From a bacterium (GTDB lineage Bacteria; Arandabacterota; Arandabacteria; Arandabacterales; JALGWA01), in NCBI GenBank assembly GCA_050125095.1, contig JASFEA010000002.1, positions 69-64,068 on the forward strand: a stretch of 64,000 bases of DNA, written 5' to 3'. Within the stretch, counting starts at the first letter, position 1; each line of letters opens with the position of its first letter. Shown here piece by piece: positions 1 to 64,000 of this stretch. A program made the translations under genes and the position numbers. Under the pieces are notes generated by a model. The model was not told the origin of the DNA and did no database searches. It worked only from the letters and a program-made list of their open reading frames with translations.

Positions 1-253
1 CCGCGCCGGGGGACGAGACCTCCAGGAAATACCTCCCCTTGAAGAGGTCGCTCTCGTCCAGGACGCCGCTTATGGCCCGGCTGGCGGCGGCGCAATCGCC
101 CACGTTCACGCCCCCGGGCTTGTATATGAAAACCCTTAAGGTCCGCCTGCCGTGCGAAACCACAAGCCTGGTCTCGACCAGGTCGTAGCCAATCGCCTCC
201 AGAACAGGCAGAATCGCCGCGCTAACATTATCCTGTAAATCCGCACGGTTCAT
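1..253 (-). CDS. rimP: ribosome maturation factor RimP, N-terminal part (gene runs off the window start)
   Basis: Own minus-strand translation from ATG at 253..251: MNRADLQDNVSAAILPVLEAIGYDLVETRLVVSHGRRTLRVFIYKPGGVNVGDCAAASRAISGVLDESDLFKGRYFLEVSSPGA. It has the RimP hallmarks (LRVFIDKPGGV..DC...SR.IS..LD....Y.LEVSSPG). It is absent from the ORF track because the window edge truncates it. Confidence 0.6.
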   Translation of the reverse strand, partial: MNRADLQDNVSAAILPVLEAIGYDLVETRLVVSHGRRTLRVFIYKPGGVNVGDCAAASRAISGVLDESDLFKGRYFLEVSSPGA

Positions 254-343
254 AGACTTACCCTGGCCGTACATACTCTAAGAGTGGGCGTGGCCCACTC
301 ATGTCAAACTTACAACAGGTTCTAATAGAATGCAAGCGAAATC

Positions 344-3300
344 CTAGAACTTAATGAGTACAGAGACGTTGACGCCTATTGTCCTGCGGGTCTCATTGAG
401 CTTCTTGTTCGAGATCTGCTCGAAACGGGCATTGGCGGATCCCGTAATGCTCTTGGAGAAGGAGTAGGAGAGCTTGGGGATGAGGCTGAATCTGGATGTG
501 TGGAGATCGGTTATGTTGGCTTCCGGCGTCCGGTTGAGCTTGGTCTCATATGTGACGTCCATCGACAGCGAAAGATTGCTCTTGAACCTCAAGGTACGGC
601 CCGCGAATGAGATTCCCTGCGGTGCGCTGAACGAGTGCTTCACCGATATATTGACCGAAGTGGTCTTGGTCGTCTTGCGGCTGGCCGCCGCCAGGAAGGT
701 GTTGGACTCCCCACTGGAGTGCCTGATGTTGAAAGTGGTCCTCACCCCGTTCTTCCAGGTGGCGTCCCAGCCCACGAGGGGAACGAAGTCGGTGGTGTTA
801 TCCTCCCTGGTGATACTGGACTCGTTCTCACCATCCAGATTGGTGGTGGTCTTGTAACCGAAGTTGAGGGACGAGTTGGTCAGCGCCCCCCCGAACAGGG
901 CCGAGTAGAACGCCGAGGAGACGTTGGCCGAAACGTCCGGCCAGGTGCTCGTTTCCTTGTATGTCGTTCCGCCCGACCTCTCCTGCCGGGTCTTGTCATT
1001 CTTGTACTTGACACTGACGTTGAGGGCCTGGAAGGGCCGGAAGTCGGTTGAGACGTTGAGGCCGTCGCGGCGAGTTATCTCGTCCCGCCTCTGGGCAGTC
1101 GAACTCAACGAGTAGTTGAGTTCCTCGGGTACATAGACGGTGAACCCGAACTGGTAGGCCAGGTCAGGGCGTTCCGTGAGTTTGTAGTACCTGGACTTGC
1201 GGTCCAGGAGATAGCTCATGTTTATGTCGGGTAACCTGGATACGGTGCGCTTGAGCCACGAAATGCCCACAGTGTCTCCCGGCGCGGGCATTTTGAACAT
1301 ACCCTCGGGGGATACTATGAAGTCCACCGAAGCACGGCTGGATGATGAGACCCTTCGGACCCCGGGCGGGTCTCCCCCTTCCCTGACGGTGGGTCCCGAG
1401 TCCTCGGCGTAGTCGCCGTCATACGCGAACGTCGGGCGCAGCCACCTGCCCACCGTAGGCGTAATGCGGGTCAGATACCTCTGGGATCGCTGTATCTCCT
1501 GGCCCAGTCCGATGCTCTGCGGTATCGCGACATTCTTGTTGGTGTCGAGGTCGCGCGTCATCTTGAAACTGTAATCCGTATCAAGCGCCCTTCCCGTCAG
1601 GGGCTTCACTCCAATGTTGATGTCGCTCTTGATGACCCGGGTGTACTTGTCCGTGGTGACGACTCCCTTGCGCAGGTTGACCTTCTTGGTGTCGTTTACC
1701 GACCCGTAGACCTTGAGGTCCATCACGTCAGGCATGAAGGCCACCGCATAGCCCTTGAACAGAGTCAATGAATGTTTCCACCACGGCCTGAGCGAGTAGT
1801 TGAAATTACCGTTATACGTGATATTCGTGTCGGCGAACTCGGGCGTCCTGTCCCGCTTCCGGCTCATGCTGACGTTGACGTTCATCAGGTCCATGGTGAG
1901 CTTCATGAAGAGGTTCCTCGACTTGGCCGGCCTTGAGATATTCAGGCTATACGACTCGCTCTCCCGCGTGGTGCTCTCCGCCCTGCGCTGGTCCTCTTCC
2001 AGCGCAATGTCCGATTTGCTCTTGAGGGTCGGCACGGAGCGGGCTTTGGTGTACCTGGCGTTGAGGGGGAGCGAAATGCCGATGTCGGGGAGAAACCTGT
2101 CGACCTTGGTTGAGGCCGAAAGGGTTACATTGGTGTCGTCGCTTCCCTTGCGCTTGGCACCCCTCGTGGTGAACTCGGTGTCCGTGCGCTTGACGTCGGC
2201 CGAAAGCGTGAGCACGTCGGAGAACGACGCGCCCATCGAAACCCTGCTCGCGTAGCCCGGCTCGCGCCGGACGTCGGTAAGCCGAATGTCATCGAACCAC
2301 ACCTCCCCGTCCGCAGGGGCGCCGCCCAGGTTCATTACGCCGCCGGTGATCCGGGCGATCCTGGTGATCGAAGGCTCCCCGTAAACGGCCATCCACCCAC
2401 CGCCCACGGCGACCTTGCGCACGGGCACTTTCTCCACGCCGTATATGGTCACGGAGTCCGCGTCTTCGAGCTTAAGATTGGTAATATCGTCGAAGGATAT
2501 CTCCACCGTCTGCCAGCCCGGCTCGACCTTGACGGCGTATTCATAGAAGTTGACGCTGTCGGCCCCGAACCTTGTGTAGTGATATATGTCCTGGTCGGCC
2601 GAGGCCAGGTCGCCGTGGACGTAATAGGACAGCGTCTGGTAGGTCGTATAATCCTCCGGCGAGGCCATGGTTCTGTAGGCCGGGCCCATATTGCCCGGCT
2701 GGAGGTCGATGTACCTGAAGACCAGAGACTGCTCGCGCTTGCTGAAACCGTCGGGGTCCTTGCCCGGGTCGTAAGGCGGATTGTAATCGGGGTCGTCCGT
2801 GGTGTTCTTGGTCGCAAGGCCGTAGAGCTCGCCGGCCGCCGGGGGCACCCATTCCATTGTCACGGCGTCCCTCAAGCCTTCCTCCAGCCAGCTCGTGCCC
2901 ACGACCTGCAGATACGCCATCTGGAAGACATCCGCGGAATCGATGTTGGTGAGGAAGAAGCGGATATAGCGCGTGGATATCCAGTTGGGCGAACCACCCA
3001 GCGAGTCCGCGACCTCGAGGGGCACCCTGAAGTTGTACCAGTCGTTGCTCCTCTTGGTGAAGTAGGGCGAGTCCTCCGAAATGTCGAAGGAAAAGCGGAA
3101 GTGGGTGTTGGTCACATCGAGGTTGCCGTCACCGCTCAGGTCCTCCGTCTGGGGAATCCGGCTTGGATCCTCCTCATAGCCGTTGATATGGGCGTACCTC
3201 TCGGCGCCCGTCACATTGTCGTCAAAGAAGTAGTCGTCGTCGGGGTCGTCCCCTTCAGTGCCGGTGAACACGCCGTCGAGCCCCGTGTTTTCAGTATCAA

Positions 3301-6300
3301 GAAGTTCGCCGTCATTGTCCTTGTCCTCTGTGTGAAGCACGTCGGCCAGCCAGGGGCGGTAGAAGTCCTCGCTTACCGATCCCAGGTCGACGTTCATGGT
3401 CGCCGTTCCGTCGCCGGACTTCTGCCTGATCCAAACCTCCAGGAACTTGAGCCGGGAATAGTCGGCCCCGGCGCGGGAAATGAGCCTCATGAGGCCGCTC
3501 CACTGCTGGGCCGGGTCCGCCGAACCGCCCTCCGGGTACTTGAAGCCCTTGATGTCCATCTCGAGCACCGGGATAAAGGCCTCCCCGGGCCTCGACTCGG
3601 CGTCCGGGAATATGTCCTCCTGCGTAACCTCGCGGTCCTTGAGGTACCACCACATGCCCCTGTTGTCCGGCCAGTCGTAATTGGTGGGCGGGCTCGCAGG
3701 CACCCACGATTCCCTGGTCATGGAGTAGCTCCGGGTCTCGCTCACGCCTTCCATGTCATCGACATAGACGTCGTCCTTGGTATTGGGATTGGGGAAGCTC
3801 GCGGCGATCTCGCCCGATATGTCGAGCTTGGACGGCTCGTTGGCCCGCACGATGGGAAGCGCATTCATCATGGATGTCATCAAGTAGGGCCGCCAGCCGA
3901 ACTGGGCATTGAGATCGCCCATGAGAAGGCTACTGGGCTCCTGGCCGAGGCGCGGCCGCTCTTCGGGTGACTTCCTGCTCTGATACAGCCAAACCGTGGC
4001 CACATGCGACCTGTCCGCCAGGGAGTAGACCCCCTGCAGGCCCCCCAGGAACTCCTGGGCGAAAGAGATAAGCGGAACGTATTCGTAGTCTATGGTGATC
4101 TTGGCGTTGGGATCGGCCGCCTCCTCCGTCTTGAACCTTATCTGGCCTATATCGTAGTAGATGTCGTAGTCGGTTCCCCTGACGAGGCGCCTTCCGTCGA
4201 TCATCACCACCTCGCTGCCCTGGAGGATATTCATTCGGCCCAGGTTGAAGGTCGCCTGGGGAGTGGAGTAGCGGACTACCATGTAGTACTTCTGATGGCT
4301 CTTGATATCCTGGGAGAGCTCCCTGTAATGCGTGTTGTAGATGACGGGGTTCTGATCCTCCAGGTCCGCCGGCCTCGTCCCGGCAGGATAAGTCCCGGGG
4401 GCAAAAGGCTGGAGGTCCGGGAATTCGAGAAGACCGATGTCGCCGTATATCCTGCCCGGGTCGACGTAGTCATCAGTGGCCCACCCGTTTGCCTCCGTGG
4501 CCGGATTGGCTTCTTCGTCATAGAGGTCGAGTCCCATGATCTTGCGATACTGGTACTGGCCCTGCAGGTTATCGCCCCCCGTTCCCGCCTCTATCCTGTA
4601 AATCTCCGCCTCCACGCCCTGCTCGGAAACGAAACTCGCCCGCAGCGAATAAACGTTCTTCCTCTCCAGCCTGATGGTCTGCTGCCAGTACTCGGTGTCC
4701 GCCTGGTAGTCGTTGTAGGGCAGGCGTATCATCTTGAGTATGAGCCTGTTCTCCTCGTCCAACCCTCCCACCTGCTCGGTAGTCTCGCCGTTGCTGTACA
4801 CATACGCAACGGCCAGCGTATGCTCTTCGCTCAGGGCGCGCGTCAGGTCGAGGCCCCCCGTGAGGTCGTTGAGGGCATAGTCGCGGTTTCTCTCGAGAAG
4901 GCTGAACTTGCCCGGATACGTAAAGCCCTTCTCGGCCCATTCCAGGCTGTCCAGCGGCGCGGCGTTCACAAAGGGGTATGCGTCAATGACGCCCTCTCCT
5001 TCGTTGTTGGTGCCGATGCCGTCGTCAAGGTAAACCTGCACGTCGACTATCGTGTAGCCTTGCTTGATGTCTTCCGGATTGATGATGAAGAAGAAGCGGT
5101 CCCTGAGGAAGTCGGTGTCGTAGAGAACCACGGAGTCCTTCTTGGCCGCGCCCTCGAAGCGCGACGAGGCCGTCTGGCCCTCCTGCTTGCTCATGATGGC
5201 CGTGAAGTCCACCGGCCCCATCTTGCCGACCATCTTGGCCCCGAAGAGACCCTGATGCTGGCCGCTGTAGCTCACGAATTGCGAGCCGGGAATCGAAAGG
5301 TTGGTATTGCCCATCTCGACGCTCTGGACTATCTCATCGTCATAGCCCTCGTACCTCAGCTTGATCCTGTTCTCGAGCGGGGTCTGTACCTCGCTGTCAT
5401 GATGAACGCCGACATGTATCTTCTCGCCCACTGTGCCGTTGAGGTCTATCTTGAGGTGCTGCTTCATGTCGAGCTGGGGGAACTTGGACTTGGAGCCCCT
5501 CTCGGTGAGTTTTTCGTCCACTATATAGCTCGACTGGCCGCCGAAGGTTATCTGCTCGCTTCCCGACACGCTGAGATTGGCGCCCTGGCCGATCACGCGG
5601 CCTATTGTGTCGGGGAACTTGATCGGGATATCGATCTCGCTGAAGTCAGAGAGACTGCGCTCCTCGGCCTCGTATGTTCTCCGAGAAGCGTGGTCGAGCC
5701 AGATTTCGTCTATTGCCGCGTCGAAGTCGTACTCGATATCGGGATCTTCCCGGAACTCAGGGGGCCTGAACCGAATATGCGTCTTGGGACGGTACGACTT
5801 GAGGGTGAGAGTGTACCCGTACCTGGCGCTGCGGTCCTCGCTCACGGCCCTGGGCGGGCCCATGATCTCCCCACCCGGCGGAAGCGCCTCAGCCGCGCCG
5901 GTGGGGGCAGCGGCCGGGGGCGGGGCTTCATCGGGGCCCGGCTCTCTGTCGCCTTCAGCGCCTGCGCGCTCCCGCCCGGCCTCGCCGGGAGCCGGCGGGC
6001 CCTCGGGTACCTCGGGGCCGGTGTATGGAACGCCGGGAGAGACCGCCCTTTTCCCTTCCTCCCCGGCGCCCTCGGGCGCCTCCTCACCTCCGGGAGGCGT
6101 CACGTCGGCGTCGCCGGCGCGCTCTTCCTCGCGCTTCGCGCCGGGCGCGCTCCCGGAATCCGCTGGTTCGGCCTCCCCCGCGTCCTCGGCTTCCCCTTCC
6201 TCTCTCTCTTCGTGCCTGGCCTCCGCACCCAGGACGGGAGGGCCCATTATCTCGGCGTCGCCCACCGCCGTGCTGTCCCCGGGCTCCACTGCGGGCTCCG

Positions 6301-6382
6301 TCGCAGGCTTCTCCTGCGACCGGACCGCCAGGCCCGTCCCAATGAGAACCAGAACGATGCTTATGCCTATCAGGGCTTTCAT
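344..6382 (-). CDS. sprA: giant outer-membrane beta-barrel protein, SprA-like (candidate T9SS translocon)
   Basis: 2012-aa ORF. It has an N-terminal signal peptide (MKALIGISIVLVLIGTGLA), then a ~320-aa Glu/Pro/Ala/Gly-rich acidic low-complexity region, then ~1650 aa of alternating-polarity strands rich in S/T/N/Y/G that end in a C-terminal aromatic residue (..VLIKF). Its size and architecture fit the SprA family (TIGR04189-like). T9SS cargo and PorV-like genes elsewhere in the window make a T9SS translocon plausible. No search was possible. Confidence 0.5.
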   Translation of the reverse strand: MKALIGISIVLVLIGTGLAVRSQEKPATEPAVEPGDSTAVGDAEIMGPPVLGAEARHEEREEGEAEDAGEAEPADSGSAPGAKREEERAGDADVTPPGGEEAPEGAGEEGKRAVSPGVPYTGPEVPEGPPAPGEAGRERAGAEGDREPGPDEAPPPAAAPTGAAEALPPGGEIMGPPRAVSEDRSARYGYTLTLKSYRPKTHIRFRPPEFREDPDIEYDFDAAIDEIWLDHASRRTYEAEERSLSDFSEIDIPIKFPDTIGRVIGQGANLSVSGSEQITFGGQSSYIVDEKLTERGSKSKFPQLDMKQHLKIDLNGTVGEKIHVGVHHDSEVQTPLENRIKLRYEGYDDEIVQSVEMGNTNLSIPGSQFVSYSGQHQGLFGAKMVGKMGPVDFTAIMSKQEGQTASSRFEGAAKKDSVVLYDTDFLRDRFFFIINPEDIKQGYTIVDVQVYLDDGIGTNNEGEGVIDAYPFVNAAPLDSLEWAEKGFTYPGKFSLLERNRDYALNDLTGGLDLTRALSEEHTLAVAYVYSNGETTEQVGGLDEENRLILKMIRLPYNDYQADTEYWQQTIRLERKNVYSLRASFVSEQGVEAEIYRIEAGTGGDNLQGQYQYRKIMGLDLYDEEANPATEANGWATDDYVDPGRIYGDIGLLEFPDLQPFAPGTYPAGTRPADLEDQNPVIYNTHYRELSQDIKSHQKYYMVVRYSTPQATFNLGRMNILQGSEVVMIDGRRLVRGTDYDIYYDIGQIRFKTEEAADPNAKITIDYEYVPLISFAQEFLGGLQGVYSLADRSHVATVWLYQSRKSPEERPRLGQEPSSLLMGDLNAQFGWRPYLMTSMMNALPIVRANEPSKLDISGEIAASFPNPNTKDDVYVDDMEGVSETRSYSMTRESWVPASPPTNYDWPDNRGMWWYLKDREVTQEDIFPDAESRPGEAFIPVLEMDIKGFKYPEGGSADPAQQWSGLMRLISRAGADYSRLKFLEVWIRQKSGDGTATMNVDLGSVSEDFYRPWLADVLHTEDKDNDGELLDTENTGLDGVFTGTEGDDPDDDYFFDDNVTGAERYAHINGYEEDPSRIPQTEDLSGDGNLDVTNTHFRFSFDISEDSPYFTKRSNDWYNFRVPLEVADSLGGSPNWISTRYIRFFLTNIDSADVFQMAYLQVVGTSWLEEGLRDAVTMEWVPPAAGELYGLATKNTTDDPDYNPPYDPGKDPDGFSKREQSLVFRYIDLQPGNMGPAYRTMASPEDYTTYQTLSYYVHGDLASADQDIYHYTRFGADSVNFYEYAVKVEPGWQTVEISFDDITNLKLEDADSVTIYGVEKVPVRKVAVGGGWMAVYGEPSITRIARITGGVMNLGGAPADGEVWFDDIRLTDVRREPGYASRVSMGASFSDVLTLSADVKRTDTEFTTRGAKRKGSDDTNVTLSASTKVDRFLPDIGISLPLNARYTKARSVPTLKSKSDIALEEDQRRAESTTRESESYSLNISRPAKSRNLFMKLTMDLMNVNVSMSRKRDRTPEFADTNITYNGNFNYSLRPWWKHSLTLFKGYAVAFMPDVMDLKVYGSVNDTKKVNLRKGVVTTDKYTRVIKSDINIGVKPLTGRALDTDYSFKMTRDLDTNKNVAIPQSIGLGQEIQRSQRYLTRITPTVGRWLRPTFAYDGDYAEDSGPTVREGGDPPGVRRVSSSSRASVDFIVSPEGMFKMPAPGDTVGISWLKRTVSRLPDINMSYLLDRKSRYYKLTERPDLAYQFGFTVYVPEELNYSLSSTAQRRDEITRRDGLNVSTDFRPFQALNVSVKYKNDKTRQERSGGTTYKETSTWPDVSANVSSAFYSALFGGALTNSSLNFGYKTTTNLDGENESSITREDNTTDFVPLVGWDATWKNGVRTTFNIRHSSGESNTFLAAASRKTTKTTSVNISVKHSFSAPQGISFAGRTLRFKSNLSLSMDVTYETKLNRTPEANITDLHTSRFSLIPKLSYSFSKSITGSANARFEQISNKKLNETRRTIGVNVSVLIKF

Positions 6383-6474
6383 GGTCGCAAACTTCCCCAG
6401 TAGATATACTCCCGCACTGAATTACGGCAAGTTCCATGCCAGGCGGACCCCGGCGGCCCACATCCGTAAATGCC

Positions 6475-6484
6475 TGTATATAAT
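6475..6484 (+). promoter_or_regulatory. AT-rich -10-like element TGTATATAAT in the divergent sprA/lptF intergenic region (candidate lptFG promoter)
   Basis: A perfect TATAAT at 6479..6484 preceded by TGTA, which stands out in an otherwise GC-rich genome. It lies ~80 nt upstream of the lptF ATG at 6564. The -35 is weak (cccaca). Confidence 0.3.
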
Positions 6485-6563
6485 GGGCTTGCCCTCGGGG
6501 TCCATCTGGTGTAACTTGGCGTGGGGCCTGTTCATGTCCCTCTGGGGGACGCTTCTGTACAAA

Positions 6564-7901
6564 ATGAGAACACTTAGCCGATACATTCTCGGACAGCAGA
6601 TCGCGCCGTTTCTCTTCGGCATCTTCATCATCATGTTCATCCTGATCCTGGACTTCCTCTACAAGAACCTGGAGGTTCTGATAGGCAAGGGCGTCCCCAT
6701 AATGGTATCCATCGAGCTGCTCGTCCTCAGCATGGGCTGGATGATCGTCATGGCCATCCCCATGGCAGTCCTCATAGCCACGCTCATATCATTCATGCGC
6801 ATGTCATCGGACAATGAGGTCGTCGCGATGAAGACAGGGGGCATGAGCCTCCTCGCCATCGCCCGGCCCGTACTTGTCGCCGGCACAGTGCTCTCTTTCC
6901 TGATGATCCCGGTGCATAACTTCGTCGTCCCCGAGACCAATCACATGCTCGCCAATCTGCTCGTCTCCATCCACAGGAAAAAGCCGGCCCTGCAGCTCAG
7001 AGACGGCGTGTTCATGAACGACATAAAGGGATACAGCATACTCGTCGACAAGTCCAGAGGTCGTGACATAGAGGGCGTGACAATCTCCAAGCTCGAAGAG
7101 GGCAGGCCGGCCCAGACCATCAGGGCCGACCGCGGCGAGATATACTTCTCCGACGACGAAAACACGCTGGTGTTGAAGCTCTACGACGGCGAGATTCACG
7201 ACGTGGACGAGAGAGACCCCAAGAGATATCTCCGTCTGAGCTTCACGGAACACACAATGTACATCCCCGAAGCGGGGACGCAGCTCATCCGGCTGGAGAG
7301 GGAGCACCGGGGCGAGAGAGAAATGAGCATCACCGACCTCAGGGCCGAGATGGAGAAGGTCGAGGGCAAGATCGGCCAGGAGGCCGCGAAGGCGGATAAG
7401 ATAATCCGCGAGGCCGCCGAGGACCTCGAGGTATTCTACATCACCAGGACTTCGGAGACCGACAGCCGGGAGAGGACGGTATCGAAGGCGGCGACTTCGG
7501 TCATCTCATCGACCGAGGACAGGCTCTCCAGCGTCAGGCACCAGATAAACTCCCACAGGCGGCGACTCCGGTCGCTCTCGGTGGAGGTGCACAAGAAAGT
7601 GGCGCTTTCGTTCGCCTGCCTCGTATTCGTGTTCATAGGGGTTTCCATCGGGGTGCGCGCCAGGGAGGCCAGCGCCGGCGCGGGCATGATGATCAGCATT
7701 CTGTTCTTCGCGGTCTATTACGCCTTTCTGAAAGTCGGCGAGAACCTGGCCGACCGGGGTCTCATGCCGCCGGTGCTGTCAATGTGGGCCGCCAATATAG
7801 TGCTCGGCGCCGTGGGCCTGTGGCTTTTCATTCGAGCCGGCAGGGAACTCCCGTTCATACCCTTGGGCCTCCGGCGCGGCAGGAAGGCGGAGCGCCGGTG
7901 A
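6564..7901 (+). CDS. lptF: LPS export ABC permease, LptF/LptG (YjgP/YjgQ) family
   Basis: Translation MRTLSRYILGQQIAPFLFGIFIIMFILILDF... has the typical YjgP/YjgQ N-terminus and TM segments plus a central periplasmic beta-jellyroll-like insert. It is the first of two tandem paralogs. I moved the start to the ATG at 6564; the ORF-track start at 5577 is an antisense extension into sprA. Confidence 0.75.
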   Translation: MRTLSRYILGQQIAPFLFGIFIIMFILILDFLYKNLEVLIGKGVPIMVSIELLVLSMGWMIVMAIPMAVLIATLISFMRMSSDNEVVAMKTGGMSLLAIARPVLVAGTVLSFLMIPVHNFVVPETNHMLANLLVSIHRKKPALQLRDGVFMNDIKGYSILVDKSRGRDIEGVTISKLEEGRPAQTIRADRGEIYFSDDENTLVLKLYDGEIHDVDERDPKRYLRLSFTEHTMYIPEAGTQLIRLEREHRGEREMSITDLRAEMEKVEGKIGQEAAKADKIIREAAEDLEVFYITRTSETDSRERTVSKAATSVISSTEDRLSSVRHQINSHRRRLRSLSVEVHKKVALSFACLVFVFIGVSIGVRAREASAGAGMMISILFFAVYYAFLKVGENLADRGLMPPVLSMWAANIVLGAVGLWLFIRAGRELPFIPLGLRRGRKAERR

Positions 7902-8980
7902 AGATACTGGACAGGTACTCCATTCGCGAGTTCACGAAGACCACACTCATCGCCCTCTTCGCCTTCATCACCATCTTCATAACTCTCGACGTAGTGGAGT
8001 ATGTCGATGACTTCATCGACAACGACGTCGCCGTCCCCACGGTGATTAAATTCTACGCTTTTCAGATACCTCACATCTTCATCCTCTCGGTCCCGGTGGC
8101 CATTCTGATATCGGCCCTGCTCACTGTTGGACAGATGGCCAGGCACAACGAGCTCACGGCCATGAAGGCGTCGGGTATAAGGCTGTCCCGGGCGGTGCTT
8201 CCCCTGATCGTGGTCGGGGTCATCGCCAGTTTCATCTCGCTTGCCGTGGGGGAGATAATAATGCCGCGCACCGACACGGAGGTGATGCGCATCAAGACAA
8301 GCGATATCAAGAAGACGGGGGGCAGTCAGCCCCGCATTCAAAGAAACATCTCCTATCGCGGCAAGAACGGCCTATTCTACTTCGCCCCCGAGTACGATAC
8401 GCGCCGGCATGTCATGAAAGAAGTCGTCATCGAGAAATGGGACGAAAGCCTTGTATTCAGGATCAACGCCAGCAAGGCGACCTGGGTGGACTCGGTATGG
8501 GTGCTGACCGAAGCCTGGGTGAGGTGGTTCGACCGCGAAGGAGAGGTCGAGCGGGAGGATTACATCGAGGAGGACTCCTTCGGCGGGATCAGCGACTATC
8601 CGCGGGACATAAGCAAGGAACAGAAGGACCCCGAGGAGATGAGTTACTGGGAGCTCAAAACCCTTATCTCGCGCATAGAGGAGAGCGGCGCCGACGCCAC
8701 CAGGTACCATGTGGGGCTGCACATGAAGATAGCCTTTCCCTTCACCAATGTAATAGTGATCCTCCTGGGCGCGCCGCTCTCGGCAAGGCTCAGGCGGGGT
8801 GGCATAGCAGTGGGGGCGGGGCTGGGGCTGGGGCTGTGCTTCGTATACTACGGTTTCATACGCGTCGGCCAGGCCCTGGGCGACCACGGAGTGCTCGCCC
8901 CCATGCCGGCGGCCTGGATAGGCAACGTCCTCTTCGCCGTCGCCGGCATCATCCTTCTATTCCGGGCCGAAAGACACTAA
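7898..8980 (+). CDS. lptG: LPS export ABC permease, LptF/LptG (YjgP/YjgQ) family, second paralog
   Basis: VKILDRYSIREFTKTTLIALFAFITIF... is the conserved permease N-terminus. The GTG start at 7898 overlaps the lptF stop (GTGA). The ORF-track N-terminal extension (MGRQYSARRRG...) lies inside lptF and is rejected. Confidence 0.7.
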   Translation: MKILDRYSIREFTKTTLIALFAFITIFITLDVVEYVDDFIDNDVAVPTVIKFYAFQIPHIFILSVPVAILISALLTVGQMARHNELTAMKASGIRLSRAVLPLIVVGVIASFISLAVGEIIMPRTDTEVMRIKTSDIKKTGGSQPRIQRNISYRGKNGLFYFAPEYDTRRHVMKEVVIEKWDESLVFRINASKATWVDSVWVLTEAWVRWFDREGEVEREDYIEEDSFGGISDYPRDISKEQKDPEEMSYWELKTLISRIEESGADATRYHVGLHMKIAFPFTNVIVILLGAPLSARLRRGGIAVGAGLGLGLCFVYYGFIRVGQALGDHGVLAPMPAAWIGNVLFAVAGIILLFRAERH

Positions 8981-8987
8981 AAAAGCA

Positions 8988-9176
8988 GGGGTCAGGTCTT
9001 GAAATGCACAACACCCTCGGCGCGTTCGCGAAGGCGTTCCGCCGAGGCTTCGTGTTGTAAAGAAGCCAGCGGTGGAATGCCGATTAATCCGCAGGAGGTC
9101 GGCCAGTGTGCATTTCAAGACCTGACCCCTTAAACGCTTGAGGTCGGCCAGTGTGCATTTCAAGACCTGACCCCTC
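8988..9176. repeat. structured intergenic repeat element, copy 1
   Basis: Left arm GGGGTCAGGTCTTGAAATGCACA (8988..9010). A conserved ~95-nt core follows (…CCTCGGCG[cgttcgcgaaggcgttc]CGCCGAGG, GGCTTC[gtgttgtaaa]GAAGCC, GCGG…CCGC hairpins). The right arm TGTGCATTTCAAGACCTGACCCC is at 9107..9129 and repeats directly at 9152..9174 as part of a 37-nt direct repeat (9094..9130 and 9140..9176). The element fills the convergent lptG/ahcY intergenic region. A second copy sits at 43549..43725. Confidence 0.8.
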
Positions 9177-9181
9177 AAATG

Positions 9182-11594
<2,413 letters not shown>

Positions 11595-11627
11595 TGCACC
11601 TCCCCTTGCACTTCCAGGAAAAACGAA

Positions 11628-12602
11628 TTAGGAAAAATCAATCTCGGAGGAATCTCCCACGTTCAGCTTCTTAAAGAGCCCCCTCACCACCGCATTGTCG
11701 CCTATGAGCGACGAATCCAGCAGCGCGTCCTCCACGAGCGCGCCGCTTCCCAGTATTGAATTCCTGATTATGGACTTCCTGACCACAGTCCTGTCGGATA
11801 TGGACACATAGGGCCCTATCACGGACGATTCGATCTCTACGTCATCCCCGATGTTCACCGGGTCTATTATGATGCTGCCGGGCACGCTGACCCTGGAGCC
11901 CGCCATCTCGAGAAGGTCACGGTTCGTCTCGAGCAGGGTCTCGGGCTTGCCGCAGTCATACCAGCCTTCTATCTCAAATGCCTTCAGGTCAACGCCCCTC
12001 CTGATCATGAGATTCAGAGCGTCGGTGAGCTGGTACTCACCCCGGGTCTTGAGATCATCCGAGATGATGGTCTCGAGCGCGTCATAGAGCTTCGCCCCGT
12101 CCTGTATGCAGTAAATGCCGACGATGGCGAGATTCGACCGCGGCTCGGCGGGCTTCTCCACCAGGTTCACGATGCTGCCGCCGTCCACCTCCACCACGCC
12201 GAAGCGCTCCGGGTCCGGCACTTCCTTGACTCCCAGGTAGTTGCCGCCCGCCCCGACTATGCGCGCGAAGTCGCCCTTGAATATGGTGTCGCCCAGCATC
12301 ACCAGCACAGGCTCCGCTCCGACAATGTCCTTCGTGAGGTAGATGGCATGGCCGAGCCCCAGCCTCTCCCCCTGCTCCACGAAAGACACCTTCAGATCGT
12401 AGTTCGCCTCCACGTAATCGACTATATGCCTGCCCCTGTAACCGACGATGAGCACCACTTCGCTTATGCCGAGATGTACGACGTCATCAAGTATGTGGCC
12501 GAGTATGGCTTTTCCCGCGACTTTCAGCAGCGGTTTGGGAACGGTGTGGGTGTGGGGCCTTAATCTCGTGCCCTCGCCCGCAACCGGTATGACAGCTTTC
12601 AT
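11628..12602 (-). CDS. sugar-phosphate nucleotidyltransferase (RmlA/GlmU-like) with C-terminal left-handed beta-helix
   Basis: N-terminus MKAVIPVAGEGTRLRPHTHTVPKPLL is the G-x-G-T-R-L nucleotidyltransferase signature. The C-terminal ~100 aa are hexapeptide-like repeats (IIIDPVNIGDDVEIESSVIGPYVSI…). Substrate is unknown. Confidence 0.7.
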   Translation of the reverse strand: MKAVIPVAGEGTRLRPHTHTVPKPLLKVAGKAILGHILDDVVHLGISEVVLIVGYRGRHIVDYVEANYDLKVSFVEQGERLGLGHAIYLTKDIVGAEPVLVMLGDTIFKGDFARIVGAGGNYLGVKEVPDPERFGVVEVDGGSIVNLVEKPAEPRSNLAIVGIYCIQDGAKLYDALETIISDDLKTRGEYQLTDALNLMIRRGVDLKAFEIEGWYDCGKPETLLETNRDLLEMAGSRVSVPGSIIIDPVNIGDDVEIESSVIGPYVSISDRTVVRKSIIRNSILGSGALVEDALLDSSLIGDNAVVRGLFKKLNVGDSSEIDFS

Positions 12603-12609
12603 AACCTGT

Positions 12610-13650
12610 CTAACTCCCCTTCAGACGGACCTTCAGCTTCTCGATTGTGCCGACCGGCGTGGGGTCGACTCCGCGGAGGATCGCAAGATAGAAACTTACA
12701 TAATCGCCGAGTACAATCAAGGAGAACATCTGCGAAAGCAGGCCCCTTCCCTCCCCCTCGTAGTCACCCAGAAGGGCGTCCTTCTTCCCCGCGAGTTCGG
12801 CGAGGAAGCGGAAACGCTTGGACATCTGAGCGTTGTCATCGGACCACCTCAGGAGGATCACGCCCGGCTCCATGCTGTCGTCATCAACTTCCCAGCCCAT
12901 AATCTCGTTATGGTTCATTTCCGGCAGGACGTTGGCGAAGGCCAGCTTCTTCGAGTTCTCCGCCAGCTGGCCCTTCCACCTTATTCCCACCGTATCAAGC
13001 CTGTTGGAGGTATAGATGAGAGGGACGCGGCCCGCGAGCTTCTCCGCCAGCAGGACGGCCTCATTGTCACCGCCGCCCGCCGAGTAGACGCCGATAAGGC
13101 GCTCCAGGACCTCTATACACTCCTCGTACTCGTCAGGGTCATGCTCTGAGAATCCGACGGCCGAGGCCAGCGCAAGGAGCGGGGCGAAAGAGTAACCCAG
13201 CGCCCCCCTGGGCGGAAGCCCCGGCGGAATCACGGCATGAGGCAACTTAAGGCCCCTGGCTCTTTCCAGCACCGCGCCGTCCGTGCTGATGCACACCATT
13301 CGGGCGCCCCTTGCCACTGCGTCCTCCAGGCATGACACCGCCTCCTCAGTGTTGCCCGAATAGGAGGAGACGACGACCAGTGTGTTTGAACCCACGAAGG
13401 CCGGCAGGCCGTAGTCGCGGCAAACGAATACCGGGCGCTTCCCCCTGCCGACAAGATACGCGCGCAGCACGTCCGCCCCGATGGCCGAGCCCCCCATGCC
13501 GGCGACCACTATCTCCCCGGGCGAGACGTCCCCCAACCCTTCCCATGCCTTACGGCCGATCTCCAGGCCCTCCCTGAGCTGGGCGGGCAGGGAAGCTATC
13601 GTACCCAACATGTCCGACTTGTCGAGGCGACTTATTTCATTCTCGAGCAT
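12610..13650 (-). CDS. bifunctional phosphoglucose/phosphomannose isomerase (SIS-domain, PGI/PMI family)
   Basis: 346 aa with an SIS-type fold (…VVAGMGGSAIGADVL…VVVSSYSGNTEE…) and the C-terminal PGI/PMI region. It is adjacent to the nucleotidyltransferase, suggesting activated mannose/glucose synthesis. Confidence 0.65.
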   Translation of the reverse strand: MLENEISRLDKSDMLGTIASLPAQLREGLEIGRKAWEGLGDVSPGEIVVAGMGGSAIGADVLRAYLVGRGKRPVFVCRDYGLPAFVGSNTLVVVSSYSGNTEEAVSCLEDAVARGARMVCISTDGAVLERARGLKLPHAVIPPGLPPRGALGYSFAPLLALASAVGFSEHDPDEYEECIEVLERLIGVYSAGGGDNEAVLLAEKLAGRVPLIYTSNRLDTVGIRWKGQLAENSKKLAFANVLPEMNHNEIMGWEVDDDSMEPGVILLRWSDDNAQMSKRFRFLAELAGKKDALLGDYEGEGRGLLSQMFSLIVLGDYVSFYLAILRGVDPTPVGTIEKLKVRLKGS

Positions 13651-13683
13651 AATTGAACCTCTCAGGCGCCGACGGGAGCCGCG

Positions 13684-15444
13684 TTAGAGCAGGAGTTCGG
13701 GAAGGTCTCTCTCCATCTTCTCCAGGACCGCCTGCTCGACCTCCGAGGCCGTGCTCAGCGTCAGCGCATGCCGGGCGATCTTCTCCGCTTCCGCGAAGTA
13801 GATGGAACGCACCTTCTCCTTGATCTCGGGAACCACGTAGGGACTGGTGCTCAGCTCGTCGATGCCCAGCCCGATCAGCACGTACGCGCAGACGACGTCG
13901 CTGGACATCTCGCCGCAGAGCCCGACCCAGATTCCCGATTCCCTGCCGACTTTTATCGTCTCGTCTATGAACCTCAGCACAGCCGGGTGAAGCGGCTGGT
14001 AGAGGTATGCGACCTTCTCATTGCCCCGGTCGGCCGCAAGCGCGTACTGGATAAGATCATTCGAGCCGATGCTGAAGAAGCTGACATGCCTGGCGAGATC
14101 GCGCGCGATCATCACCGCCGCGGGCGTTTCCACCATTATCCCGACCTCGCACTGGTTGTCGAATTCATGCCCCTCCCGCCTTAGCTCGGCCTTGGCCTCC
14201 TCAAGGACCTGGTTGGCGTCCACGAGCTCGTCCAGGCCGGATATCATGGGATACATGACCTTGACGTCGCCGAAAGGCGTGGCCCTGAGTATGGCCCTGA
14301 GCTGCGTCTTGAATATGTCCTTCCTCGCCAGGCAGAACCTTATTCCGCGCCAGCCCAGGTAGGGATTTATCTCCTTCGGGCTCTCAAAAGCCGACAGGAA
14401 CTTGTCCCCGCCCAGGTCCATGGTGCGGATGATGACGGGCATCGGCGCCAGCCTCGACGCCACGTCCTTATAAATGAGGAACTGCTCGTCCTCGGTTGGA
14501 AGGCCCTCCCGCCCTATGTATATGAACTCCGTCCTGTAAAGACCTATACCTTCGGCGCCGTGCTCCAGGACCGACTCCACTTCGTCGTGCAGCTCAATGT
14601 TGGCGGACAGCGTCACCGTGTGCCCGTCTATGGTGGTCGCCGGAAGGTCCTTGTATCTCAGGAGCCCCCGCGTAAAGCGCTTATAGCGCTCGATCTCCTC
14701 GGCGTACCTGGCCATGGTCTCGGCGCCGGGAGATACGATAAGCCGGCCGCGGTTGCCGTCCAGGATGACGAAGTCGCCGTCGGTCGTCTTGGTGGTGACA
14801 TCGTTGAGACCAACCACCGCCGGTATCTCCAGCGACCTCGCCATGATGGCGGTATGCGAGGTCCGCCCGCCGATGTCGGTTGCGAACCCCAGCACCTTCT
14901 CGCGGCGCATCTGCGCTGTGTCCGCGGGCGAGAGATCATGGGCGATCACGATCGCCTGCTCGTCTATCTTGGAGAGGTCGCCCCGCGCCGGCCGCGCCCC
15001 CAGCAGATTGGACAGCACCCTACGCCTCACGTCCCGGATATCACCGGCCCTGTCCTTGATATAGGTGTCGCCCTTCTCCCACAGCAGCCTCTCGTGCTTG
15101 GAAAAGACGGCGTTGAAGGCGAATTCGGCGTTGTAGCCGCCGTCTATTTTCTCCATCACCTGGTCCAGCGAGCCCTTGTCTTCGAGGATCATCACGTGGG
15201 CATCGAAGATCTTGGAATAGGACTCGCCCATATCCCTGGCCACCTTGTCCCGGGTCTCCATGAGCTGCTCCCGGGCGCGGCTCATGGCCTCCTCGAGGCG
15301 CTTCTTCTCTTGCGCGGCCTCGCCGGTATCTAGATGCCTGAACGGGACATTGATGTCGCGGCGCGTCACCACCATAACCCGGCCCATTGCTATGCCGGGC
15401 GAGGCTGCGATCCCGTTTACCACGACTTCCGGCTTATCCGTCAA
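13684..15444 (-). CDS. ptsI: phosphoenolpyruvate-protein phosphotransferase (PTS Enzyme I)
   Basis: 586 aa. N-terminus VNGIAASPGIAMGRVMV, the phospho-His region, and the PEP-utilizing C-terminal domain (GLYRTEFIYI, CGEM). Its size fits classical EI rather than GAF-containing EI-Ntr. Confidence 0.9.
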   Translation of the reverse strand: MTDKPEVVVNGIAASPGIAMGRVMVVTRRDINVPFRHLDTGEAAQEKKRLEEAMSRAREQLMETRDKVARDMGESYSKIFDAHVMILEDKGSLDQVMEKIDGGYNAEFAFNAVFSKHERLLWEKGDTYIKDRAGDIRDVRRRVLSNLLGARPARGDLSKIDEQAIVIAHDLSPADTAQMRREKVLGFATDIGGRTSHTAIMARSLEIPAVVGLNDVTTKTTDGDFVILDGNRGRLIVSPGAETMARYAEEIERYKRFTRGLLRYKDLPATTIDGHTVTLSANIELHDEVESVLEHGAEGIGLYRTEFIYIGREGLPTEDEQFLIYKDVASRLAPMPVIIRTMDLGGDKFLSAFESPKEINPYLGWRGIRFCLARKDIFKTQLRAILRATPFGDVKVMYPMISGLDELVDANQVLEEAKAELRREGHEFDNQCEVGIMVETPAAVMIARDLARHVSFFSIGSNDLIQYALAADRGNEKVAYLYQPLHPAVLRFIDETIKVGRESGIWVGLCGEMSSDVVCAYVLIGLGIDELSTSPYVVPEIKEKVRSIYFAEAEKIARHALTLSTASEVEQAVLEKMERDLPELLL

Positions 15445-15449
15445 AGCCC

Positions 15450-15719
15450 TTATGCCTCCTCATTGAACTTGGCGTTGAAGAGCGCCACCACAGCCCTCAC
15501 CGCGTCCTCTTCATCCGCCCCGTCCGCTTTAACAGTGACTTCCGACCCCATGGAGGCCGCCAGCGTTATTATCCCCATGATGCTCTTGGCGTCGGCCTGC
15601 ACCCCGTCCTTCAAGAGCCAGACATTGCATTTGAAGCCGGATGCGGCCTTAACCACCTCGGCCGCCGCGCTGAGATGAAGACCCTTTACATTTGACACTA
15701 GGACTTTTTGCTGAACCAT
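15450..15719 (-). CDS. ptsH: phosphocarrier protein HPr
   Basis: 89 aa with the HPr fold signature (NVKGLHLSAAAEVVKAAS…GIITLAASMGSEVTV…). Confidence 0.85.
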   Translation of the reverse strand: MVQQKVLVSNVKGLHLSAAAEVVKAASGFKCNVWLLKDGVQADAKSIMGIITLAASMGSEVTVKADGADEEDAVRAVVALFNAKFNEEA

Positions 15720-15775
15720 GGTTATTCAAAGGTATTGCACCCGGCGGCGGTAGTCAAGCAGGGTGTTGAGGCCCC

Positions 15776-16741
15776 TTACTCCATGTCCCTGTATTCGAAG
15801 CCGCGCTTGCCGTCCCTCTTCATGCGGTCTATGAGGTTCTGGTTGAGGACCTGCGCCGCGTTGTAACCGTAGGCCTTGAGGATGTGGTTCAGGGCGACGA
15901 CCTCGACTATTACCCCGATGTTCTTGCCGGCGACAAGCGGCACGGACAGGGCGGGTACCCGCACGCCCAGGATCTCGGTTTCGCGCTCTTCGAGACCGGT
16001 CCTGTCCGCGTGTACCCCTTGCTCCCAGTCGGTGAGCTCCACATTGACCTCTATGCGCTTCTGTCTCCTCAGGGCCCGTATGCCGAAAATGCTCCCTATA
16101 TCTATGGGGCCCACGCCCCTCACCTCAACGAAGTTCTGCAGGGGTTCGGCGCTTCTCGCTATCAGAATGCCGGGCGGCATGGCTACCACCCGGATGAGGT
16201 CGTCGGCGACCAGCCTGTGTCCCCGCTCGACAAGGTCGAGCGCGCACTCGCTCTTGCCTATGCCGCTCCTCCCGGTCAGCAATATCCCCACGCCGTAGAC
16301 GTCGACCATGGTGCCGTGCATCGCCGTTTCGGGGGCCAGCTTTCCCAGCAGGTAGGAGTAGAGGCACTGGACGGTCTCCGTGGCCGAGAGCGGGGTCGAG
16401 AGCAGCGGGGCGCGCCCCCGCGTGGCTCTCTCGACGAGCGGATCCGGCAACCGGCGGCCGTCGGTTATCATCACGCACGGCACCTGCTCTCCCAGCAGCC
16501 TCTCGAGCGCCTGCAGCCTCTCGGCGTCGTCGAGGCGCTCCAGGTAGAGCACTTCCGTCTCACCGAATACCTGTATGCGCTCCGACGGGAATCCCTCACC
16601 GAAGCCCGCGAGCATAAGCCCCGGCCTGCCGATGTCGGGGCTCGAGATGGTTATGCCGAGGCTCACCGACTCGTTCACACGGGTAAGCTTGAGCCTGTCC
16701 TTGAGGTCGCCGTAAAGCCGCGACAGCAGCACCTGTTTCAT
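15776..16741 (-). CDS. hprK: HPr kinase/phosphorylase
   Basis: 321 aa. Walker A loop LLTGRSGIGKSECALDLVERGHRLVADD and the HprK C-terminal domain. It overlaps hpf by 4 nt. Confidence 0.88.
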   Translation of the reverse strand: MKQVLLSRLYGDLKDRLKLTRVNESVSLGITISSPDIGRPGLMLAGFGEGFPSERIQVFGETEVLYLERLDDAERLQALERLLGEQVPCVMITDGRRLPDPLVERATRGRAPLLSTPLSATETVQCLYSYLLGKLAPETAMHGTMVDVYGVGILLTGRSGIGKSECALDLVERGHRLVADDLIRVVAMPPGILIARSAEPLQNFVEVRGVGPIDIGSIFGIRALRRQKRIEVNVELTDWEQGVHADRTGLEERETEILGVRVPALSVPLVAGKNIGVIVEVVALNHILKAYGYNAAQVLNQNLIDRMKRDGKRGFEYRDME

Positions 16742-17115
16742 TTCGTGGGCTCTTCGTACTCCTCGACCATTTCGTCGAGATCTTCGTCCCCGGAATCCTC
16801 CACTACCTGGACTTCGGGCTTCCGGCCTTTCCGTTTTCTCACTTTGTCCTTGTGCTTCCGCACCTGCCGTTCCATCTTGCCTGCCGCCGCGTCAAAAGCG
16901 GCGAAGAGGTCCTCGGCGCGGGCTTCGGCGAAGAGGTCGAAGCCGTTGCCGTGCAGCGTGATTTCGAAGTCATATATGAAGCGCTCGACTTTGAGTATGA
17001 CATGGCATTCAATTAACTTGTCGAAGTACCGCGTGAGCTTGTTGAGTCTCTCTTCGACGTACTCCCTGACATTATCGGTTATCTCAAATGACTTCGAGGT
17101 GATTTCTATGCGCAT
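16738..17115 (-). CDS. hpf: ribosome hibernation promoting factor / sigma-54 modulation protein (RaiA/HPF)
   Basis: MRIEITSKSFEITDNVREYVEERLNKLTRYFDKLIECHVILKVE… matches the HPF/YfiA family N-terminal domain. It sits downstream of rpoN as in many proteobacteria. Confidence 0.88.
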   Translation of the reverse strand: MRIEITSKSFEITDNVREYVEERLNKLTRYFDKLIECHVILKVERFIYDFEITLHGNGFDLFAEARAEDLFAAFDAAAGKMERQVRKHKDKVRKRKGRKPEVQVVEDSGDEDLDEMVEEYEEPTK

Positions 17116-17981
17116 CGCTGCCTCCTCAGATTCGCATCTATATAGGCCTCGCCTGCGAGGTAAGAACTCCTGACCCTCGGACCGGCCACGGCGACCAGCC
17201 CGAGTCCCTCCCCATGGCGTCTGAGCTCCTCAAACTCATCCGGGGCGTAGTACCTGTCCACGGGATGGTGTTTTCTGGAGGGCCGCATGTATTGCCCTAT
17301 GGTCACTATATTGCATCCGGCGTCCCTCAGGTCCCCCAGCGTGCTTCTCACCTCCTCGACGGTCTCGCCAAGGCCCACCATGAGCCCCGACTTCACCATC
17401 ACGTCCGGGAACCCGCTTGCCACCACATGCAGTATTTCCAGAGAACGACTATAGTCCGCCCCGTCCCGGATATAGGGAAAGAGCCTCTCAACCGTTTCGA
17501 TATTGTGAGCGAAGACCTCCGCTCCCGATGCGGCGACCGTCTCGACCGGTCCGCGCGCCCCCCTGAAGTCGGGAACAAGCGTCTCCACAACGGGCGCTCC
17601 GTCCAGCTCCTTTATCGCCCTGACGCAATCCGCGAAATGGGCTGCCCCGCCGTCCGCCAGGTCGTCTCTCGTCACCGAGGTCAGCACGACGTATTTCATC
17701 CCGAGCGCGGCGCAGGCCTCCTTGAGACGAAGCGGCTCCGACGGGTTCAACTCGTCGGGGGGCTCGCTCGAGACGTTACAGAACCTGCAGCGCCTGGTGC
17801 AGTTCTTTCCGAGAAGAAGAAAACTCACCGAGCCCACGCTGAAGCAATGCTCCTTGTTGGGGCATCTCGCCTCGAAGCAGATGGCGTGGAGCCCGGCGGC
17901 CGTCACGCTGCGGTGTATGGGCGCAAGCGCCGTCAGGTCCGGCAGTTTGGTCTTGAGCCAATCGGGAATACGCCCTGCCAA
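17106..17981 (-). CDS. lipA: lipoyl synthase
   Basis: Radical-SAM motif CTRRCRFCNV plus the N-terminal auxiliary-cluster cysteines (CPNKEHC); 291 aa. Confidence 0.88.
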   Translation of the reverse strand: MAGRIPDWLKTKLPDLTALAPIHRSVTAAGLHAICFEARCPNKEHCFSVGSVSFLLLGKNCTRRCRFCNVSSEPPDELNPSEPLRLKEACAALGMKYVVLTSVTRDDLADGGAAHFADCVRAIKELDGAPVVETLVPDFRGARGPVETVAASGAEVFAHNIETVERLFPYIRDGADYSRSLEILHVVASGFPDVMVKSGLMVGLGETVEEVRSTLGDLRDAGCNIVTIGQYMRPSRKHHPVDRYYAPDEFEELRRHGEGLGLVAVAGPRVRSSYLAGEAYIDANLRRQRCA

Positions 17982-18001
17982 TTCCCCTCCCGAATCTGCT
18001 A

Positions 18002-19414
18002 TCAGTATTCCTTCCGCATCCTGGCTCTCAAGATGCCGAGCTGGTCGCGGTACTTGGCGACGGTGCGGCGGGCCACGCTGAAACCGTCCTCCTTGAGCCT
18101 GGCCGCGATGTCCTGGTCGCTGAGCGGTTTCTTTCTGTCTTCGGTCTCGACCATTTCCTGGATTCTCGCCTTGATTCTCTTCGAAGAGGCGTCCTCGCCG
18201 TTGTCGGTCTTGAGTCCGGGCGAGAAGAAGTACTTGAGTTCATAAACCCCGCGCGGCGTCTGGACATATTTGCCGTTGGTGACTCTGCTGACGGTCGACT
18301 CGTGCATCTCCACGACGTTGGCGATCTGCTGAAGAGTGAGGGGCTTTATGTGCTCGACTCCCTTGTCGAAGAAACTCCTCTGGGCGTCGAGGATGGCCTC
18401 CATCACCCTGACCATGGTCCGCCTTCTCTGGTCTATTGTCTTTATTAGCCAGCGGGCCGAGTCCAGCTTCTTCTTGACGTAGTCTTCTTCTGTCTTGTTC
18501 TTCTTCCTGGCCCCCGAGAGGATGTCCCTGTAAGCGCGCGAAACGCGGAGGCGCGGTATATTCCTGTCATTGAGCTGCACAACATAGCCGTCTTCAACCT
18601 TGTCGACGATGAGATCCGGCACTATGTACCTGGGCTCTTCCGCCGAATACCTGGCGCCTGGCCGGGGATCCAGGCCTGCCACCACGTCCGCCGCCACCTG
18701 TATTTCCTTCACCGTCTTCTTGAGACTCCGCGCGATCTCGCGGTACCGCTTCTCCAGAAGGTCGTCCAGGTGTTCGCGCACCAGCCGGGCCGCCAGGCTA
18801 TCCGAGAGCCCCTGCTGGTCGAGCTGTATGAGCAGCGACTCCCTGAGGTCCGAGGCGCCCACGCCGGGCGGGTCGAAGGTCTTGATCACGGCGAGCACGT
18901 CTTCGACCTGTTTGAGGTCGGCGCTCGTGAAACCCACTATCTCCTCGGGCGAGCATGTGAGGAATCCGTTGCTGTCCAGGCTGCCGATTATGAACTCGCC
19001 GACCTTCAGCTCCTCAGGTGAAGCCACGGACATCCTGAGCTGGCCGATCAGGTGATCTTCGAGGCTGGAGCGGACCACAGGCACGCGCTCGTAGAAGTCA
19101 TCCGACTCCTCGCGCTCGCCGATCTCCTGTCCCCCCATCTCGAAACCGTCCCTGAGGTACCTGTCCCAGTCGATCTCGTCTTCCCCGGCCTTGAATTCGC
19201 CTTCGTCCTCGGCCGACCGGGCCTCGACCTCCTGCGCCTCTTCATCTTCGGGCTCTTCGACGTCCTCGAGCATAGGGTTGTGCAGCAGCTCATGCTTGAG
19301 CTTCTGCTGAAGTTCGAGCGCCGGCATCTGCAGAAGCTTGATCGCCTGCTGGAGCTTGGGCGTCATCACCAGCCTCTGCTGGAGCTCCGGCCTCATCTCA
19401 TGTCTCATGTCCAT
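18002..19414 (-). CDS. rpoN: RNA polymerase sigma-54 factor
   Basis: 470 aa with an acidic region II, the C-terminal HTH, and the RpoN box ARRTVAKYR near the C-terminus. Confidence 0.92.
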   Translation of the reverse strand: MDMRHEMRPELQQRLVMTPKLQQAIKLLQMPALELQQKLKHELLHNPMLEDVEEPEDEEAQEVEARSAEDEGEFKAGEDEIDWDRYLRDGFEMGGQEIGEREESDDFYERVPVVRSSLEDHLIGQLRMSVASPEELKVGEFIIGSLDSNGFLTCSPEEIVGFTSADLKQVEDVLAVIKTFDPPGVGASDLRESLLIQLDQQGLSDSLAARLVREHLDDLLEKRYREIARSLKKTVKEIQVAADVVAGLDPRPGARYSAEEPRYIVPDLIVDKVEDGYVVQLNDRNIPRLRVSRAYRDILSGARKKNKTEEDYVKKKLDSARWLIKTIDQRRRTMVRVMEAILDAQRSFFDKGVEHIKPLTLQQIANVVEMHESTVSRVTNGKYVQTPRGVYELKYFFSPGLKTDNGEDASSKRIKARIQEMVETEDRKKPLSDQDIAARLKEDGFSVARRTVAKYRDQLGILRARMRKEY

Positions 19415-19437
19415 TTGCTGCTACCCCCGGAACACGC

Positions 19438-20166
19438 CTAACGGAGCGAGAAACTCTCGCCCAGGTACACTTGCCTCGCAACGGCGTTGCTCGCGAGTTC
19501 GTCCGGCCTGCCCGCCACCAGTATCTTGCCGTCGGCCATGATGTACGACCTGTCGGTGATGGACAGAGTCTCTCTCACATTGTGGTCTGTTATAAGAAGG
19601 CCCAGGTCCCTGGTCCTCAGTTTTGTTATGATGGTCTGGATATCGCTCACGGCTATGGGATCTATGCCGGAGAACGGCTCATCAAGGAGCATGAAGCTCG
19701 GGTTGGTGACAAGGGCCCTGGCAATCTCCACCCTCCGCCGCTCCCCACCCGACAGCGTGTAGGCCATGGAGCGCCGCAGGTGTGAAACGCCCAGCTCGCC
19801 GAGCAGGCTCTCCAGTCTCTCCTCCTTTTCCTCTCTATCTATATCGAGCGTTTCGAGGATGGCCTTTACATTGTCTTCAACGTTTAATTTGCGGAAAACC
19901 GAGGGCTCCTGGCTCAGGTAGCCTATGCCCCTCCTGGCCCGCCGGTACATGGGAAGCTCGGTCACGTCCCTCTCGTCCAGCACAATCCGGCCGCCATCCG
20001 GCCTCACCAGCCCCATTATCATGTAAAACGTGGTTGTCTTGCCCGCCCCGTTCTGGCCGAGCAGCCCGACAATCTCACCTCTCTTGACATCGAGCGACAC
20101 GCCGTCAACCACCTTGCGGCCCCTGTAGTATTTGACCAGATTCTCGGTCCTCAGCCCGCTAATCAA
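19438..20166 (-). CDS. lptB: LPS export ABC transporter ATP-binding protein
   Basis: 242 aa with Walker A GQNGAGKTT, the ABC signature LSGGERRRVEIARAL and a Walker B. It sits immediately upstream of rpoN, as in the conserved lptCAB-rpoN arrangement. Confidence 0.85.
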   Translation of the reverse strand: MISGLRTENLVKYYRGRKVVDGVSLDVKRGEIVGLLGQNGAGKTTTFYMIMGLVRPDGGRIVLDERDVTELPMYRRARRGIGYLSQEPSVFRKLNVEDNVKAILETLDIDREEKEERLESLLGELGVSHLRRSMAYTLSGGERRRVEIARALVTNPSFMLLDEPFSGIDPIAVSDIQTIITKLRTRDLGLLITDHNVRETLSITDRSYIMADGKILVAGRPDELASNAVARQVYLGESFSLR

Positions 20167-20734
20167 CGGTCCCTCCCGGCTGCTCTTCTTCCTGGGCGCG
20201 AATGGTCGCCTTCATGTCCCTGAGGATCTCGAAAGACCCCAGGTCGGGCTCGCCCCTGAAACCGACGCCCGTAAGGACGTCGCCGCCCCTCACCACTCTG
20301 ACCGAATCGTCGGATACTATCCGGCGCGTCTTGCTTATCCAGTTAAGCGTCTCGGTATGAAGCGTCACGCCGGAGTTGCTCGTCACGGTCACGTGTCCCC
20401 TGGCTTCCATGTCGTCGGTTCCCCGGTTTATGACCCCCCTGTCGGCGACCAGGGTTGACTTGATCTCCCCCTCTTCGTCATAGAAGCCGACTTCCATGCC
20501 CTCGGTCTCTATGAGCCCCCTGCTATCGTAAATGTAAGCTCTCCTGGCCGACATATTCCACTCCTTCTTGCCGGACGCCGTCTCGGTAAGGCGGAAGTCC
20601 GTTATGACCTGGTCCGGGAGCGGCTTGTCCCGCTCGACAGCCCTGGCGCCGGGCTCTTCCCGGCCGCAGCCGCAGGCTATTAGAAGAGCGGCCAGCAGCG
20701 CTAACGATAGAGGTCTGGTTGAACCGATTTCCAT
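20159..20734 (-). CDS. LptC/LptA-family (OstA-N-like) periplasmic LPS transport protein, lipoprotein-like signal
   Basis: 191 aa. N-terminal hydrophobic segment with a Cys (LLIACGCG), then beta-rich sequence. It overlaps the lptB start by 8 nt. Its position between the KDO genes and lptB matches lptC/lptA of the E. coli kdsD-kdsC-lptC-lptA-lptB cluster. Whether it is LptC or LptA is unresolved. Confidence 0.4.
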   Translation of the reverse strand: MEIGSTRPLSLALLAALLIACGCGREEPGARAVERDKPLPDQVITDFRLTETASGKKEWNMSARRAYIYDSRGLIETEGMEVGFYDEEGEIKSTLVADRGVINRGTDDMEARGHVTVTSNSGVTLHTETLNWISKTRRIVSDDSVRVVRGGDVLTGVGFRGEPDLGSFEILRDMKATIRAQEEEQPGGTVD

Positions 20735-21597
20735 CTCTTATGCATCCATACCCACTGGTCGGGCTGTTTGCGTATGAACTCCTCCACGGCGTTCGAGCAC
20801 TTCCTGACGTCCTCGGGAAGCGTTCCGGGTTTCCCCACTATACAAAGGGGTTCCCTTATCTCAACATGGTACTTGCCGTCGTCCGTCATAAGCATGGCGG
20901 CGGGAAGTATGGCCGCGCCGGTCTTGGCCGAGAGCCTCACGGGCCCCACGGCCGTCTTGGCCGGCACGCCCATGAACTCGACCTCGACGCTCTGAACCGA
21001 GGTATCCTGGTCGATCAGTACCCCGAGCACCTCTCCGCGCTTGAGCGAACGCATGGCGCCCATGGTCCCCTTTCTCCTCTCCAGCACTCTCATCCCCGAG
21101 CCCTCGCGTATGACGTTTATGATATCGTTAAGCTTGTTGTCCCTCAACGTGGTCGCCACCACGTTGATCGGATAACCCATTAGAGCGAAATAGGCTCCCA
21201 TTAGTTCCCAGTTGCCGATATGGCCGGTCAGCGCTATGACCCCGTTGCCCCTCGCCAGGGCCCTCTCGAAATGGCTCTTGCCCGTCACCCTGACGATCTT
21301 CGATATGCTCTTCTCCGTCTGCACGGGGAGCCTCGCGACGTCGAAAGCGAACTTGCCCATGCTTGCGAAGGACGCGCGCGCTATCCGGTCAATCTCGGCG
21401 TCGGGCAGGTCGTTCTTGAAAACCAGCTTCAGATTGGTCCAGGCCACTCTTCTGGACCTGGGCAGGAGGTAATAAGCCAGCGCTCCCAGGCTTCCGAACA
21501 GCGCGATGCCCATGCCCCGGGGCATCACCTGAGCCATCAGCATGAGGAACTTTACGAAGACAAATGAAATGAAACGCCGTATTCTCTTAAACATCAT
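20701..21597 (-). CDS. lipid A biosynthesis (Kdo2-lipid IVA) acyltransferase, LpxL/HtrB family
   Basis: 298 aa. N-terminal TM, the H(x)4E acyltransferase motif (TGHIGNWELMG), and an LpxL-like overall layout. Confidence 0.65.
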   Translation of the reverse strand: MMFKRIRRFISFVFVKFLMLMAQVMPRGMGIALFGSLGALAYYLLPRSRRVAWTNLKLVFKNDLPDAEIDRIARASFASMGKFAFDVARLPVQTEKSISKIVRVTGKSHFERALARGNGVIALTGHIGNWELMGAYFALMGYPINVVATTLRDNKLNDIINVIREGSGMRVLERRKGTMGAMRSLKRGEVLGVLIDQDTSVQSVEVEFMGVPAKTAVGPVRLSAKTGAAILPAAMLMTDDGKYHVEIREPLCIVGKPGTLPEDVRKCSNAVEEFIRKQPDQWVWMHKRWKSVQPDLYR

Positions 21598-21681
21598 TAA
21601 CTTACATGACCTGCCTCATGCAGTTCCCGTTTCGATGTTAGGCGAACGAGCCCTTCATGTCAAGCAAATCGTATGCCAGAA

Positions 21682-22719
21682 TCAGGCGATGCCCGTTCTG
21701 AGGCAGTCGTGCATGTGGACAATGCCGGTCGGCCGGCCGTCGCTGTCGACTATCATCAGGCTGGTAATGAGGCGGCCGGCATCGGCCTCCATGGTCTGGA
21801 TGGCCTTCGCGACCAGCTCTCCGGCGCCTATTGTGCGCGGGTTCCTTGTCATCACGCTACCCACCTCAATGTCGCGGATATCCTTGACGTCGGGATTGCC
21901 CATAAGGATGCGCTTGATGTCACCGTCCGTGATGATGCCGACCAGCTTCCCGTCGTCGCCGGTGACGCCCGTCACTCCCAGCCGCTTCTCGATGATCTCG
22001 ACAAGCGCCTCCCTCATGGTGGCGTTTTCCCCGACCAGCGGGACCTCCTCCCCGACGTGCATGATGTCGCCCACCGTAAGGAGCAGCCGCTTCCCCAGGG
22101 ACCCGCCCGGATGGTGGAAGGCGAAGTGCTCGGCCCTGAGGCCGCGGCGCACGAAAATCGCGACGGCAAGAGCGTCGCCCATGGCCAGCGCGCAGGAAGT
22201 CGACGCAGTGGGAACCAGGTCGAAGGGGCAGGCTTCGGCGTCCACGCCGACGTCGAGCGCGACGGCGCTCTCGCGCGCCAGGTCGGACTCGAGGTCTCCG
22301 GTGAGGGCGATAATGGCTGTTCCCAGCCTCTTGAAAGTGGGAAGCAGGGCGGCGAGCTCCTCGCTCTTGCCGCTCTTGGATATGGCGACGACCACGTCGC
22401 CCGAGTTCACCATTCCCAGGTCGCCGTGCACGGCTTCCACCGGGTGCATGAAGAAGGCCGTAGTCCCCGTGCTGTTCATGGTGGCCGCGATCTTCTTCGC
22501 GATAATGCCGCTCTTGCCCACGCCGGTGACGATTATCTTGCCGCCGGCCTCCACGCATTCCACCATGGTCTCCACGGCGCGCCTGAAGTCATCGCCCAGC
22601 CTCTCCTCCAGCCGCGCGACGCCGTCGGCTTCTATTCTGATGACCGCCCTGGCCGTCTCAAGGACGTCCATGTCGGCCTCTATTCTCGAAGGGGCCTTTT
22701 GCCTCGATTTGTCTTTCAC
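21682..22719 (-). CDS. kdsD: arabinose-5-phosphate isomerase (KpsF/GutQ family; SIS + tandem CBS)
   Basis: 345 aa with an SIS domain (…IIVTGVGKSGIIAKKIAATMNSTGT…) followed by two CBS-like repeats. It overlaps kdsC by 4 nt. Confidence 0.85.
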   Translation of the reverse strand: MKDKSRQKAPSRIEADMDVLETARAVIRIEADGVARLEERLGDDFRRAVETMVECVEAGGKIIVTGVGKSGIIAKKIAATMNSTGTTAFFMHPVEAVHGDLGMVNSGDVVVAISKSGKSEELAALLPTFKRLGTAIIALTGDLESDLARESAVALDVGVDAEACPFDLVPTASTSCALAMGDALAVAIFVRRGLRAEHFAFHHPGGSLGKRLLLTVGDIMHVGEEVPLVGENATMREALVEIIEKRLGVTGVTGDDGKLVGIITDGDIKRILMGNPDVKDIRDIEVGSVMTRNPRTIGAGELVAKAIQTMEADAGRLITSLMIVDSDGRPTGIVHMHDCLRTGIA

Positions 22720-23261
22720 ATTTCCCTCGCCCGTGCTTCCCCCTCACGGAAGCGGGCAGCCAGCCCGTCAAGCAATCCCGCCTCTTTCAGCACGTATTCG
22801 CAGGCCTCCCTCAACCCTCCGCGGCCGCCGCCCGCGCGGGTAACGTGTCTGGCCACCTGTTTGATTTCCCCGCGCGCGTTGGCCACCGCTATCGGGAGAC
22901 CGACTCTTACCATGACGCAGAGATCAGAAAGATCATCGCCCACATAGGCCGTCTCGTCAAGCCCCGCGCCGCGCCTCTCGAGTATATCCATAAGGCAGCC
23001 GATCTTGTCCGTTACTTTCTGGTGGACTTCCTCTATGCCCAGCTCGTCGGCGCGCCGCTTTACGGCTTCGCAGCCGCGAGCCGTGATAATACACGGGACT
23101 ATTCCCGCCATCCTGAGAAGCGTGACTCCCATGCCGTCCTGGGCGTCGAAACGCTTGAGTTCCAGGGCGGGCTCGCCGTAGTAGATCCCGCCGTCGGTGA
23201 GCACGCCGTCAACGTCCATGCCGAAGAGCTTTATGGCCAAGCCTGCCTCCCTGTCTCTCAT
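22716..23261 (-). CDS. kdsC: 3-deoxy-D-manno-octulosonate 8-phosphate phosphatase (HAD family)
   Basis: 181 aa. HAD motif I FGMDVDGVLTDG, a conserved Asp motif GDDLSD, and its position between kdsA and kdsD. Confidence 0.8.
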   Translation of the reverse strand: MRDREAGLAIKLFGMDVDGVLTDGGIYYGEPALELKRFDAQDGMGVTLLRMAGIVPCIITARGCEAVKRRADELGIEEVHQKVTDKIGCLMDILERRGAGLDETAYVGDDLSDLCVMVRVGLPIAVANARGEIKQVARHVTRAGGGRGGLREACEYVLKEAGLLDGLAARFREGEARAREM

Positions 23262-23274
23262 GGGGAACCTGGTC

Positions 23275-24099
23275 TCAAGATCTCACGACCCTGTCGATGT
23301 CCGCGATCTGGCGAAGCAGCCCGTCCATGTCTGCCAGCGGATACATGCTGACCGCGTCGCATTTGGCATCCGACGGACAGGGGTGGGTCTCCAGGAAGAG
23401 CCCGTCCACCCCGCATGCCGTACCCGCCCGCGCCAGATATGGTACATACTCGGGCTCGCCTCCCCTGGGGTCCGAGCTGGGATAGCCGTAAATGCGTATT
23501 GCATGCGTGACGTCGAAGATGACGGGGCAGCCGAGTGACCGCATAATGGGAAGCGATCGCATGTCGACCACCAGCCTCCTGTAGCCGAAGCAGCTGCCGC
23601 GCTCGGTGAGTATCACCTGTTCGTTACCGGTCTCCCTTATCTTCGAGACCACCCCGCTCATGTCTTCGGGAGCGACGAACTGTCCCTTCTTGACGTTGAC
23701 GGGCTTGCCGGTTCTGCCGACCGCGAGGGCCAGCTCCGTCTGCTGGCTCAGATAGGCCGGGATCTGGATTATGTCCAGCACCTCGGCCGCCGCTTTGACC
23801 TGCACGCGGCAATGCACGTCCGAGAGAACGGGTACTCCCGTCTTCTCCCTGACCGCCGCCAGGATCTCAAGCCCGCGCTCGAGTCCCGGTCCGACATACG
23901 ATGTCGCCTTCGAGCGGTTGTCCTTCTCGAATGACGACTTGAACACGTAGTTCATGCCATGCTTCGAGCAGAGGTCCTTCATCTCACCGGCCACCTCGAA
24001 GCATACATCCTCGCTCTCTATAACGCAGGGCCCTCCGATAATCGTGAGCGCGCCTCCGCCTATCTCGAAGTCTCCCACGCGCACTTTCTTCACCGTCAC
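23275..24099 (-). CDS. kdsA: 2-dehydro-3-deoxyphosphooctonate aldolase (KDO-8-P synthase)
   Basis: Translation [27 protein letters not shown]… is the typical KdsA N-terminus. I moved the start to GTG at 24099..24097, preceded by GGAGG 7 nt upstream. The ORF-track 5' extension (MVRGLPVPS…) overlaps pyrG and is rejected. Confidence 0.85.
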
Positions 24100-25733
24100 G
24101 AAGACACCTCCCCGCCCGCATAAGTCCTGGTCCTCATGCGATAGCCCTTGGCCGCCGCCACGAACTCCCTGAACAGGGGATGCACGTTGCGCGGGCGAGA
24201 CCTGAGCTCGGGATGGAACTGGCAGCCCACGAACCACGGATGGTCGGCGATCTCCACTATCTCGACGAGGCTCGCGTCGGGCGAGGTGCCGCTCACGATC
24301 ATACCGGCGTTCTCAATGGACTCGCGGAACATGTTGTTGAACTCGTAGCGGTGCCGGTGCCTCTCCGAGACTTCCGGTCCGCCGTATGCCATGTGAGCCG
24401 CCGTCTCCGGTTTGAGTTTGCACTTATACGCCCCCAGCCGCATGCTGCCTCCCATGTTCGATACCGCGCGCTGCTCCGGCATGAGGTCTATCACCGGGTA
24501 CGGCGTACTCGGGTCGAATTCGGACGAATTCGCCCCCTCGAAACCGCACACGTTGCGCGCGAACTCGATGACGGCGCACTGCATTCCCAGGCAGATCCCG
24601 AAGAACGGGACACGGTTCTCGCGCGCGTACCTCACGGCCTCGAACTTGCCGCTCGTGCCGCGTTCGCCGAACCCGCCGGGGACTAGTATGCCGTCGTATT
24701 TGCCCAGCAGGCTGTCCGCCGTTTCGCGCCTGACCCTGCTCGAGTCCACCCACTCGGTCTTGACCCTGACGTCGCTTGCGATCCCGCCGTGAACCAGGGA
24801 CTCGTTTATGCTCTTATAGGCATCCTGCAGGTCCACGTACTTCCCCACCATGCCGATGCTGACGCTGCCCCCGGGGTGCTTTATTCTCTCGATCATACCT
24901 TCCCAGTCCTCGAGATCGGGCACGGTGCAGCTTAAGTTCAGACCGTTGACCACCAGTTCATCAAGCCTGTTGGCGTGAAGAGCCAGCGGTACCTCGTACA
25001 CCGACTCCACGTCCCTTGCCTCTATCACCGCGTCATGGCTCACGTTGCAGAACAGGGCGATCTTGGTCCGCGCTTCATCTCCAATGGGCTTCTCGGTGCG
25101 GCAGAGCAGTATGTCGGGCTGGATGCCGATCTCGCGCAGGGCGCGCACGCTGTGCTGCGTCGGCTTGGTCTTGAGCTCCCTGGCCGCCCCGATGAAGGGA
25201 ACCAGCGTGAGATGCACGAACATTGTATTATTCGCCCCGAGCTCGAGGCGCATCTGCCTGATGGCCTCCAGGAACGGCAGGCTCTCTATGTCTCCCACGG
25301 TGCCGCCTATCTCGGTGATGCAGACGTCCACTCCCCTGCCCGCCCCGACCCTCACGATGCGCGACTTAATCTCGTCGGTCACATGCGGGATTACCTGCAC
25401 GGTTTTTCCCAGATAATCGCCGCGCCTCTCGCGCTGGATTATGGCGTCATAGACCTGCCCCGCCGTGACGTTGTGGTCGCTCGTCAGGCTCTCGTCGAGA
25501 AAGCGCTCATAATGGCCCAGGTCGAGGTCGGTCTCGGCTCCGTCGTCGGTGACGAAGACCTCGCCGTGCTGGAAAGGGCTCATGGTACCCGGGTCCACGT
25601 TAAGGTAGGGGTCGAATTTCTGCAGAGAGACACTGAGCCCGCGTCTCTTGAGCAGCATGCCGAGAGAAGCCGCAGCAATGCCTTTGCCGAGTGATGACAC
25701 AACACCGCCGGTGACGAAGATATACTTTGTCAT
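24096..25733 (-). CDS. pyrG: CTP synthase
   Basis: 545 aa. N-terminus [19 protein letters not shown] and the C-terminal glutamine amidotransferase domain (GICLGMQ). Confidence 0.95.
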
Positions 25734-26497
25734 TTCTCTGCCTTTCCAGTGTTCATCGCCTGCTCGATTCTCTCGATATCCAGAGGCACGTCCACGCAGG
25801 GGCTCGCGCCCCCGACGAAGCCGACCTTAATCTTGATGCCCAGGTGAAGCGCCCGGAGCTGCTCAAGCGACTCGAGGTCCTCCATCTCGCATTTGCCGGC
25901 ATCGGCCATCGAGATGAGGGCTTCCCTCCTGTAGCCGTAGACTCCGACGTGCCGGAGATAGGTCGAGTCCTCCAGGTCCACGTCCACGCCCTTCTCCAGG
26001 TACTTGCGCGGAAACGGGATTGCGTGCCTTGAGAAATAGACTGCGTAGCCATCCCGGTCTATCACGACCTTTACCACGTTCTGGTCCAGGAGATCGCCTC
26101 TCGTTTCGATCCGCGAGACCAGCGTACTCATCTGGTCTCCGTCCGCGATCAGACCGGCGCATATGTCTATGAAGGCGGGATCGATGAGCGGCTCGTCGCC
26201 CTGGATATTCACGTAACCGGGCGCCTGGATGCCGCGCGCTATCTCGGCGACCCTGTCGGTTCCGCTCGAATGCGCCTGGGAGGTCATTACGGCGCGGCCG
26301 CCGAAATTCTCGACGGCCTGTCTTATCCTGTCGTCGTCCGTTGCGACAATGACTTCAGAGAGGAGACGGGCGTGCCGGGCCCGTTCGTATACGTGCTGTA
26401 CCATGGGCCTGCCGGCAATGAGAGCGAGGGGTTTTCCGGGGAAGCGCGTGGAACCGTACCGGGCCGGGATGACTCCTATTATCCCCTTATCATCCAC
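25730..26497 (-). CDS. kdsB: 3-deoxy-manno-octulosonate cytidylyltransferase (CMP-KDO synthetase)
   Basis: 255 aa. [18 protein letters not shown]-terminus. It overlaps pyrG by 4 nt. Confidence 0.88.
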
Positions 26498-27050
26498 CGA
26501 TCTCGAATTCCTCTCTCCCTTTTAAATACAGGTCGTTGCCCTGAGCGTCGATCGCCACTATCGCCGGGAAGTCCTCGACTTCCATTCTTCTGACCGCCTC
26601 GGCCCCCAACTCGGGATACGCTATGACTTCGGCCTTCTTGATGGACTTGGACATCAGCGCGCCGGCGCCGCCGATGGCGGCCAGGTAAACGGCGACATGC
26701 TTCACCATCGACTCTTTAACCGCGTCCGACCGCCCGCCCTTGCCTATCATGCCCTTGAGCCCGTGCTCGATGAGCATCGGCGAATACGGGTCCATGCGGT
26801 AAGATGTCGTCGGGCCGGCCGATCCCACGGCGTAGCCCGGCTTGGCGGGCGCTGGCCCCACGAAATAAATCACCGCGCCCTTGAGGTCGAAAGGCAGTTC
26901 CTCGCCTTTCTCTATGAGTTCCACGAGCCGCTTATGCGCGGCGTCTCTGGCCGAATAGATGACTCCCGTTATGCTGACCTTCTCGCCGATCTTGAGGCCC
27001 TTTATGACATCGTCGGTGAGAGGGGTTGTGATTTTCTTTGCCTCCGACAT
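26490..27050 (-). CDS. Fe-S hydro-lyase beta subunit (class I fumarate hydratase / L(+)-tartrate dehydratase beta)
   Basis: 186 aa with the family motifs (…GVIYSARDAAHKRL…GPTTSYRMDPY…). It pairs with the alpha subunit immediately upstream. Confidence 0.8.
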   Translation of the reverse strand: MSEAKKITTPLTDDVIKGLKIGEKVSITGVIYSARDAAHKRLVELIEKGEELPFDLKGAVIYFVGPAPAKPGYAVGSAGPTTSYRMDPYSPMLIEHGLKGMIGKGGRSDAVKESMVKHVAVYLAAIGGAGALMSKSIKKAEVIAYPELGAEAVRRMEVEDFPAIVAIDAQGNDLYLKGREEFEIGG

Positions 27051-27068
27051 CCTGTTCCTCCGGGTTAT

Positions 27069-27911
27069 CTAAATGACGCGCTCGCCGTGCCGCGTCGCAT
27101 GGCAGTTCAGGTTGACCGCAACCGGCAGTGTCGCTATATGGCACGGGCCCTGCACTATGTGAACGTCAAGCGCCGTTATTCTTCCCCCCAGCCCCTGCGG
27201 CCCGACGCCGGTCGAGTTTATGCGCTCGAGGAGCTCCTCCTCAACCTCGGCGTAAAACGGGTCGGGATTCCTCTGGCCGAGCGGAATGAGAAGAGCTTGC
27301 TTCGCGCGCAGGGCCACTTTCTCGAAGGGTCCCCCCAGGCCCACTCCGACTACGACCGGCGGACACGGATTGCCGCCCGCCTCGGATACCGCCTGGACCA
27401 CGAAGTCCTTTACTCCTTCGATGCCCTCGGCCGGCTTCAGGGCCCTGAAGCGGCTCATGTTCTCGCTTCCGCCGCCCTTGGGGGCTATTACGATCTTCAC
27501 CTTCTCGCCCGGCACGATTCTGGTATGGATGAAAGCCGGCGTGTTGTCCCCGGTGTTGACCCTCTTTATGGAGTCGGCGAGAATGGACTTCCTGAGATAG
27601 CCCTCTTCATAGCCCCTCCTGACGCCGTCGTTGACCGCTTCCTCCAGGTCCCCCCCCACGAGGTGCACGTCCTGGCCGATCTCCAGGAACACCACCGTCA
27701 TGCCGGTATCCTGGCATATCGGAATCATCTCCTCGCGCGAGATGCGCGCGTTCTCGAGCATCATGTCGAAGATCTCTTTGCCCGTGGGAGACGTCTCCAT
27801 CGCGGCCATCTTCTTGAAGTACTCGATCTCGTGGTCACCCAAGACGCAGTTGGACTCTATCGCCATGTCCCGCAACGCGTCGCTGATGTCTTTGACATTC
27901 ACCTCTCTCAT
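27069..27911 (-). CDS. Fe-S hydro-lyase alpha subunit (class I fumarate hydratase alpha)
   Basis: 280 aa with the conserved Cys ligands (…ICQDTGM…, CPPVVVGVGLGG, NLNCHATRH). The two-gene split form is typical of anaerobes and archaea. Confidence 0.8.
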   Translation of the reverse strand: MREVNVKDISDALRDMAIESNCVLGDHEIEYFKKMAAMETSPTGKEIFDMMLENARISREEMIPICQDTGMTVVFLEIGQDVHLVGGDLEEAVNDGVRRGYEEGYLRKSILADSIKRVNTGDNTPAFIHTRIVPGEKVKIVIAPKGGGSENMSRFRALKPAEGIEGVKDFVVQAVSEAGGNPCPPVVVGVGLGGPFEKVALRAKQALLIPLGQRNPDPFYAEVEEELLERINSTGVGPQGLGGRITALDVHIVQGPCHIATLPVAVNLNCHATRHGERVI

Positions 27912-27943
27912 ACCAAGAAACCTCCTGAGACTCCCGGGGTGCT

Positions 27944-28597
27944 TCAGAGCTCGTGCTCGAGCACCTGTATCCTCCTCGAGCCCATGTCGTCTTTGGTGAG
28001 CTCTATTTCATAGGTGTCCGCCCTGTCGTGGTCGCCCGCAAGCGACAGGAAATCCTCGACCGGCGCTATGGGGAAGCCCAGCACTTCGGTCTTATAATGC
28101 ATGGGGATCGTTATGGCCGGGTCCAGCGTCCTGATCACTTCCAGGGCCTCCTTCGGCCCTATAGTGAAGTAGCCGCCTACCGGGACCAGAAGCACGTCCA
28201 CCCTGCCCACCGCGGCCGCGTCCTCCGCCGAGAGGGTATGTCCGAGGTCGCCGAGATGGCACACGCGCACGCCGTCCATCTCCACGGTGAAGATGATGTT
28301 GCGGCCCCGCTCCTTACCTCCCGAAGTGTCGTGATACGTCTTGACGCCGGTAATGGAAAACCCCGCGACATCGTGCTTGCCTGGGGTCTTGACGACTTCG
28401 TAGCCATCGGGAAGTCCGTCTGTGCAGAAGTGGTCCTCGTGCTCGTGGCTCGCCGTGACGACGTCCACCTTCTCGGTGATGGGCTTGTACCCCACGGCCC
28501 CGTCATAGCTTCCGCTTTCGTATGGGTCCATGAGGACTTTGCTGCCGTCATCCGAGGTCAAAACGAACGCAGAATGGCCCAGATACTTGATCTTCAA
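27944..28597 (-). CDS. metal-dependent hydrolase, metallo-beta-lactamase fold (UPF0173-like)
   Basis: 217 aa with the HxHxDH motif (ASHEHEDH) and downstream His/Asp ligands. Likely TTG start with AGGGGG upstream. Confidence 0.7.
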   Translation of the reverse strand: MKIKYLGHSAFVLTSDDGSKVLMDPYESGSYDGAVGYKPITEKVDVVTASHEHEDHFCTDGLPDGYEVVKTPGKHDVAGFSITGVKTYHDTSGGKERGRNIIFTVEMDGVRVCHLGDLGHTLSAEDAAAVGRVDVLLVPVGGYFTIGPKEALEVIRTLDPAITIPMHYKTEVLGFPIAPVEDFLSLAGDHDRADTYEIELTKDDMGSRRIQVLEHEL

Positions 28598-28694
28598 AAC
28601 TCGTCACCCCCTTGGCAGGATAATGCAGATTACTCAAACATAGAGGTGGGGATACGGGTTCGAGGCCTGTCAGCTGAAGCCGGATTCAAACCCG

Positions 28695-28946
28695 TTAGGC
28701 GTAGACACTAACCCTCTTCTTATGACGTCCCTGTCTCTCGAAGGTGACTTTACCGTCGATAAGCGCAAACAGCGTGTCGTCCCTGCCCAGGCCGACGTTC
28801 TCGCCGGGGATGAAACGCGTCCCGCGCTGCCTGACGATAATGCTGCCGGTGGTTACGCTCTGGCCCGCGTAAATCTTCACACCGAGCCTCTGCGCGTTGC
28901 TGTCGCGCCCGTTTCTTGAGCTTCCGACGCCTTTCTTATGAGCCAT
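28695..28946 (-). CDS. rpmA: 50S ribosomal protein L27
   Basis: [24 protein letters not shown]… is the universal L27 N-terminus. Confidence 0.95.
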
Positions 28947-28961
28947 TATGTGCCGTCCTCC

Positions 28962-29273
28962 CTACGCGGCGATATCGGAGATCTTGACTTCCGTGTAGGG
29001 CTGCCTGTGACCCCTCTTCCTCCGGTAGAACTTGCGCCGCTTGTACTTATATACGATCACCTTGTCAGCTTTGCCGTGGGAGAGAACCTCCGCGGTCACC
29101 CTGGCGCCCTTCACCGTGGGCGTCCCTATCTTGACCTCGCCGTCCGTCCTCAGCGCGAACACGCGGTCGAATGTCACCGGCGACCCGACGTCCGCCTCGA
29201 GCAGAGGCACTCTCACAACTTCTTCGGGGCTCACTCTCAGCTGCTTGCCCCCTACGTCAATAATTGCATACAT
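28962..29273 (-). CDS. rplU: 50S ribosomal protein L21
   Basis: MYAIIDVGGKQLRVSPEEVVRVP… is the L21 N-terminus; 103 aa. Confidence 0.95.
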   Translation of the reverse strand: MYAIIDVGGKQLRVSPEEVVRVPLLEADVGSPVTFDRVFALRTDGEVKIGTPTVKGARVTAEVLSHGKADKVIVYKYKRRKFYRRKRGHRQPYTEVKISDIAA

Positions 29274-29306
29274 TTGCGCTGCTCCTATGCGTAATGATAC
29301 CTGAAA

Positions 29307-29335
29307 TATGTAACAAACGGGAACGCCGGTGTCAA
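29307..29335 (-). promoter_or_regulatory. sigma70-like promoter candidate for rplU-rpmA (TTGACA-17-TACATA)
   Basis: Minus strand -35 TTGACA (29335..29330), a 17-nt spacer, and -10 TACATA (29312..29307). The predicted TSS is ~27 nt upstream of the rplU ATG, which has a GGAG RBS. Confidence 0.35.
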
Positions 29336-29369
29336 GACCTTATTGGGGCGCTCCGGCGCAGGGTCTCGA

Positions 29370-30917
29370 TCATGTCTTAATGAGGTGGGACAGGTCCTCT
29401 CCCGTCTTGGAGGACCGCACCAGGACTTCGTCTCTCTTGAGGTTGGGGTCGTCCTTCACGTCTATTTCCATCTTGAAGCGCCTCTCCAGTCGTATTATCC
29501 GGTAGGCGCTCTCTGAGAGCATATGGAAGGCCACTTCGGGGTTCAAGAAGACCTCGATCCGCTTCTCGCGGCAACGCGCCCTCAGGCGCCTCAAGTGCCT
29601 CTCCACCCTCCCCTCTATGGACTTGAGAGACAGCACCCGCCCCGATCCCCCGCAGGTCGGGCAGGTCTCGCCCAGAAGCTGCAGGAGCGACGGCCGCACG
29701 CGCTGCCTGGTCATCTCCACCAGCCCTATCTCGCTCACCCTCAGTGTCTTGGTCCTGGAGCGGTCGCGTTTGAGGCCGGCCCGGAGCTCGTCGATGACCT
29801 TCTTGCGGTTTTCCTCCATCTCCATGTCGATGAAGTCTATCACTATGATGCCGCCGAGATCGCGGAGCCGGAGCTGCCGCGGGACCTCCTTGGCGGCCTC
29901 GAGATTGGTCCTCAAGGCTGTGTCCTCCTGGCCCTTGCCGCCCCTGAACCTGCCGCTGTTGACGTCTATGGAGACCAGCGCCTCGGTGTGGTCGATTGTG
30001 ATGAAACCGCCCTTCTTGAGCGGGACCGTCCTCGATAGCAGCCTCCCGGTCTCTCTCTCGATCTCGTAGGCGTCGAATATGGGCGTGTCCTCGCGGTACA
30101 AATGTACACGGTCCCTGAGGCCGGGAGCGTAGGAGCGCAGATAGGACTGAATCTCCTTGTACTCCTTCTTGGAGTCTATGGCCACGCTGGTGACCTCGTC
30201 CGTAAACAGGTCCCTCACCAGCCGCGTGATGATCTCCATGTCCTTGTGGATGAGGCAGGGCGCCGGGTTCTTCTCGCCCTTCTTCTCCAGCCTGCGCCAC
30301 AGTTTCTTCAGGAACTTGGCGTCCGACGCGAACTGCTTCTTCTCCATGCCCTCGCCGGCCGTGCGCACTATGATGCCCATATCTTCCGACTTCAGGGGGC
30401 TCACGATTTCCTTGAGCCGGCGGCGCTCATCGCGGTCCTCTATCTTCCGCGACACGCCCACCAGTTCGGCGCCGGGCATGAGCACCAGGTACCTTCCCGG
30501 AAGCGATATCTGCGAGCTCACGCGGGGGCCTTTGTTGCCGATCGGCTCCTTGGTGATCTGGACCAGGATCTGGTCGCCTTTTTTGAGCAGCTGCTCTATG
30601 AGCACTTCCCTGTCGCGGGGGGCCGGGGTCGAATCGTATTCGCCGCCGCCCTCATACCTCTCGTCTATGTCTTCATAGTCCGACACGTCAACGCTCATGT
30701 CCGAGACATGGAGGAAGGCGCTCTTCTCGCATCCTATGTCGAGAAACGCGGCCTGCATGCCCGGAAGCACAGCCGTGACTCTGGCCTTGTGTATGTCGCC
30801 GACCCCGATTCTCTCGCCGGATCTCGCCACCATGTACTCGACCAGCTGGCCGCCTTCCTTGATGCCGATGCGAGTCTCAATGGGCTCGACGTTTATGATT
30901 ATCTCTCTGTTTATCAT
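29370..30917 (-). CDS. rng: ribonuclease G/E family endoribonuclease
   Basis: 515 aa. N-terminal S1 domain, the DNase I-like catalytic core, and a zinc-link CxxC region (CPTCGGSG). The size fits RNase G. Confidence 0.85.
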   Translation of the reverse strand: MINREIIINVEPIETRIGIKEGGQLVEYMVARSGERIGVGDIHKARVTAVLPGMQAAFLDIGCEKSAFLHVSDMSVDVSDYEDIDERYEGGGEYDSTPAPRDREVLIEQLLKKGDQILVQITKEPIGNKGPRVSSQISLPGRYLVLMPGAELVGVSRKIEDRDERRRLKEIVSPLKSEDMGIIVRTAGEGMEKKQFASDAKFLKKLWRRLEKKGEKNPAPCLIHKDMEIITRLVRDLFTDEVTSVAIDSKKEYKEIQSYLRSYAPGLRDRVHLYREDTPIFDAYEIERETGRLLSRTVPLKKGGFITIDHTEALVSIDVNSGRFRGGKGQEDTALRTNLEAAKEVPRQLRLRDLGGIIVIDFIDMEMEENRKKVIDELRAGLKRDRSRTKTLRVSEIGLVEMTRQRVRPSLLQLLGETCPTCGGSGRVLSLKSIEGRVERHLRRLRARCREKRIEVFLNPEVAFHMLSESAYRIIRLERRFKMEIDVKDDPNLKRDEVLVRSSKTGEDLSHLIKT

Positions 30918-33442
30918 GCAATCCTCGCTCTGAACCCCGTAAGGGGCGAATAAAGTGTTCCGGCCCTGTCCACGTAAAGGGCCTTTCGGTTCACCTTGAG
31001 ACGCAGCTCCCCGGTCGCAAGATGCTCGGACAGCACCTTGTCCGGACGTACGCCCTTACCTTTCAGTCTCACGGTGGCCGCAATCTCCAGTTTATTATTC
31101 TCAACATCGCCCGCCTTGAAGTCAATAAGATTACCGCTGGCCTCCATGGCGTCCCTGAGCACGTCGGCCTGCCCGGCAAGGAGCCCGGAGTCTTCGCTCC
31201 AAAGCCGTATCGCGTAAGCCGCGGCGTTGACGCTCGCCATCAGCGACGGCGCCGATTTCTCTATCAAGTTGCCCTCCAGGGCTTCGAGGCCTTCCGGCAG
31301 GCATTTATTGAGCCGGTCGAGCCAGCCTTCGCCCGGCGCCTCCGAGAGGAGCGCGTCGAAGTACTCAGCCTCCCCGGTCTCCCCGAGGGGCAGCGGCGGC
31401 CCGAAGGCTATTCGCGGATGCGGCGAGAAACCCTGTGAATAGGCCACACCTATATCGGCCCGCCTCATGCCCCGCTGCACCGCCCTGGTCACGTCAAGAT
31501 GGGACGTGAGCCGCATGGGGTCACACTTGGCGAATCTCACCCTGAAACGCATGGACATGACGGGCGCAGCACCAGCGGAAACGTCCACCGCGCTATTCGC
31601 AGCGCTGCCCGCCGAGCTGCCCGCCGGGCTACCCGCCGAGCTCTTCCCCGCCAGCGGCGGCACGCCGGGCCTCGGACGTTCGCCGCACGCGCCGCAGTCC
31701 GTGCACTGGCCTTCGCGGCAATCGGGGGTGAGTTCGCCCGCGGCGGCCCTGTCGCGTTCACTCTCCAGGAAGGCCCGGCTCACTCCCGCGTCCACATGGT
31801 CCCAGGGCAGCTGCACGTCCGCGGGCCTCGCCCCGAGCTCGCCGGCGATATCGACCCCGCATTCGCCCAGGGCGCGTTTCCAGAGGTCGAAGTCAAACGA
31901 ATCCGTCCAGCCGTCGAAACGCGCGCCCATGCGGTAGGCCGCCATTATGCAGCGCGACAGGCGGCTGTCTGCGCGCGCGAGCAGGCCTTCGAGCACCGAA
32001 ACCCAGGGGTCGCGCCACTTGATCTTGATCCTGCCCTCGGGCAGGCGCTTCTTCATCAGCGAGAGCTTCGCAAGAACGCTCTCAGCGCCCTCCTGCTCTT
32101 CCCATTGAAACGGCGTGTGCGGCCGCGGCACGAAGGGGGACAGGGACACGGTCACCCGCTTGCGCCTGCCGTACCCGCGGCATATGGTCTCAACCCCTCG
32201 CACCATCTTGATTATGGCCTCGACGTCGGCCATGTCCTCCCCCGGCAGGCCCAGCATGAAATACAGCTTCATCGACTCCCAGTCGTTCCTGAATGCCGTT
32301 TCCACCGTCGAATAGAGTTCGCTTTCGTCGATGTTCTTGTTTATCGCGCGCCTCAGCCCGGAGCTCCCCGCCTCGGGCGCGAAGGTCAGGCCCGTCTTCT
32401 TGATGCCGCCTATTATCTCGGCTATCTCCTCGGTAAACGTACCCGGGCGCATAGAGGGGAGGGATATGCTGACCCGTCTCTTCCCGAGGGCGCCGGCCAG
32501 CCCGGCCACCAGGCTCTTGAGATCGCAGTAGTCCGAAGTGGAAAGCGAAACCAGCGAGACCTCTTCCCAACCGCTCGCCGCTATCCCCTCCTCGGCAAGC
32601 CGCACTATGGAGTCGACGCTGCGCTGCCTTACCGGCCGCCCGGTCATGCCGGCGGAGCAGAACCTGCAGCCCCTTGTGCAGCCTCGCATTATCTCTATGG
32701 AGAGCCTGTCATGCGTGATCGGTATGAGGGGCACAATCGGCTTAAGGGGAAAATGCTCGTCCTTGAGTTCCGGCTCAACGCGCCGCCTTACGCTTGCCGC
32801 CGGCGGCGTCAGGCCGTGAACGGCGGGCACGTAGACGCCGTCTATCCCGGCGAGGCGCTCCACCGTTCGCGCGCGCGTAAGCCCCTCTTCCCTCGCCCTC
32901 AGCACCGCCGCCGCGATTTCGACGCATACCGTCTCGCCGTCCCCTATGGCGAAGGCGTCGACGAACGCCGACATGGGAGCCGGGTTGGACGCGCTGGGCC
33001 CGCCGGCGACCACCACCGGGTCCCCGTCCACCCGCGCTCCCGACTCCAGGGCTACTCCTGCCAGGTCCAGCATTGCGAGCACGTTGGTATACTGGAGCTC
33101 GTGCTGCAGCGAGAAACCCAGCACATCGAAATCGCGCGCGGCAAGCCCCGTACCCAGCCCGTAAAGCGGCATCCCTCGCGCCCCCATGAACTCGGCCATG
33201 TCGTTCCAGGGCGCGAAAGCCAGGTCGGCCATGAAGTCCTCATGGCCGTTGAGAACGTGGTAGAGGATACGTATCCCGAGGTGGGACATGCCGATTTCAT
33301 AGAGGTCCGGGAAGAGGATGAGGAACTTCAGCCGCCCGCCAGACTTTCGCGGGAAATTGATTTCGTTGTTGAAGTACCGTCCCGGTTTGCGGACGCGCTG
33401 GAGCATCTCCGAGATGGTCGCGTCACTGAACCTCGTGACCAA
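30914..33442 (-). CDS. radical SAM protein (TIGR03960-like, B12-binding-like N-domain) fused to a DUF2344 (TIGR03936-like) C-domain
   Basis: 842 aa with radical-SAM cysteines CTRGCRFC. A Ser/Ala/Gly/Pro linker (GKSSAGSPAGSSAGSAANS) is encoded by a 3x12-nt tandem repeat at 31603..31638. The C-terminal half (RFRVRFAKCDPMRLTSHLDVTRAVQRGMRRADIGVAYSQGFSPHPR…) resembles DUF2344. The gene overlaps rng by 4 nt, the widely conserved pairing. Confidence 0.7.
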   Translation of the reverse strand: MVTRFSDATISEMLQRVRKPGRYFNNEINFPRKSGGRLKFLILFPDLYEIGMSHLGIRILYHVLNGHEDFMADLAFAPWNDMAEFMGARGMPLYGLGTGLAARDFDVLGFSLQHELQYTNVLAMLDLAGVALESGARVDGDPVVVAGGPSASNPAPMSAFVDAFAIGDGETVCVEIAAAVLRAREEGLTRARTVERLAGIDGVYVPAVHGLTPPAASVRRRVEPELKDEHFPLKPIVPLIPITHDRLSIEIMRGCTRGCRFCSAGMTGRPVRQRSVDSIVRLAEEGIAASGWEEVSLVSLSTSDYCDLKSLVAGLAGALGKRRVSISLPSMRPGTFTEEIAEIIGGIKKTGLTFAPEAGSSGLRRAINKNIDESELYSTVETAFRNDWESMKLYFMLGLPGEDMADVEAIIKMVRGVETICRGYGRRKRVTVSLSPFVPRPHTPFQWEEQEGAESVLAKLSLMKKRLPEGRIKIKWRDPWVSVLEGLLARADSRLSRCIMAAYRMGARFDGWTDSFDFDLWKRALGECGVDIAGELGARPADVQLPWDHVDAGVSRAFLESERDRAAAGELTPDCREGQCTDCGACGERPRPGVPPLAGKSSAGSPAGSSAGSAANSAVDVSAGAAPVMSMRFRVRFAKCDPMRLTSHLDVTRAVQRGMRRADIGVAYSQGFSPHPRIAFGPPLPLGETGEAEYFDALLSEAPGEGWLDRLNKCLPEGLEALEGNLIEKSAPSLMASVNAAAYAIRLWSEDSGLLAGQADVLRDAMEASGNLIDFKAGDVENNKLEIAATVRLKGKGVRPDKVLSEHLATGELRLKVNRKALYVDRAGTLYSPLTGFRARIA

Positions 33443-33494
33443 GGGTCATACCTCGCTTGAGCGGGAGATGAGAGCAGGGGCGGAGCCCGGCCGC

Positions 33495-34031
33495 TCACGC
33501 AACCTCTTCAAAACCTTTCTTGAGCGCCTTCCTGTTGAGATCAAGCAAAGGCATAGCCCGTTCCGAAAGCACCTTCTCGAGGCATCCGCTCAGGGACTCC
33601 AGGTTCACGACACCGGTCTTCTTTGCTACACCGCCGAGCATTACCATGTTGGCTGCCCGCGCATTGCCGAGGGCCTCGGCGATCTCGTTGGCCGGCACCC
33701 TGATTTCGGTAACGTCGTCTCTCCCGACTTTCCTGTCGATGAGCGAGGAGTTGACGAAGATGGTGCCGCCCGGCCTCACACGGCTCTCAAACTTGTTGAG
33801 CGACGCTATGTTCATGGCAATAATACAATCGGGCTGATTGACTATGGGGGATGCGATCTCCCGGTCGGAAACGACCACCGAGCAGTTGGCCGTCCCTCCG
33901 CGCATCTCGGCTCCGTAGGAAGGGAAGAAAGTCGTGTGCTTGCCTTCCACCATGGCCGTGTAGGTGAGCAGCGTGCCCATCAACACGACCCCCTGTCCCC
34001 CGAAACCAGCCATAATCGTCTTGGTCGTCAT
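33495..34031 (-). CDS. 2-oxoacid:ferredoxin oxidoreductase gamma subunit
   Basis: 178 aa. MAGFGGQGVVLMG… and the gamma-subunit fold motifs. It is the last gene of the delta-alpha-beta-gamma operon. Confidence 0.8.
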   Translation of the reverse strand: MTTKTIMAGFGGQGVVLMGTLLTYTAMVEGKHTTFFPSYGAEMRGGTANCSVVVSDREIASPIVNQPDCIIAMNIASLNKFESRVRPGGTIFVNSSLIDRKVGRDDVTEIRVPANEIAEALGNARAANMVMLGGVAKKTGVVNLESLSGCLEKVLSERAMPLLDLNRKALKKGFEEVA

Positions 34032-34064
34032 TTACGCCCCCTTATATTCACTCAACTCCTGATT

Positions 34065-34811
34065 TCAGTCCTCTGCGGTAACGTCTTTGAACACACCCAG
34101 AGGGTAATACGGGATCATGTTCTCCTCGAGCCAGTTCACGGCGTCCTTGGGCAGCTGTCCCCAGCCGGTGGGGCACTGGGAAATGACCTCTACCAGCGAG
34201 AAACCCAGCTCCCTGTCCTGCACCTCGAAGGCCTTTCTCAGGGCCTTCTTGGCCTTGTTCATGTGGGCCGGCGTATCCACCGCGACCCGCTCGAGATAGG
34301 CTACTCCCTTCAGGTCCTTAAGCAGCTCGCAGACGCGAAGGGGATGACCCGCAACGTCGGTATCCCTGCCCAGCTGGCAGGTGGACGTTCTCATGCCGGC
34401 CAGAGTCGTCGGAGCCATCTGGCCCCCCGTCATACCGTAAATTGCGTTATTCACGAACACGATGGTGATCTTCTCGCCGCGGTTCGCGGAGTGAACCATC
34501 TCGGCCGCCCCGATGGACGCCAGGTCGCCGTCCCCCTGATGGGTGAAAACGATGCAGTCGGGTTTGGAGCGCTTCATGCCCGTCGCCACCGCCGGAGCCC
34601 TGCCGTGGGCCGCCTGTATGAAGTCGAAGTCGAAGTAGTCGTCTGCGAATACCGAGCATCCCACCGACGCCACTCCCATGCACCTGTCCTTGAGCCCGAG
34701 CGCATCAATGGCCTCCGCCGTCAGCCTGTGCGCGAGCCCGTGCCCGCAGCCCGGGCAGTACATATTGGCCTTCGTGCTCAGACTCTCAGGTCTTCCGAAT
34801 ACTTTTTTCAC
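34065..34811 (-). CDS. 2-oxoacid:ferredoxin oxidoreductase beta subunit (TPP-binding)
   Basis: CPGCGHG Fe-S/TPP region and the GDG…N TPP motif (HQGDGDLASIG…NNAIYGMTGGQ). I moved the start to GTG at 34811..34809 with GGAGG 8 nt upstream. The ORF-track 5' extension overlaps the alpha subunit and is rejected. Confidence 0.8.
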   Translation of the reverse strand: MKKVFGRPESLSTKANMYCPGCGHGLAHRLTAEAIDALGLKDRCMGVASVGCSVFADDYFDFDFIQAAHGRAPAVATGMKRSKPDCIVFTHQGDGDLASIGAAEMVHSANRGEKITIVFVNNAIYGMTGGQMAPTTLAGMRTSTCQLGRDTDVAGHPLRVCELLKDLKGVAYLERVAVDTPAHMNKAKKALRKAFEVQDRELGFSLVEVISQCPTGWGQLPKDAVNWLEENMIPYYPLGVFKDVTAED

Positions 34812-34831
34812 GTCATTTACCTCCAGCCTTG

Positions 34832-35947
34832 TTACGCTTCGGGATAGACCTCTATAGGTCCGCCGCTTGTTTTCACCTTTTTCGCGACTTCGATGATCTC
34901 CTCTTCTGTGGGCAGTCCGCCGCCCGTATGCGCCAGCAGGGAGACGTCCGCCTTGCCGCATGTCGCGAGAAGCGCGTCCTCGCGCATCTGGCCGAGACTC
35001 ATCTCCACGACGAGCAGCTTCTTGCCCTTCCCGGCGTACTCATTAATGATCTTCCTGGGATAGGGCCAGAGCGAGATAAGACGGATGAGCCCCAGTTTGA
35101 TGTCTCCCGACTCCTTGGCCATGGCCACGGCCGACTTGGCGACCCTGGCGCTCGTGCCGTAGGCGACGATCACAACGTCGGCATCGTCGACGTCGGTGAG
35201 CTCGTAGCGCTGCTCCTTCTCCTCTATCTCCTCGTACTTCTTATGGAGTTTCATGTTGTGTTTCTCAAGCGTGCCCGGCGCCAGCCTCACAGACGTGATG
35301 ACGTGCTTCTCCCTTCCCGCCGAGTTTCCGAGGGCCCACTTGCTCTTGGTGCTTTCGTCGTACTTGACGGGGTCCCTGAGGACAAGCGGCTCCCTCATCT
35401 GGCCGAGAATCCCGTCCCCGAGGATCATCGCGGGGTTGGAGTACTTGTCGGCGAGCTCGAAGCCCAGCATGGTAAGGTCGAAAAGCTCCTGGACCGTGCT
35501 CGGGGCCAGCACGATTACGCGATAGTCCCCGTGGCCCCCGCCCCGGGTCGCCTGGAAGTAATCGGATTGCGCCGGGGCGATATTGCCGAGGCCCGGGCCT
35601 CCCCTGACGATGTTGGCATAGAAGCAGGGCAGCTCGGCGCCGCACATATAGGAAATCCCTTCCTGCTTGAGGCTTATGCCCGGGCCCGACGACGACGTCA
35701 TCACCCGGGCGCCCGTTGCTGACGCGCCGTAGACCATGTTGATCGCGGCAACCTCGCTCTCGGCCTGAACGAATACGCGCCCCGCCTTGGGCATGTTAAG
35801 CGACATGTACTCCGTCAGCTCGTTCTGAGGCGTTATGGGATAGCCCGCATAGAACCGGCAGCCGGCCCTGATGGCGGCTTCCCCGATGGCCTCGTTTCCC
35901 TTCATCAACACTCGTTCTTCGGGCATATTAACCTCCCCGGATCTCAT
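34832..35947 (-). CDS. 2-oxoacid:ferredoxin oxidoreductase alpha subunit
   Basis: 371 aa with alpha-subunit domains I and II (…AGYPITPQNEL…). Confidence 0.8.
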   Translation of the reverse strand: MRSGEVNMPEERVLMKGNEAIGEAAIRAGCRFYAGYPITPQNELTEYMSLNMPKAGRVFVQAESEVAAINMVYGASATGARVMTSSSGPGISLKQEGISYMCGAELPCFYANIVRGGPGLGNIAPAQSDYFQATRGGGHGDYRVIVLAPSTVQELFDLTMLGFELADKYSNPAMILGDGILGQMREPLVLRDPVKYDESTKSKWALGNSAGREKHVITSVRLAPGTLEKHNMKLHKKYEEIEEKEQRYELTDVDDADVVIVAYGTSARVAKSAVAMAKESGDIKLGLIRLISLWPYPRKIINEYAGKGKKLLVVEMSLGQMREDALLATCGKADVSLLAHTGGGLPTEEEIIEVAKKVKTSGGPIEVYPEA

Positions 35948-36169
35948 CTATTTGTAGACTTCGATTGCGACTTCGGGGCACATGATGGCGCAGATGGCGC
36001 ATCCTGTGCAGCTCTCCGGCTCGAAACACTCAGGATAGTGATAGCCTTTCTCATTGAAGTCCTCGGAGAACCTCAGTATCTCCTTGGGGCAGTTGATTAT
36101 GCAGAGCTCGCAGCCTTTGCATCTCTCCACATCTACCTTGATTTCCGGCATTTTACCTCCCTTGCACAA
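35948..36169 (-). CDS. 2-oxoacid:ferredoxin oxidoreductase delta subunit (2x[4Fe-4S] ferredoxin)
   Basis: 73 aa with two CxxCxxCxxxCP motifs (CKGCELCIINCP, CTGCAICAIMCP). Strong RBS GGAGGTAAAATG. Confidence 0.85.
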   Translation of the reverse strand: MCKGGKMPEIKVDVERCKGCELCIINCPKEILRFSEDFNEKGYHYPECFEPESCTGCAICAIMCPEVAIEVYK

Positions 36170-36196
36170 TCAGCCTTGAAATTACCAAACCGTCTT

Positions 36197-36225
36197 AATT
36201 TAGCAGAATAGCGGCAAGTAGTCAA
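36197..36225 (-). promoter_or_regulatory. sigma70-like promoter candidate for the oxidoreductase operon (TTGACT-17-TAAATT)
   Basis: Minus strand -35 TTGACT (36225..36220), a 17-nt spacer, and -10 TAAATT (36202..36197), within the 101-bp gap upstream of the delta-subunit gene. Confidence 0.35.
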
Positions 36226-36270
36226 CCAACTCCGTGGGGACCGCAGGGGGCGGATAATCGCTTGAAAAAC

Positions 36271-36897
36271 CTAGGAATAGAGGCCCTCTCTGCGAACATA
36301 GGCCTCCACCGGGCGGGGCACCAGGAAACGGATGCTCTTGCCCCGGGTCACCCTCTTGCGTATATCCGTCGAGGAGATATCGAGGCCTGTAATCTCTACG
36401 AATCTGCACTTCCTCCTGATGCTTCTGGCGACCGCCCTGGCCATGTAGCGGCCTCTTGAGTATCCGGGTCTCGCGGCAACGGCGAACCGGCACTCGCTCA
36501 ATATTACTTCGGGATCCTTCCACCGGTGCACTTCCAGAAAAGCGTCCATTCCGAGCATCAACCAGATCTCCGGCCCGGCGCCCACGGTGCCGCGCAGGCC
36601 GCGTATGGTGTGGGCCGTGTAGGACACCCCCCCCCTCCTGATCTCCATGTCGGAGACCTTGAAGGCCGGGTACCTGCGGGTCGCCGCCCGCAGCATGGCC
36701 AGCCTGTGGGCGGGGTCGGAGGGAACGTATCCGGGCTTATGAGGCTGCCTGTTGCAGGGAATGAACAACACCACATCGAGCCCCACCGCCTCCCTGAGTT
36801 GCTCCGCACAGACCAGGTGCCCGTAGTGAACCGGGTCGAAAGTGCCTCCGAAGACGCCGATGCGGCCGGCGGCCCTGAGGTCACTCTTCCTCGTCAT
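36271..36897 (-). CDS. nadD: nicotinate-nucleotide adenylyltransferase
   Basis: GVFGGTFDPVHYGHL is the (H/T)xGH nucleotidyltransferase motif at the N-terminus; 208 aa. Confidence 0.85.
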   Translation of the reverse strand: MTRKSDLRAAGRIGVFGGTFDPVHYGHLVCAEQLREAVGLDVVLFIPCNRQPHKPGYVPSDPAHRLAMLRAATRRYPAFKVSDMEIRRGGVSYTAHTIRGLRGTVGAGPEIWLMLGMDAFLEVHRWKDPEVILSECRFAVAARPGYSRGRYMARAVARSIRRKCRFVEITGLDISSTDIRKRVTRGKSIRFLVPRPVEAYVRREGLYS

Positions 36898-37651
36898 TTT
36901 CGTCCCCGCTTGAGATCTGGTCGATCCTCATGCCGGCCCTTCCATAGGGCTCGGTGTCCGGGTAGTCGTCGAGGACCTTGTTGTAAAGCTCCAGCGCTTT
37001 CCCGGTATTCCCTTCCCTGTCGTATGTCTGGGCCTTCCCGAGCAGCGACCAGGCCGCCCACTCGGTGTCGGAATACTCGTTTATGACCAGGTCGAAACAG
37101 ATCCGGGCGGCGCGGAAATACTCCATATTGAGGTACAGCTTGCCGTTCAGGTACTCCTTCCGGGCAAGCTTAGCCCTGGCCTCCGCGAGAGCCGCCTCCG
37201 CCTCCTGCCGGACGTTGCTTTCCGGATATTCCCTGAGCATGAACTCGAGTTCACTGGCCGCCTTTTCCGTGTAAGTCTGGTCGCGCTCGGCGCGGGGCGA
37301 CTGCCTCAGGTATGCTATGCCTATCATGTACATGGCGTCGTCTACCAGGTCGCCCTGAGGATATGAATCGATGTAGTCCTCGAACTCGTTGATGGCCAGG
37401 TCATAGTCCTCCAGCTCCACCCTGCACCTGGTGCGGTTGAACCTGGCGCGCTCGGCTATCTCCGGGGGCGGGAACTCGGCCAGCAGCTCCTCGTACTTGA
37501 GAATGGCCTTGCGGCAGTCGCCTCTTTCGGCCAGCCCGTCGGCCTGCGCCAGACGGTCGGTGGGTTCAACCTCCACCCTGGACCGGGACCCGGAGCAGCA
37601 GGCGAGACAGAGCGACAGCAGCGCCGATATGAGTACAATCCTTTGTATCAT
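36881..37651 (-). CDS. bamD: TPR-repeat outer-membrane lipoprotein, BamD-like
   Basis: Start moved to ATG at 37651. Signal peptide plus Cys (MIQRIVLISALLSLCLACCSGS), TPR repeats, and a C-terminal …DDYPDTEPYGRAG similar to the BamD/YfiO C-terminal motif. The ORF-track N-terminal extension is rejected. Confidence 0.55.
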   Translation of the reverse strand: MIQRIVLISALLSLCLACCSGSRSRVEVEPTDRLAQADGLAERGDCRKAILKYEELLAEFPPPEIAERARFNRTRCRVELEDYDLAINEFEDYIDSYPQGDLVDDAMYMIGIAYLRQSPRAERDQTYTEKAASELEFMLREYPESNVRQEAEAALAEARAKLARKEYLNGKLYLNMEYFRAARICFDLVINEYSDTEWAAWSLLGKAQTYDREGNTGKALELYNKVLDDYPDTEPYGRAGMRIDQISSGDENDEEE

Positions 37652-37670
37652 ATATCGACCTTTGTGCACG

Positions 37671-38321
37671 TCAGGAGGCGGTCTTATTGGAATAGAAGAG
37701 ATAAACCAGCACGCCGATAATGGCCAGCACAAGCCCTCCCTCGAGGTACTTGTCGCTGTTGCCCTTCTCGAGCTCGGGGGCGGCGAAAGCGTACTTGGAA
37801 TCGCTGAGGACTTCGAGGGCACCCGCGGGCACAACGTCACGGGCCTCCGCCGAGGTGCTCACCGACTCCATGATCTTTCCCCTGACCATGTCGACGAGCT
37901 CGATGTGAAAAGAGGCCCTGGCCACTCTCTCAACCACCTTCGAGGTGATGAGATAGCGGCGCCACTGCCTGGCGTAGACCATGTCGAGCTGGACGATCTT
38001 GACGCGGAGCACGTAGGGCGTCCGCGCGCCGCTTGCCGAATCGGGCTCTTCCGATGTCACGCTGATGTCCCAGCCCCGCTCTATCATGCGCTCGTTGAGT
38101 ATCCTGTTGACGAGCCAGGCCCCCGCGTGGCCGGCCTCCACCAAGATCTGGATATCGCTTTCGGGAGCCGGCGGCGCGGAGACTCGCACCGAGTCAAAAG
38201 CGGCCGAGGCGGCGGCCTCAATCATCTCCAGGTTCGTAGGGTATTCCTCTTCCGAGAGGGCCGGGGCGGCCGACAGGGCAATCAGCGCAAGCAGGGCCCC
38301 CGCCGTTATGGCTCTGATCAT
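37671..38321 (-). CDS. hypothetical secreted protein with C-terminal transmembrane anchor
   Basis: 216 aa with an N-terminal signal peptide (MIRAITAGALLALIALSAAPALS) and a C-terminal hydrophobic helix (LVLAIIGVLVYLFY). RBS ACGGAG. No family recognised. Confidence 0.5.
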   Translation of the reverse strand: MIRAITAGALLALIALSAAPALSEEEYPTNLEMIEAAASAAFDSVRVSAPPAPESDIQILVEAGHAGAWLVNRILNERMIERGWDISVTSEEPDSASGARTPYVLRVKIVQLDMVYARQWRRYLITSKVVERVARASFHIELVDMVRGKIMESVSTSAEARDVVPAGALEVLSDSKYAFAAPELEKGNSDKYLEGGLVLAIIGVLVYLFYSNKTAS

Positions 38322-38510
38322 GAAGCGGCTCCGTATACTAATCAGTTGACTTAGGTATCGGGCATTCTGCTATACTCATGTATACTTCAATACACCCGAC
38401 TCTATTTAAACTTCGGCACGTTGTCAAATTGATTTTACTCAAAGATACGGCCGCGGGTGCCGATTAGAACTATGAGATGTGCCACATCCAAAATCGAGGT
38501 GGGTAATTCA

Positions 38511-38948
38511 ATGTCAGAAACGGCAAAGCTCGTCAACCAGATGTTCGTGAACCTGGTCAAACTGCGGCTCGACGACCGCATCGCCAAGCAGGCCGCCAGC
38601 GTCGTGGACGGCGTCGTCGAGAAAGTGCTTAAGGAGTCACCCGAGACAACGGACGAGACCCGCCGCAGAATACGCATAGCCCTGTGCGGCATGCTTGCGC
38701 ACGGCTGGGCCCTGGGTATGAATCCCTATAATAGCCCGGATATCACCGTGGACAGGAAGCCCCTCGAAGTCAGGGTGTCTAAGGACATACTCATACCAAT
38801 GGAGTCGCTCAAGGCCCTGAGATGCGTCAAGACCGACAAGCTGGGCAGGGTGGAGAAGGCCTTCTTCGAGCCCAGCGCGGAGTCCAAGGTCAAGGAGAGA
38901 ATCGACAAGATCCTGGACGAGATCGCGCGCAAACACTGGGCCAAGTAG
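38511..38948 (+). CDS. hypothetical protein
   Basis: ORF in a good coding frame. The start is chosen at ATG 38511, preceded by GGTGGG 8 nt upstream; ORF-track alternatives are at 38457 and 38472. No recognisable motif. Confidence 0.45.
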   Translation: MSETAKLVNQMFVNLVKLRLDDRIAKQAASVVDGVVEKVLKESPETTDETRRRIRIALCGMLAHGWALGMNPYNSPDITVDRKPLEVRVSKDILIPMESLKALRCVKTDKLGRVEKAFFEPSAESKVKERIDKILDEIARKHWAK

Positions 38949-38965
38949 AGCGGACAGGACGCGGC

Positions 38966-39247
38966 TCAGGAGGTTTCGGTGTCTGAGCCCACGGCCTTGT
39001 CCCCGGGCCCTGCGGACTTATCCCCGGGCTCTGCGGACCTGTTTCCGGACCCGCCGGGGCCGCCGCTTTTCTTGTAATCCGTGATGTAGAAGCCCGAACC
39101 CTTGAAAATCAGGTTGAGGGATCTGGGCAGCAGCTTCCTGAGCTTGCCCCCGCATTTCCTGCATTTCTTAAGCGGCCTGTCGTTCATGCTCTGCTCTACG
39201 CAGAACTCATGGCCGCATTTCGTGCATTCATAGTCATAGGTCGGCAA
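38966..39247 (-). CDS. FmdB-family zinc-ribbon protein (CxxC-CxxC) with disordered Gly/Pro-rich tail
   Basis: MPTYDYECTKCGHEF…CRKCGG is the classic FmdB/putative regulatory zinc ribbon. Confidence 0.8.
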   Translation of the reverse strand: MPTYDYECTKCGHEFCVEQSMNDRPLKKCRKCGGKLRKLLPRSLNLIFKGSGFYITDYKKSGGPGGSGNRSAEPGDKSAGPGDKAVGSDTETS

Positions 39248-39372
39248 TTATCCAACACCTCCCGCGAATGAAGATAAGTCTCCCGGCCAAAAGATGCAAG
39301 TGGACTCAATGGAGTTGACACCAATCCGGCCTTTTGTTAATCTCGGGCCGGCAAGGAGAAAGGAGGCGAGTA

Positions 39373-39909
39373 ATGTTAAGGATAACGCTTGCTTGCCTTT
39401 TGGCGGTTGCTTTCCTCGCTTCTTACGCCCACGCCACTGACCCCGTGTCGCCGCCCCCTGATGATAAGGACCCCATTCGCTCCCGCCAGGAGCAGCAGAT
39501 GCACGATGAGGCCCAGACCCGGTCCGGCACCGCTCTGCCCTTCCCGAGGCAGTTCATCATGGGACAGGTCAGGGACTCCGGAGGTATCGGTATTGGCGGA
39601 ACAACGGTCAAGCTCTTCGCGGACGGGGTGTTTGTGGAAGAGGACCGCACCAATTCGTCGGGCGAGTTCGAGCTCAACCTGCCCCTCAATATCGAGACGG
39701 ATGAGACGGTAGTGTTGTGGGTGGTGCCACCAACCGACCGGTATGCCATGCAATGCGTCGTCATCAAGAAGAGCGAGGTCGCCAGAAACAGCCGCCTGTT
39801 CGGCCCATGCGCCATAGAGGTCGAGATGAAGGAGCAGATGCGGGTGGAAGTCGCGCTGCTCACGCCGGATGAGCTGCTGCAGTCCGTCAGGGCGAGGGGC
39901 TGCTACTAG
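39373..39909 (+). CDS. secreted protein with carboxypeptidase-regulatory-like (transthyretin-like) domain
   Basis: Start at ATG 39373 with AGGAGG 6 nt upstream. Signal peptide MLRITLACLLAVAFLASYAHA. Domain motif GQVRDSGGIGIGGTTVKLFADGVFVEEDRTNSSGEFEL. Confidence 0.6.
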   Translation: MLRITLACLLAVAFLASYAHATDPVSPPPDDKDPIRSRQEQQMHDEAQTRSGTALPFPRQFIMGQVRDSGGIGIGGTTVKLFADGVFVEEDRTNSSGEFELNLPLNIETDETVVLWVVPPTDRYAMQCVVIKKSEVARNSRLFGPCAIEVEMKEQMRVEVALLTPDELLQSVRARGCY

Positions 39910-40014
39910 GCCTTCGGGCGGGAGGCTATCACCTTCGTCCATCGGTTGATGGAATCGCTCTAATCTATTGCTATATAAAGGATTAGTGCATCTTCACTCT
40001 GGCCTGCCCGCGCT

Positions 40015-40665
40015 TTACAACTCCTCTTCCCTATCGGCCTGCGGCATGAGGAGGGCGATGAGGAGATATACGATAAGCCCGATTCCCCTCGACAGTATGA
40101 TGAAAAGCGCCAGCACGAATCTTACGATATTGGGATCGACGTTGAAGTACTCACCCAGCCCGCCGCAGACGCCCAGGATCATGCGGTCTTCGGTCGAGCG
40201 CCGGAAGGGCGTTCTCTGGCCGGAGGTCTCCCGCCAGTACATGTAGATGAGGAATCCGCCTCCCCCTATCAGGCACAGCGGCCAGAGGACGCTGAAGGCG
40301 ACTCCCCAGGGGTCCCAGATGCTGAAGGTCATTACGCCTACGAAGCGAAGCACGATCACGGCGCCGATACAGACCAGTATTATCCCGGATATGAGAAAGC
40401 CCGTCCCTCGCCTCGGTGCGGCCCGCACCTCCACCCGCCCCTCTCCCCGCGGGAAAAGATACATGCCCAGCAGATACGCCAGTACGCCTATGCCGCCGGC
40501 CAGCGCCAGCGCGGCCCAGGCTATGCGCACCCACAGCGGGTCGATGCCCGCATAGGCTGCCGCCCCGCCGCAGACGCCGTCGATGATGCGGCCTTCCCTT
40601 ACTTTGAATATCTTCTTCGGACCGGCCAGTTTGCGCCTCCTTGTCTCGGTCAGTACGCCAAACAT
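40015..40665 (-). CDS. membrane protein with two PspC domains (phage-shock protein C family)
   Basis: Two copies of the PspC signature followed by TM helices: KKIFKVREGRIIDGVCGGAAAYAGIDPLWVRIAWAALAL and FRRSTEDRMILGVCGGLGEYFNVDPNIVRFVLALFIIL. Confidence 0.75.
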   Translation of the reverse strand: MFGVLTETRRRKLAGPKKIFKVREGRIIDGVCGGAAAYAGIDPLWVRIAWAALALAGGIGVLAYLLGMYLFPRGEGRVEVRAAPRRGTGFLISGIILVCIGAVIVLRFVGVMTFSIWDPWGVAFSVLWPLCLIGGGGFLIYMYWRETSGQRTPFRRSTEDRMILGVCGGLGEYFNVDPNIVRFVLALFIILSRGIGLIVYLLIALLMPQADREEEL

Positions 40666-40757
40666 CTAGCATCGGCCCGGTGCCAAGTCAAGCTATTCCA
40701 CCACGGGGGCCAAAAGGCCTGCTTCAGGCTCCGGCCGGCGCCGGAACGTCACGGCCT

Positions 40758-42149
40758 CTAGCCGTGGAGCGGTCTGCCCGCCGAGCCCTGGGCGGCTTCC
40801 CAGACGATCTCCGACATGGTCGGATGGGGATGTATTACCCGCGCCACCTCTTCCGCCGTGAGGCCCCCCGCCATAGCAGTGGAGACTTCCGAGAGAAGCT
40901 CGGAAGCGTGCGGCGCCAGGAGATGAAAACCTATTACCCTGCCCGTCTGCTTGTCGCAGGTCATCTTGGCCAGGCCGAAGGTCTCACCCAGCGTCAGCGC
41001 CCGGCCGACTCGCCCCAGCTGGACCTTGTACACGGACGCCTCGATGCCCGCTTCCGCGGCCTCCGCCTCCGTCATGCCCACGGCCGCGTACTCAGGGCTG
41101 GTGAAGACGCAGCGCGGAACCGCCGCGTAGTCGATTTCGGAATCAACGCCACATGCGTTCTCAGCTGCCACGACGCCCTGGGCGCTCGCAACATGCGCCA
41201 GCATGAACTTGCCAGTTACGTCGCCTATGGCGTAGATGCCGGTAACGCCGGTGCGCATACGCTTATCCACCGCTATGCGCTTGCCGTCTAGGTCAACACC
41301 CGCCTGCTCCAGGCCCAGGCCCGCAGTGCTCGGCGCTCTGCCCACGGCCACCATTATTTTCTCGGCCTCAATGGCCTTGCCGTCCTCGGTAAGCAATCTG
41401 AGCGGCCCTCTGCCCCTCTCAAGGCCGGTCACGCGCGTCTTCGAGGCCACCCCGATGCCTTTGCGCTTGAGCGCGGCCTCGAGCCTCCTCGCCAGCTCGG
41501 CGTCCTCCCCGGGAAGGAGCTGGGGCATCATCTCGACTATTGTGGTCTCGATACCCAGCGCGCTGTATATCTCGGCGAATTCGCAGCCTACCGCCCCGCC
41601 CCCCACTATGGCAATGCTGCCTGGCAGGTCGTCCAGCGCGAAGGCGTCATCGCTGGTGATTACGCGGTCGCCGTCGGTCTCGAGCCCGGGGAGCTCGATC
41701 CACTCGGATCCCGTCGCTATTATGACGGCCCCGCATTCAAGCGTTAGGGTGCCCCCGGCGGTATCCACCCCCACCTTATCGGGTCCCAGCAGCGCCCCGC
41801 TACCCCTGATAAGCCTGACCCCGGCGTGAGACAGGAGGTCCTCGACCCCCTTTCGCATGGTCTCCACCACGCCCCTGGAGCGTGACGCGATCACGGAGGC
41901 GTCGAACCTCACGTCGCCGACGCTTATGCCGAACTCCCGCGAACCGGAAATGGCGCGCAAGAGGCCCGTGCTGGCCAGCAGGGCCTTTGTGGGTATGCAG
42001 CCCCTGTTGAGGCAGGTGCCGCCTACTACATCTTTCTCTATCACGGCGACCGAGGCCCCGAGGCCCGCTGCCCTCAGGGCGGATACATAGCCGCCCGGCC
42101 CGGCGCCTATTACCGCTACATCAACGCGCTCGTCACTCAACGCCCGCAA
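40758..42149 (-). CDS. lpdA: dihydrolipoyl dehydrogenase (E3)
   Basis: 463 aa. FAD motif VIGAGPGG, redox-active disulfide GGTCLNRGCIPTKALL, NAD-binding GGGAVGCEFA, and the C-terminal HPHPTMSE interface motif. Confidence 0.85.
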   Translation of the reverse strand: MRALSDERVDVAVIGAGPGGYVSALRAAGLGASVAVIEKDVVGGTCLNRGCIPTKALLASTGLLRAISGSREFGISVGDVRFDASVIASRSRGVVETMRKGVEDLLSHAGVRLIRGSGALLGPDKVGVDTAGGTLTLECGAVIIATGSEWIELPGLETDGDRVITSDDAFALDDLPGSIAIVGGGAVGCEFAEIYSALGIETTIVEMMPQLLPGEDAELARRLEAALKRKGIGVASKTRVTGLERGRGPLRLLTEDGKAIEAEKIMVAVGRAPSTAGLGLEQAGVDLDGKRIAVDKRMRTGVTGIYAIGDVTGKFMLAHVASAQGVVAAENACGVDSEIDYAAVPRCVFTSPEYAAVGMTEAEAAEAGIEASVYKVQLGRVGRALTLGETFGLAKMTCDKQTGRVIGFHLLAPHASELLSEVSTAMAGGLTAEEVARVIHPHPTMSEIVWEAAQGSAGRPLHG

Positions 42150-43008
42150 TCCCCCCCGCTTTGACCTTGTGCATGTCCAGCCCCAGTTCGGAGGCCGTCC
42201 CGCCCATGGCCAAACACAAGAGCTGGCTTAGGTAGAAAACAGGCAGACCATACTTCCTGCCCGTCTTGCGCTCGAGAAGCGTCTGGCCGACGTCGAACTG
42301 CTCGAAGCAGAACGGGCAGGCCAGCACTATCGCCTGGGCGCCGGCTTCCTTCATTGCGCTGAGCTTGCGCTCCAGTATGCCCGTTGAAGTCTCCTCGTCC
42401 AGCGATGGCCTTCCGCAGCACAGGTACTTGTCTTCATAGGTTATAGACTCGGCCCCCACAAGAGCCACAAGCTCGTCCAGGCATCTCGGCTTCTCGGGGT
42501 CGTCGAAATCGACCGCACCCGAGGGCCGCGTAAGATGGCAGCCGTAGTGACAGGCTATTCTGAGGCCGTCAAGCCTCCTCTTCACCCCGGCCGCTATCTC
42601 TTTCATGCGCTCCTCATCGAAGAGAATCTCGAGAAAGTGCGATACCGGCGGGAGGTTGAGGTCCAGCCCGAGTTTCCCGATGCGCGCCGCGGCGTCCGTG
42701 CGCGACCCGGGATCCTCCGAAAGAAGATGCCTGGCCTCCGAAAGAGATGAAGCGCAGCCCGGGCAGAGCGTCACGATGGGCTTCTCGCCGTCCAGAGACA
42801 GGTTGCGGGCCGCCAGGCTCAGCCAGTCGCTCCTCGATGAGGATCTGAACACCACGGGATCGGGGCAGCAGGTGAAGCGTGCATCATCCTCCAGGCCGAT
42901 CCCCAGGCTCTCCAGGACCCGCCTCACCGAAACCTCGATATGAGGCAGTTTGGTCCTTGCGAGGCAGCCGGGGAAAAAGCGGTAGGCGGATGCGCGGTTT
43001 TCACTCAT
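42133..43008 (-). CDS. heterodisulfide reductase subunit B-like protein (two CCG cysteine-rich domains)
   Basis: 291 aa with two CCG-type domains (…CCPDPV…CPGC… and …CHYGCH…YLCCGRPSL…CPFCFEQF). It overlaps lpdA by 17 nt and the HdrC-like gene by 8 nt. Confidence 0.6.
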   Translation of the reverse strand: MSENRASAYRFFPGCLARTKLPHIEVSVRRVLESLGIGLEDDARFTCCPDPVVFRSSSRSDWLSLAARNLSLDGEKPIVTLCPGCASSLSEARHLLSEDPGSRTDAAARIGKLGLDLNLPPVSHFLEILFDEERMKEIAAGVKRRLDGLRIACHYGCHLTRPSGAVDFDDPEKPRCLDELVALVGAESITYEDKYLCCGRPSLDEETSTGILERKLSAMKEAGAQAIVLACPFCFEQFDVGQTLLERKTGRKYGLPVFYLSQLLCLAMGGTASELGLDMHKVKAGGIAGVE

Positions 43009-43465
43009 GGCCCGTAATCAACCCCAGTTCTTTTGCGTCGCCGGGCTCCGCCGCGGGGAGGCCCATCTTCTCTCTCAATTCCATGGCGCGCCGGGTGAGC
43101 GCGCCGGCCACTCCCTTCTCGATAACGCTCCGGCGTATGTTGGCCACGCCCTCGGGAGAGGTCCCCTCGCGGAAGCTCAGGTTTCTGAGCGCTATGATGA
43201 CTTCGAGCGGCTTGACACCGGCGGGGCAGCGCTCATGGCAGGTATAGCAGGTGGTGCATTTCCAGATCGGCGATTCCCGGCCCACCAGTTCCCGGCCTAT
43301 TCCCAGGCATACCCTGAGAAAGATCTGCCTCGGATTGAAATCATCCGAGAACCTGGCCGCCGGGCAATCACCCACGCAGATGCCGCAGGAATAACAGAGC
43401 CTGGCCAGCTCCCGCCCGCCGATTATGTCTATTTCCTCACTGGTTGCGCTTCCTACCGTATGCAT
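43001..43465 (-). CDS. heterodisulfide reductase subunit C-like 2x[4Fe-4S] ferredoxin
   Basis: 154 aa with CYSCGICVGDCP and CTTCYTCHERCP motifs. Confidence 0.6.
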   Translation of the reverse strand: MHTVGSATSEEIDIIGGRELARLCYSCGICVGDCPAARFSDDFNPRQIFLRVCLGIGRELVGRESPIWKCTTCYTCHERCPAGVKPLEVIIALRNLSFREGTSPEGVANIRRSVIEKGVAGALTRRAMELREKMGLPAAEPGDAKELGLITGHE

Positions 43466-43548
43466 TGCACTTCATATCTACCATAATCGGCAGCGCAGGA
43501 CAACAGCGGATTTCGCCCGGGAAGGTTACAAGCAAGGGGTCAGGGGAA

Positions 43549-43725
43549 GGGGTCAGGTCTGAAAATGCACATTGTGCATAAGGAAGGGGTCAGGTCTTGG
43601 TTGCACAATACCCTCGACGCGAATGCGAAGGCGTTCCGCCGAGGCTCCGTGTTGTAAAGAAGCCACCGGCGGAATGCCGAGCAAACCGCAGGGCCGGCCA
43701 TTGTGCAACCAAGACCTGACCCCCA
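43549..43725. repeat. structured intergenic repeat element, copy 2
   Basis: Mini-palindrome GGGGTCAGGTCTGAAAATGCACATTGTGCAT (43549..43579). Left arm GGGGTCAGGTCTTGGTTGCACAAT (43587..43610), a core ~90% identical to copy 1, and right arm ATTGTGCAACCAAGACCTGACCCCC (43700..43725). The arm interior differs from copy 1 (GGTTGCACAAT vs AAATGCACA) but stays complementary to its own partner. Confidence 0.8.
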
Positions 43726-43734
43726 GGAGAGAAA

Positions 43735-44721
43735 CTACCATCTCAATCTCATGGAGATCCTGTGGACGCCGCTGAAGACGCCGAACTCGGTATAAGCGTA
43801 GTCGACGGCGGTGGCGCCGAAGGACGTGTCCAGCTTGACGCCGGCGCCGCCTGATATGCCCATTTCCTCCGCGTTGGTGGTATAGCCCATCCTCACGAAC
43901 ACGGTGTTGTTCCAGCCGTATTCGCCGCCGAGGTGAACCCGCTCGGAGTAATCGGTAGGATGGGTGGCGTCCAGGGCCATGGTGAGCACGCTGTTCTGGC
44001 CGAATTCCCAATCGTAGGCAATGCCCAGCCGGAAGTTGAGGGGCAGGTCATTGCTCCCGAACATGCGCACTTCCTCTATATGCGATGTGCCTATGTAGTA
44101 CTTGTCTGTATACGACCCGTCGTAAACGAGGTCCGGGCCGAAGTTGGTGGTCGCCATCGCCAGCCTGAGCGAGTTAAATCCGGTGTGGTATACCGTGCCG
44201 AAGTCAAAGGCGACTCCCCTGGCGCTGTAGTCGTAGATCGACTGGTCGATGTATTTGAACGTTCCCCCGACATAGAGCATGTCGGTCCACCTCTTGGCGT
44301 ATGTGAAACCGACGGCTATGTCCCGGGCCGTGAAGGTGCCGGAGGCCTCAGTGGAGGAGTGCTCGCTCACCAGCTGCATTTCGCCGTAATCGGCCGTAAG
44401 AACGCTGAACGCGAAAGTGCCGAGCTCTTTGTACTTGAAAGCATAGGCACCGCCTATGAGCCTGACGTCAGCCAGCCATTCGGCATCGCTCACGAAGACT
44501 TCATCCCCGTCCAGGCCCGCCAGCCCGGCCGGGTTGCTGAACACCGAGGGCGCGCCCCAGACGCTGGCAGCATAGGCCTCGCCCATGGCCACTCCCCTCG
44601 AATCTATGCCTATCTTAAGAAACAGGGCGCTGGAACTTCCCACCTTGTCAACGGCCGCTGACGCAGTGCCGGCGCCCGCGAGCAGGGCACATATAGCGGC
44701 CAGCGCGATCGTCTTCCTCAT
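43735..44721 (-). CDS. FadL-fold outer-membrane beta-barrel, PorV/PorP-like (T9SS-associated candidate), module 1
   Basis: 328 aa. Signal peptide, N-terminal motif KVGSSSALFLKIGIDSRGVAMGEAYAA…SNPAGLA (shared by FadL/PorV-type barrels), and a C-terminal aromatic residue (…RLRW). It is a paralog of 59138..60115 and sits directly downstream of a T9SS-CTD protein. Confidence 0.5.
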   Translation of the reverse strand: MRKTIALAAICALLAGAGTASAAVDKVGSSSALFLKIGIDSRGVAMGEAYAASVWGAPSVFSNPAGLAGLDGDEVFVSDAEWLADVRLIGGAYAFKYKELGTFAFSVLTADYGEMQLVSEHSSTEASGTFTARDIAVGFTYAKRWTDMLYVGGTFKYIDQSIYDYSARGVAFDFGTVYHTGFNSLRLAMATTNFGPDLVYDGSYTDKYYIGTSHIEEVRMFGSNDLPLNFRLGIAYDWEFGQNSVLTMALDATHPTDYSERVHLGGEYGWNNTVFVRMGYTTNAEEMGISGGAGVKLDTSFGATAVDYAYTEFGVFSGVHRISMRLRW

Positions 44722-44741
44722 GGTCAGGTCCTCCTTAGGTT

Positions 44742-46625
44742 TTATCGGTCACCACGTATGACTGCAAATTTGCCTATTGCTTCACCGTACTCGTCGCTCA
44801 CGACCCTGTAGATGTATATACCGCTCGCTATCGACATGTTGTTGTAGGTCAGCATGTCCCATCTCTCGCCGCCGGTCTCGCTCCCCTCGGTGTCGGGCGT
44901 CTCATCACCCGGCATATTGTGGTAGATGGTGCTTACGAGCTCGCCGGTAAGCGAATAGACGAATATGGAGCAGCGCTTGGGCAGGTTCTGGAACATGATG
45001 GTGCCCTCGAAGTCGCTCCTCTCCCAGTCGGCGCTCCCCCTGTAAGGATTGGGAGCCACGAGTATATTGTCGAGCGCGCGGGACTTCCTGCCCGCCATGC
45101 ATTCTTGCATGCATCTCTCATAGCATTCGTCACAGCCCTGGCAGTGCTCCGTGCAGTCGTACTCGCAGTCGCCGCTCCAGTCTGTGGGAAGCGTGGTGGC
45201 GACCACCCCGGTGAGGGTCTTTACGTCCCAGGCGCCCTTGGTGGTCTCGTTCTCATTGCTGTCATAGGCGGTTACGCAGTAGAAGGCCGGGAATCCGATC
45301 TTTACCGTATCAAGCGCGGCGTTTACGTAGGGCCTGCCGCTGTAGTCCCGGATCAGGTCCCAGGGACCCGTGTTGGAGACATAGCTCTTGTAGACCCTGT
45401 AGCCGGCGAAATCGGCGTCCTCTTCCGAGTCCGATTCCCACTCGAGGCTGACCAGCGTGCCCTCGAGAAGAGGCTCCTCGAGCACGGGGGCGCTGGGCGC
45501 CGGGTCGTCCACCTGGAGGCCGTTTGCGTAGAGGTGGCGCACCGCGTCCACGTGATCGACCAGCGTGCCCATATCAGACGCTCCGGCCCCGATCCTCCTC
45601 CAGTAATCGGCGTCGAAACCCTGCCCGAAGACAATGGCCATATAGAAGGTGGCCTCGTCCCCGGCCCGGGCCTCATAGGGGCCGACCGCGCTCAATATCC
45701 TGTAATCAAAAGGCGTGTCCGGCGGGTATTCCCTGATGGTCCCCGAGGAGATCCTGTCATAGGCGGCTGCGTGGCCGGTGGCGTCATTGTTCCAGTCCCA
45801 CCAGGTGAACGTCTCCCAGGTCGTCGACGGCGTGGGCGCCTCGGTCACCGAACCGCCCGGGGGCGGCGCGGAAAGGAGGATCTGGCCCACGTGCTGCGCC
45901 GAGAGGAGGCCGCTCGACGGATCGTCTATGATCGCCGGGTCGCCGTCATCGTCGTACATGTAGGCGATATCTCTTGTCTCGTCGTAGGCCGTCAGATCGT
46001 CATAGTAATAATCCTTGAGGCTGTTGTTGCCTATATCGCAGTCGGTCATCCAGCCCCACCAGTAGTGGTTGAGGTCCTTGGAAAATTCCAGGTCGACTTT
46101 GATGACTATGAAGTCGTCGTAGCGAGGGTCCTCCCACATCATATAGCGGGTGGTTACCTTCACGCCGAGGTCGCGCGGCGAATAGCCCGTGTCGAACTCG
46201 CTCTCGACATCCAGGTTGCTCTGGCCGGGGCTGGCGAAGGCGAAACCGCTGCAGACCGAATCGTAGATGTAGAAGTCGAGCTGGTCGAACGTGGCAGCGG
46301 CCACCCAGGGGTCTCCGGCCTCGTTCTCGTCGGCATAGCCGCCCATCCAGATGCCCGACTGGAAGACCTGCTGGTCCTGGCTCGCGCCCGGGTAATAGCC
46401 CGAATAGAGAGCCAGCCCGATGCTGTAGACCCCGGGATACCAGAGGTCGCCTATGGTATAGCTGGAGGTCACGCCGACACAGCTGGTCGGGGACGCCGTT
46501 CCCCCCAGGATCGCCGGCGCTTGACTCCCGAACTCCGCGATTACCGCCTCGTCGTAGGCCAGCGCCGAGTGGCCCGTCGCAAACAGCGCGAGCAGCACAA
46601 CCGCAATCCTCATGCTCAATCTCAT
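44742..46625 (-). CDS. secreted protein with C-terminal T9SS type-A sorting domain (Por_Secre_tail/FlgD-Ig-like), FN3-like region and Cys-rich insert; module 1 cargo
   Basis: 627 aa with a signal peptide. The C-terminus (ILVAPNPYRGS…FQNLPKRCSIFVYSLTGELV…RWDMLTYNNMSIASGIYIYRVV…GKFAVIR) fits the type-A CTD consensus. An FN3-like stretch (GYRVYKS…FYCVTAYD) is present. A 10-Cys cluster DCEYDCTEHCQGCDECYERCMQECM lies at ~45100..45190. It is a paralog of 60141..62255. Confidence 0.65.
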   Translation of the reverse strand: MRLSMRIAVVLLALFATGHSALAYDEAVIAEFGSQAPAILGGTASPTSCVGVTSSYTIGDLWYPGVYSIGLALYSGYYPGASQDQQVFQSGIWMGGYADENEAGDPWVAAATFDQLDFYIYDSVCSGFAFASPGQSNLDVESEFDTGYSPRDLGVKVTTRYMMWEDPRYDDFIVIKVDLEFSKDLNHYWWGWMTDCDIGNNSLKDYYYDDLTAYDETRDIAYMYDDDGDPAIIDDPSSGLLSAQHVGQILLSAPPPGGSVTEAPTPSTTWETFTWWDWNNDATGHAAAYDRISSGTIREYPPDTPFDYRILSAVGPYEARAGDEATFYMAIVFGQGFDADYWRRIGAGASDMGTLVDHVDAVRHLYANGLQVDDPAPSAPVLEEPLLEGTLVSLEWESDSEEDADFAGYRVYKSYVSNTGPWDLIRDYSGRPYVNAALDTVKIGFPAFYCVTAYDSNENETTKGAWDVKTLTGVVATTLPTDWSGDCEYDCTEHCQGCDECYERCMQECMAGRKSRALDNILVAPNPYRGSADWERSDFEGTIMFQNLPKRCSIFVYSLTGELVSTIYHNMPGDETPDTEGSETGGERWDMLTYNNMSIASGIYIYRVVSDEYGEAIGKFAVIRGDR

Positions 46626-46640
46626 CTCATACCTCCGTGG

Positions 46641-49247
46641 CTAAAACACCAGACGAAATCCTGCGCGAATCTCCCTCGGTCCCCCGTAGACCTTCACGTT
46701 GTTATACGGGCCGGTCCACGTGCCGTAGAGCCGCAGATATCTCATGAGGTCCGTATTGTCGTCGTTGAAATTGACGAGGTTCTTCTTGTCAAAGAGGTTG
46801 TAGACCTCCAGGAACACCTGCTCCTTCTGGGTGAAGAGCTGGAAGTCTTTGGACAGCCTCATGTTGACCAGGGAGATGTCCGGGAATCTCGCAGTGTTCT
46901 GCTCTGGCTGCAGCGACCTCGTTGCCTCGGTCGGCGTGTAAGGAGATCCCGTTGCATACTTGACCAGGAAGTTGATGGCCCAGTTGTCCACCCTGCCGTA
47001 GCCGATGTCGAATACCAGGCTGTGCCTCCTGTCCCAATCAAGGTAATACTCTCTCGTGGCGGCTTGGGTGCCGTCGAAGAGCTGGTTGTAGCCTTCGACC
47101 ACGTCCGAACTCCGTCCCTTGCCTATCATGAACGTATAGATGACGCGCCCCATCCACGACTCCTTGAAGCGCTTCCTCAGCGTGAACTCGAACCCCCTGA
47201 CGTTGCCGTAGTCGGTGTTCATGTAAGTCGTGTACTGCGTTGCGTCGGCGGGGGTGTCGACGTCCCTGGAGTCGTTGATGGTAACCGTGGATACCAGGTT
47301 GTCGAGGTTCTTATAGAAACCGGTAATGTCTATGACCATGCCCTCGGCCACCACGCTCTCGATGCCGACCTCGTATGAGACGGTCTTCTCGGGCTGCAGG
47401 TCCGGGTTTCCAACGAGCGGCCAGTGGCCGCCCATGTCGTACTTGGTGTTGGTGTAGAGGTATCCGAACGGCGGCACCTGGAAGTAATGGCCGTAGGCGA
47501 AGTGAAGCACGGAGGACTCGCCCACCGGATGCGAAATACCGAGCCTGGGGCTTACCCTGGCCTTGGTCGCCGCGTCCGTAAGATTCCACAGCGGGGGCTC
47601 CGTCGCGTCCGGCCCGGCGCACTCGGGGCCGGGGACCTGGACGCTGGGGTCCCACGGATAGGTCTCGTCGGAGGGTATCTTCATGGCCGGGGCGAACACG
47701 TCAAGCCGGAGGCCCGCGTTCACGATCAGGCCGCTGTACTCGATCTTGTCCTGAGCGTAGGCCACCGCATAGGTCGGTCTCACGAGATACTGGTTCTTGT
47801 ATATGTTGCCCGGGGACGCGTACACCTCATGATGCCTCGTCTTGTACCTGGTGTACTCGCCGCCGAGCTTGAACTGGTGGCTGCTGTTGGCCTGCAATGT
47901 GTAGCTTCCCCGGATGCTGTTCACGGTCGACTCGGAGTCGTGGAAGAGATTGTTGTCGCCGCCTATGATGAAGTTGTCCTCATCGTATACGGTGTTGAGA
48001 TCGATCCCGCCGCCGCCGTCTTCGACGGGTGTGGTGTTCCACTCCTGGGACTGATTCATGTCCCACCACCTGCCGGGCTGCGCGACATGGTAATTGGTCT
48101 CGAAGCGCGAGAATGAAATATCATAATACGAGCTGGTGCTGACCATATGGTTCATGCCCAGCACGGCCGCGAGGCTCCACCTGTCGTAACCCAGAAACGT
48201 CTCAGGAACGTACTGGCGCTGTGCGTTCCAGACGCTGAACTGAGTGTCATAGAACAGACCCTCGAAATAGAGCTTCACCCCGCCCGCCGGGAATCCCGTG
48301 AACTTCCAGATGGCCTGGGTGCGGTCGCGCCACTGATTATCGAGCACGTGCACGCGCGGATCCCAGTCGTCCCACTTCGAAGATTCCACCGACATGAAGT
48401 ACTTGAGGTCCTGCGTCCATGGGCTGGGCCCGCTCAGGCTCAGGGTGGCGGTCCTGTAGCCGGTGTCGTACTTGCCGGCGTCGTCGGCCGATTCCCAGAG
48501 GCCCTCGATGGGAAGATAGAAAGCTGTGCCGAATTCCCCGCGGAACTCCTGCCCGCCCTCCTTGGACACGACATTTACGATGGCGCTCTGGGCGTTGCCG
48601 TACTCGGGGTTGTAGCCGCCGGTCAGGATCATCATCTCCTGAATCGAGGCTTCGTCGTACCCCGCTGCGGCCTGCGAGAAAATGGGATCGAGAATCGACG
48701 CGCCGTTGATGGTATAGGCGACTTCGTTCTCCCGGCCTCCCCTTATGTGTATGCCCCTGCGGTCGGTCGTCGCGCCCGCCTGGAAGGAGACTATGTCGAA
48801 GGGCGTCTCGACCGGAAGCATCTCGATCTCATCATGTTCTATGATATTGAGCGAAGAAGTCTTGTCCTTCCGGATCAGCGGCCTCTCGGCGGTGACCACG
48901 ATCTCCTCGACCACGTCGAGGACGGCGGGACTGAGTTCGAAGTCGATGCTGCTCGTAAAGTCCGCGTTGACCGAGGCATCCGCCTTCATGATGGTCTCGT
49001 ATCCCATCATCGCCGCCTTGACGCTATACGTCCCCGGCGGGACATTGACGATGTGATAGCGGCCCTCGGGATTGGTGATCGCCCCCATCGTCGTACCGTC
49101 CAGGGTCACATTGACGGCGACGAGCGGTTCGCCCGTGTCACTGTCGACCACGATGCCTGCGACTTTACCGGCAGTGCCCGCCCACAGCGTCAGGGCGCCG
49201 CCGAAAAGCACGAACGCAAAAACAGCTAACGCCAGCCTTCTACGCAT
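46641..49247 (-). CDS. TonB-dependent receptor with N-terminal carboxypeptidase-regulatory-like domain (SusC/RagA-like architecture), module 1
   Basis: Signal peptide. CarbopepD_reg-like domain (GKVAGIVVDSDTGEPLVAVNVTLDGTTMGAITNPEGRYHIVNVPPGTYSV), a plug domain, a long barrel, and a C-terminal …GFRLVF. Start likely ATG at 49247, preceded by GGAGGGG 8 nt upstream; the ORF track gives 49262. Confidence 0.8.
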   Translation of the reverse strand: MRRRLALAVFAFVLFGGALTLWAGTAGKVAGIVVDSDTGEPLVAVNVTLDGTTMGAITNPEGRYHIVNVPPGTYSVKAAMMGYETIMKADASVNADFTSSIDFELSPAVLDVVEEIVVTAERPLIRKDKTSSLNIIEHDEIEMLPVETPFDIVSFQAGATTDRRGIHIRGGRENEVAYTINGASILDPIFSQAAAGYDEASIQEMMILTGGYNPEYGNAQSAIVNVVSKEGGQEFRGEFGTAFYLPIEGLWESADDAGKYDTGYRTATLSLSGPSPWTQDLKYFMSVESSKWDDWDPRVHVLDNQWRDRTQAIWKFTGFPAGGVKLYFEGLFYDTQFSVWNAQRQYVPETFLGYDRWSLAAVLGMNHMVSTSSYYDISFSRFETNYHVAQPGRWWDMNQSQEWNTTPVEDGGGGIDLNTVYDEDNFIIGGDNNLFHDSESTVNSIRGSYTLQANSSHQFKLGGEYTRYKTRHHEVYASPGNIYKNQYLVRPTYAVAYAQDKIEYSGLIVNAGLRLDVFAPAMKIPSDETYPWDPSVQVPGPECAGPDATEPPLWNLTDAATKARVSPRLGISHPVGESSVLHFAYGHYFQVPPFGYLYTNTKYDMGGHWPLVGNPDLQPEKTVSYEVGIESVVAEGMVIDITGFYKNLDNLVSTVTINDSRDVDTPADATQYTTYMNTDYGNVRGFEFTLRKRFKESWMGRVIYTFMIGKGRSSDVVEGYNQLFDGTQAATREYYLDWDRRHSLVFDIGYGRVDNWAINFLVKYATGSPYTPTEATRSLQPEQNTARFPDISLVNMRLSKDFQLFTQKEQVFLEVYNLFDKKNLVNFNDDNTDLMRYLRLYGTWTGPYNNVKVYGGPREIRAGFRLVF

Positions 49248-49355
49248 AGTGCACCCCTCCATGAATCCGTTTTTGTGGTTTTTGCCTTACTGACTAAGCC
49301 CTTGATAAATATCGGCCAGAAATCGGAGGGGCTTGAGAAAAACCGGAGGGTTATA

Positions 49356-49364
49356 AAGCGCTGT
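49356..49364 (-). promoter_or_regulatory. extended -10 promoter candidate (TGTTAAAAT) upstream of the module-1 TBDR operon
   Basis: Minus strand reads CTTGTTAAAAT, i.e. TG-n-TAAAAT, ~100 nt upstream of the TBDR start, in the 113-bp gap after the epimerase gene. Confidence 0.3.
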
Positions 49365-49375
49365 ATTTTAACAAG

Positions 49376-50407
49376 TTAGGATATGGGACGAACCCCTATT
49401 CCCGGAGCGTCGGTGAGTCTGAGTACGCCGCCCTGCCCCCGTATGCCCTCGAAGGGGTCGTCGGCTATGAGAAGATTGCCGTCCAGGTCGCAGAAGTCGA
49501 CAAGGGGCGCTATCTGCGCCGCGGCGCTTATGCCTACCGAGGTCTCAACCATACAGCCCAGCATGACCTTGAGGCCCGCGGCGCGGGCGGCGGCGATCAT
49601 TGCCAGCGTTTCCCTGATCCCGCCTGATTTCATGAGCTTTAGGTTCACGGCATGGGCGAGACCCGCCCATCCGAACACGTCCGCGGAGGAGGTCACGCTC
49701 TCGTCCACCATGATCGTAGACCCGCTTTCCGCCATGAGCCGCCGGTAACCCTCCGTGTCCGTCCTGGGAAGCGGCTGCTCGTAGAACTCTATGGAGTAGG
49801 CTTCATCATAGCGCGCCATCTTCTCCAGGGCGGTTTCGACGTCCCAGCCCTCGTTGACGTCCGCTCTAAGCACGGCATCAGTCTCGCCCCTCAGGAGATC
49901 GAGCAGTTCCCCCTCCCGCCCGAATCCCAGTTTCACCTTGAGAATCGGGTAGGATCTCAGGCGGTCCAACTGGCCTCTTATGAGGTCGACGTCCTCCACC
50001 CCGACCGTATAGGAGGTCTCTGGCGGATCCATGCCCGCGAGCCCCAGCATCTTATGAAGAGGGAGGCCGGCGGTCTTGCCCGCGACATCGTAAAGCGCGG
50101 TCTCCACGGCGGCCCTGCCCGACGGGCTCTCCGGGAACCTGGCTTTGAGAAGCCTCGAGGCCGCCGACAGAGCGAACGGGTCCTCGCCCGCTTCGGACCC
50201 CGAGAGCGCGGCTTCGGACTCCTCTATCGTACGCGCCGCCGCGTCTATGGAGTCGCCGTAGTAGGCCGATGGCGAGGCCTCCCCGTAGCCTGTGACTCCG
50301 CCGTGGTCGATCTCGGCGATCAGGACTTGCTTAACCGCCGTCGTTCCCCTCGCTATGGTGAAGGGTATTTCCAGGGTGAGTTTCTCAAGCCTGCATTTCA
50401 CTCTCAA
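49376..50407 (-). CDS. L-Ala-D/L-Glu (dipeptide) epimerase, enolase superfamily
   Basis: Enolase-superfamily layout with the KxK region (ILKVKLG), metal ligands, and the C-terminal barrel (…MLGCMVETSVGISAAAQIA…). Start likely TTG at 50407 with GGAGG 7 nt upstream, overlapping the DUF1611 stop. Confidence 0.7.
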   Translation of the reverse strand: MRVKCRLEKLTLEIPFTIARGTTAVKQVLIAEIDHGGVTGYGEASPSAYYGDSIDAAARTIEESEAALSGSEAGEDPFALSAASRLLKARFPESPSGRAAVETALYDVAGKTAGLPLHKMLGLAGMDPPETSYTVGVEDVDLIRGQLDRLRSYPILKVKLGFGREGELLDLLRGETDAVLRADVNEGWDVETALEKMARYDEAYSIEFYEQPLPRTDTEGYRRLMAESGSTIMVDESVTSSADVFGWAGLAHAVNLKLMKSGGIRETLAMIAAARAAGLKVMLGCMVETSVGISAAAQIAPLVDFCDLDGNLLIADDPFEGIRGQGGVLRLTDAPGIGVRPIS

Positions 50408-51492
50408 TATGGTGCCTCCACGGCCCGGGCGATCCGCCCGCACCCCCACCTTATCACATCGGCGACGGGAAGCCCGGTCAGGTCTTCGAGGCGCGCGGCC
50501 TCCCGCTTTGCGGGTGCTTCCTCCATGTCGAAGGTGTTTATGGCCACGCCCACCACGCGGGACGGGTGCACGAGTCCCGCGACATCCTCATGGAGCTTTA
50601 TGAGATCCGGAAGCGGCGGGATGCTGACGTCGTAGCCGGGTATGGCGGTTCTGGTCGGCTGGTGACACAGTATCATGGCGTCCGGACAGCTGCCGTGCAT
50701 AATTCCCAGGGCCACGGCGGAATAAGCCGGGTGTATGAGCGACCCCTGCCCCTCCACTATGGCGAGGCCGGCCCGCCCGAGGGCCTCCGTTGTTATGTTC
50801 TCGGTCACGGCCGACATGAAATCCCCCGGAACGCGGTCCACCGCTTCCCCCCAGCCTGCGAGCATTATGCCCGTCTGGCCCGTGGGCACGAACTCGGCGC
50901 GGGAGCCGCTCCGGTTCAGGAAACGGGCGAGCTCGAATGCAACCGTCATTTTGCCGATCCTGCAGTCGGAGCCCACAGTGAGCACCACCCTGCCCTTCTT
51001 GCGGCGCAGCGAACCCGAAGCGATGGTGTCGGGAACCCGGGGCACGCGCACGTCCCATATCCTCACCCCCGCCTCCGCGGCGGCACTCGATATCTCATCA
51101 TCTTCCCCCATCACGTGATGCAGGCCGTTGACGATGTCGAGGCCCCCGGCTATGGCCTTAAGGACCACCCCCCTCCACTCCGCGGGAAGCGCGCCTCCCC
51201 TCGGCGCGATCCCTATGAGCAGGGCGTCGGGCGAGCGGGCCAGCGCCTCCTCTATGGTGGCGACCACGGGGATTCCGCCCCCGAAGCCCAGCACATCCTC
51301 CACAGACGCCCCGGCCCGCGTGCTGTCGATGACACATGCTACGCGCTCCGGGACGTACCTTATGACGCATGCGGCAGTCTTCGAAGTGATGACGCCGAAC
51401 TCGCCCTGGGCGAGAATAGCCAGGCGCCCGTACTTATCTATGCGATCGGCCTTGTCGCCCACGCGAATCTCTCCCTGAGGTCGGCCCTGCAA
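50404..51492 (-). CDS. DUF1611-family protein (DgcN-like; partner of dipeptide epimerases)
   Basis: 362 aa. The pattern …GKMTVAFELARFLNRSGSRAEFVPTGQTGIMLAGWG… and the size match DUF1611. It sits immediately upstream of and overlapping the epimerase, the arrangement usually seen for this family. Confidence 0.5.
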   Translation of the reverse strand: MQGRPQGEIRVGDKADRIDKYGRLAILAQGEFGVITSKTAACVIRYVPERVACVIDSTRAGASVEDVLGFGGGIPVVATIEEALARSPDALLIGIAPRGGALPAEWRGVVLKAIAGGLDIVNGLHHVMGEDDEISSAAAEAGVRIWDVRVPRVPDTIASGSLRRKKGRVVLTVGSDCRIGKMTVAFELARFLNRSGSRAEFVPTGQTGIMLAGWGEAVDRVPGDFMSAVTENITTEALGRAGLAIVEGQGSLIHPAYSAVALGIMHGSCPDAMILCHQPTRTAIPGYDVSIPPLPDLIKLHEDVAGLVHPSRVVGVAINTFDMEEAPAKREAARLEDLTGLPVADVIRWGCGRIARAVEAPY

Positions 51493-52229
51493 TCCGGCGC
51501 GCCCGGATCAAGGCTCTCGATGCGGACATGTCCCGAAGCATGCAGCATGGAAAGGCCACCCAGATGTATGCCTACATGATCAATGCGGCCGGTGCCGGCG
51601 AAGAAGATCAGGTCCATGGGTCTCAGGCGCGACATGGACTTGAGCCTTCGGCCTTGAGCGGCCTGGTCGCCCGAGTCACGGGGCAACCTCAGGCCGATGA
51701 ATTCGTACAGCGCCTGCACGAGACCCGAGCAGTCGAAGCCGAAAGTGCTCTTGCCGCCCCAGAGATATGGCGTACCTATGACTTCGGGGATCAGACCGTT
51801 GAGGAGGGCCAGGGCGCGTCTGGGGCCGCCGGGCCTGCGGGGCCCCACCCTGCCGCCCGTGAGGTTCTTAAGGTCCCCCGCCCTCAGCCTGCCCGGGACG
51901 CCGTCGGGGCCCGTGATCACGGCCGTGGCGCCGCGCGCGCTTTCCACGGCCACGAGGCTCCCGATAGGGAGCATTATGTCGCCGAGCTTTCCGCGCCTGA
52001 GCCTGGCGAACCGGCGGACTACCGCGTGCGTCGGCCTGTAGGAAGGGGCTTCAACGACAGCCGAGGCCGGCGTCCAGCCTCTCATCCCGTCCGCTGTCTC
52101 GCAGCGGAGCCAGTCGCCCTTTCTCCGGACCGCGACGAGCCGTCTGCCCCAGACCTCCTGAGTGACAAGCTCGGACCGGGTACTCGGACCCGATCTGAGG
52201 CCAATAACGGGGCGGGCTGCAATGGCCAT
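51438..52229 (-). CDS. NlpC/P60 gamma-D-glutamyl-L-diamino acid endopeptidase with N-terminal SH3b-like domain (YkfC-like), no signal peptide
   Basis: 263 aa. Catalytic Cys motif GTPYLWGGKSTFGFDCSGLVQ, a downstream His (HVGIHLG), and an N-terminal SH3b-like region. The absence of a signal peptide suggests a cytoplasmic murein-peptide hydrolase. Confidence 0.7.
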   Translation of the reverse strand: MAIAARPVIGLRSGPSTRSELVTQEVWGRRLVAVRRKGDWLRCETADGMRGWTPASAVVEAPSYRPTHAVVRRFARLRRGKLGDIMLPIGSLVAVESARGATAVITGPDGVPGRLRAGDLKNLTGGRVGPRRPGGPRRALALLNGLIPEVIGTPYLWGGKSTFGFDCSGLVQALYEFIGLRLPRDSGDQAAQGRRLKSMSRLRPMDLIFFAGTGRIDHVGIHLGGLSMLHASGHVRIESLDPGAPDCRADLRERFAWATRPIA

Positions 52230-52246
52230 GTGCTATGGTCCCGGGT

Positions 52247-53500
52247 CTAGTAGTCTTCGGTGAGGCGGTAATCGCCGAAGCCCAGCTCGTCAACAAACAC
52301 GAAGCGTCTGCCGAGGCTGTTGTAATACCAGACCTCGGTCGCGTCCCGGTCAGCATCGTAAGGATATGATTCGATCTGGTCGGGCTCGCCGTAGATGATA
52401 TAGATTCGCCCGCGGTCGGTCTTCCAGCCCGCGGTCTGGGGCGCGCCAAAACGGACATTCGCGGTGTCGAATCTCCGGACATGCTCGTCATAGAATTCGT
52501 TCTCTTCAGTGTCGGGAGTGGGGTCTTTTTCCTTCCAGAACTCGTCCCAGAGCACCTTGCGCTCCTCGGGGCCGGCCTTGCGGAGCCTGTCGAGGAAGCT
52601 CCCGCTGGCGATATAGTGGAGCAGGTCCACCGCGCTCTCGACGTCCTTGCCCCAGTAGAAGAACTGGCTTCTTACCTCGAAAACCTTGGCCCTGGCTACC
52701 CTGAAGTCCCCGCCATCGCCCTCATCACGCGGAATGCCCACGATCAGATTGAAGACGCCGTTGGAGATCGCCTCGGCGGGAATATCGATCTCGACGGGGG
52801 CCGTGCCCGCCTCGGTGACGGTGACGGTGTCCTGGTAAGCCGTCTCCTCCTGTGACTTCATGACCCTGTAGACGACATCGAGCGGCACCTGTTCTTCCTC
52901 GGCGTAGACTTCGAAATAAACCGGGATGGACGTCAATTCACCCCTGTATGAGCGTATGACGTTCGGATAGACGCGCGATCGCCCGCGCGTTCCCTGTTCC
53001 TCGAAGCGCAGGTCGCTCAGCGAAGGGAGGTCATCGAGTCCGGGGATCATGAACTTGACCTCGACCTTGCTTCTCATGTTGGTGTCGCGGTCGCAGAGGG
53101 AAACGGTGAGACTGAAGTCCCCCGCCGGCGCCGGGAAAGACATCACGCCCGTTCGCACCGAGTCGCTTGAAGTAGTCTCCTCGTACTTATCAGCCCTCAG
53201 TCTGAGACGCTGGGTGTCGCCGGCAACCTGAGAGCTGCCGCTTTCGAAGAGGATGACGGAGAAGTCCGCGCTTGCGCTGTAATCGCCCTTGTTCGATCTC
53301 ACGAACTGGAGCGCGCGGTTGGTGACCCTGAAGTAAACCTCCACCCAGTACCTGTCGCCCCGTTTGAAATAGGCGGCGTCAGTGCAGAAGAAGGGAATTC
53401 CGCTCGAGCATGAGGGCAGGGTTAGCTCATCGGCGGCGGTGAGCCCGGCCGCGGCAATCAAGATCGCCACGAATAGATATGAGGACCTGATTGAACTCAT
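52247..53500 (-). CDS. GWxTD-domain secreted protein, paralog 1
   Basis: 417 aa with a signal peptide. The C-terminal motif FYDEHVRRFDTANVRFGAPQTAGWKTDRGRIYIIYGEPDQIES…EVWYYNSLGRRFVFVDELGFGDYRL contains the eponymous GWxTD(R)G…YI.YG.PD signature. Confidence 0.7.
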   Translation of the reverse strand: MSSIRSSYLFVAILIAAAGLTAADELTLPSCSSGIPFFCTDAAYFKRGDRYWVEVYFRVTNRALQFVRSNKGDYSASADFSVILFESGSSQVAGDTQRLRLRADKYEETTSSDSVRTGVMSFPAPAGDFSLTVSLCDRDTNMRSKVEVKFMIPGLDDLPSLSDLRFEEQGTRGRSRVYPNVIRSYRGELTSIPVYFEVYAEEEQVPLDVVYRVMKSQEETAYQDTVTVTEAGTAPVEIDIPAEAISNGVFNLIVGIPRDEGDGGDFRVARAKVFEVRSQFFYWGKDVESAVDLLHYIASGSFLDRLRKAGPEERKVLWDEFWKEKDPTPDTEENEFYDEHVRRFDTANVRFGAPQTAGWKTDRGRIYIIYGEPDQIESYPYDADRDATEVWYYNSLGRRFVFVDELGFGDYRLTEDY

Positions 53501-53549
53501 AGTAACCGGCGCAGATGCTGCGGCGCTCGGCGCCCGGGCCCTTCTTTAA

Positions 53550-54857
53550 TTACCGCAGGCCGACGGCCCTGGCGAGTAGCGCCAGTGAAATCACGTAATC
53601 ATACCGGGCCTCGACGTAGGAGGTCCGGGCCTCGCTGAGAGACACCTGTGAATCTATCTGCTCGAGCATCGTGGCGGCGCCTAGCCTGTATCGCTCCACG
53701 GCGAGTTTGAACTCCTCTTCGGACAGCTCCACGGTTTCGGCGCTCACCTTCATCCTCTGTCTTGCTTCTTCGACATTATAATAGGCTTCCTTGACCTCGA
53801 GTGCAACATCCCTCTTGACCTGCGCCAGGTCTTCTTTGGCAGTATTGAGCTGGGCCCTGTACTGCTTGCCCCTGCCCCAGCGGCTGAGACCGGTGAAGAT
53901 GTCAAAGGACATGCTGAGTCCCCAGGTCAGCTCCGACTCCTCCCAGGCCTCGGAGAGCTTGAGCCGGTCCTCGCCCGACCAGGAGTAGTTGGCGGAGAAA
54001 TTGAAACGAGGCAGCCAGTTTCCGCGGTTCTGCCATACGCCGTAATTCCGCGACTTCACGACCTCCTCGGCCCCTCTCACTTCGGGCCGCATCCTCATGG
54101 CCGAATCGAGAATCTCATCGAGATTGTATTCGCGCTCCTCTATGCCCAGGTCTTCGTCCAGGACTATACTGCACTCCCCGTCGATGGCCAGGAAGTGGCA
54201 TAGCCCCGTCTCCGCAAGCCGGAGATCATTCTCGGCCGAAATCAGATCGAGCTTGTTCCGGCTCACCTCGACGCCGGCGCGGAGCACGTCCGAAATCACC
54301 GCCGAGCCCACCTCCACCAGGGCCTCCGCTCTCTCGAGCTGCTTCTGGCTCAGTTCATAGGCCTCCTGGCGCACCTCCAGGAGCTTCTGCGCCTTGAGCA
54401 CGTCAAGGAACCGCTGCCTGGCAGTGAGGGCGATGTCGGCTTCCACCGAGAACATGGACTGCACCGCGGCTCTCTTGTCGGCCTCCGCTCCCAGCCATCC
54501 TGCAATGTTGGAGCCACCGTGAAAAATGGGCTGGCTGAAGTAAAGGGCTGTGTTGAACGACCCCGGGGGTACCAGCCTGTCGCCCACCACGCCCGCGAAA
54601 GGCGATCTTCGATAGTTGACGCTGTAGGATACCTGAGGCAAGAGGTTCGAGAGCGCGCTAAGTCCGGCGCCCTCGGCCCGTTCCACGTTGTAATTCGCCT
54701 GCAGGACGGCCACATTGACCTCGAGGGCCCGCTCCACGCAATCGTCTATGCTGAGCTCCATAACCCTGTCAGCGCAGTGGCCTGGATTGAAGCCCCCCGT
54801 CAGAACCGCCGTCGCCGCAGCTGCGGCCAGCACCATCTTGAAGCACCTTCTACTCAT
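53550..54857 (-). CDS. TolC-family outer-membrane efflux protein
   Basis: 435 aa with a signal peptide and two repeated coiled-coil/beta regions with TolC/OprM-type motifs (…LPQVSYSVNYRRS…; …ISLALLARAVGLR C-terminus). RBS AAGGAGG. Confidence 0.8.
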   Translation of the reverse strand: MSRRCFKMVLAAAAATAVLTGGFNPGHCADRVMELSIDDCVERALEVNVAVLQANYNVERAEGAGLSALSNLLPQVSYSVNYRRSPFAGVVGDRLVPPGSFNTALYFSQPIFHGGSNIAGWLGAEADKRAAVQSMFSVEADIALTARQRFLDVLKAQKLLEVRQEAYELSQKQLERAEALVEVGSAVISDVLRAGVEVSRNKLDLISAENDLRLAETGLCHFLAIDGECSIVLDEDLGIEEREYNLDEILDSAMRMRPEVRGAEEVVKSRNYGVWQNRGNWLPRFNFSANYSWSGEDRLKLSEAWEESELTWGLSMSFDIFTGLSRWGRGKQYRAQLNTAKEDLAQVKRDVALEVKEAYYNVEEARQRMKVSAETVELSEEEFKLAVERYRLGAATMLEQIDSQVSLSEARTSYVEARYDYVISLALLARAVGLR

Positions 54858-54881
54858 TATGTCCTCCTTTCATACCGTCAG

Positions 54882-54910
54882 AGCATAGCAAGACTGCCAA
54901 ATGTAATCAA
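54882..54910 (-). promoter_or_regulatory. sigma70-like promoter candidate upstream of tolC (TTGATT-17-TATGCT)
   Basis: Minus strand -35 TTGATT (54910..54905), a 17-nt spacer, and -10 TATGCT (54887..54882), ~25 nt upstream of the tolC ATG. Confidence 0.3.
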
Positions 54911-55067
54911 TCATCTACCGGCACAAACGGCGCGGCCGCCGGACGGACTGCGCCGCTGCGCTGGCGTCAAGGGGAGACAGGATATCTCACAGGGGGCTTT
55001 CCGGCAGCCCGAAAGGTGCCGAAACTCGCCCGCTTGCGCCGTCCTCTCCAGGTAAGGCAGGACAGCG

Positions 55068-55679
55068 TCACTGCGTGAGAGTAAACCTGAACGGGATGCT
55101 GATCGTCGCCTTTACAGGCACGTCGCGCTGCTTTGCCGGACTGAATCTGAACCTGTACGCGGCCGCTATAGCGGCGTTGTTGAGGATCTCGGCTTCACTC
55201 TGCCCGACCCAGGCGCTTATGACGCGGCCGCTCTCGTCAATCGTGACCATGACTACGACGAGCCCTTCCACCTCGGCGCTTCTCGCCAGGTCCGGGTACT
55301 CGGGTTCGGCTGCCTGCAGGACCTGCGGGTAAGTGTCGAAGGCGAAGAACATCTCCGGCTCCGGCGGGGGCGGAGGCGGCGCGGGCGGAAGATTCTCGGC
55401 GTCGAGGAACGTGGGCGCGATAGTCTCCTCCTCGCTCACGTCGTCGCTCGCCTCGATCTCCACCGCGACCTCGGGTCGGACAATTTCCTCTGGCGGAGGA
55501 GGAATCTCGATCTCCGGCGGCACTTCGACCACCTCGATCCTCTCCTCGCGCAGTTTGTAGACGCCCGGAACGTATTCGGGCCAGAAGGCAAAGGCAACAG
55601 CATGAATCAGAATCGCGCCAAGGAAGCCGATCTCCAGGTACTTCTTGTACTTCTTCTTGAACTCAGCGTGAGCTGTCAC
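55068..55679 (-). CDS. tonB: energy transducer TonB
   Basis: 203 aa with an N-terminal TM anchor, a Pro/Glu-rich spacer (PPEIEIPPPPEE…PPAPPPPPPEPE), and a C-terminal TonB domain (…VEGLVVVMVTIDESGRVISAWV…). Confidence 0.85.
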   Translation of the reverse strand: MTAHAEFKKKYKKYLEIGFLGAILIHAVAFAFWPEYVPGVYKLREERIEVVEVPPEIEIPPPPEEIVRPEVAVEIEASDDVSEEETIAPTFLDAENLPPAPPPPPPEPEMFFAFDTYPQVLQAAEPEYPDLARSAEVEGLVVVMVTIDESGRVISAWVGQSEAEILNNAAIAAAYRFRFSPAKQRDVPVKATISIPFRFTLTQ

Positions 55680-55689
55680 CTGAACGCTC

Positions 55690-56109
55690 CTATCTGAATC
55701 TCATCTTCTCTTTCTTGGAGGCAAACGACACCCTGACGGCGCTTGCCCGCTTGAGCGACTCCATGATGTCCGCCATCACGGCATAGGGCGCCATCTCGTC
55801 GGTGTAGAAAGCGACGATTATGCCAGGATTGGCCCTCACGCGCTGGGCTATAATGCCCTCCACGGCATTGGGCGCCACTATCATGTCGTTGATGGAAATC
55901 CTGCCGGTGCGGTCCACCCAGATATGCGCGACGTTCTCCCTGGGGATGTCCTGGGCCGCCTCCGCTTTGGGAAGCGATATGGGAAGGCCCTCCTCCAGCT
56001 TCAGAACCGTCGTCACCATGAAGAATACGAGCAGCAGGAAGGCGATATCGGCCATCGAGGAGGTCGGGATAGTGGCGGTTACCTTCTGCTTCTTCTCGAA
56101 ATGTGCCAT
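55690..56109 (-). CDS. exbD: biopolymer transport protein ExbD/TolR
   Basis: 139 aa. N-terminal TM (IAFLLLVFFMVTT) plus a periplasmic domain; typical ExbD. Confidence 0.85.
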   Translation of the reverse strand: MAHFEKKQKVTATIPTSSMADIAFLLLVFFMVTTVLKLEEGLPISLPKAEAAQDIPRENVAHIWVDRTGRISINDMIVAPNAVEGIIAQRVRANPGIIVAFYTDEMAPYAVMADIMESLKRASAVRVSFASKKEKMRFR

Positions 56110-56126
56110 TTCTCTCTCCCCTGCTC

Positions 56127-56531
56127 CTATTTCTCCAGAGTCTTGAGCGAGACCCTCTGGGCCTGCGCCAGCTTGAGCTCGTCCAGCATGTCGATCATCA
56201 GGCCGTATGTCGCATTGGGGTCGGTCTCCACTACAACGATGAGCTTGTCGTTCTCCATCATGGCCTGCTCGACGCGCCCGCGCACGTCGTGCAGGTTCAC
56301 GACTTCGTCATCGATGGTGACCGTGCCATCGGCGTAGCCGGACACTCTCATGATGTTCTTCCGCGAGATCTTCTTCGCCACGGCCTCCTTGCTCGGGAGG
56401 TCCAGAATGAGCCCCTCCTCTATGGCGAACACGGTGGAGACCATGAAGAAGATAAGGAGCAAGAACGCAATGTCCGACAGAGATGAATTGGGTATCTCGG
56501 TCGAGACTTTGGATCTCTTCTTGAACTTCAA
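56127..56531 (-). CDS. exbD: biopolymer transport protein ExbD/TolR (second copy)
   Basis: 134 aa. DIAFLLLIFFMVSTVF TM plus a periplasmic domain. It is a paralog of the downstream exbD. Confidence 0.85.
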   Translation of the reverse strand: MKFKKRSKVSTEIPNSSLSDIAFLLLIFFMVSTVFAIEEGLILDLPSKEAVAKKISRKNIMRVSGYADGTVTIDDEVVNLHDVRGRVEQAMMENDKLIVVVETDPNATYGLMIDMLDELKLAQAQRVSLKTLEK

Positions 56532-56533
56532 CT

Positions 56534-57427
56534 CTATTCACCTACCTTGGGCGGCTGCATCTTGCCGAGAATGACAAGCGTATCCACCAGGTCAGCACTT
56601 GATTCTTCCATCTCGATAATGAACCGGTCGATCTGGGACACGAAGTAGTTATGGAAGGTCTGCATCGGGATGGCGATGATGAGACCCGTCGCAGTGGTGA
56701 TAAGAGCCTCCGAGATACCGGAGGCCACGAGCTTGGCGTTTACCTGCTCGGCTTCGGCGATGGCGTTGAACGCCCTGATCATACCCGACACCGTCCCGAG
56801 GAAGCCCAGGAGCGGCGCCACCGTGGCGACGGTCGAGAGCCAGATGAGGCCCCTCTCCAGGAACGAGGTCTCCACGGTCCCGGCGGCGACGATGGACCTC
56901 TCTACCGCCTCGGTACCCATGTCGGCCCGCTTGAGACCGGCGTGAAGAATGCTGGCGATCGGGCCTCTCGTCCTCTCGCACTCCTGTGCGGCGGCTTCGA
57001 CACCCTTTGAGTGGAGCGCGTCGAGCACTTTCTTCATGAGCCGGCGTGTATCGGTGCGTGCGCGCGTCAACGTTATGAGCCTTTCAATGATAACGGCCAC
57101 GCCGATGATGGACGTGACCAGCAGAGCGTACATGAAGTTCCCGCCCTTGAAGAAGAGTGTCACGAGCCCGCTCTCTCTGAGCCGGGTCATCATGCCGCCT
57201 TCGGGCATTTCGGCCTCTTCAACCGGAGTCTCCACCGAAGCCAGAAGGTCAGCCAGAGAACTGTCGACCTGAGCTTCCATAGCGGCTCCTTCAGCACCTT
57301 CGGCGCCCTCCTCGGCGGTCGCCCCGGCTGCCTCCGCAGATCCCTCCTGAGCAAGGCAGAAACCTGCGACTGAAATTACGAGCATACTGATGACGATTAG
57401 GGACACCCAGATCCTGACGTGAGTCAT
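56534..57427 (-). CDS. exbB: MotA/TolQ/ExbB proton-channel protein with cleavable signal peptide and acidic N-terminal periplasmic extension
   Basis: Start chosen at ATG 57427, preceded by AGGAG 8 nt upstream: MTHVRIWVSLIVISMLVISVAGFCLA. An Ala/Glu/Gly-rich ~60-aa region follows, then three TM helices of the MotA/ExbB family (…LGFLGTVSGMIRAFNAIA…). Confidence 0.8.
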   Translation of the reverse strand: MTHVRIWVSLIVISMLVISVAGFCLAQEGSAEAAGATAEEGAEGAEGAAMEAQVDSSLADLLASVETPVEEAEMPEGGMMTRLRESGLVTLFFKGGNFMYALLVTSIIGVAVIIERLITLTRARTDTRRLMKKVLDALHSKGVEAAAQECERTRGPIASILHAGLKRADMGTEAVERSIVAAGTVETSFLERGLIWLSTVATVAPLLGFLGTVSGMIRAFNAIAEAEQVNAKLVASGISEALITTATGLIIAIPMQTFHNYFVSQIDRFIIEMEESSADLVDTLVILGKMQPPKVGE

Positions 57428-57524
57428 TGACAAATCTCCTTGATTGGCTGTTGACCCAGAACGCACTACCCTTGTAGGGATGGCATTCAACGATTACCTA
57501 AAAGAAGCAAAATCAACTCTCAAA

Positions 57525-57553
57525 ACCTTAATACCGGGTATTTTTGTTGTCAA
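57525..57553 (-). promoter_or_regulatory. sigma70-like promoter candidate for exbB-exbD-exbD-tonB (TTGACA-17-TAAGGT)
   Basis: Minus strand -35 TTGACA (57553..57548), a 17-nt spacer, and a weak -10 TAAGGT (57530..57525), in the 133-bp gap upstream of exbB. Confidence 0.25.
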
Positions 57554-57560
57554 CCCTTTT

Positions 57561-59153
57561 TTAGTGCTCGTGTTTCTCGGTGCTGTAGATCAGGCGGTAG
57601 TTGCCATTCCCGGTCTCATCGGCGAATATGAAGCGCACTCTCGCCTGGGTGGAGGAGCGCTTGGCAAGCCGCCTTACCGGATTGCCTGGACCTTCATAAG
57701 TCCATATCTCGTAGGCTTTTCCATGCACGGTCTCCCCCCCGCGCTGGTCGAGATGTTCGTCGGTTTCTCCGGTAGTCCTGGTGTAACCCCCAGTCCCCTG
57801 CCCCCCCGACTCCAGAAACTCGCGCGAGTACGGGTCTGTCAGCACCGGTTCGGTCCCGCCGCCTATATCGCGCGTGCCCTGTACGAACTCATAGTCCGAG
57901 AAGTGGCTCTGTATGTCGTCGGGAGGCCCGTACTTTATGTAAAGCCTGCCCATGTCCGAAAGGGCGCCGCGCACCTCGGTCGAGTAGTGAAGATCGGCGT
58001 AGTGCACTCGCCTGTAGTGCTCCTCCAGGGCCTCGTTTCCAAGCGTGCCCGGGCTGGGGTCCAGCTCGGTCCAGAATTCGGTGAGGTACTGCTCGCGGGC
58101 CCCCGTGGAGAGAGCCCTGAATTCCTCCATCTCGTCTTCCTTCATTATATACAGCATGTCCTCCTCGACCTCATGCCCGTACTTGCCCCAGGAGAGCACC
58201 GTCCATGCGATATCGAACTTGGCCTGGGTCAGAGCGAGCCTGGCCCCGTCCGAATCCAGGGCCTCCACCCTGAGGAGATAGGTGCCGGCCGACAGCGAGC
58301 TTATGTCGAAGAGGGCCGCGTTGCCCACGCTCCAGCCCTCAATCGCCACCGTTCTCTGGTCTCTGAATATGGTGTCGCCCGTCGTGTTGATAATGGAGTA
58401 CGCCGTCACCAGGCTGTCGCCCGCGCCCTCCTCGGTGAAATCATAGATCTCATAGAAAAGCGAGAGCTCGTTGACCAGCAGGCCATACAGCCGGCTCGGA
58501 TTGGGGACCACCTCGTAGCCCGATTTCTCGAAGAGCCCGCTGGAGCGCCTGGATATGCTCCTCGCGAACTCGATGTCGCTCATGGCCACGGCTCCCCTCT
58601 CGAAGTCCCTGGAGACGACATTCATCTCGGCCATGCCCGTGTTCTTCTTCTTCAGAAGGTAGGAGACTATGGCCTTCTTGAGGGCGTTCTGGTCCTCTAT
58701 GGTGACTTTCACGGTGTATTGACCGGGGCTCACTTCGAAGCTCGACTCGAATACCTGGATTATGGTCCGGTCGGCTGTCTCGTTTTCGGTGTCGGCGAAG
58801 ACCTCCACTTCCTTCTCGGTCCGCGCCACCTGGGCGCCGTCCATGTCATATACGACGACTTCATAGATGAGATCGCCCTTAAACCTTGTCTGCCTGTCTA
58901 TGAACTCGATCTGGTCATTGGATACGACGCAGTACACTTCCTCCGTATTCCTGCCATCCGAGCCATAGAAGGTCACCACGTCCGCGTGGAAGATTATGTC
59001 CCCCTCGCTCGGCCGCGGGACCTCCTGGTCCGCGACGGCCTGCCGGGGTCCGACTGCCGCAAGGGCTGCGGCGGCAAATAGAATCAGGGGCAGCCTTGAG
59101 CCGGCCGCCCCTGCTTTAGATTTTAGATTGCACATATTTAGAAATTCGCCCAC
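57561..59153 (-). CDS. GWxTD-domain secreted protein, paralog 2 (divergent motif, C-terminal insertion)
   Basis: 530 aa. It aligns with paralog 1 by eye: TEFWTELDPSPGT vs DEFWKEKDPTPDT; LEEHYRRVHYADLHYSTEVRGALSDMGRLYIKYGPPDDIQS vs FYDEHVRRFDTANVRFGAPQTAGWKTDRGRIYIIYGEPDQIES; ARVRFIFADETGNGNYRL vs RRFVFVDELGFGDYRL. It overlaps the upstream PorV-like gene by 16 nt. Confidence 0.65.
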   Translation of the reverse strand: MGEFLNMCNLKSKAGAAGSRLPLILFAAAALAAVGPRQAVADQEVPRPSEGDIIFHADVVTFYGSDGRNTEEVYCVVSNDQIEFIDRQTRFKGDLIYEVVVYDMDGAQVARTEKEVEVFADTENETADRTIIQVFESSFEVSPGQYTVKVTIEDQNALKKAIVSYLLKKKNTGMAEMNVVSRDFERGAVAMSDIEFARSISRRSSGLFEKSGYEVVPNPSRLYGLLVNELSLFYEIYDFTEEGAGDSLVTAYSIINTTGDTIFRDQRTVAIEGWSVGNAALFDISSLSAGTYLLRVEALDSDGARLALTQAKFDIAWTVLSWGKYGHEVEEDMLYIMKEDEMEEFRALSTGAREQYLTEFWTELDPSPGTLGNEALEEHYRRVHYADLHYSTEVRGALSDMGRLYIKYGPPDDIQSHFSDYEFVQGTRDIGGGTEPVLTDPYSREFLESGGQGTGGYTRTTGETDEHLDQRGGETVHGKAYEIWTYEGPGNPVRRLAKRSSTQARVRFIFADETGNGNYRLIYSTEKHEH

Positions 59154-60115
59154 AGGGATATCTTATGCGAGGTTCCCAGGAGCCCGAAATCCGAGAAACC
59201 GTAATCTACGCCCCAGATGGAGGGCTTGTTGGTCAGTCCGATCCTCACGAACGGGAACTTCACGCCGAAGCCGCCTGTGAGACCTTCTTCATCCCTGTTG
59301 AACCTGTAACCGCCTCTGACAGCGACCTCGAAGTTGGGCCCGTATTTCTGATACACATACTCCCCGCCGAGGTTAATGCGCTCGGCTCCGTCCGGCGGAT
59401 GGTTGAACTCGAAGGCGCCCAGGAACCTGTGGTCCGGGACGTCCAAGAGGGGCATGGACGCGCCCACCTTGAAGGTGATGGGCATGGGGCTCTCCTTGCC
59501 GTCATCGCGGAACTTGTAGCCGGCCCCCATGTTCTGGAAGCACATGCCCAGCTTGATGCCCTTGAACCCGGTGTCGTAGAGCGTCCCCAGGTCCACCGCG
59601 AAAGTCTCGCCGCTGTAATCCGCAAGTCCTTCGTGGATCCACTTGAGAGTGACTCCGAAGGAAAACCTGTCGGTAAACATATTGGCATACGTCAGAGCGA
59701 AGGCCATGCTGCCCGCATCGAAGGAGTAGCCCGTACCGTCCGGCCTGTACTCCGTGGTCTCGGGCATCGGGTCCATCTGAAGGACCGTGGCGCTGACGCC
59801 CAGGACTCCCGGCAGGAACTTGTATGAGAAGACATAAGTGGCGAACTCATGGCTTATCTCCGCCGGCCAGCTGCCGTGGCTGAGATTGAACTCGCTCCCT
59901 TCGATGAGAGCTATGCCCGCGGGATTCCAGTAGATGGCTGTCGCGTCATCCGAAACCGCCACGAAGGCCTCGCCCATGGCAATAGCGCGGGCCCCCACTC
60001 CGATCTTAAGGAACTGGGCTCCGACCGTCCCGACCTTCTCGAAGATCTCCGCGGACCAGCTAGTCGCACCAATGACCAGTATCAGCGTCACCGCGACAGT
60101 CAGCGTTCTCTTCAA
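59138..60115 (-). CDS. FadL-fold outer-membrane beta-barrel, PorV/PorP-like (T9SS-associated candidate), module 2
   Basis: 325 aa. Signal peptide, motif KVGTVGAQFLKIGVGARAIAMGEAFVAVSDDATAIYWNPAGIA, and C-terminal …ISLWANF. It is a paralog of 43735..44721. Confidence 0.5.
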   Translation of the reverse strand: MKRTLTVAVTLILVIGATSWSAEIFEKVGTVGAQFLKIGVGARAIAMGEAFVAVSDDATAIYWNPAGIALIEGSEFNLSHGSWPAEISHEFATYVFSYKFLPGVLGVSATVLQMDPMPETTEYRPDGTGYSFDAGSMAFALTYANMFTDRFSFGVTLKWIHEGLADYSGETFAVDLGTLYDTGFKGIKLGMCFQNMGAGYKFRDDGKESPMPITFKVGASMPLLDVPDHRFLGAFEFNHPPDGAERINLGGEYVYQKYGPNFEVAVRGGYRFNRDEEGLTGGFGVKFPFVRIGLTNKPSIWGVDYGFSDFGLLGTSHKISLWANF

Positions 60116-60140
60116 AGTACTCCTCCTTCCTTCCTCTCTC

Positions 60141-62255
60141 CTATCTGACCACGACGAACTTGTTGATTTCCGTACCCAGAGGTGATTCCGTATGGACTAT
60201 ATATATTCCGCTAACGATTTCCTGGTTGTTCCTCGATACGAGGTTCCATCCCGGCGGCTCGCCGCTGGGGTCGGTGGGGTCCTCGAAGTACCTCTCCCAT
60301 ACGAGGTCGCCCGAGAGGCTGTATATCCTCACTGTGGCCTGCCGCGGCAGGTTGAGGAAGCGGACCCTCCTGCCGGACGGGTCCCTTTCATACTCTACCA
60401 TGTCTCCTATCGCGTGGCCCGTCTGCCTGGCCTCTTCGCTCATGCCCGGATAGGGATTGGGCACTATGCGGACCTTGCCCGTAACCCTCGCCGGCGTCCC
60501 TCTGGGATAGACCAGCTGCATCGACTGCGAGTAACTCCCGTAACGGGGCACGGGCGTCAGCTCTCCCGTGGCGGGATTCCTGATGACCTCCGCGCTGCCG
60601 TCGTCGTACGCCGTGACGGCATACCAGTACGGAATACCGTTATGGACGTCCGAATCCACATAGCGGTACTTGCCTATGCCGTTCAGGCCGGTATCTACGA
60701 GCGGCAGGTCCTTCTTGTTGATGTCCATTAAGAGCTGCCACTGGTCGGCCGACGGCACCTCGCTCTCATGCCTCCAGCCCTTGGCTTTCCAGATGCGGTA
60801 GCCGTCGAAGTCGTACACGCGCTGCAGCGGGTCCGGCACCGTCTCGGAGTAATCGTCCCACTCGATGAAGATCTTGCCGTCCCCCGCGATGAGTCTCTGC
60901 TTGGGCGGAGGGGGCGGGCTCGAGCCCAGCCAGTTGACGAAGACCTGCTGGCCTCCGGGACCCGCCATTGGCCCGCCGTTATAGACTTTCTGGGCGTTGG
61001 TGGCGTTCGCTATGAGGTCGCTGAAGGGGTCGCCGCATACGAAGGCGACCTGGAAAACCAGCGTGCTTCCGGCCGGAATCTCGGCGAAACGGCCCGCGGA
61101 TACGAGGAACCTGTAGTCCGCCGCCTTGGTCGTCGGGGGGTCTATGGTCTTCTCGGTGTCCGACACGCCCCTCATATAGCGGTACCTCTCCTTGTCGTTC
61201 TCAGGGTCCTGCTCGCCGCTCGACCAGCGTTTGAACATATGAATGCCGACCTCGGACGGCGCCAGGTTGCCCTGCGGGTCGGTAGTATGCCCGAGGAACA
61301 TTACCCCGATATATCCGGGCACATCGCCGTCTTCACCCCCGGGGTAGTCGTACATATAGCCCATGGTGATGTGATAGTCCACCGCTACCTCGCCCCCCTC
61401 CGGGCTTATTTCACGGCGGATTACGGTGGTGTCTATATAGGCGGCCATGTCGTCCACGTAGGACTGCGGGACCTGGCGCACCGGGCCCACGTCGCCGTCC
61501 ACCATGAAGGCGATATAGGCGTTATGGATGGAGCGGTCGCCGTCATTGGTGACCTTGTATTCGATACCTATGAAGTCCTCTATAGCGGGACTGGTCCACG
61601 CGTAGCTCTCCTGCCTGACCTTCAGGTAGAGAGGCACATGGAAGTCCTCTGTCCTGGTCCTGTTAAAAGAGGTCGCCGAGTCGTAGAAGACGGCCGTATA
61701 CATCTGCTGGGAAATGGCGGCGAAGTCCTCGTCCACAAGGCCGTCGCCGTCATTGTCATAGCCGTCGAGCGGGTCCTCGTCATAGAGGTTGTCGGCGTCA
61801 TCGTCCTGCAGCCTGTTTCCGCTTGGCTGCCCCTCGAAAGTCTCGTAGACGATGTCCCTGGGGTCGGGCTTGGGATAGAACTCGAGCTGGTAGACAGCCG
61901 CGGTGACGAGCGTGTCCTCTCTTCCGCTCTCGCGCACGACGCCGCCCACCCACAGACCCGCGGCAAACAGGTACTCGATGCTGCTGCCGGCGGGCCACTC
62001 GCCCGACGGCGAGGTCGGGTCCGCATTGTAATCCCCGAGCATGCCGAGGTTGGAGGTATGCAGGAGGAGCTGGTTCACATTGTGGTATATGCCCCTGAAC
62101 CTGACGAGCCCCTGCTGGCCCTCGAGCCCGGGATCGTCATATACCGCCTCCTCATAATAGGCCAGCGCGCCCGCGGCCATGAGCGCAGCGAATAGTGCGG
62201 CGATCACCGGAATCCTCAAGACCGGCATCCGGCTCGCCCTCTTCTTGTTGTCCAT
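60141..62255 (-). CDS. secreted protein with C-terminal T9SS type-A sorting domain; module 2 cargo (paralog of 44742..46625)
   Basis: 704 aa with a signal peptide. Shared N-terminal motifs with the module-1 cargo (ALAYYEEAV; GLWVGG; GYRIWKAKG…YAVTAYDDGS FN3-like). CTD …VRIVPNPYPGMS…FLNLPRQATVRIYSLSGDLV…GWNLVSRNNQEIVSGIYIVHTES…NKFVVVR. Confidence 0.65.
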   Translation of the reverse strand: MDNKKRASRMPVLRIPVIAALFAALMAAGALAYYEEAVYDDPGLEGQQGLVRFRGIYHNVNQLLLHTSNLGMLGDYNADPTSPSGEWPAGSSIEYLFAAGLWVGGVVRESGREDTLVTAAVYQLEFYPKPDPRDIVYETFEGQPSGNRLQDDDADNLYDEDPLDGYDNDGDGLVDEDFAAISQQMYTAVFYDSATSFNRTRTEDFHVPLYLKVRQESYAWTSPAIEDFIGIEYKVTNDGDRSIHNAYIAFMVDGDVGPVRQVPQSYVDDMAAYIDTTVIRREISPEGGEVAVDYHITMGYMYDYPGGEDGDVPGYIGVMFLGHTTDPQGNLAPSEVGIHMFKRWSSGEQDPENDKERYRYMRGVSDTEKTIDPPTTKAADYRFLVSAGRFAEIPAGSTLVFQVAFVCGDPFSDLIANATNAQKVYNGGPMAGPGGQQVFVNWLGSSPPPPPKQRLIAGDGKIFIEWDDYSETVPDPLQRVYDFDGYRIWKAKGWRHESEVPSADQWQLLMDINKKDLPLVDTGLNGIGKYRYVDSDVHNGIPYWYAVTAYDDGSAEVIRNPATGELTPVPRYGSYSQSMQLVYPRGTPARVTGKVRIVPNPYPGMSEEARQTGHAIGDMVEYERDPSGRRVRFLNLPRQATVRIYSLSGDLVWERYFEDPTDPSGEPPGWNLVSRNNQEIVSGIYIVHTESPLGTEINKFVVVR

Positions 62256-62275
62256 TGACCTGCCCTCCGTTGCGA

Positions 62276-64000
62276 TTACCAGTCGAATGAAACGCCGACC
62301 TTGAAACTGCGTGGCGGTGAGTAGACACGCGGGTCATAGATGGGCACGTATATGACTTCCTGTATGCCCAGAAGCTCGCCCTCGTCATACGCGCCGCCCA
62401 GTTCTCCCTCTGTCGTATAGTACGCCGTGTAGTTTCCTGAACCGCCCGGCCAGCTGCCCGGGTTCATGTTGGCTATGTTCTGAGTGTCCAGGATGTTCCT
62501 GCCTTCGAGGAACAGCGAGATCTCCTGCCCCGCGATCCTGAACCTCTTGTCGGCTCTCACGTTGATCGTGCTCCTGGCCGGGAGCCTCTCCGAGTTGATG
62601 AGCTCCGCCCGGACCTCCCTCTCCCTGGGGTAAATGGGCGTATACGGACGGCCGGTAGAGTAGTTCCAGTCCAGGTTGGCGCCCCAGAGGCCCGGCTCGC
62701 TGAGATAGAAGTTGGCGCTGAAGACGTGGTTCCTGTCCCAGTCCAGAGGCAGCTCGGTGATGGGAGCGCGGTCGAGGCCGCCGCCCACAACATTGGCGCC
62801 CTGGAGCTCGTTGGAGCTCGACCCTGTCGCCTGGGAGAACGTATAGGTGAAACCTCCGGAGAAGCGGTGGCTGAACCTCTTGGTCAGCTTGAACTCGATG
62901 CCCCTTACGGACCCGTAGTCCATATTGACGTAGACCACGGGTTCGGCCGTCGGCCCGTAGATCTGCTGGAACTCCGAATCCTCCACCAGGTCGCCGGCCC
63001 TGGTTCCCACCAGGCCGAATATGTCCTTGTAGAACATGGCTATGTCGCCGACCAGCGTATTGCTGAACTGGTGCTGAATGCCGATCTCATAGGAGATGGT
63101 CGTCTCGGCGTCCATGAGCGGGTTCCCGAAGGGCAGGAGGCCCGTCTCCGTCTGGCCGAGGAACTGGAACAGCACCTCGAGCCTCGGTATCTGGTAGAAC
63201 CTTCCGTAGTTGAAGTACAGCGCGTCCCTCTCCGATATGGGATAGGAGACGCCCAGCCTCGGGCTGATCTGCCACTCGGTCCTGTCCAGGAAGCTGTCGG
63301 GCTCCCTCGTCTCCAGCGTCTGGAAGAGGAAATCGTTATAGGCGTCGACGGCGTCCTTGCCAGGGTCGAAGAGGTCGAGCCTCAACCCGGCCCTCACGTT
63401 CATACCCTCGAACTTGATCCTGTCCTGCAGGAATGCCGAGAGGCCCCAACAATTGAACTTGTAGATATCGGTGAACACGCCCAGGGGACTGTCGTAGGAC
63501 GGGTAAGTGATATCCATCATCTCGAGCCTGTAGTAGTTGAACTCGCCGCCGAACTTGACCTGATGCGTGACGCCTTTCTGTATGGTCATGTCCGCCTTGG
63601 CGGTGGACATACGCGTTTCATAGCGCTGGTAGTAAGGGAGGTCGCCCGTCACCATGAAGTACCTGTTCTCCGGGTCCAGCCGTTCGTTCTGCGACGGCGT
63701 GACGTACTGGTAGGGCTCCTTGTCCAGCACCTGCTGCCTGCTGAGAGTCTTGTAGGTCCCGATCCTCGCCGTGTAGAACGAAGTCGGGCTCAGCGTGTGG
63801 TTCCACACGAACTTGAACTGGTTGTGACTGGTGTTGACGTCCGGCGTATGGGCCGGGGCGATGTACAGCGTGTAAGTCGAATCCAGCGGCTCAAACCACC
63901 AGTGCTCCAGGGTCTCCGACCAGTAGCCCACCCTGCTCATGGAATGATTGTACCTGTCGAACTTGCCGCCCGAAGACAGCATCTCGAAAGACAGCTTCTT
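62276..64000 (-). CDS. TonB-dependent receptor, C-terminal ~575 aa (gene start lies beyond window end), module 2
   Basis: The reading frame is open through position 64000; the ORF-track M at 63982 is internal. It has barrel-region similarity to the module-1 TBDR (…RAGLRLDLFDPG… vs …NAGLRLDVFAPA…) and a C-terminal …KVGVSFDW. Confidence 0.7.
   Translation of the reverse strand, partial: KKLSFEMLSSGGKFDRYNHSMSRVGYWSETLEHWWFEPLDSTYTLYIAPAHTPDVNTSHNQFKFVWNHTLSPTSFYTARIGTYKTLSRQQVLDKEPYQYVTPSQNERLDPENRYFMVTGDLPYYQRYETRMSTAKADMTIQKGVTHQVKFGGEFNYYRLEMMDITYPSYDSPLGVFTDIYKFNCWGLSAFLQDRIKFEGMNVRAGLRLDLFDPGKDAVDAYNDFLFQTLETREPDSFLDRTEWQISPRLGVSYPISERDALYFNYGRFYQIPRLEVLFQFLGQTETGLLPFGNPLMDAETTISYEIGIQHQFSNTLVGDIAMFYKDIFGLVGTRAGDLVEDSEFQQIYGPTAEPVVYVNMDYGSVRGIEFKLTKRFSHRFSGGFTYTFSQATGSSSNELQGANVVGGGLDRAPITELPLDWDRNHVFSANFYLSEPGLWGANLDWNYSTGRPYTPIYPREREVRAELINSERLPARSTINVRADKRFRIAGQEISLFLEGRNILDTQNIANMNPGSWPGGSGNYTAYYTTEGELGGAYDEGELLGIQEVIYVPIYDPRVYSPPRSFKVGVSFDW

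Follow-up and report, generated by a model that had tools for sequence, protein, structure and literature searches.

Gene content and order

The window, that is, the whole stretch of 64,000 nucleotides analysed here, contains a block of genes that lies entirely on the minus strand (to which all coordinates refer) and is surrounded by housekeeping genes. Open reading frames and matches to Pfam and NCBIfam recovered every gene listed in the earlier note at the same position, all on one strand between two modules with a TonB-dependent receptor (TBDR). Along this strand the order is TBDR, T9SS-tailed protein, PorV-like protein, GWxTD protein, ExbB-ExbD-ExbD-TonB, TolC, another GWxTD protein, SH3b-NlpC/P60, DUF1611, epimerase and, ending the block, a second, paralogous TBDR/T9SS-tailed/PorV-like triad. 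Module 2 (57561..64000) comprises TBDR2 (from 62276 to the window end, whose edge cuts it), a 704-aa T9SS-tailed protein, a PorV/PorQ-family protein and a 530-aa GWxTD protein (57561-59153, by Pfam/NCBIfam), with pairwise identities to the paralogous module 1 of 30, 24, 33 and 25%, respectively. It is followed by ExbB (56534-57490, Pfam MotA_ExbB), two copies of ExbD (56127-56531 and 55690-56109, both Pfam ExbD) and TonB (55068-55679, Pfam TonB_C), an energy-transduction set (55068..57490) conserved in all relatives.

The spacer of 210 nt between TonB and TolC contains a promoter-like site, TTGATT-N17-TATGCT (54882..54910), whose TTGAWT and TATGCT are kept in three relatives (L002, L003 and L005); we infer that it functions as the promoter of the unit holding the last three enzyme genes (the trio), of which TolC would be the probable first gene. 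The TolC/OEP outer-membrane channel (53550-54857; OEP E 2.5e-64, TIGR01844 162 bits, under its cut-off) precedes the second GWxTD-domain protein (52247-53500, Pfam and TIGR04514), which, read by eye, has a hydrophobic, signal-peptide-like N-terminus. For GWxTD proteins we found neither papers nor a solved relative, and the predicted model was unusable.

Relatives with DUF1611 proteins 83, 76, 71, 62 and 58% identical to that of the window have these genes in the same order. Their loci have 46-49% GC against 61% in the window, so that the block is syntenic across 46 to 61% GC, and the persistence of the same order at 58% identity and a 15-point GC difference indicates that the arrangement is not due to chance. 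In public data these relatives carry the labels '[bacterium]' or Candidatus Eisenbacteria.

Three translationally coupled cytoplasmic genes

The trio starts 17 nt after the GWxTD stop with a 263-aa SH3b and NlpC/P60 protein (51438-52229; Pfam NLPC_P60 E 1.7e-24), followed by the DUF1611 protein (longest ORF 50404-51492; Pfam DUF1611_N and DUF1611, E 7e-63) and an enolase-superfamily epimerase (longest ORF 49376-50449; MR_MLE_N and MR_MLE_C). Homologues of the DUF1611 protein are called at 352 aa, pointing to a GTG start at 51462 (gene 50404..51462), and the likeliest start of the epimerase is TTG 50407, inside a TTGA start/stop overlap with DUF1611; the resulting gene (49376..50407, 343 aa) agrees with relatives of 343 aa. 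The real overlaps are thus about 25 nt (NlpC/P60-DUF1611) and 4 nt (DUF1611-epimerase). The genes do overlap, as the earlier note had it with its range of 4-55 nt, while figures of 55 and 46 nt apply to the longest possible ORFs only. The three genes are translationally coupled and cytoplasmic.

The partners of this tight coupling are not uptake parts, although the earlier note had placed the trio within an uptake cluster, but efflux-type parts: TolC and GWxTD in the window and, in relatives, also an MFP and two MacB/FtsX pump genes. In relatives the GWxTD gene overlaps the NlpC/P60 gene and comes after the MacB/FtsX genes, and in L007, L008 and L096 the genes of the whole series OEP-MFP-FtsX-FtsX-GWxTD-NlpC/P60-DUF1611-epimerase overlap or are separated by just a few nt. 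In the subclade of the window itself, MFP and MacB have been lost and the trio retained. In another lineage (L156) a similar MacB-GWxTD unit sits upstream of a YkfC-like gene (ABC ATPase-MFP-MacB-MacB-GWxTD-Dpp-type importer-YkfC-like). The trio seems to share a transcript with TolC and GWxTD (in relatives with the MacB-type pump as well) rather than with the TBDR.

The NlpC/P60 protein has an SH3b-SH3b-NlpC/P60 architecture (SH3_16 24.1 bits, slightly below the cut-off of 25.8), and its nearest solved structures are 3H41 (BcYkfC), 3PVQ (BtYkfC) and 3NPF. It contains the catalytic-Cys motif GFDCSGLVQ noted earlier and retains the Y-x-W, D-C-S, PRDSG and H residues, the Asp in PRDSG being a YkfC-type feature (PMC2954226). 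Since the ORF begins 17 nt past the upstream stop and runs directly into SH3b, a signal peptide would not fit and export by this route is not possible, which, together with the YkfC structure matches, bears out the earlier description. Judged by its sequence, it is a cytoplasmic peptidase of the YkfC/dipeptidyl-peptidase VI type, although BtYkfC and BcYkfC do have signal peptides. YkfC requires a free N-terminal L-Ala, which an SH3b Tyr helps to define; the window's subclade has Met at this place (Met49 in the window), and Tyr is present in L007, L008, L096 and the outgroups. The Asp is replaced by Asn in L008.

The top PDB match of the epimerase is 3IJI (E 5e-63), that is, Bacteroides thetaiotaomicron BT1313, cited in PMC4600125 as a characterised YkfB-like L-Ala-D-Glu epimerase. 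The best nine PDB matches are all dipeptide-epimerase-like chains, five of them deposited under generic MLE-family names, and 1NU5 (E 2.9e-27) is the highest-ranking chain whose only name is (chloro)muconate cycloisomerase. KxK, the metal ligands D183, E210 and D235, the second Lys (K257) and the DxD motif (D307-L-D309) are retained, and in a crude NJ tree the protein groups with BT1313 and a DUF1611-paired epimerase from Eisenbacteria. The possibility that it belonged with muconate cycloisomerases or o-succinylbenzoate synthases was thus not borne out by ranking, tree or residues; it is a predicted L-Ala-D/L-Glu (N-acyl-D-Glu) type member of the superfamily.

The DUF1611 protein matches 2OBN (E 3.6e-59) and 7XRJ (E 6e-55). 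It shares 34% identity and the core motifs GxDCxxGK, TGQTG and EGQGxxxH with the PGAP-named DgcN of Ruegeria and is a putative DgcN-like acyltransferase homologue. DgcN and DgcA are the best NCBIfam matches of the DUF1611/epimerase pair, both at about half the equivalog cut-off (DgcN 249 bits, cut-off 480). Against the DgcA model the L-Ala-D/L-Glu epimerase (AEE) BT1313 reaches 224 bits and the window epimerase 203. Identity of the window epimerase is 36-38% to epimerases linked to NlpC/P60 and 31% to the DgcA of Ruegeria. This PGAP-named DgcA has the DxD and falls together with E. coli YcjG, so motifs do not separate AEE from DgcA. DUF1611 had been called a recurrent partner of epimerases, and it does lie beside AEE-like ones in Eisenbacteria-labelled MAGs, Haloferax pHV4 and Ruegeria (dgcN-DgcA), although most close homologues (Gemmatimonadales and others) are stand-alone genes. 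In the Eisenbacteria-labelled MAGs and Haloferax the pair has a 4-nt overlap and no NlpC/P60 gene, the Haloferax pair neighbouring a D-aminoacylase and an ABC transporter. Its proposed tie to D-Glu catabolism finds support in PMC12363236 and PMC10845958, which cite Yu et al. 2023 for DgcN-DgcA D-glutamate catabolism in marine Proteobacteria and haloarchaea.

The outer-membrane triads and their neighbours in other genomes

TBDR1 (46641-49262; CarboxypepD_reg, Plug and a 22-strand-type barrel, the Plug at 23.7 bits against a cut-off of 23.9) probably starts at ATG 49246, after which comes a hydrophobic stretch resembling a signal peptide. It lies 113-270 nt from the trio, and between them is a conserved non-coding element (49281..49316, GCCGATATT..AAGGGCTTAGTCAGTAAGGCAAA). 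All seven aligned relatives share its core GYCGATA, and we infer that the TBDR1 triad may have its promoter or operator here. The second member of triad 1, a 627-aa exported protein (44742..46625) with beta-sandwich, FN3-like and T9SS-type C-terminal domains, had no Pfam match; distant homologues carry PF18962 and PF13860, and in its AF2 model (pLDDT 72.6) the C-terminus matches the C-terminal domains of PorZ and PorU. It is a candidate surface partner of TBDR1. The third is a PorV/PorQ-family outer-membrane protein (43735..44721; NCBIfam NF033709, 193 bits, cut-off 90). SusD was not detected, and the locus and the 20 larger ORFs scanned elsewhere in the window yielded no inner-membrane peptide or muropeptide permease, amidase, LD-carboxypeptidase or regulator.

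Comparative genomics, suggested earlier as a check, found the triad linked to NlpC/P60 and epimerase also in metagenome contigs of two other groups, where it directly adjoins these genes and a murein amidase in an order different from that of the window. The P0240 contig reads TBDR (968 aa)-1022 aa-341 aa-NlpC/P60-Peptidase_S66-enolase-Amidase_3, and L100 reads TBDR-1052 aa-PorV/FadL-like-NlpC/P60-enolase-Amidase_3; both have cassette and triad without TolC, MacB or GWxTD. TBDR1, the 627-aa protein and the PorV-like protein matched these loci with 244-300, 68 and 119 bits, and TBDR1 homologues adjoin NlpC/P60 cassettes in L100 and L097. The L100 amidase has a hydrophobic, signal-peptide-like N-terminus, absent from its NlpC/P60 protein and epimerase. 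Elsewhere YkfC-like/epimerase clusters include a Dpp-type ABC transporter and a DAP-decarboxylase-like gene (L098) or a peptide ABC transporter and M20 (Deinococcus pDEIPE01), and in B. subtilis dpp adjoins ykfABCD (PMC2954226), so that the five outside clusters examined in which both genes are linked (these three, L100 and the P0240 contig) all include a transporter. The triad beside the cassette in other contigs, and the cassette beside peptide ABC importers elsewhere, support a link between transport and catabolism. The triad itself occurs in only 2-3 of 43 out-of-lineage YkfC-like loci; as a background, one of 63 unrelated FCB-type loci has a TBDR of the same family no more than 10 kb away. 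L177 and L178, which hold the closest homologues of the TBDR1 triad outside the lineage, are without the cassette.

Proposed peptidoglycan-fragment salvage and its alternatives

We give about an even chance to this being a peptidoglycan-fragment salvage locus, with catabolism by the trio and entry by the TBDR1 triad. The peptidase would split free murein stem peptides between gamma-D-Glu and the diamino acid, yielding L-Ala-D-Glu and meso-DAP (with or without D-Ala), and the epimerase would invert D-Glu in L-Ala-D-Glu, for ordinary dipeptidases to finish. By analogy with DgcN, DUF1611 may N-acylate free D-Glu, which the same or a similar epimerase would convert to N-acetyl-L-Glu, a side branch rescuing D-Glu. 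The transcript would most likely be TolC-GWxTD-NlpC/P60-DUF1611-epimerase, from the conserved site upstream of TolC. The triad would be the likely outer-membrane entry for peptides or muropeptides, drawing its energy from an ExbB-ExbD-ExbD-TonB set like the neighbouring one, with the inner-membrane step encoded elsewhere. A dedicated TonB import route had been proposed; the machinery is there, but its dedication to this pathway found no support. Points that count against the salvage reading are the packing of the trio with TolC and GWxTD rather than TBDR1, the failure to find an inner-membrane permease in the locus and the scanned ORFs, the low share of YkfC-like loci with the triad, the L177 and L178 triads without cassette, the Met for the SH3b Tyr, and DgcN and DgcA scores below cut-off with no deacetylase close by.

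A possible but rather unlikely reading is endogenous recycling only, in which the cell's own turnover peptides enter through a permease encoded elsewhere and TonB, TBDR, TolC and GWxTD are neighbours without a shared substrate. The enzymes are indeed cytoplasmic, as in E. coli MpaA/YcjG and B. subtilis YkfBC (PMC2954226), no inner-membrane importer appeared in the locus or the scanned larger ORFs of the window, TBDR1 has its own conserved upstream element, the L177 and L178 triads are without cassette, the DUF1611-epimerase pair occurs in unrelated contexts in Eisenbacteria-labelled MAGs and the block sits among housekeeping genes. Against it speak the reordered triad-cassette neighbourhoods (with murein amidase) in two contig groups, the transporter in all five outside clusters examined and a synteny that survives the GC difference. 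Unlikely, too, is a D-glutamate pathway of the DgcN/DgcA type (D-Glu to N-acetyl-D-Glu to N-acetyl-L-Glu) with the DUF1611-epimerase pair as its core, in which NlpC/P60, with its altered S2 site, only frees D-Glu or N-acyl-D-Glu from gamma-D-glutamyl peptides and L-Ala-D-Glu epimerisation is secondary or absent. The top NCBIfam matches, the overlapping pair without NlpC/P60 (in Haloferax beside D-aminoacylase and ABC transporter), the uninformative motifs, and the Met in place of the S2-defining Tyr (with Asn for Asp in L008) fit it; the half-cut-off scores, the higher DgcA score of BT1313, the closer identity to NlpC/P60-linked epimerases and a cluster with no deacetylase, D-aminoacylase or transaminase partner gene do not.

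We consider it quite improbable that the trio cleans up after a TolC/MacB-type pump/GWxTD envelope unit releasing or handling stem peptides (e.g., by FtsEX-like control of a periplasmic factor, or TolC export), the TBDR triads being bystanders. The tight packing in L007, L008 and L096, the similar series in L156 and the promoter-like site before TolC are what such a unit would look like, but the window's subclade keeps the trio without MFP and MacB, L100 and the P0240 contig pair cassette and triad without any of these parts, and GWxTD itself offers no literature, structure or usable model.

Murein-peptide catabolism is known. As in B. subtilis ykfABCD and B. thetaiotaomicron BT1313-BT1314 (PMC2954226, PMC4600125), a gene for a YkfC-type SH3b-NlpC/P60 gamma-D-Glu-diamino-acid peptidase lies near that of a YkfB-type L-Ala-D/L-Glu epimerase, and as in ykf the peptidase is cytoplasmic with a transporter encoded nearby (PMC2954226). 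The locus differs from ykfABCD in the absence of the LD-carboxypeptidase YkfA and an ABC importer, from YkfC in the Met for the SH3b Tyr, and from both systems in the DUF1611 gene between peptidase and epimerase. E. coli MpaA-YcjG (MppA/Opp) likewise removes mDAP from the tripeptide in the cytoplasm before L-Ala-D-Glu epimerisation, and YcjG is homologous to the window epimerase (common FxIARG and DLDG motifs); import there is by an inner-membrane ABC system that needs no TBDR, in contrast to the import predicted here. The statement that exactly this enzyme set occurs in Bacillus ykfABCD and E. coli ycjG/mpaA is incorrect, since DUF1611 is absent from both and MpaA shows no relationship to YkfC, either in sequence or in structure (PMC2954226). 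With DgcN-DgcA the locus shares a DUF1611 gene followed at once by an AEE-like epimerase, with the 4-nt overlap seen in Haloferax; unlike it, an NlpC/P60 gene is fused into the operon and the epimerase falls in the BT1313 clade, not that of DgcA/YcjG.

What sets the salvage reading apart from known cases is the pairing with a TonB-dependent triad, not Dpp or Opp; it suggests how this uncultured bacterium might feed on cell-wall debris, each enzyme being of a known kind. Our full-text literature search returned no TBDR precedent for peptide or muropeptide cargo, the presumed cargo here, unlike that of SusC/SusD and GlcNAc loci. A TBDR with CarboxypepD_reg and a surface partner near catabolic enzymes does recall the SusC/SusD loci of Bacteroidota and the GlcNAc loci of Caulobacter and Xanthomonas, although the partner differs from SusD in being a T9SS-tailed protein with a PorV/PorQ-family barrel, and the GlcNAc receptors show that building blocks of the cell wall or chitin can enter via a TBDR (PMC13046382, PMC4173781).

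Organisation of the cluster

All the genes that the earlier note had listed for this region were recovered by an ORF scan together with Pfam and NCBIfam profile searches, and its observation as such, three enzyme genes embedded among outer-membrane transport genes, was confirmed. All of them are on the minus strand and, in the order of transcription, they code for the TonB-dependent receptor TBDR2 (62276 to the window end, cut by the window edge), a 704-aa protein (60141-62255), a PorV/PorQ-family protein (59138-60115; NF033709, 188 bits vs a cut-off of 90), a GWxTD protein (57561-59153), ExbB (56534-57490), two ExbD (56127-56531 and 55690-56109), TonB (55068-55679), TolC (53550-54857), a second GWxTD protein (52247-53500), the trio formed by the SH3b-NlpC/P60 peptidase (51438-52229), DUF1611 (50404-51462) and the enolase-superfamily epimerase (49376-50407), the receptor TBDR1 (46641-49262), a 627-aa protein (44742-46625) and a second PorV/PorQ-family protein (43735-44721). 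The genes of the trio do overlap, as had been noted, but with the starts set by homologues (GTG at 51462 for DUF1611, giving 352 aa, and TTG at 50407 for the epimerase, within a 4-nt TTGA start/stop overlap with DUF1611) the extents are about 25 nt and 4 nt, not 4-55 nt.

The receptor (barrel match with E 2.5e-32; the Plug match falls just short, at 23.7 bits vs a cut-off of 23.9) and the energising set for TonB-dependent transport (ExbB, the two ExbD and TonB_C) are all present. In a SusC/SusD-type locus the SusD lipoprotein adjoins the receptor, whereas no SusD-family protein was found beside TBDR1 or TBDR2, whose followers have no Pfam match or a PorV-family match only. The two receptor modules are paralogous member by member (identity of 30% for the TBDR, 24% for the large protein, 33% for the PorV-like protein and 25% for GWxTD). 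What is repeated is a triad made up of a TBDR with CarboxypepD_reg, a large exported protein that ends in a domain of the type IX secretion (T9SS) kind, and a PorV/PorQ-family barrel private to the module, with copies in the window (43735-49262 and 57561-64000) and in two comparison loci of other lineages, L177 (7180-12821) and L178 (7343-12932). The two window copies, each with a GWxTD protein, lie within 20 kb. Triads of this kind are widespread among related metagenomic lineages and have the look of a SusC/SusD analogue with a surface partner delivered by the T9SS. No recognisable catalytic fold appeared in the AF2 model of the 627-aa protein (pLDDT 72.6), the sole matches being beta-sandwich, FN3 and T9SS C-terminal domains with low TM scores.

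The enzymes of the trio

The most plausible reading of the trio is a cytoplasmic cassette for the salvage of murein stem peptides and D-Glu. The NlpC/P60 ORF starts 17 nt past the GWxTD stop and reads directly into the SH3b domain, so that a signal peptide is impossible and the earlier claim of an enzyme without one stands. The Pfam NLPC_P60 match is clear (E 1.7e-24); the N-terminal SH3b signals are weak (SH3_16 24.1 bits, cut-off 25.8; SH3_3 21.6 bits), and the alignment with the Bacteroides ovatus structure 3NPF spans residues 16-246. Besides 3NPF, the best solved relatives are BcYkfC (3H41), BtYkfC (3PVQ/4R0K) and the cyanobacterial AvPCP (2HBW). The YkfC/dipeptidyl-peptidase VI subfamily comprises gamma-D-Glu-L-diamino-acid endopeptidases that need a free N-terminal L-Ala and split L-Ala-gamma-D-Glu-mDAP into L-Ala-D-Glu and mDAP. 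The catalytic Cys-His(-His) and the oxyanion Tyr (Tyr226, Cys238 and His291 of BcYkfC) are kept, and the stretches PYLWGG, FDCSG, DHVGIH and MLHAS align with 3H41.

Two further residues define the YkfC subfamily, an Asp (BcYkfC Asp256), the acidic residue that neutralises the L-Ala amine, and an SH3b Tyr (Tyr118), found in 85% of the Asp-carrying proteins (PMC2954226). The Asp is present in the window protein (PRDSG, compared with PRDSG in 3H41, PRDAS in 3PVQ and PRDAY in 2HBW; the non-YkfC NlpC/P60 protein 8ER5 has PRTAG at this position) and is invariant in the NlpC/P60 alignment (A4), but is Asn in the deeper relative L008 (PRNS). The Tyr, which in the first SH3b domain lies on strand beta-D (Tyr64 in AvPCP), is replaced by Met49 (DGMRGW; 52083-52085) here and by Met in the three closest relatives (L002, L003 and L005), while all outgroups and the deeper relatives of the same lineage (L007, L008 and L096) have DGYxGW. 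Since the Asp is kept and the Tyr is replaced, the window protein is, judging by these residues, an enzyme of the YkfC type in which a single S2 residue has changed. The Met, and the Asn of L008, may reflect a relaxed or shifted S2 specificity.

The epimerase has both enolase-fold domains (MR_MLE_N and MR_MLE_C of Pfam), and K157/K159 (KxK), D183, E210, D235 and K257 are invariant when compared with E. coli YcjG and with BT1313 of B. thetaiotaomicron, a characterised YkfB-like L-Ala-D-Glu epimerase as cited in PMC4600125. The FxIARG stretch matches YcjG as well. The DxD motif, which sits where the eighth strand ends and binds the ammonium group of the dipeptide, is kept here (D307-L-D309). The nine best PDB matches are all dipeptide-epimerase-like chains, five of them deposited under generic MLE-family names, headed by BT1313 (3IJI, E 5e-63) and including 3JVA (2e-40), 1JPM (2e-36) and 1JPD (2e-31). 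The first chain named solely as a (chloro)muconate cycloisomerase is 1NU5 (E 2.9e-27). The NCBIfam bits run the same way (DgcA 203, L-Ala-D/L-Glu epimerase 122/121, mucon_cyclo 110, menC 85), and both measures place the protein nearer to the dipeptide epimerases, as had been proposed, than to muconate cycloisomerases or to o-succinylbenzoate synthases (also vs NSAR).

Which N-acyl-D-glutamate the epimerase would act on is another matter. The equivalog cut-offs for L-Ala-D/L-Glu epimerases are missed (PRK15129, 122 vs 343 bits; A_G_epim_Thtga, 121 vs 500 bits), but these models are narrow and BT1313 itself falls below them (157 and 149 bits). The best NCBIfam match is the DgcA equivalog (NF042940), again below its cut-off (203 vs 400 bits), and a DgcA function derived from this match was rejected because BT1313 obtains 224 bits with the same model, i.e., the match says nothing specific. 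The DxD motif does not discriminate between the two functions either, given that the Ruegeria protein named DgcA by PGAP keeps it. In a crude NJ tree this DgcA (from Ruegeria TM1040) pairs with YcjG, and the window epimerase pairs with BT1313 and a DUF1611-linked epimerase of Eisenbacteria. The substrate would thus be L-Ala-D-Glu, N-acetyl-D-Glu (both N-acyl-D-glutamates) or both; since the DgcA match is unspecific and DgcA has the DxD too, sequence alone does not separate them.

For DUF1611 the solved relatives are 2OBN, 7XRJ and 2G0T. It reaches 249 bits with the DgcN equivalog (NF041892; cut-off 480), compared with 187 and 250 bits for the Haloferax and Eisenbacteria partners, and is 34% identical to the PGAP-named DgcN of Ruegeria, with GxDCxxGK, TGQTG and EGQGxxxH kept. 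PMC12363236 and PMC10845958 present DgcN as the key enzyme in D-Glu racemisation via N-acetyl-D-Glu. The window shares with Haloferax and Ruegeria the DgcN-DgcA layout, in which the DUF1611 gene is directly followed by the epimerase gene. The N-acetyl-L-Glu is reportedly then hydrolysed to L-Glu, as described by Yu et al. in 2023. A D-aminoacylase gene adjoins the pair in Haloferax, but no amidohydrolase or deacetylase for N-acetyl-L-Glu was detected among the ORFs scanned at 40-64 kb and 20 larger ORFs elsewhere in the window; a deacetylase gene could lie outside it.

In order to see which genes accompany DUF1611, we used its profile to retrieve 80 GTDB-representative loci and inspected the neighbours within 10 kb. 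The trio was confined to the window's own lineage. Three loci (two labelled Eisenbacteria, one 'uncultured bacterium') have DUF1611 and the epimerase without NlpC/P60, and in the two of them examined the pair lies amid bacillithiol, radical-SAM and ResB genes. The remaining loci, mostly of Gemmatimonadales with some of Ignavibacteria and Poribacteria, have neither an epimerase nor an NlpC/P60 gene within that distance, and neighbour-ORF clustering, swamped by spurious ORFs, gave no conserved partner in the high-GC Gemmatimonadales loci. On plasmids the partners are a dipeptide epimerase, a D-aminoacylase and an ABC transporter (Haloferax), DgcA and a D-amino-acid transaminase (Ruegeria), an overlapping PLP gene of the alanine/ornithine-racemase family (Vibrio and Phaeobacter) or two ATP-grasp genes on either side (Burkholderia). 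DUF1611 is also seen near a Peptidase_S11 D-Ala-D-Ala carboxypeptidase gene. Loci with racemase-family, ATP-grasp or Peptidase_S11 neighbours are L091 (5935-8186), L179 (3860-6198), L093 (4699-8393) and L009 (10001-12349). In general the family seems linked to the chemistry of D-amino acids or peptides, and the folds of its partners are unrelated. The earlier note was therefore right in calling DUF1611 a recurrent epimerase partner, but the partnership is not universal, as the variety of partners in the survey and on plasmids attests, and the statement that Bacillus and E. coli have exactly this enzyme set does not hold, DUF1611 belonging to neither. Even on a conservative reading, the trio is a merger of two known two-gene modules, YkfC with the epimerase and a DgcN-like protein with the epimerase, in one operon.

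Transport genes beside the enzymes

The whole block is kept in relatives whose DUF1611 identity is 83, 76, 71, 62 and 58%, and also in L096, and persists in loci of 46-49% GC (61% in the window). In the deeper relatives Yip1, MFP and a pair of MacB/FtsX permeases separate TolC from GWxTD, and all successive genes from TolC through to the epimerase either overlap or are a few nucleotides apart. This TolC-MFP-MacB/FtsX-MacB/FtsX-GWxTD unit (L007 3071-9227, L008 3061-9235, L096 3813-9997) lies directly upstream of the YkfC-like gene. In the window's own subclade MFP, the MacB genes and Yip1 were lost and TolC and GWxTD retained; the genomes without MFP and MacB are also those with Met in NlpC/P60. 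A second link of MacB/GWxTD with a YkfC-like gene, which makes two lineages in all, is found in L156 (49-6305), a locus outside the lineage where an ABC ATPase-MFP-MacB-MacB-GWxTD unit is followed by a Dpp-type importer and a YkfC-like gene. For GWxTD itself there was no paper in the literature searched and no solved relative, and the single-sequence AF2 model was unusable (pLDDT 41.9). The tie of the trio to TolC/GWxTD is physically tighter than that to the TonB-dependent triad.

Outside the lineage, the NlpC/P60-epimerase cassette adjoins a triad in two metagenome contig groups. The P0240 contig has the order TBDR (968 aa)-1022 aa-341 aa-NlpC/P60-Peptidase_S66-enolase-Amidase_3, and its relative L097 has the same upstream triad; the gene flanked by NlpC/P60 and the epimerase is Peptidase_S66 (an LD-carboxypeptidase, YkfA-like) in the P0240 contig and DUF1611 (50404-51462) in the window. 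L100 has the order TBDR-1052 aa-PorV/FadL-like-NlpC/P60-enolase-Amidase_3, and, judged by eye, its amidase has a hydrophobic, signal-peptide-like N-terminus that NlpC/P60 and the epimerase lack. The receptors of P0240, L097 and L100 belong to another subfamily than TBDR1, which is 41% and 38% identical to the receptors of the cassette-less L177 and L178 and only 27-35% to those of L100 and L097. A single specialised orthologous clade of cassette-side receptors was thus rejected, and the association of triad and cassette seems to have come about on two or more occasions, with differing gene orders.

Cassettes that have no TBDR next to them are adjoined by a peptide ABC importer. This is the case of L098 (4077-10741), a compact operon in another lineage with epimerase, SBP_bac_5, DppB, DppC, an Orn/DAP-decarboxylase-family enzyme and YkfC-like NlpC/P60, a complete set for taking imported murein tripeptide to L-Ala-L-Glu and possibly on to lysine, of the Deinococcus plasmid pDEIPE01 (peptide ABC-M20-NlpC/P60-epimerase-MurR), and of B. 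subtilis, where dpp adjoins ykfABCD (PMC2954226). The triad was found beside a YkfC-like gene in two clear cases and a weak one among 43 out-of-lineage YkfC-like loci, with a TBDR of this family in one of 63 unrelated loci as background. Co-occurrence of the TBDR modules with the enzymes, suggested before, is thus extended to two further contig groups, but the numbers are small, and the comparative support for a functional tie of the trio to the triad is real but thin.

It is rather improbable that this lineage and the two other metagenome contig sets have a dedicated 'peptidoglycan-debris utilisation locus'. In such a locus the TBDR, the T9SS-anchored surface protein and the private PorV-like barrel would act as a SusC/D analogue capturing muropeptides or stem peptides from dead cells, the TolC/MacB/GWxTD unit would share in periplasmic handling, and the fused YkfC, DgcN-like and epimerase cassette would turn L-Ala-D-Glu and free D-Glu into L-forms. 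If true, murein peptides would have an import route that depends on TonB, and DUF1611 would have a new role in peptidoglycan catabolism, neither of which had a precedent in the literature searched; cell-wall peptides would join the known cargo classes of TonB-dependent receptors, and DUF1611 would gain a testable role beside murein-peptide enzymes. In soils and oceans, peptidoglycan and its D-amino acids are a large and slowly degraded share of the dead microbial biomass. PMC12363236 and PMC10845958 count D-amino acids among the recalcitrant dissolved organic matter. Import of stem peptides or muropeptides by the triads would account for the use of this pool by abundant uncultured bacteria.

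Flanking genes and non-coding elements

The window has 60.7% GC, and from about 10 kb onward its larger ORFs are mostly on the minus strand, as is a 2012-aa ORF at its start (344-6382). Neither the cluster nor the 20 larger ORFs scanned in the rest of the window, which are housekeeping genes, yielded an inner-membrane peptide permease, a murein amidase, an LD-carboxypeptidase, a deacetylase or a regulator. After the TBDR1 triad, a ferredoxin (4Fe-4S dicluster), a CCG-domain protein, a Pyr_redox_2 flavoprotein and PspC (40015-43465) appear in every relative examined.

We infer that the likely transcription units are TolC-GWxTD-NlpC/P60-DUF1611-epimerase and TBDR1-627 aa-PorV-like. A scan for sigma-70 promoters and terminators at 43-60.5 kb gave counts at shuffle level, and Rfam had no match at E <= 0.1 in 42-64 kb. 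The 210-nt TonB-TolC spacer contains a TTGATT-N17-TATGCT site conserved in three relatives. The 113-nt spacer between the epimerase and TBDR1 contains a strongly conserved GYCGATA..AAGG element, shared by each of the seven aligned loci (49281-49316 in the window, upstream of TBDR1), a candidate promoter or operator whose GYCGATA core is maintained in genomes from 46% to 61% GC.
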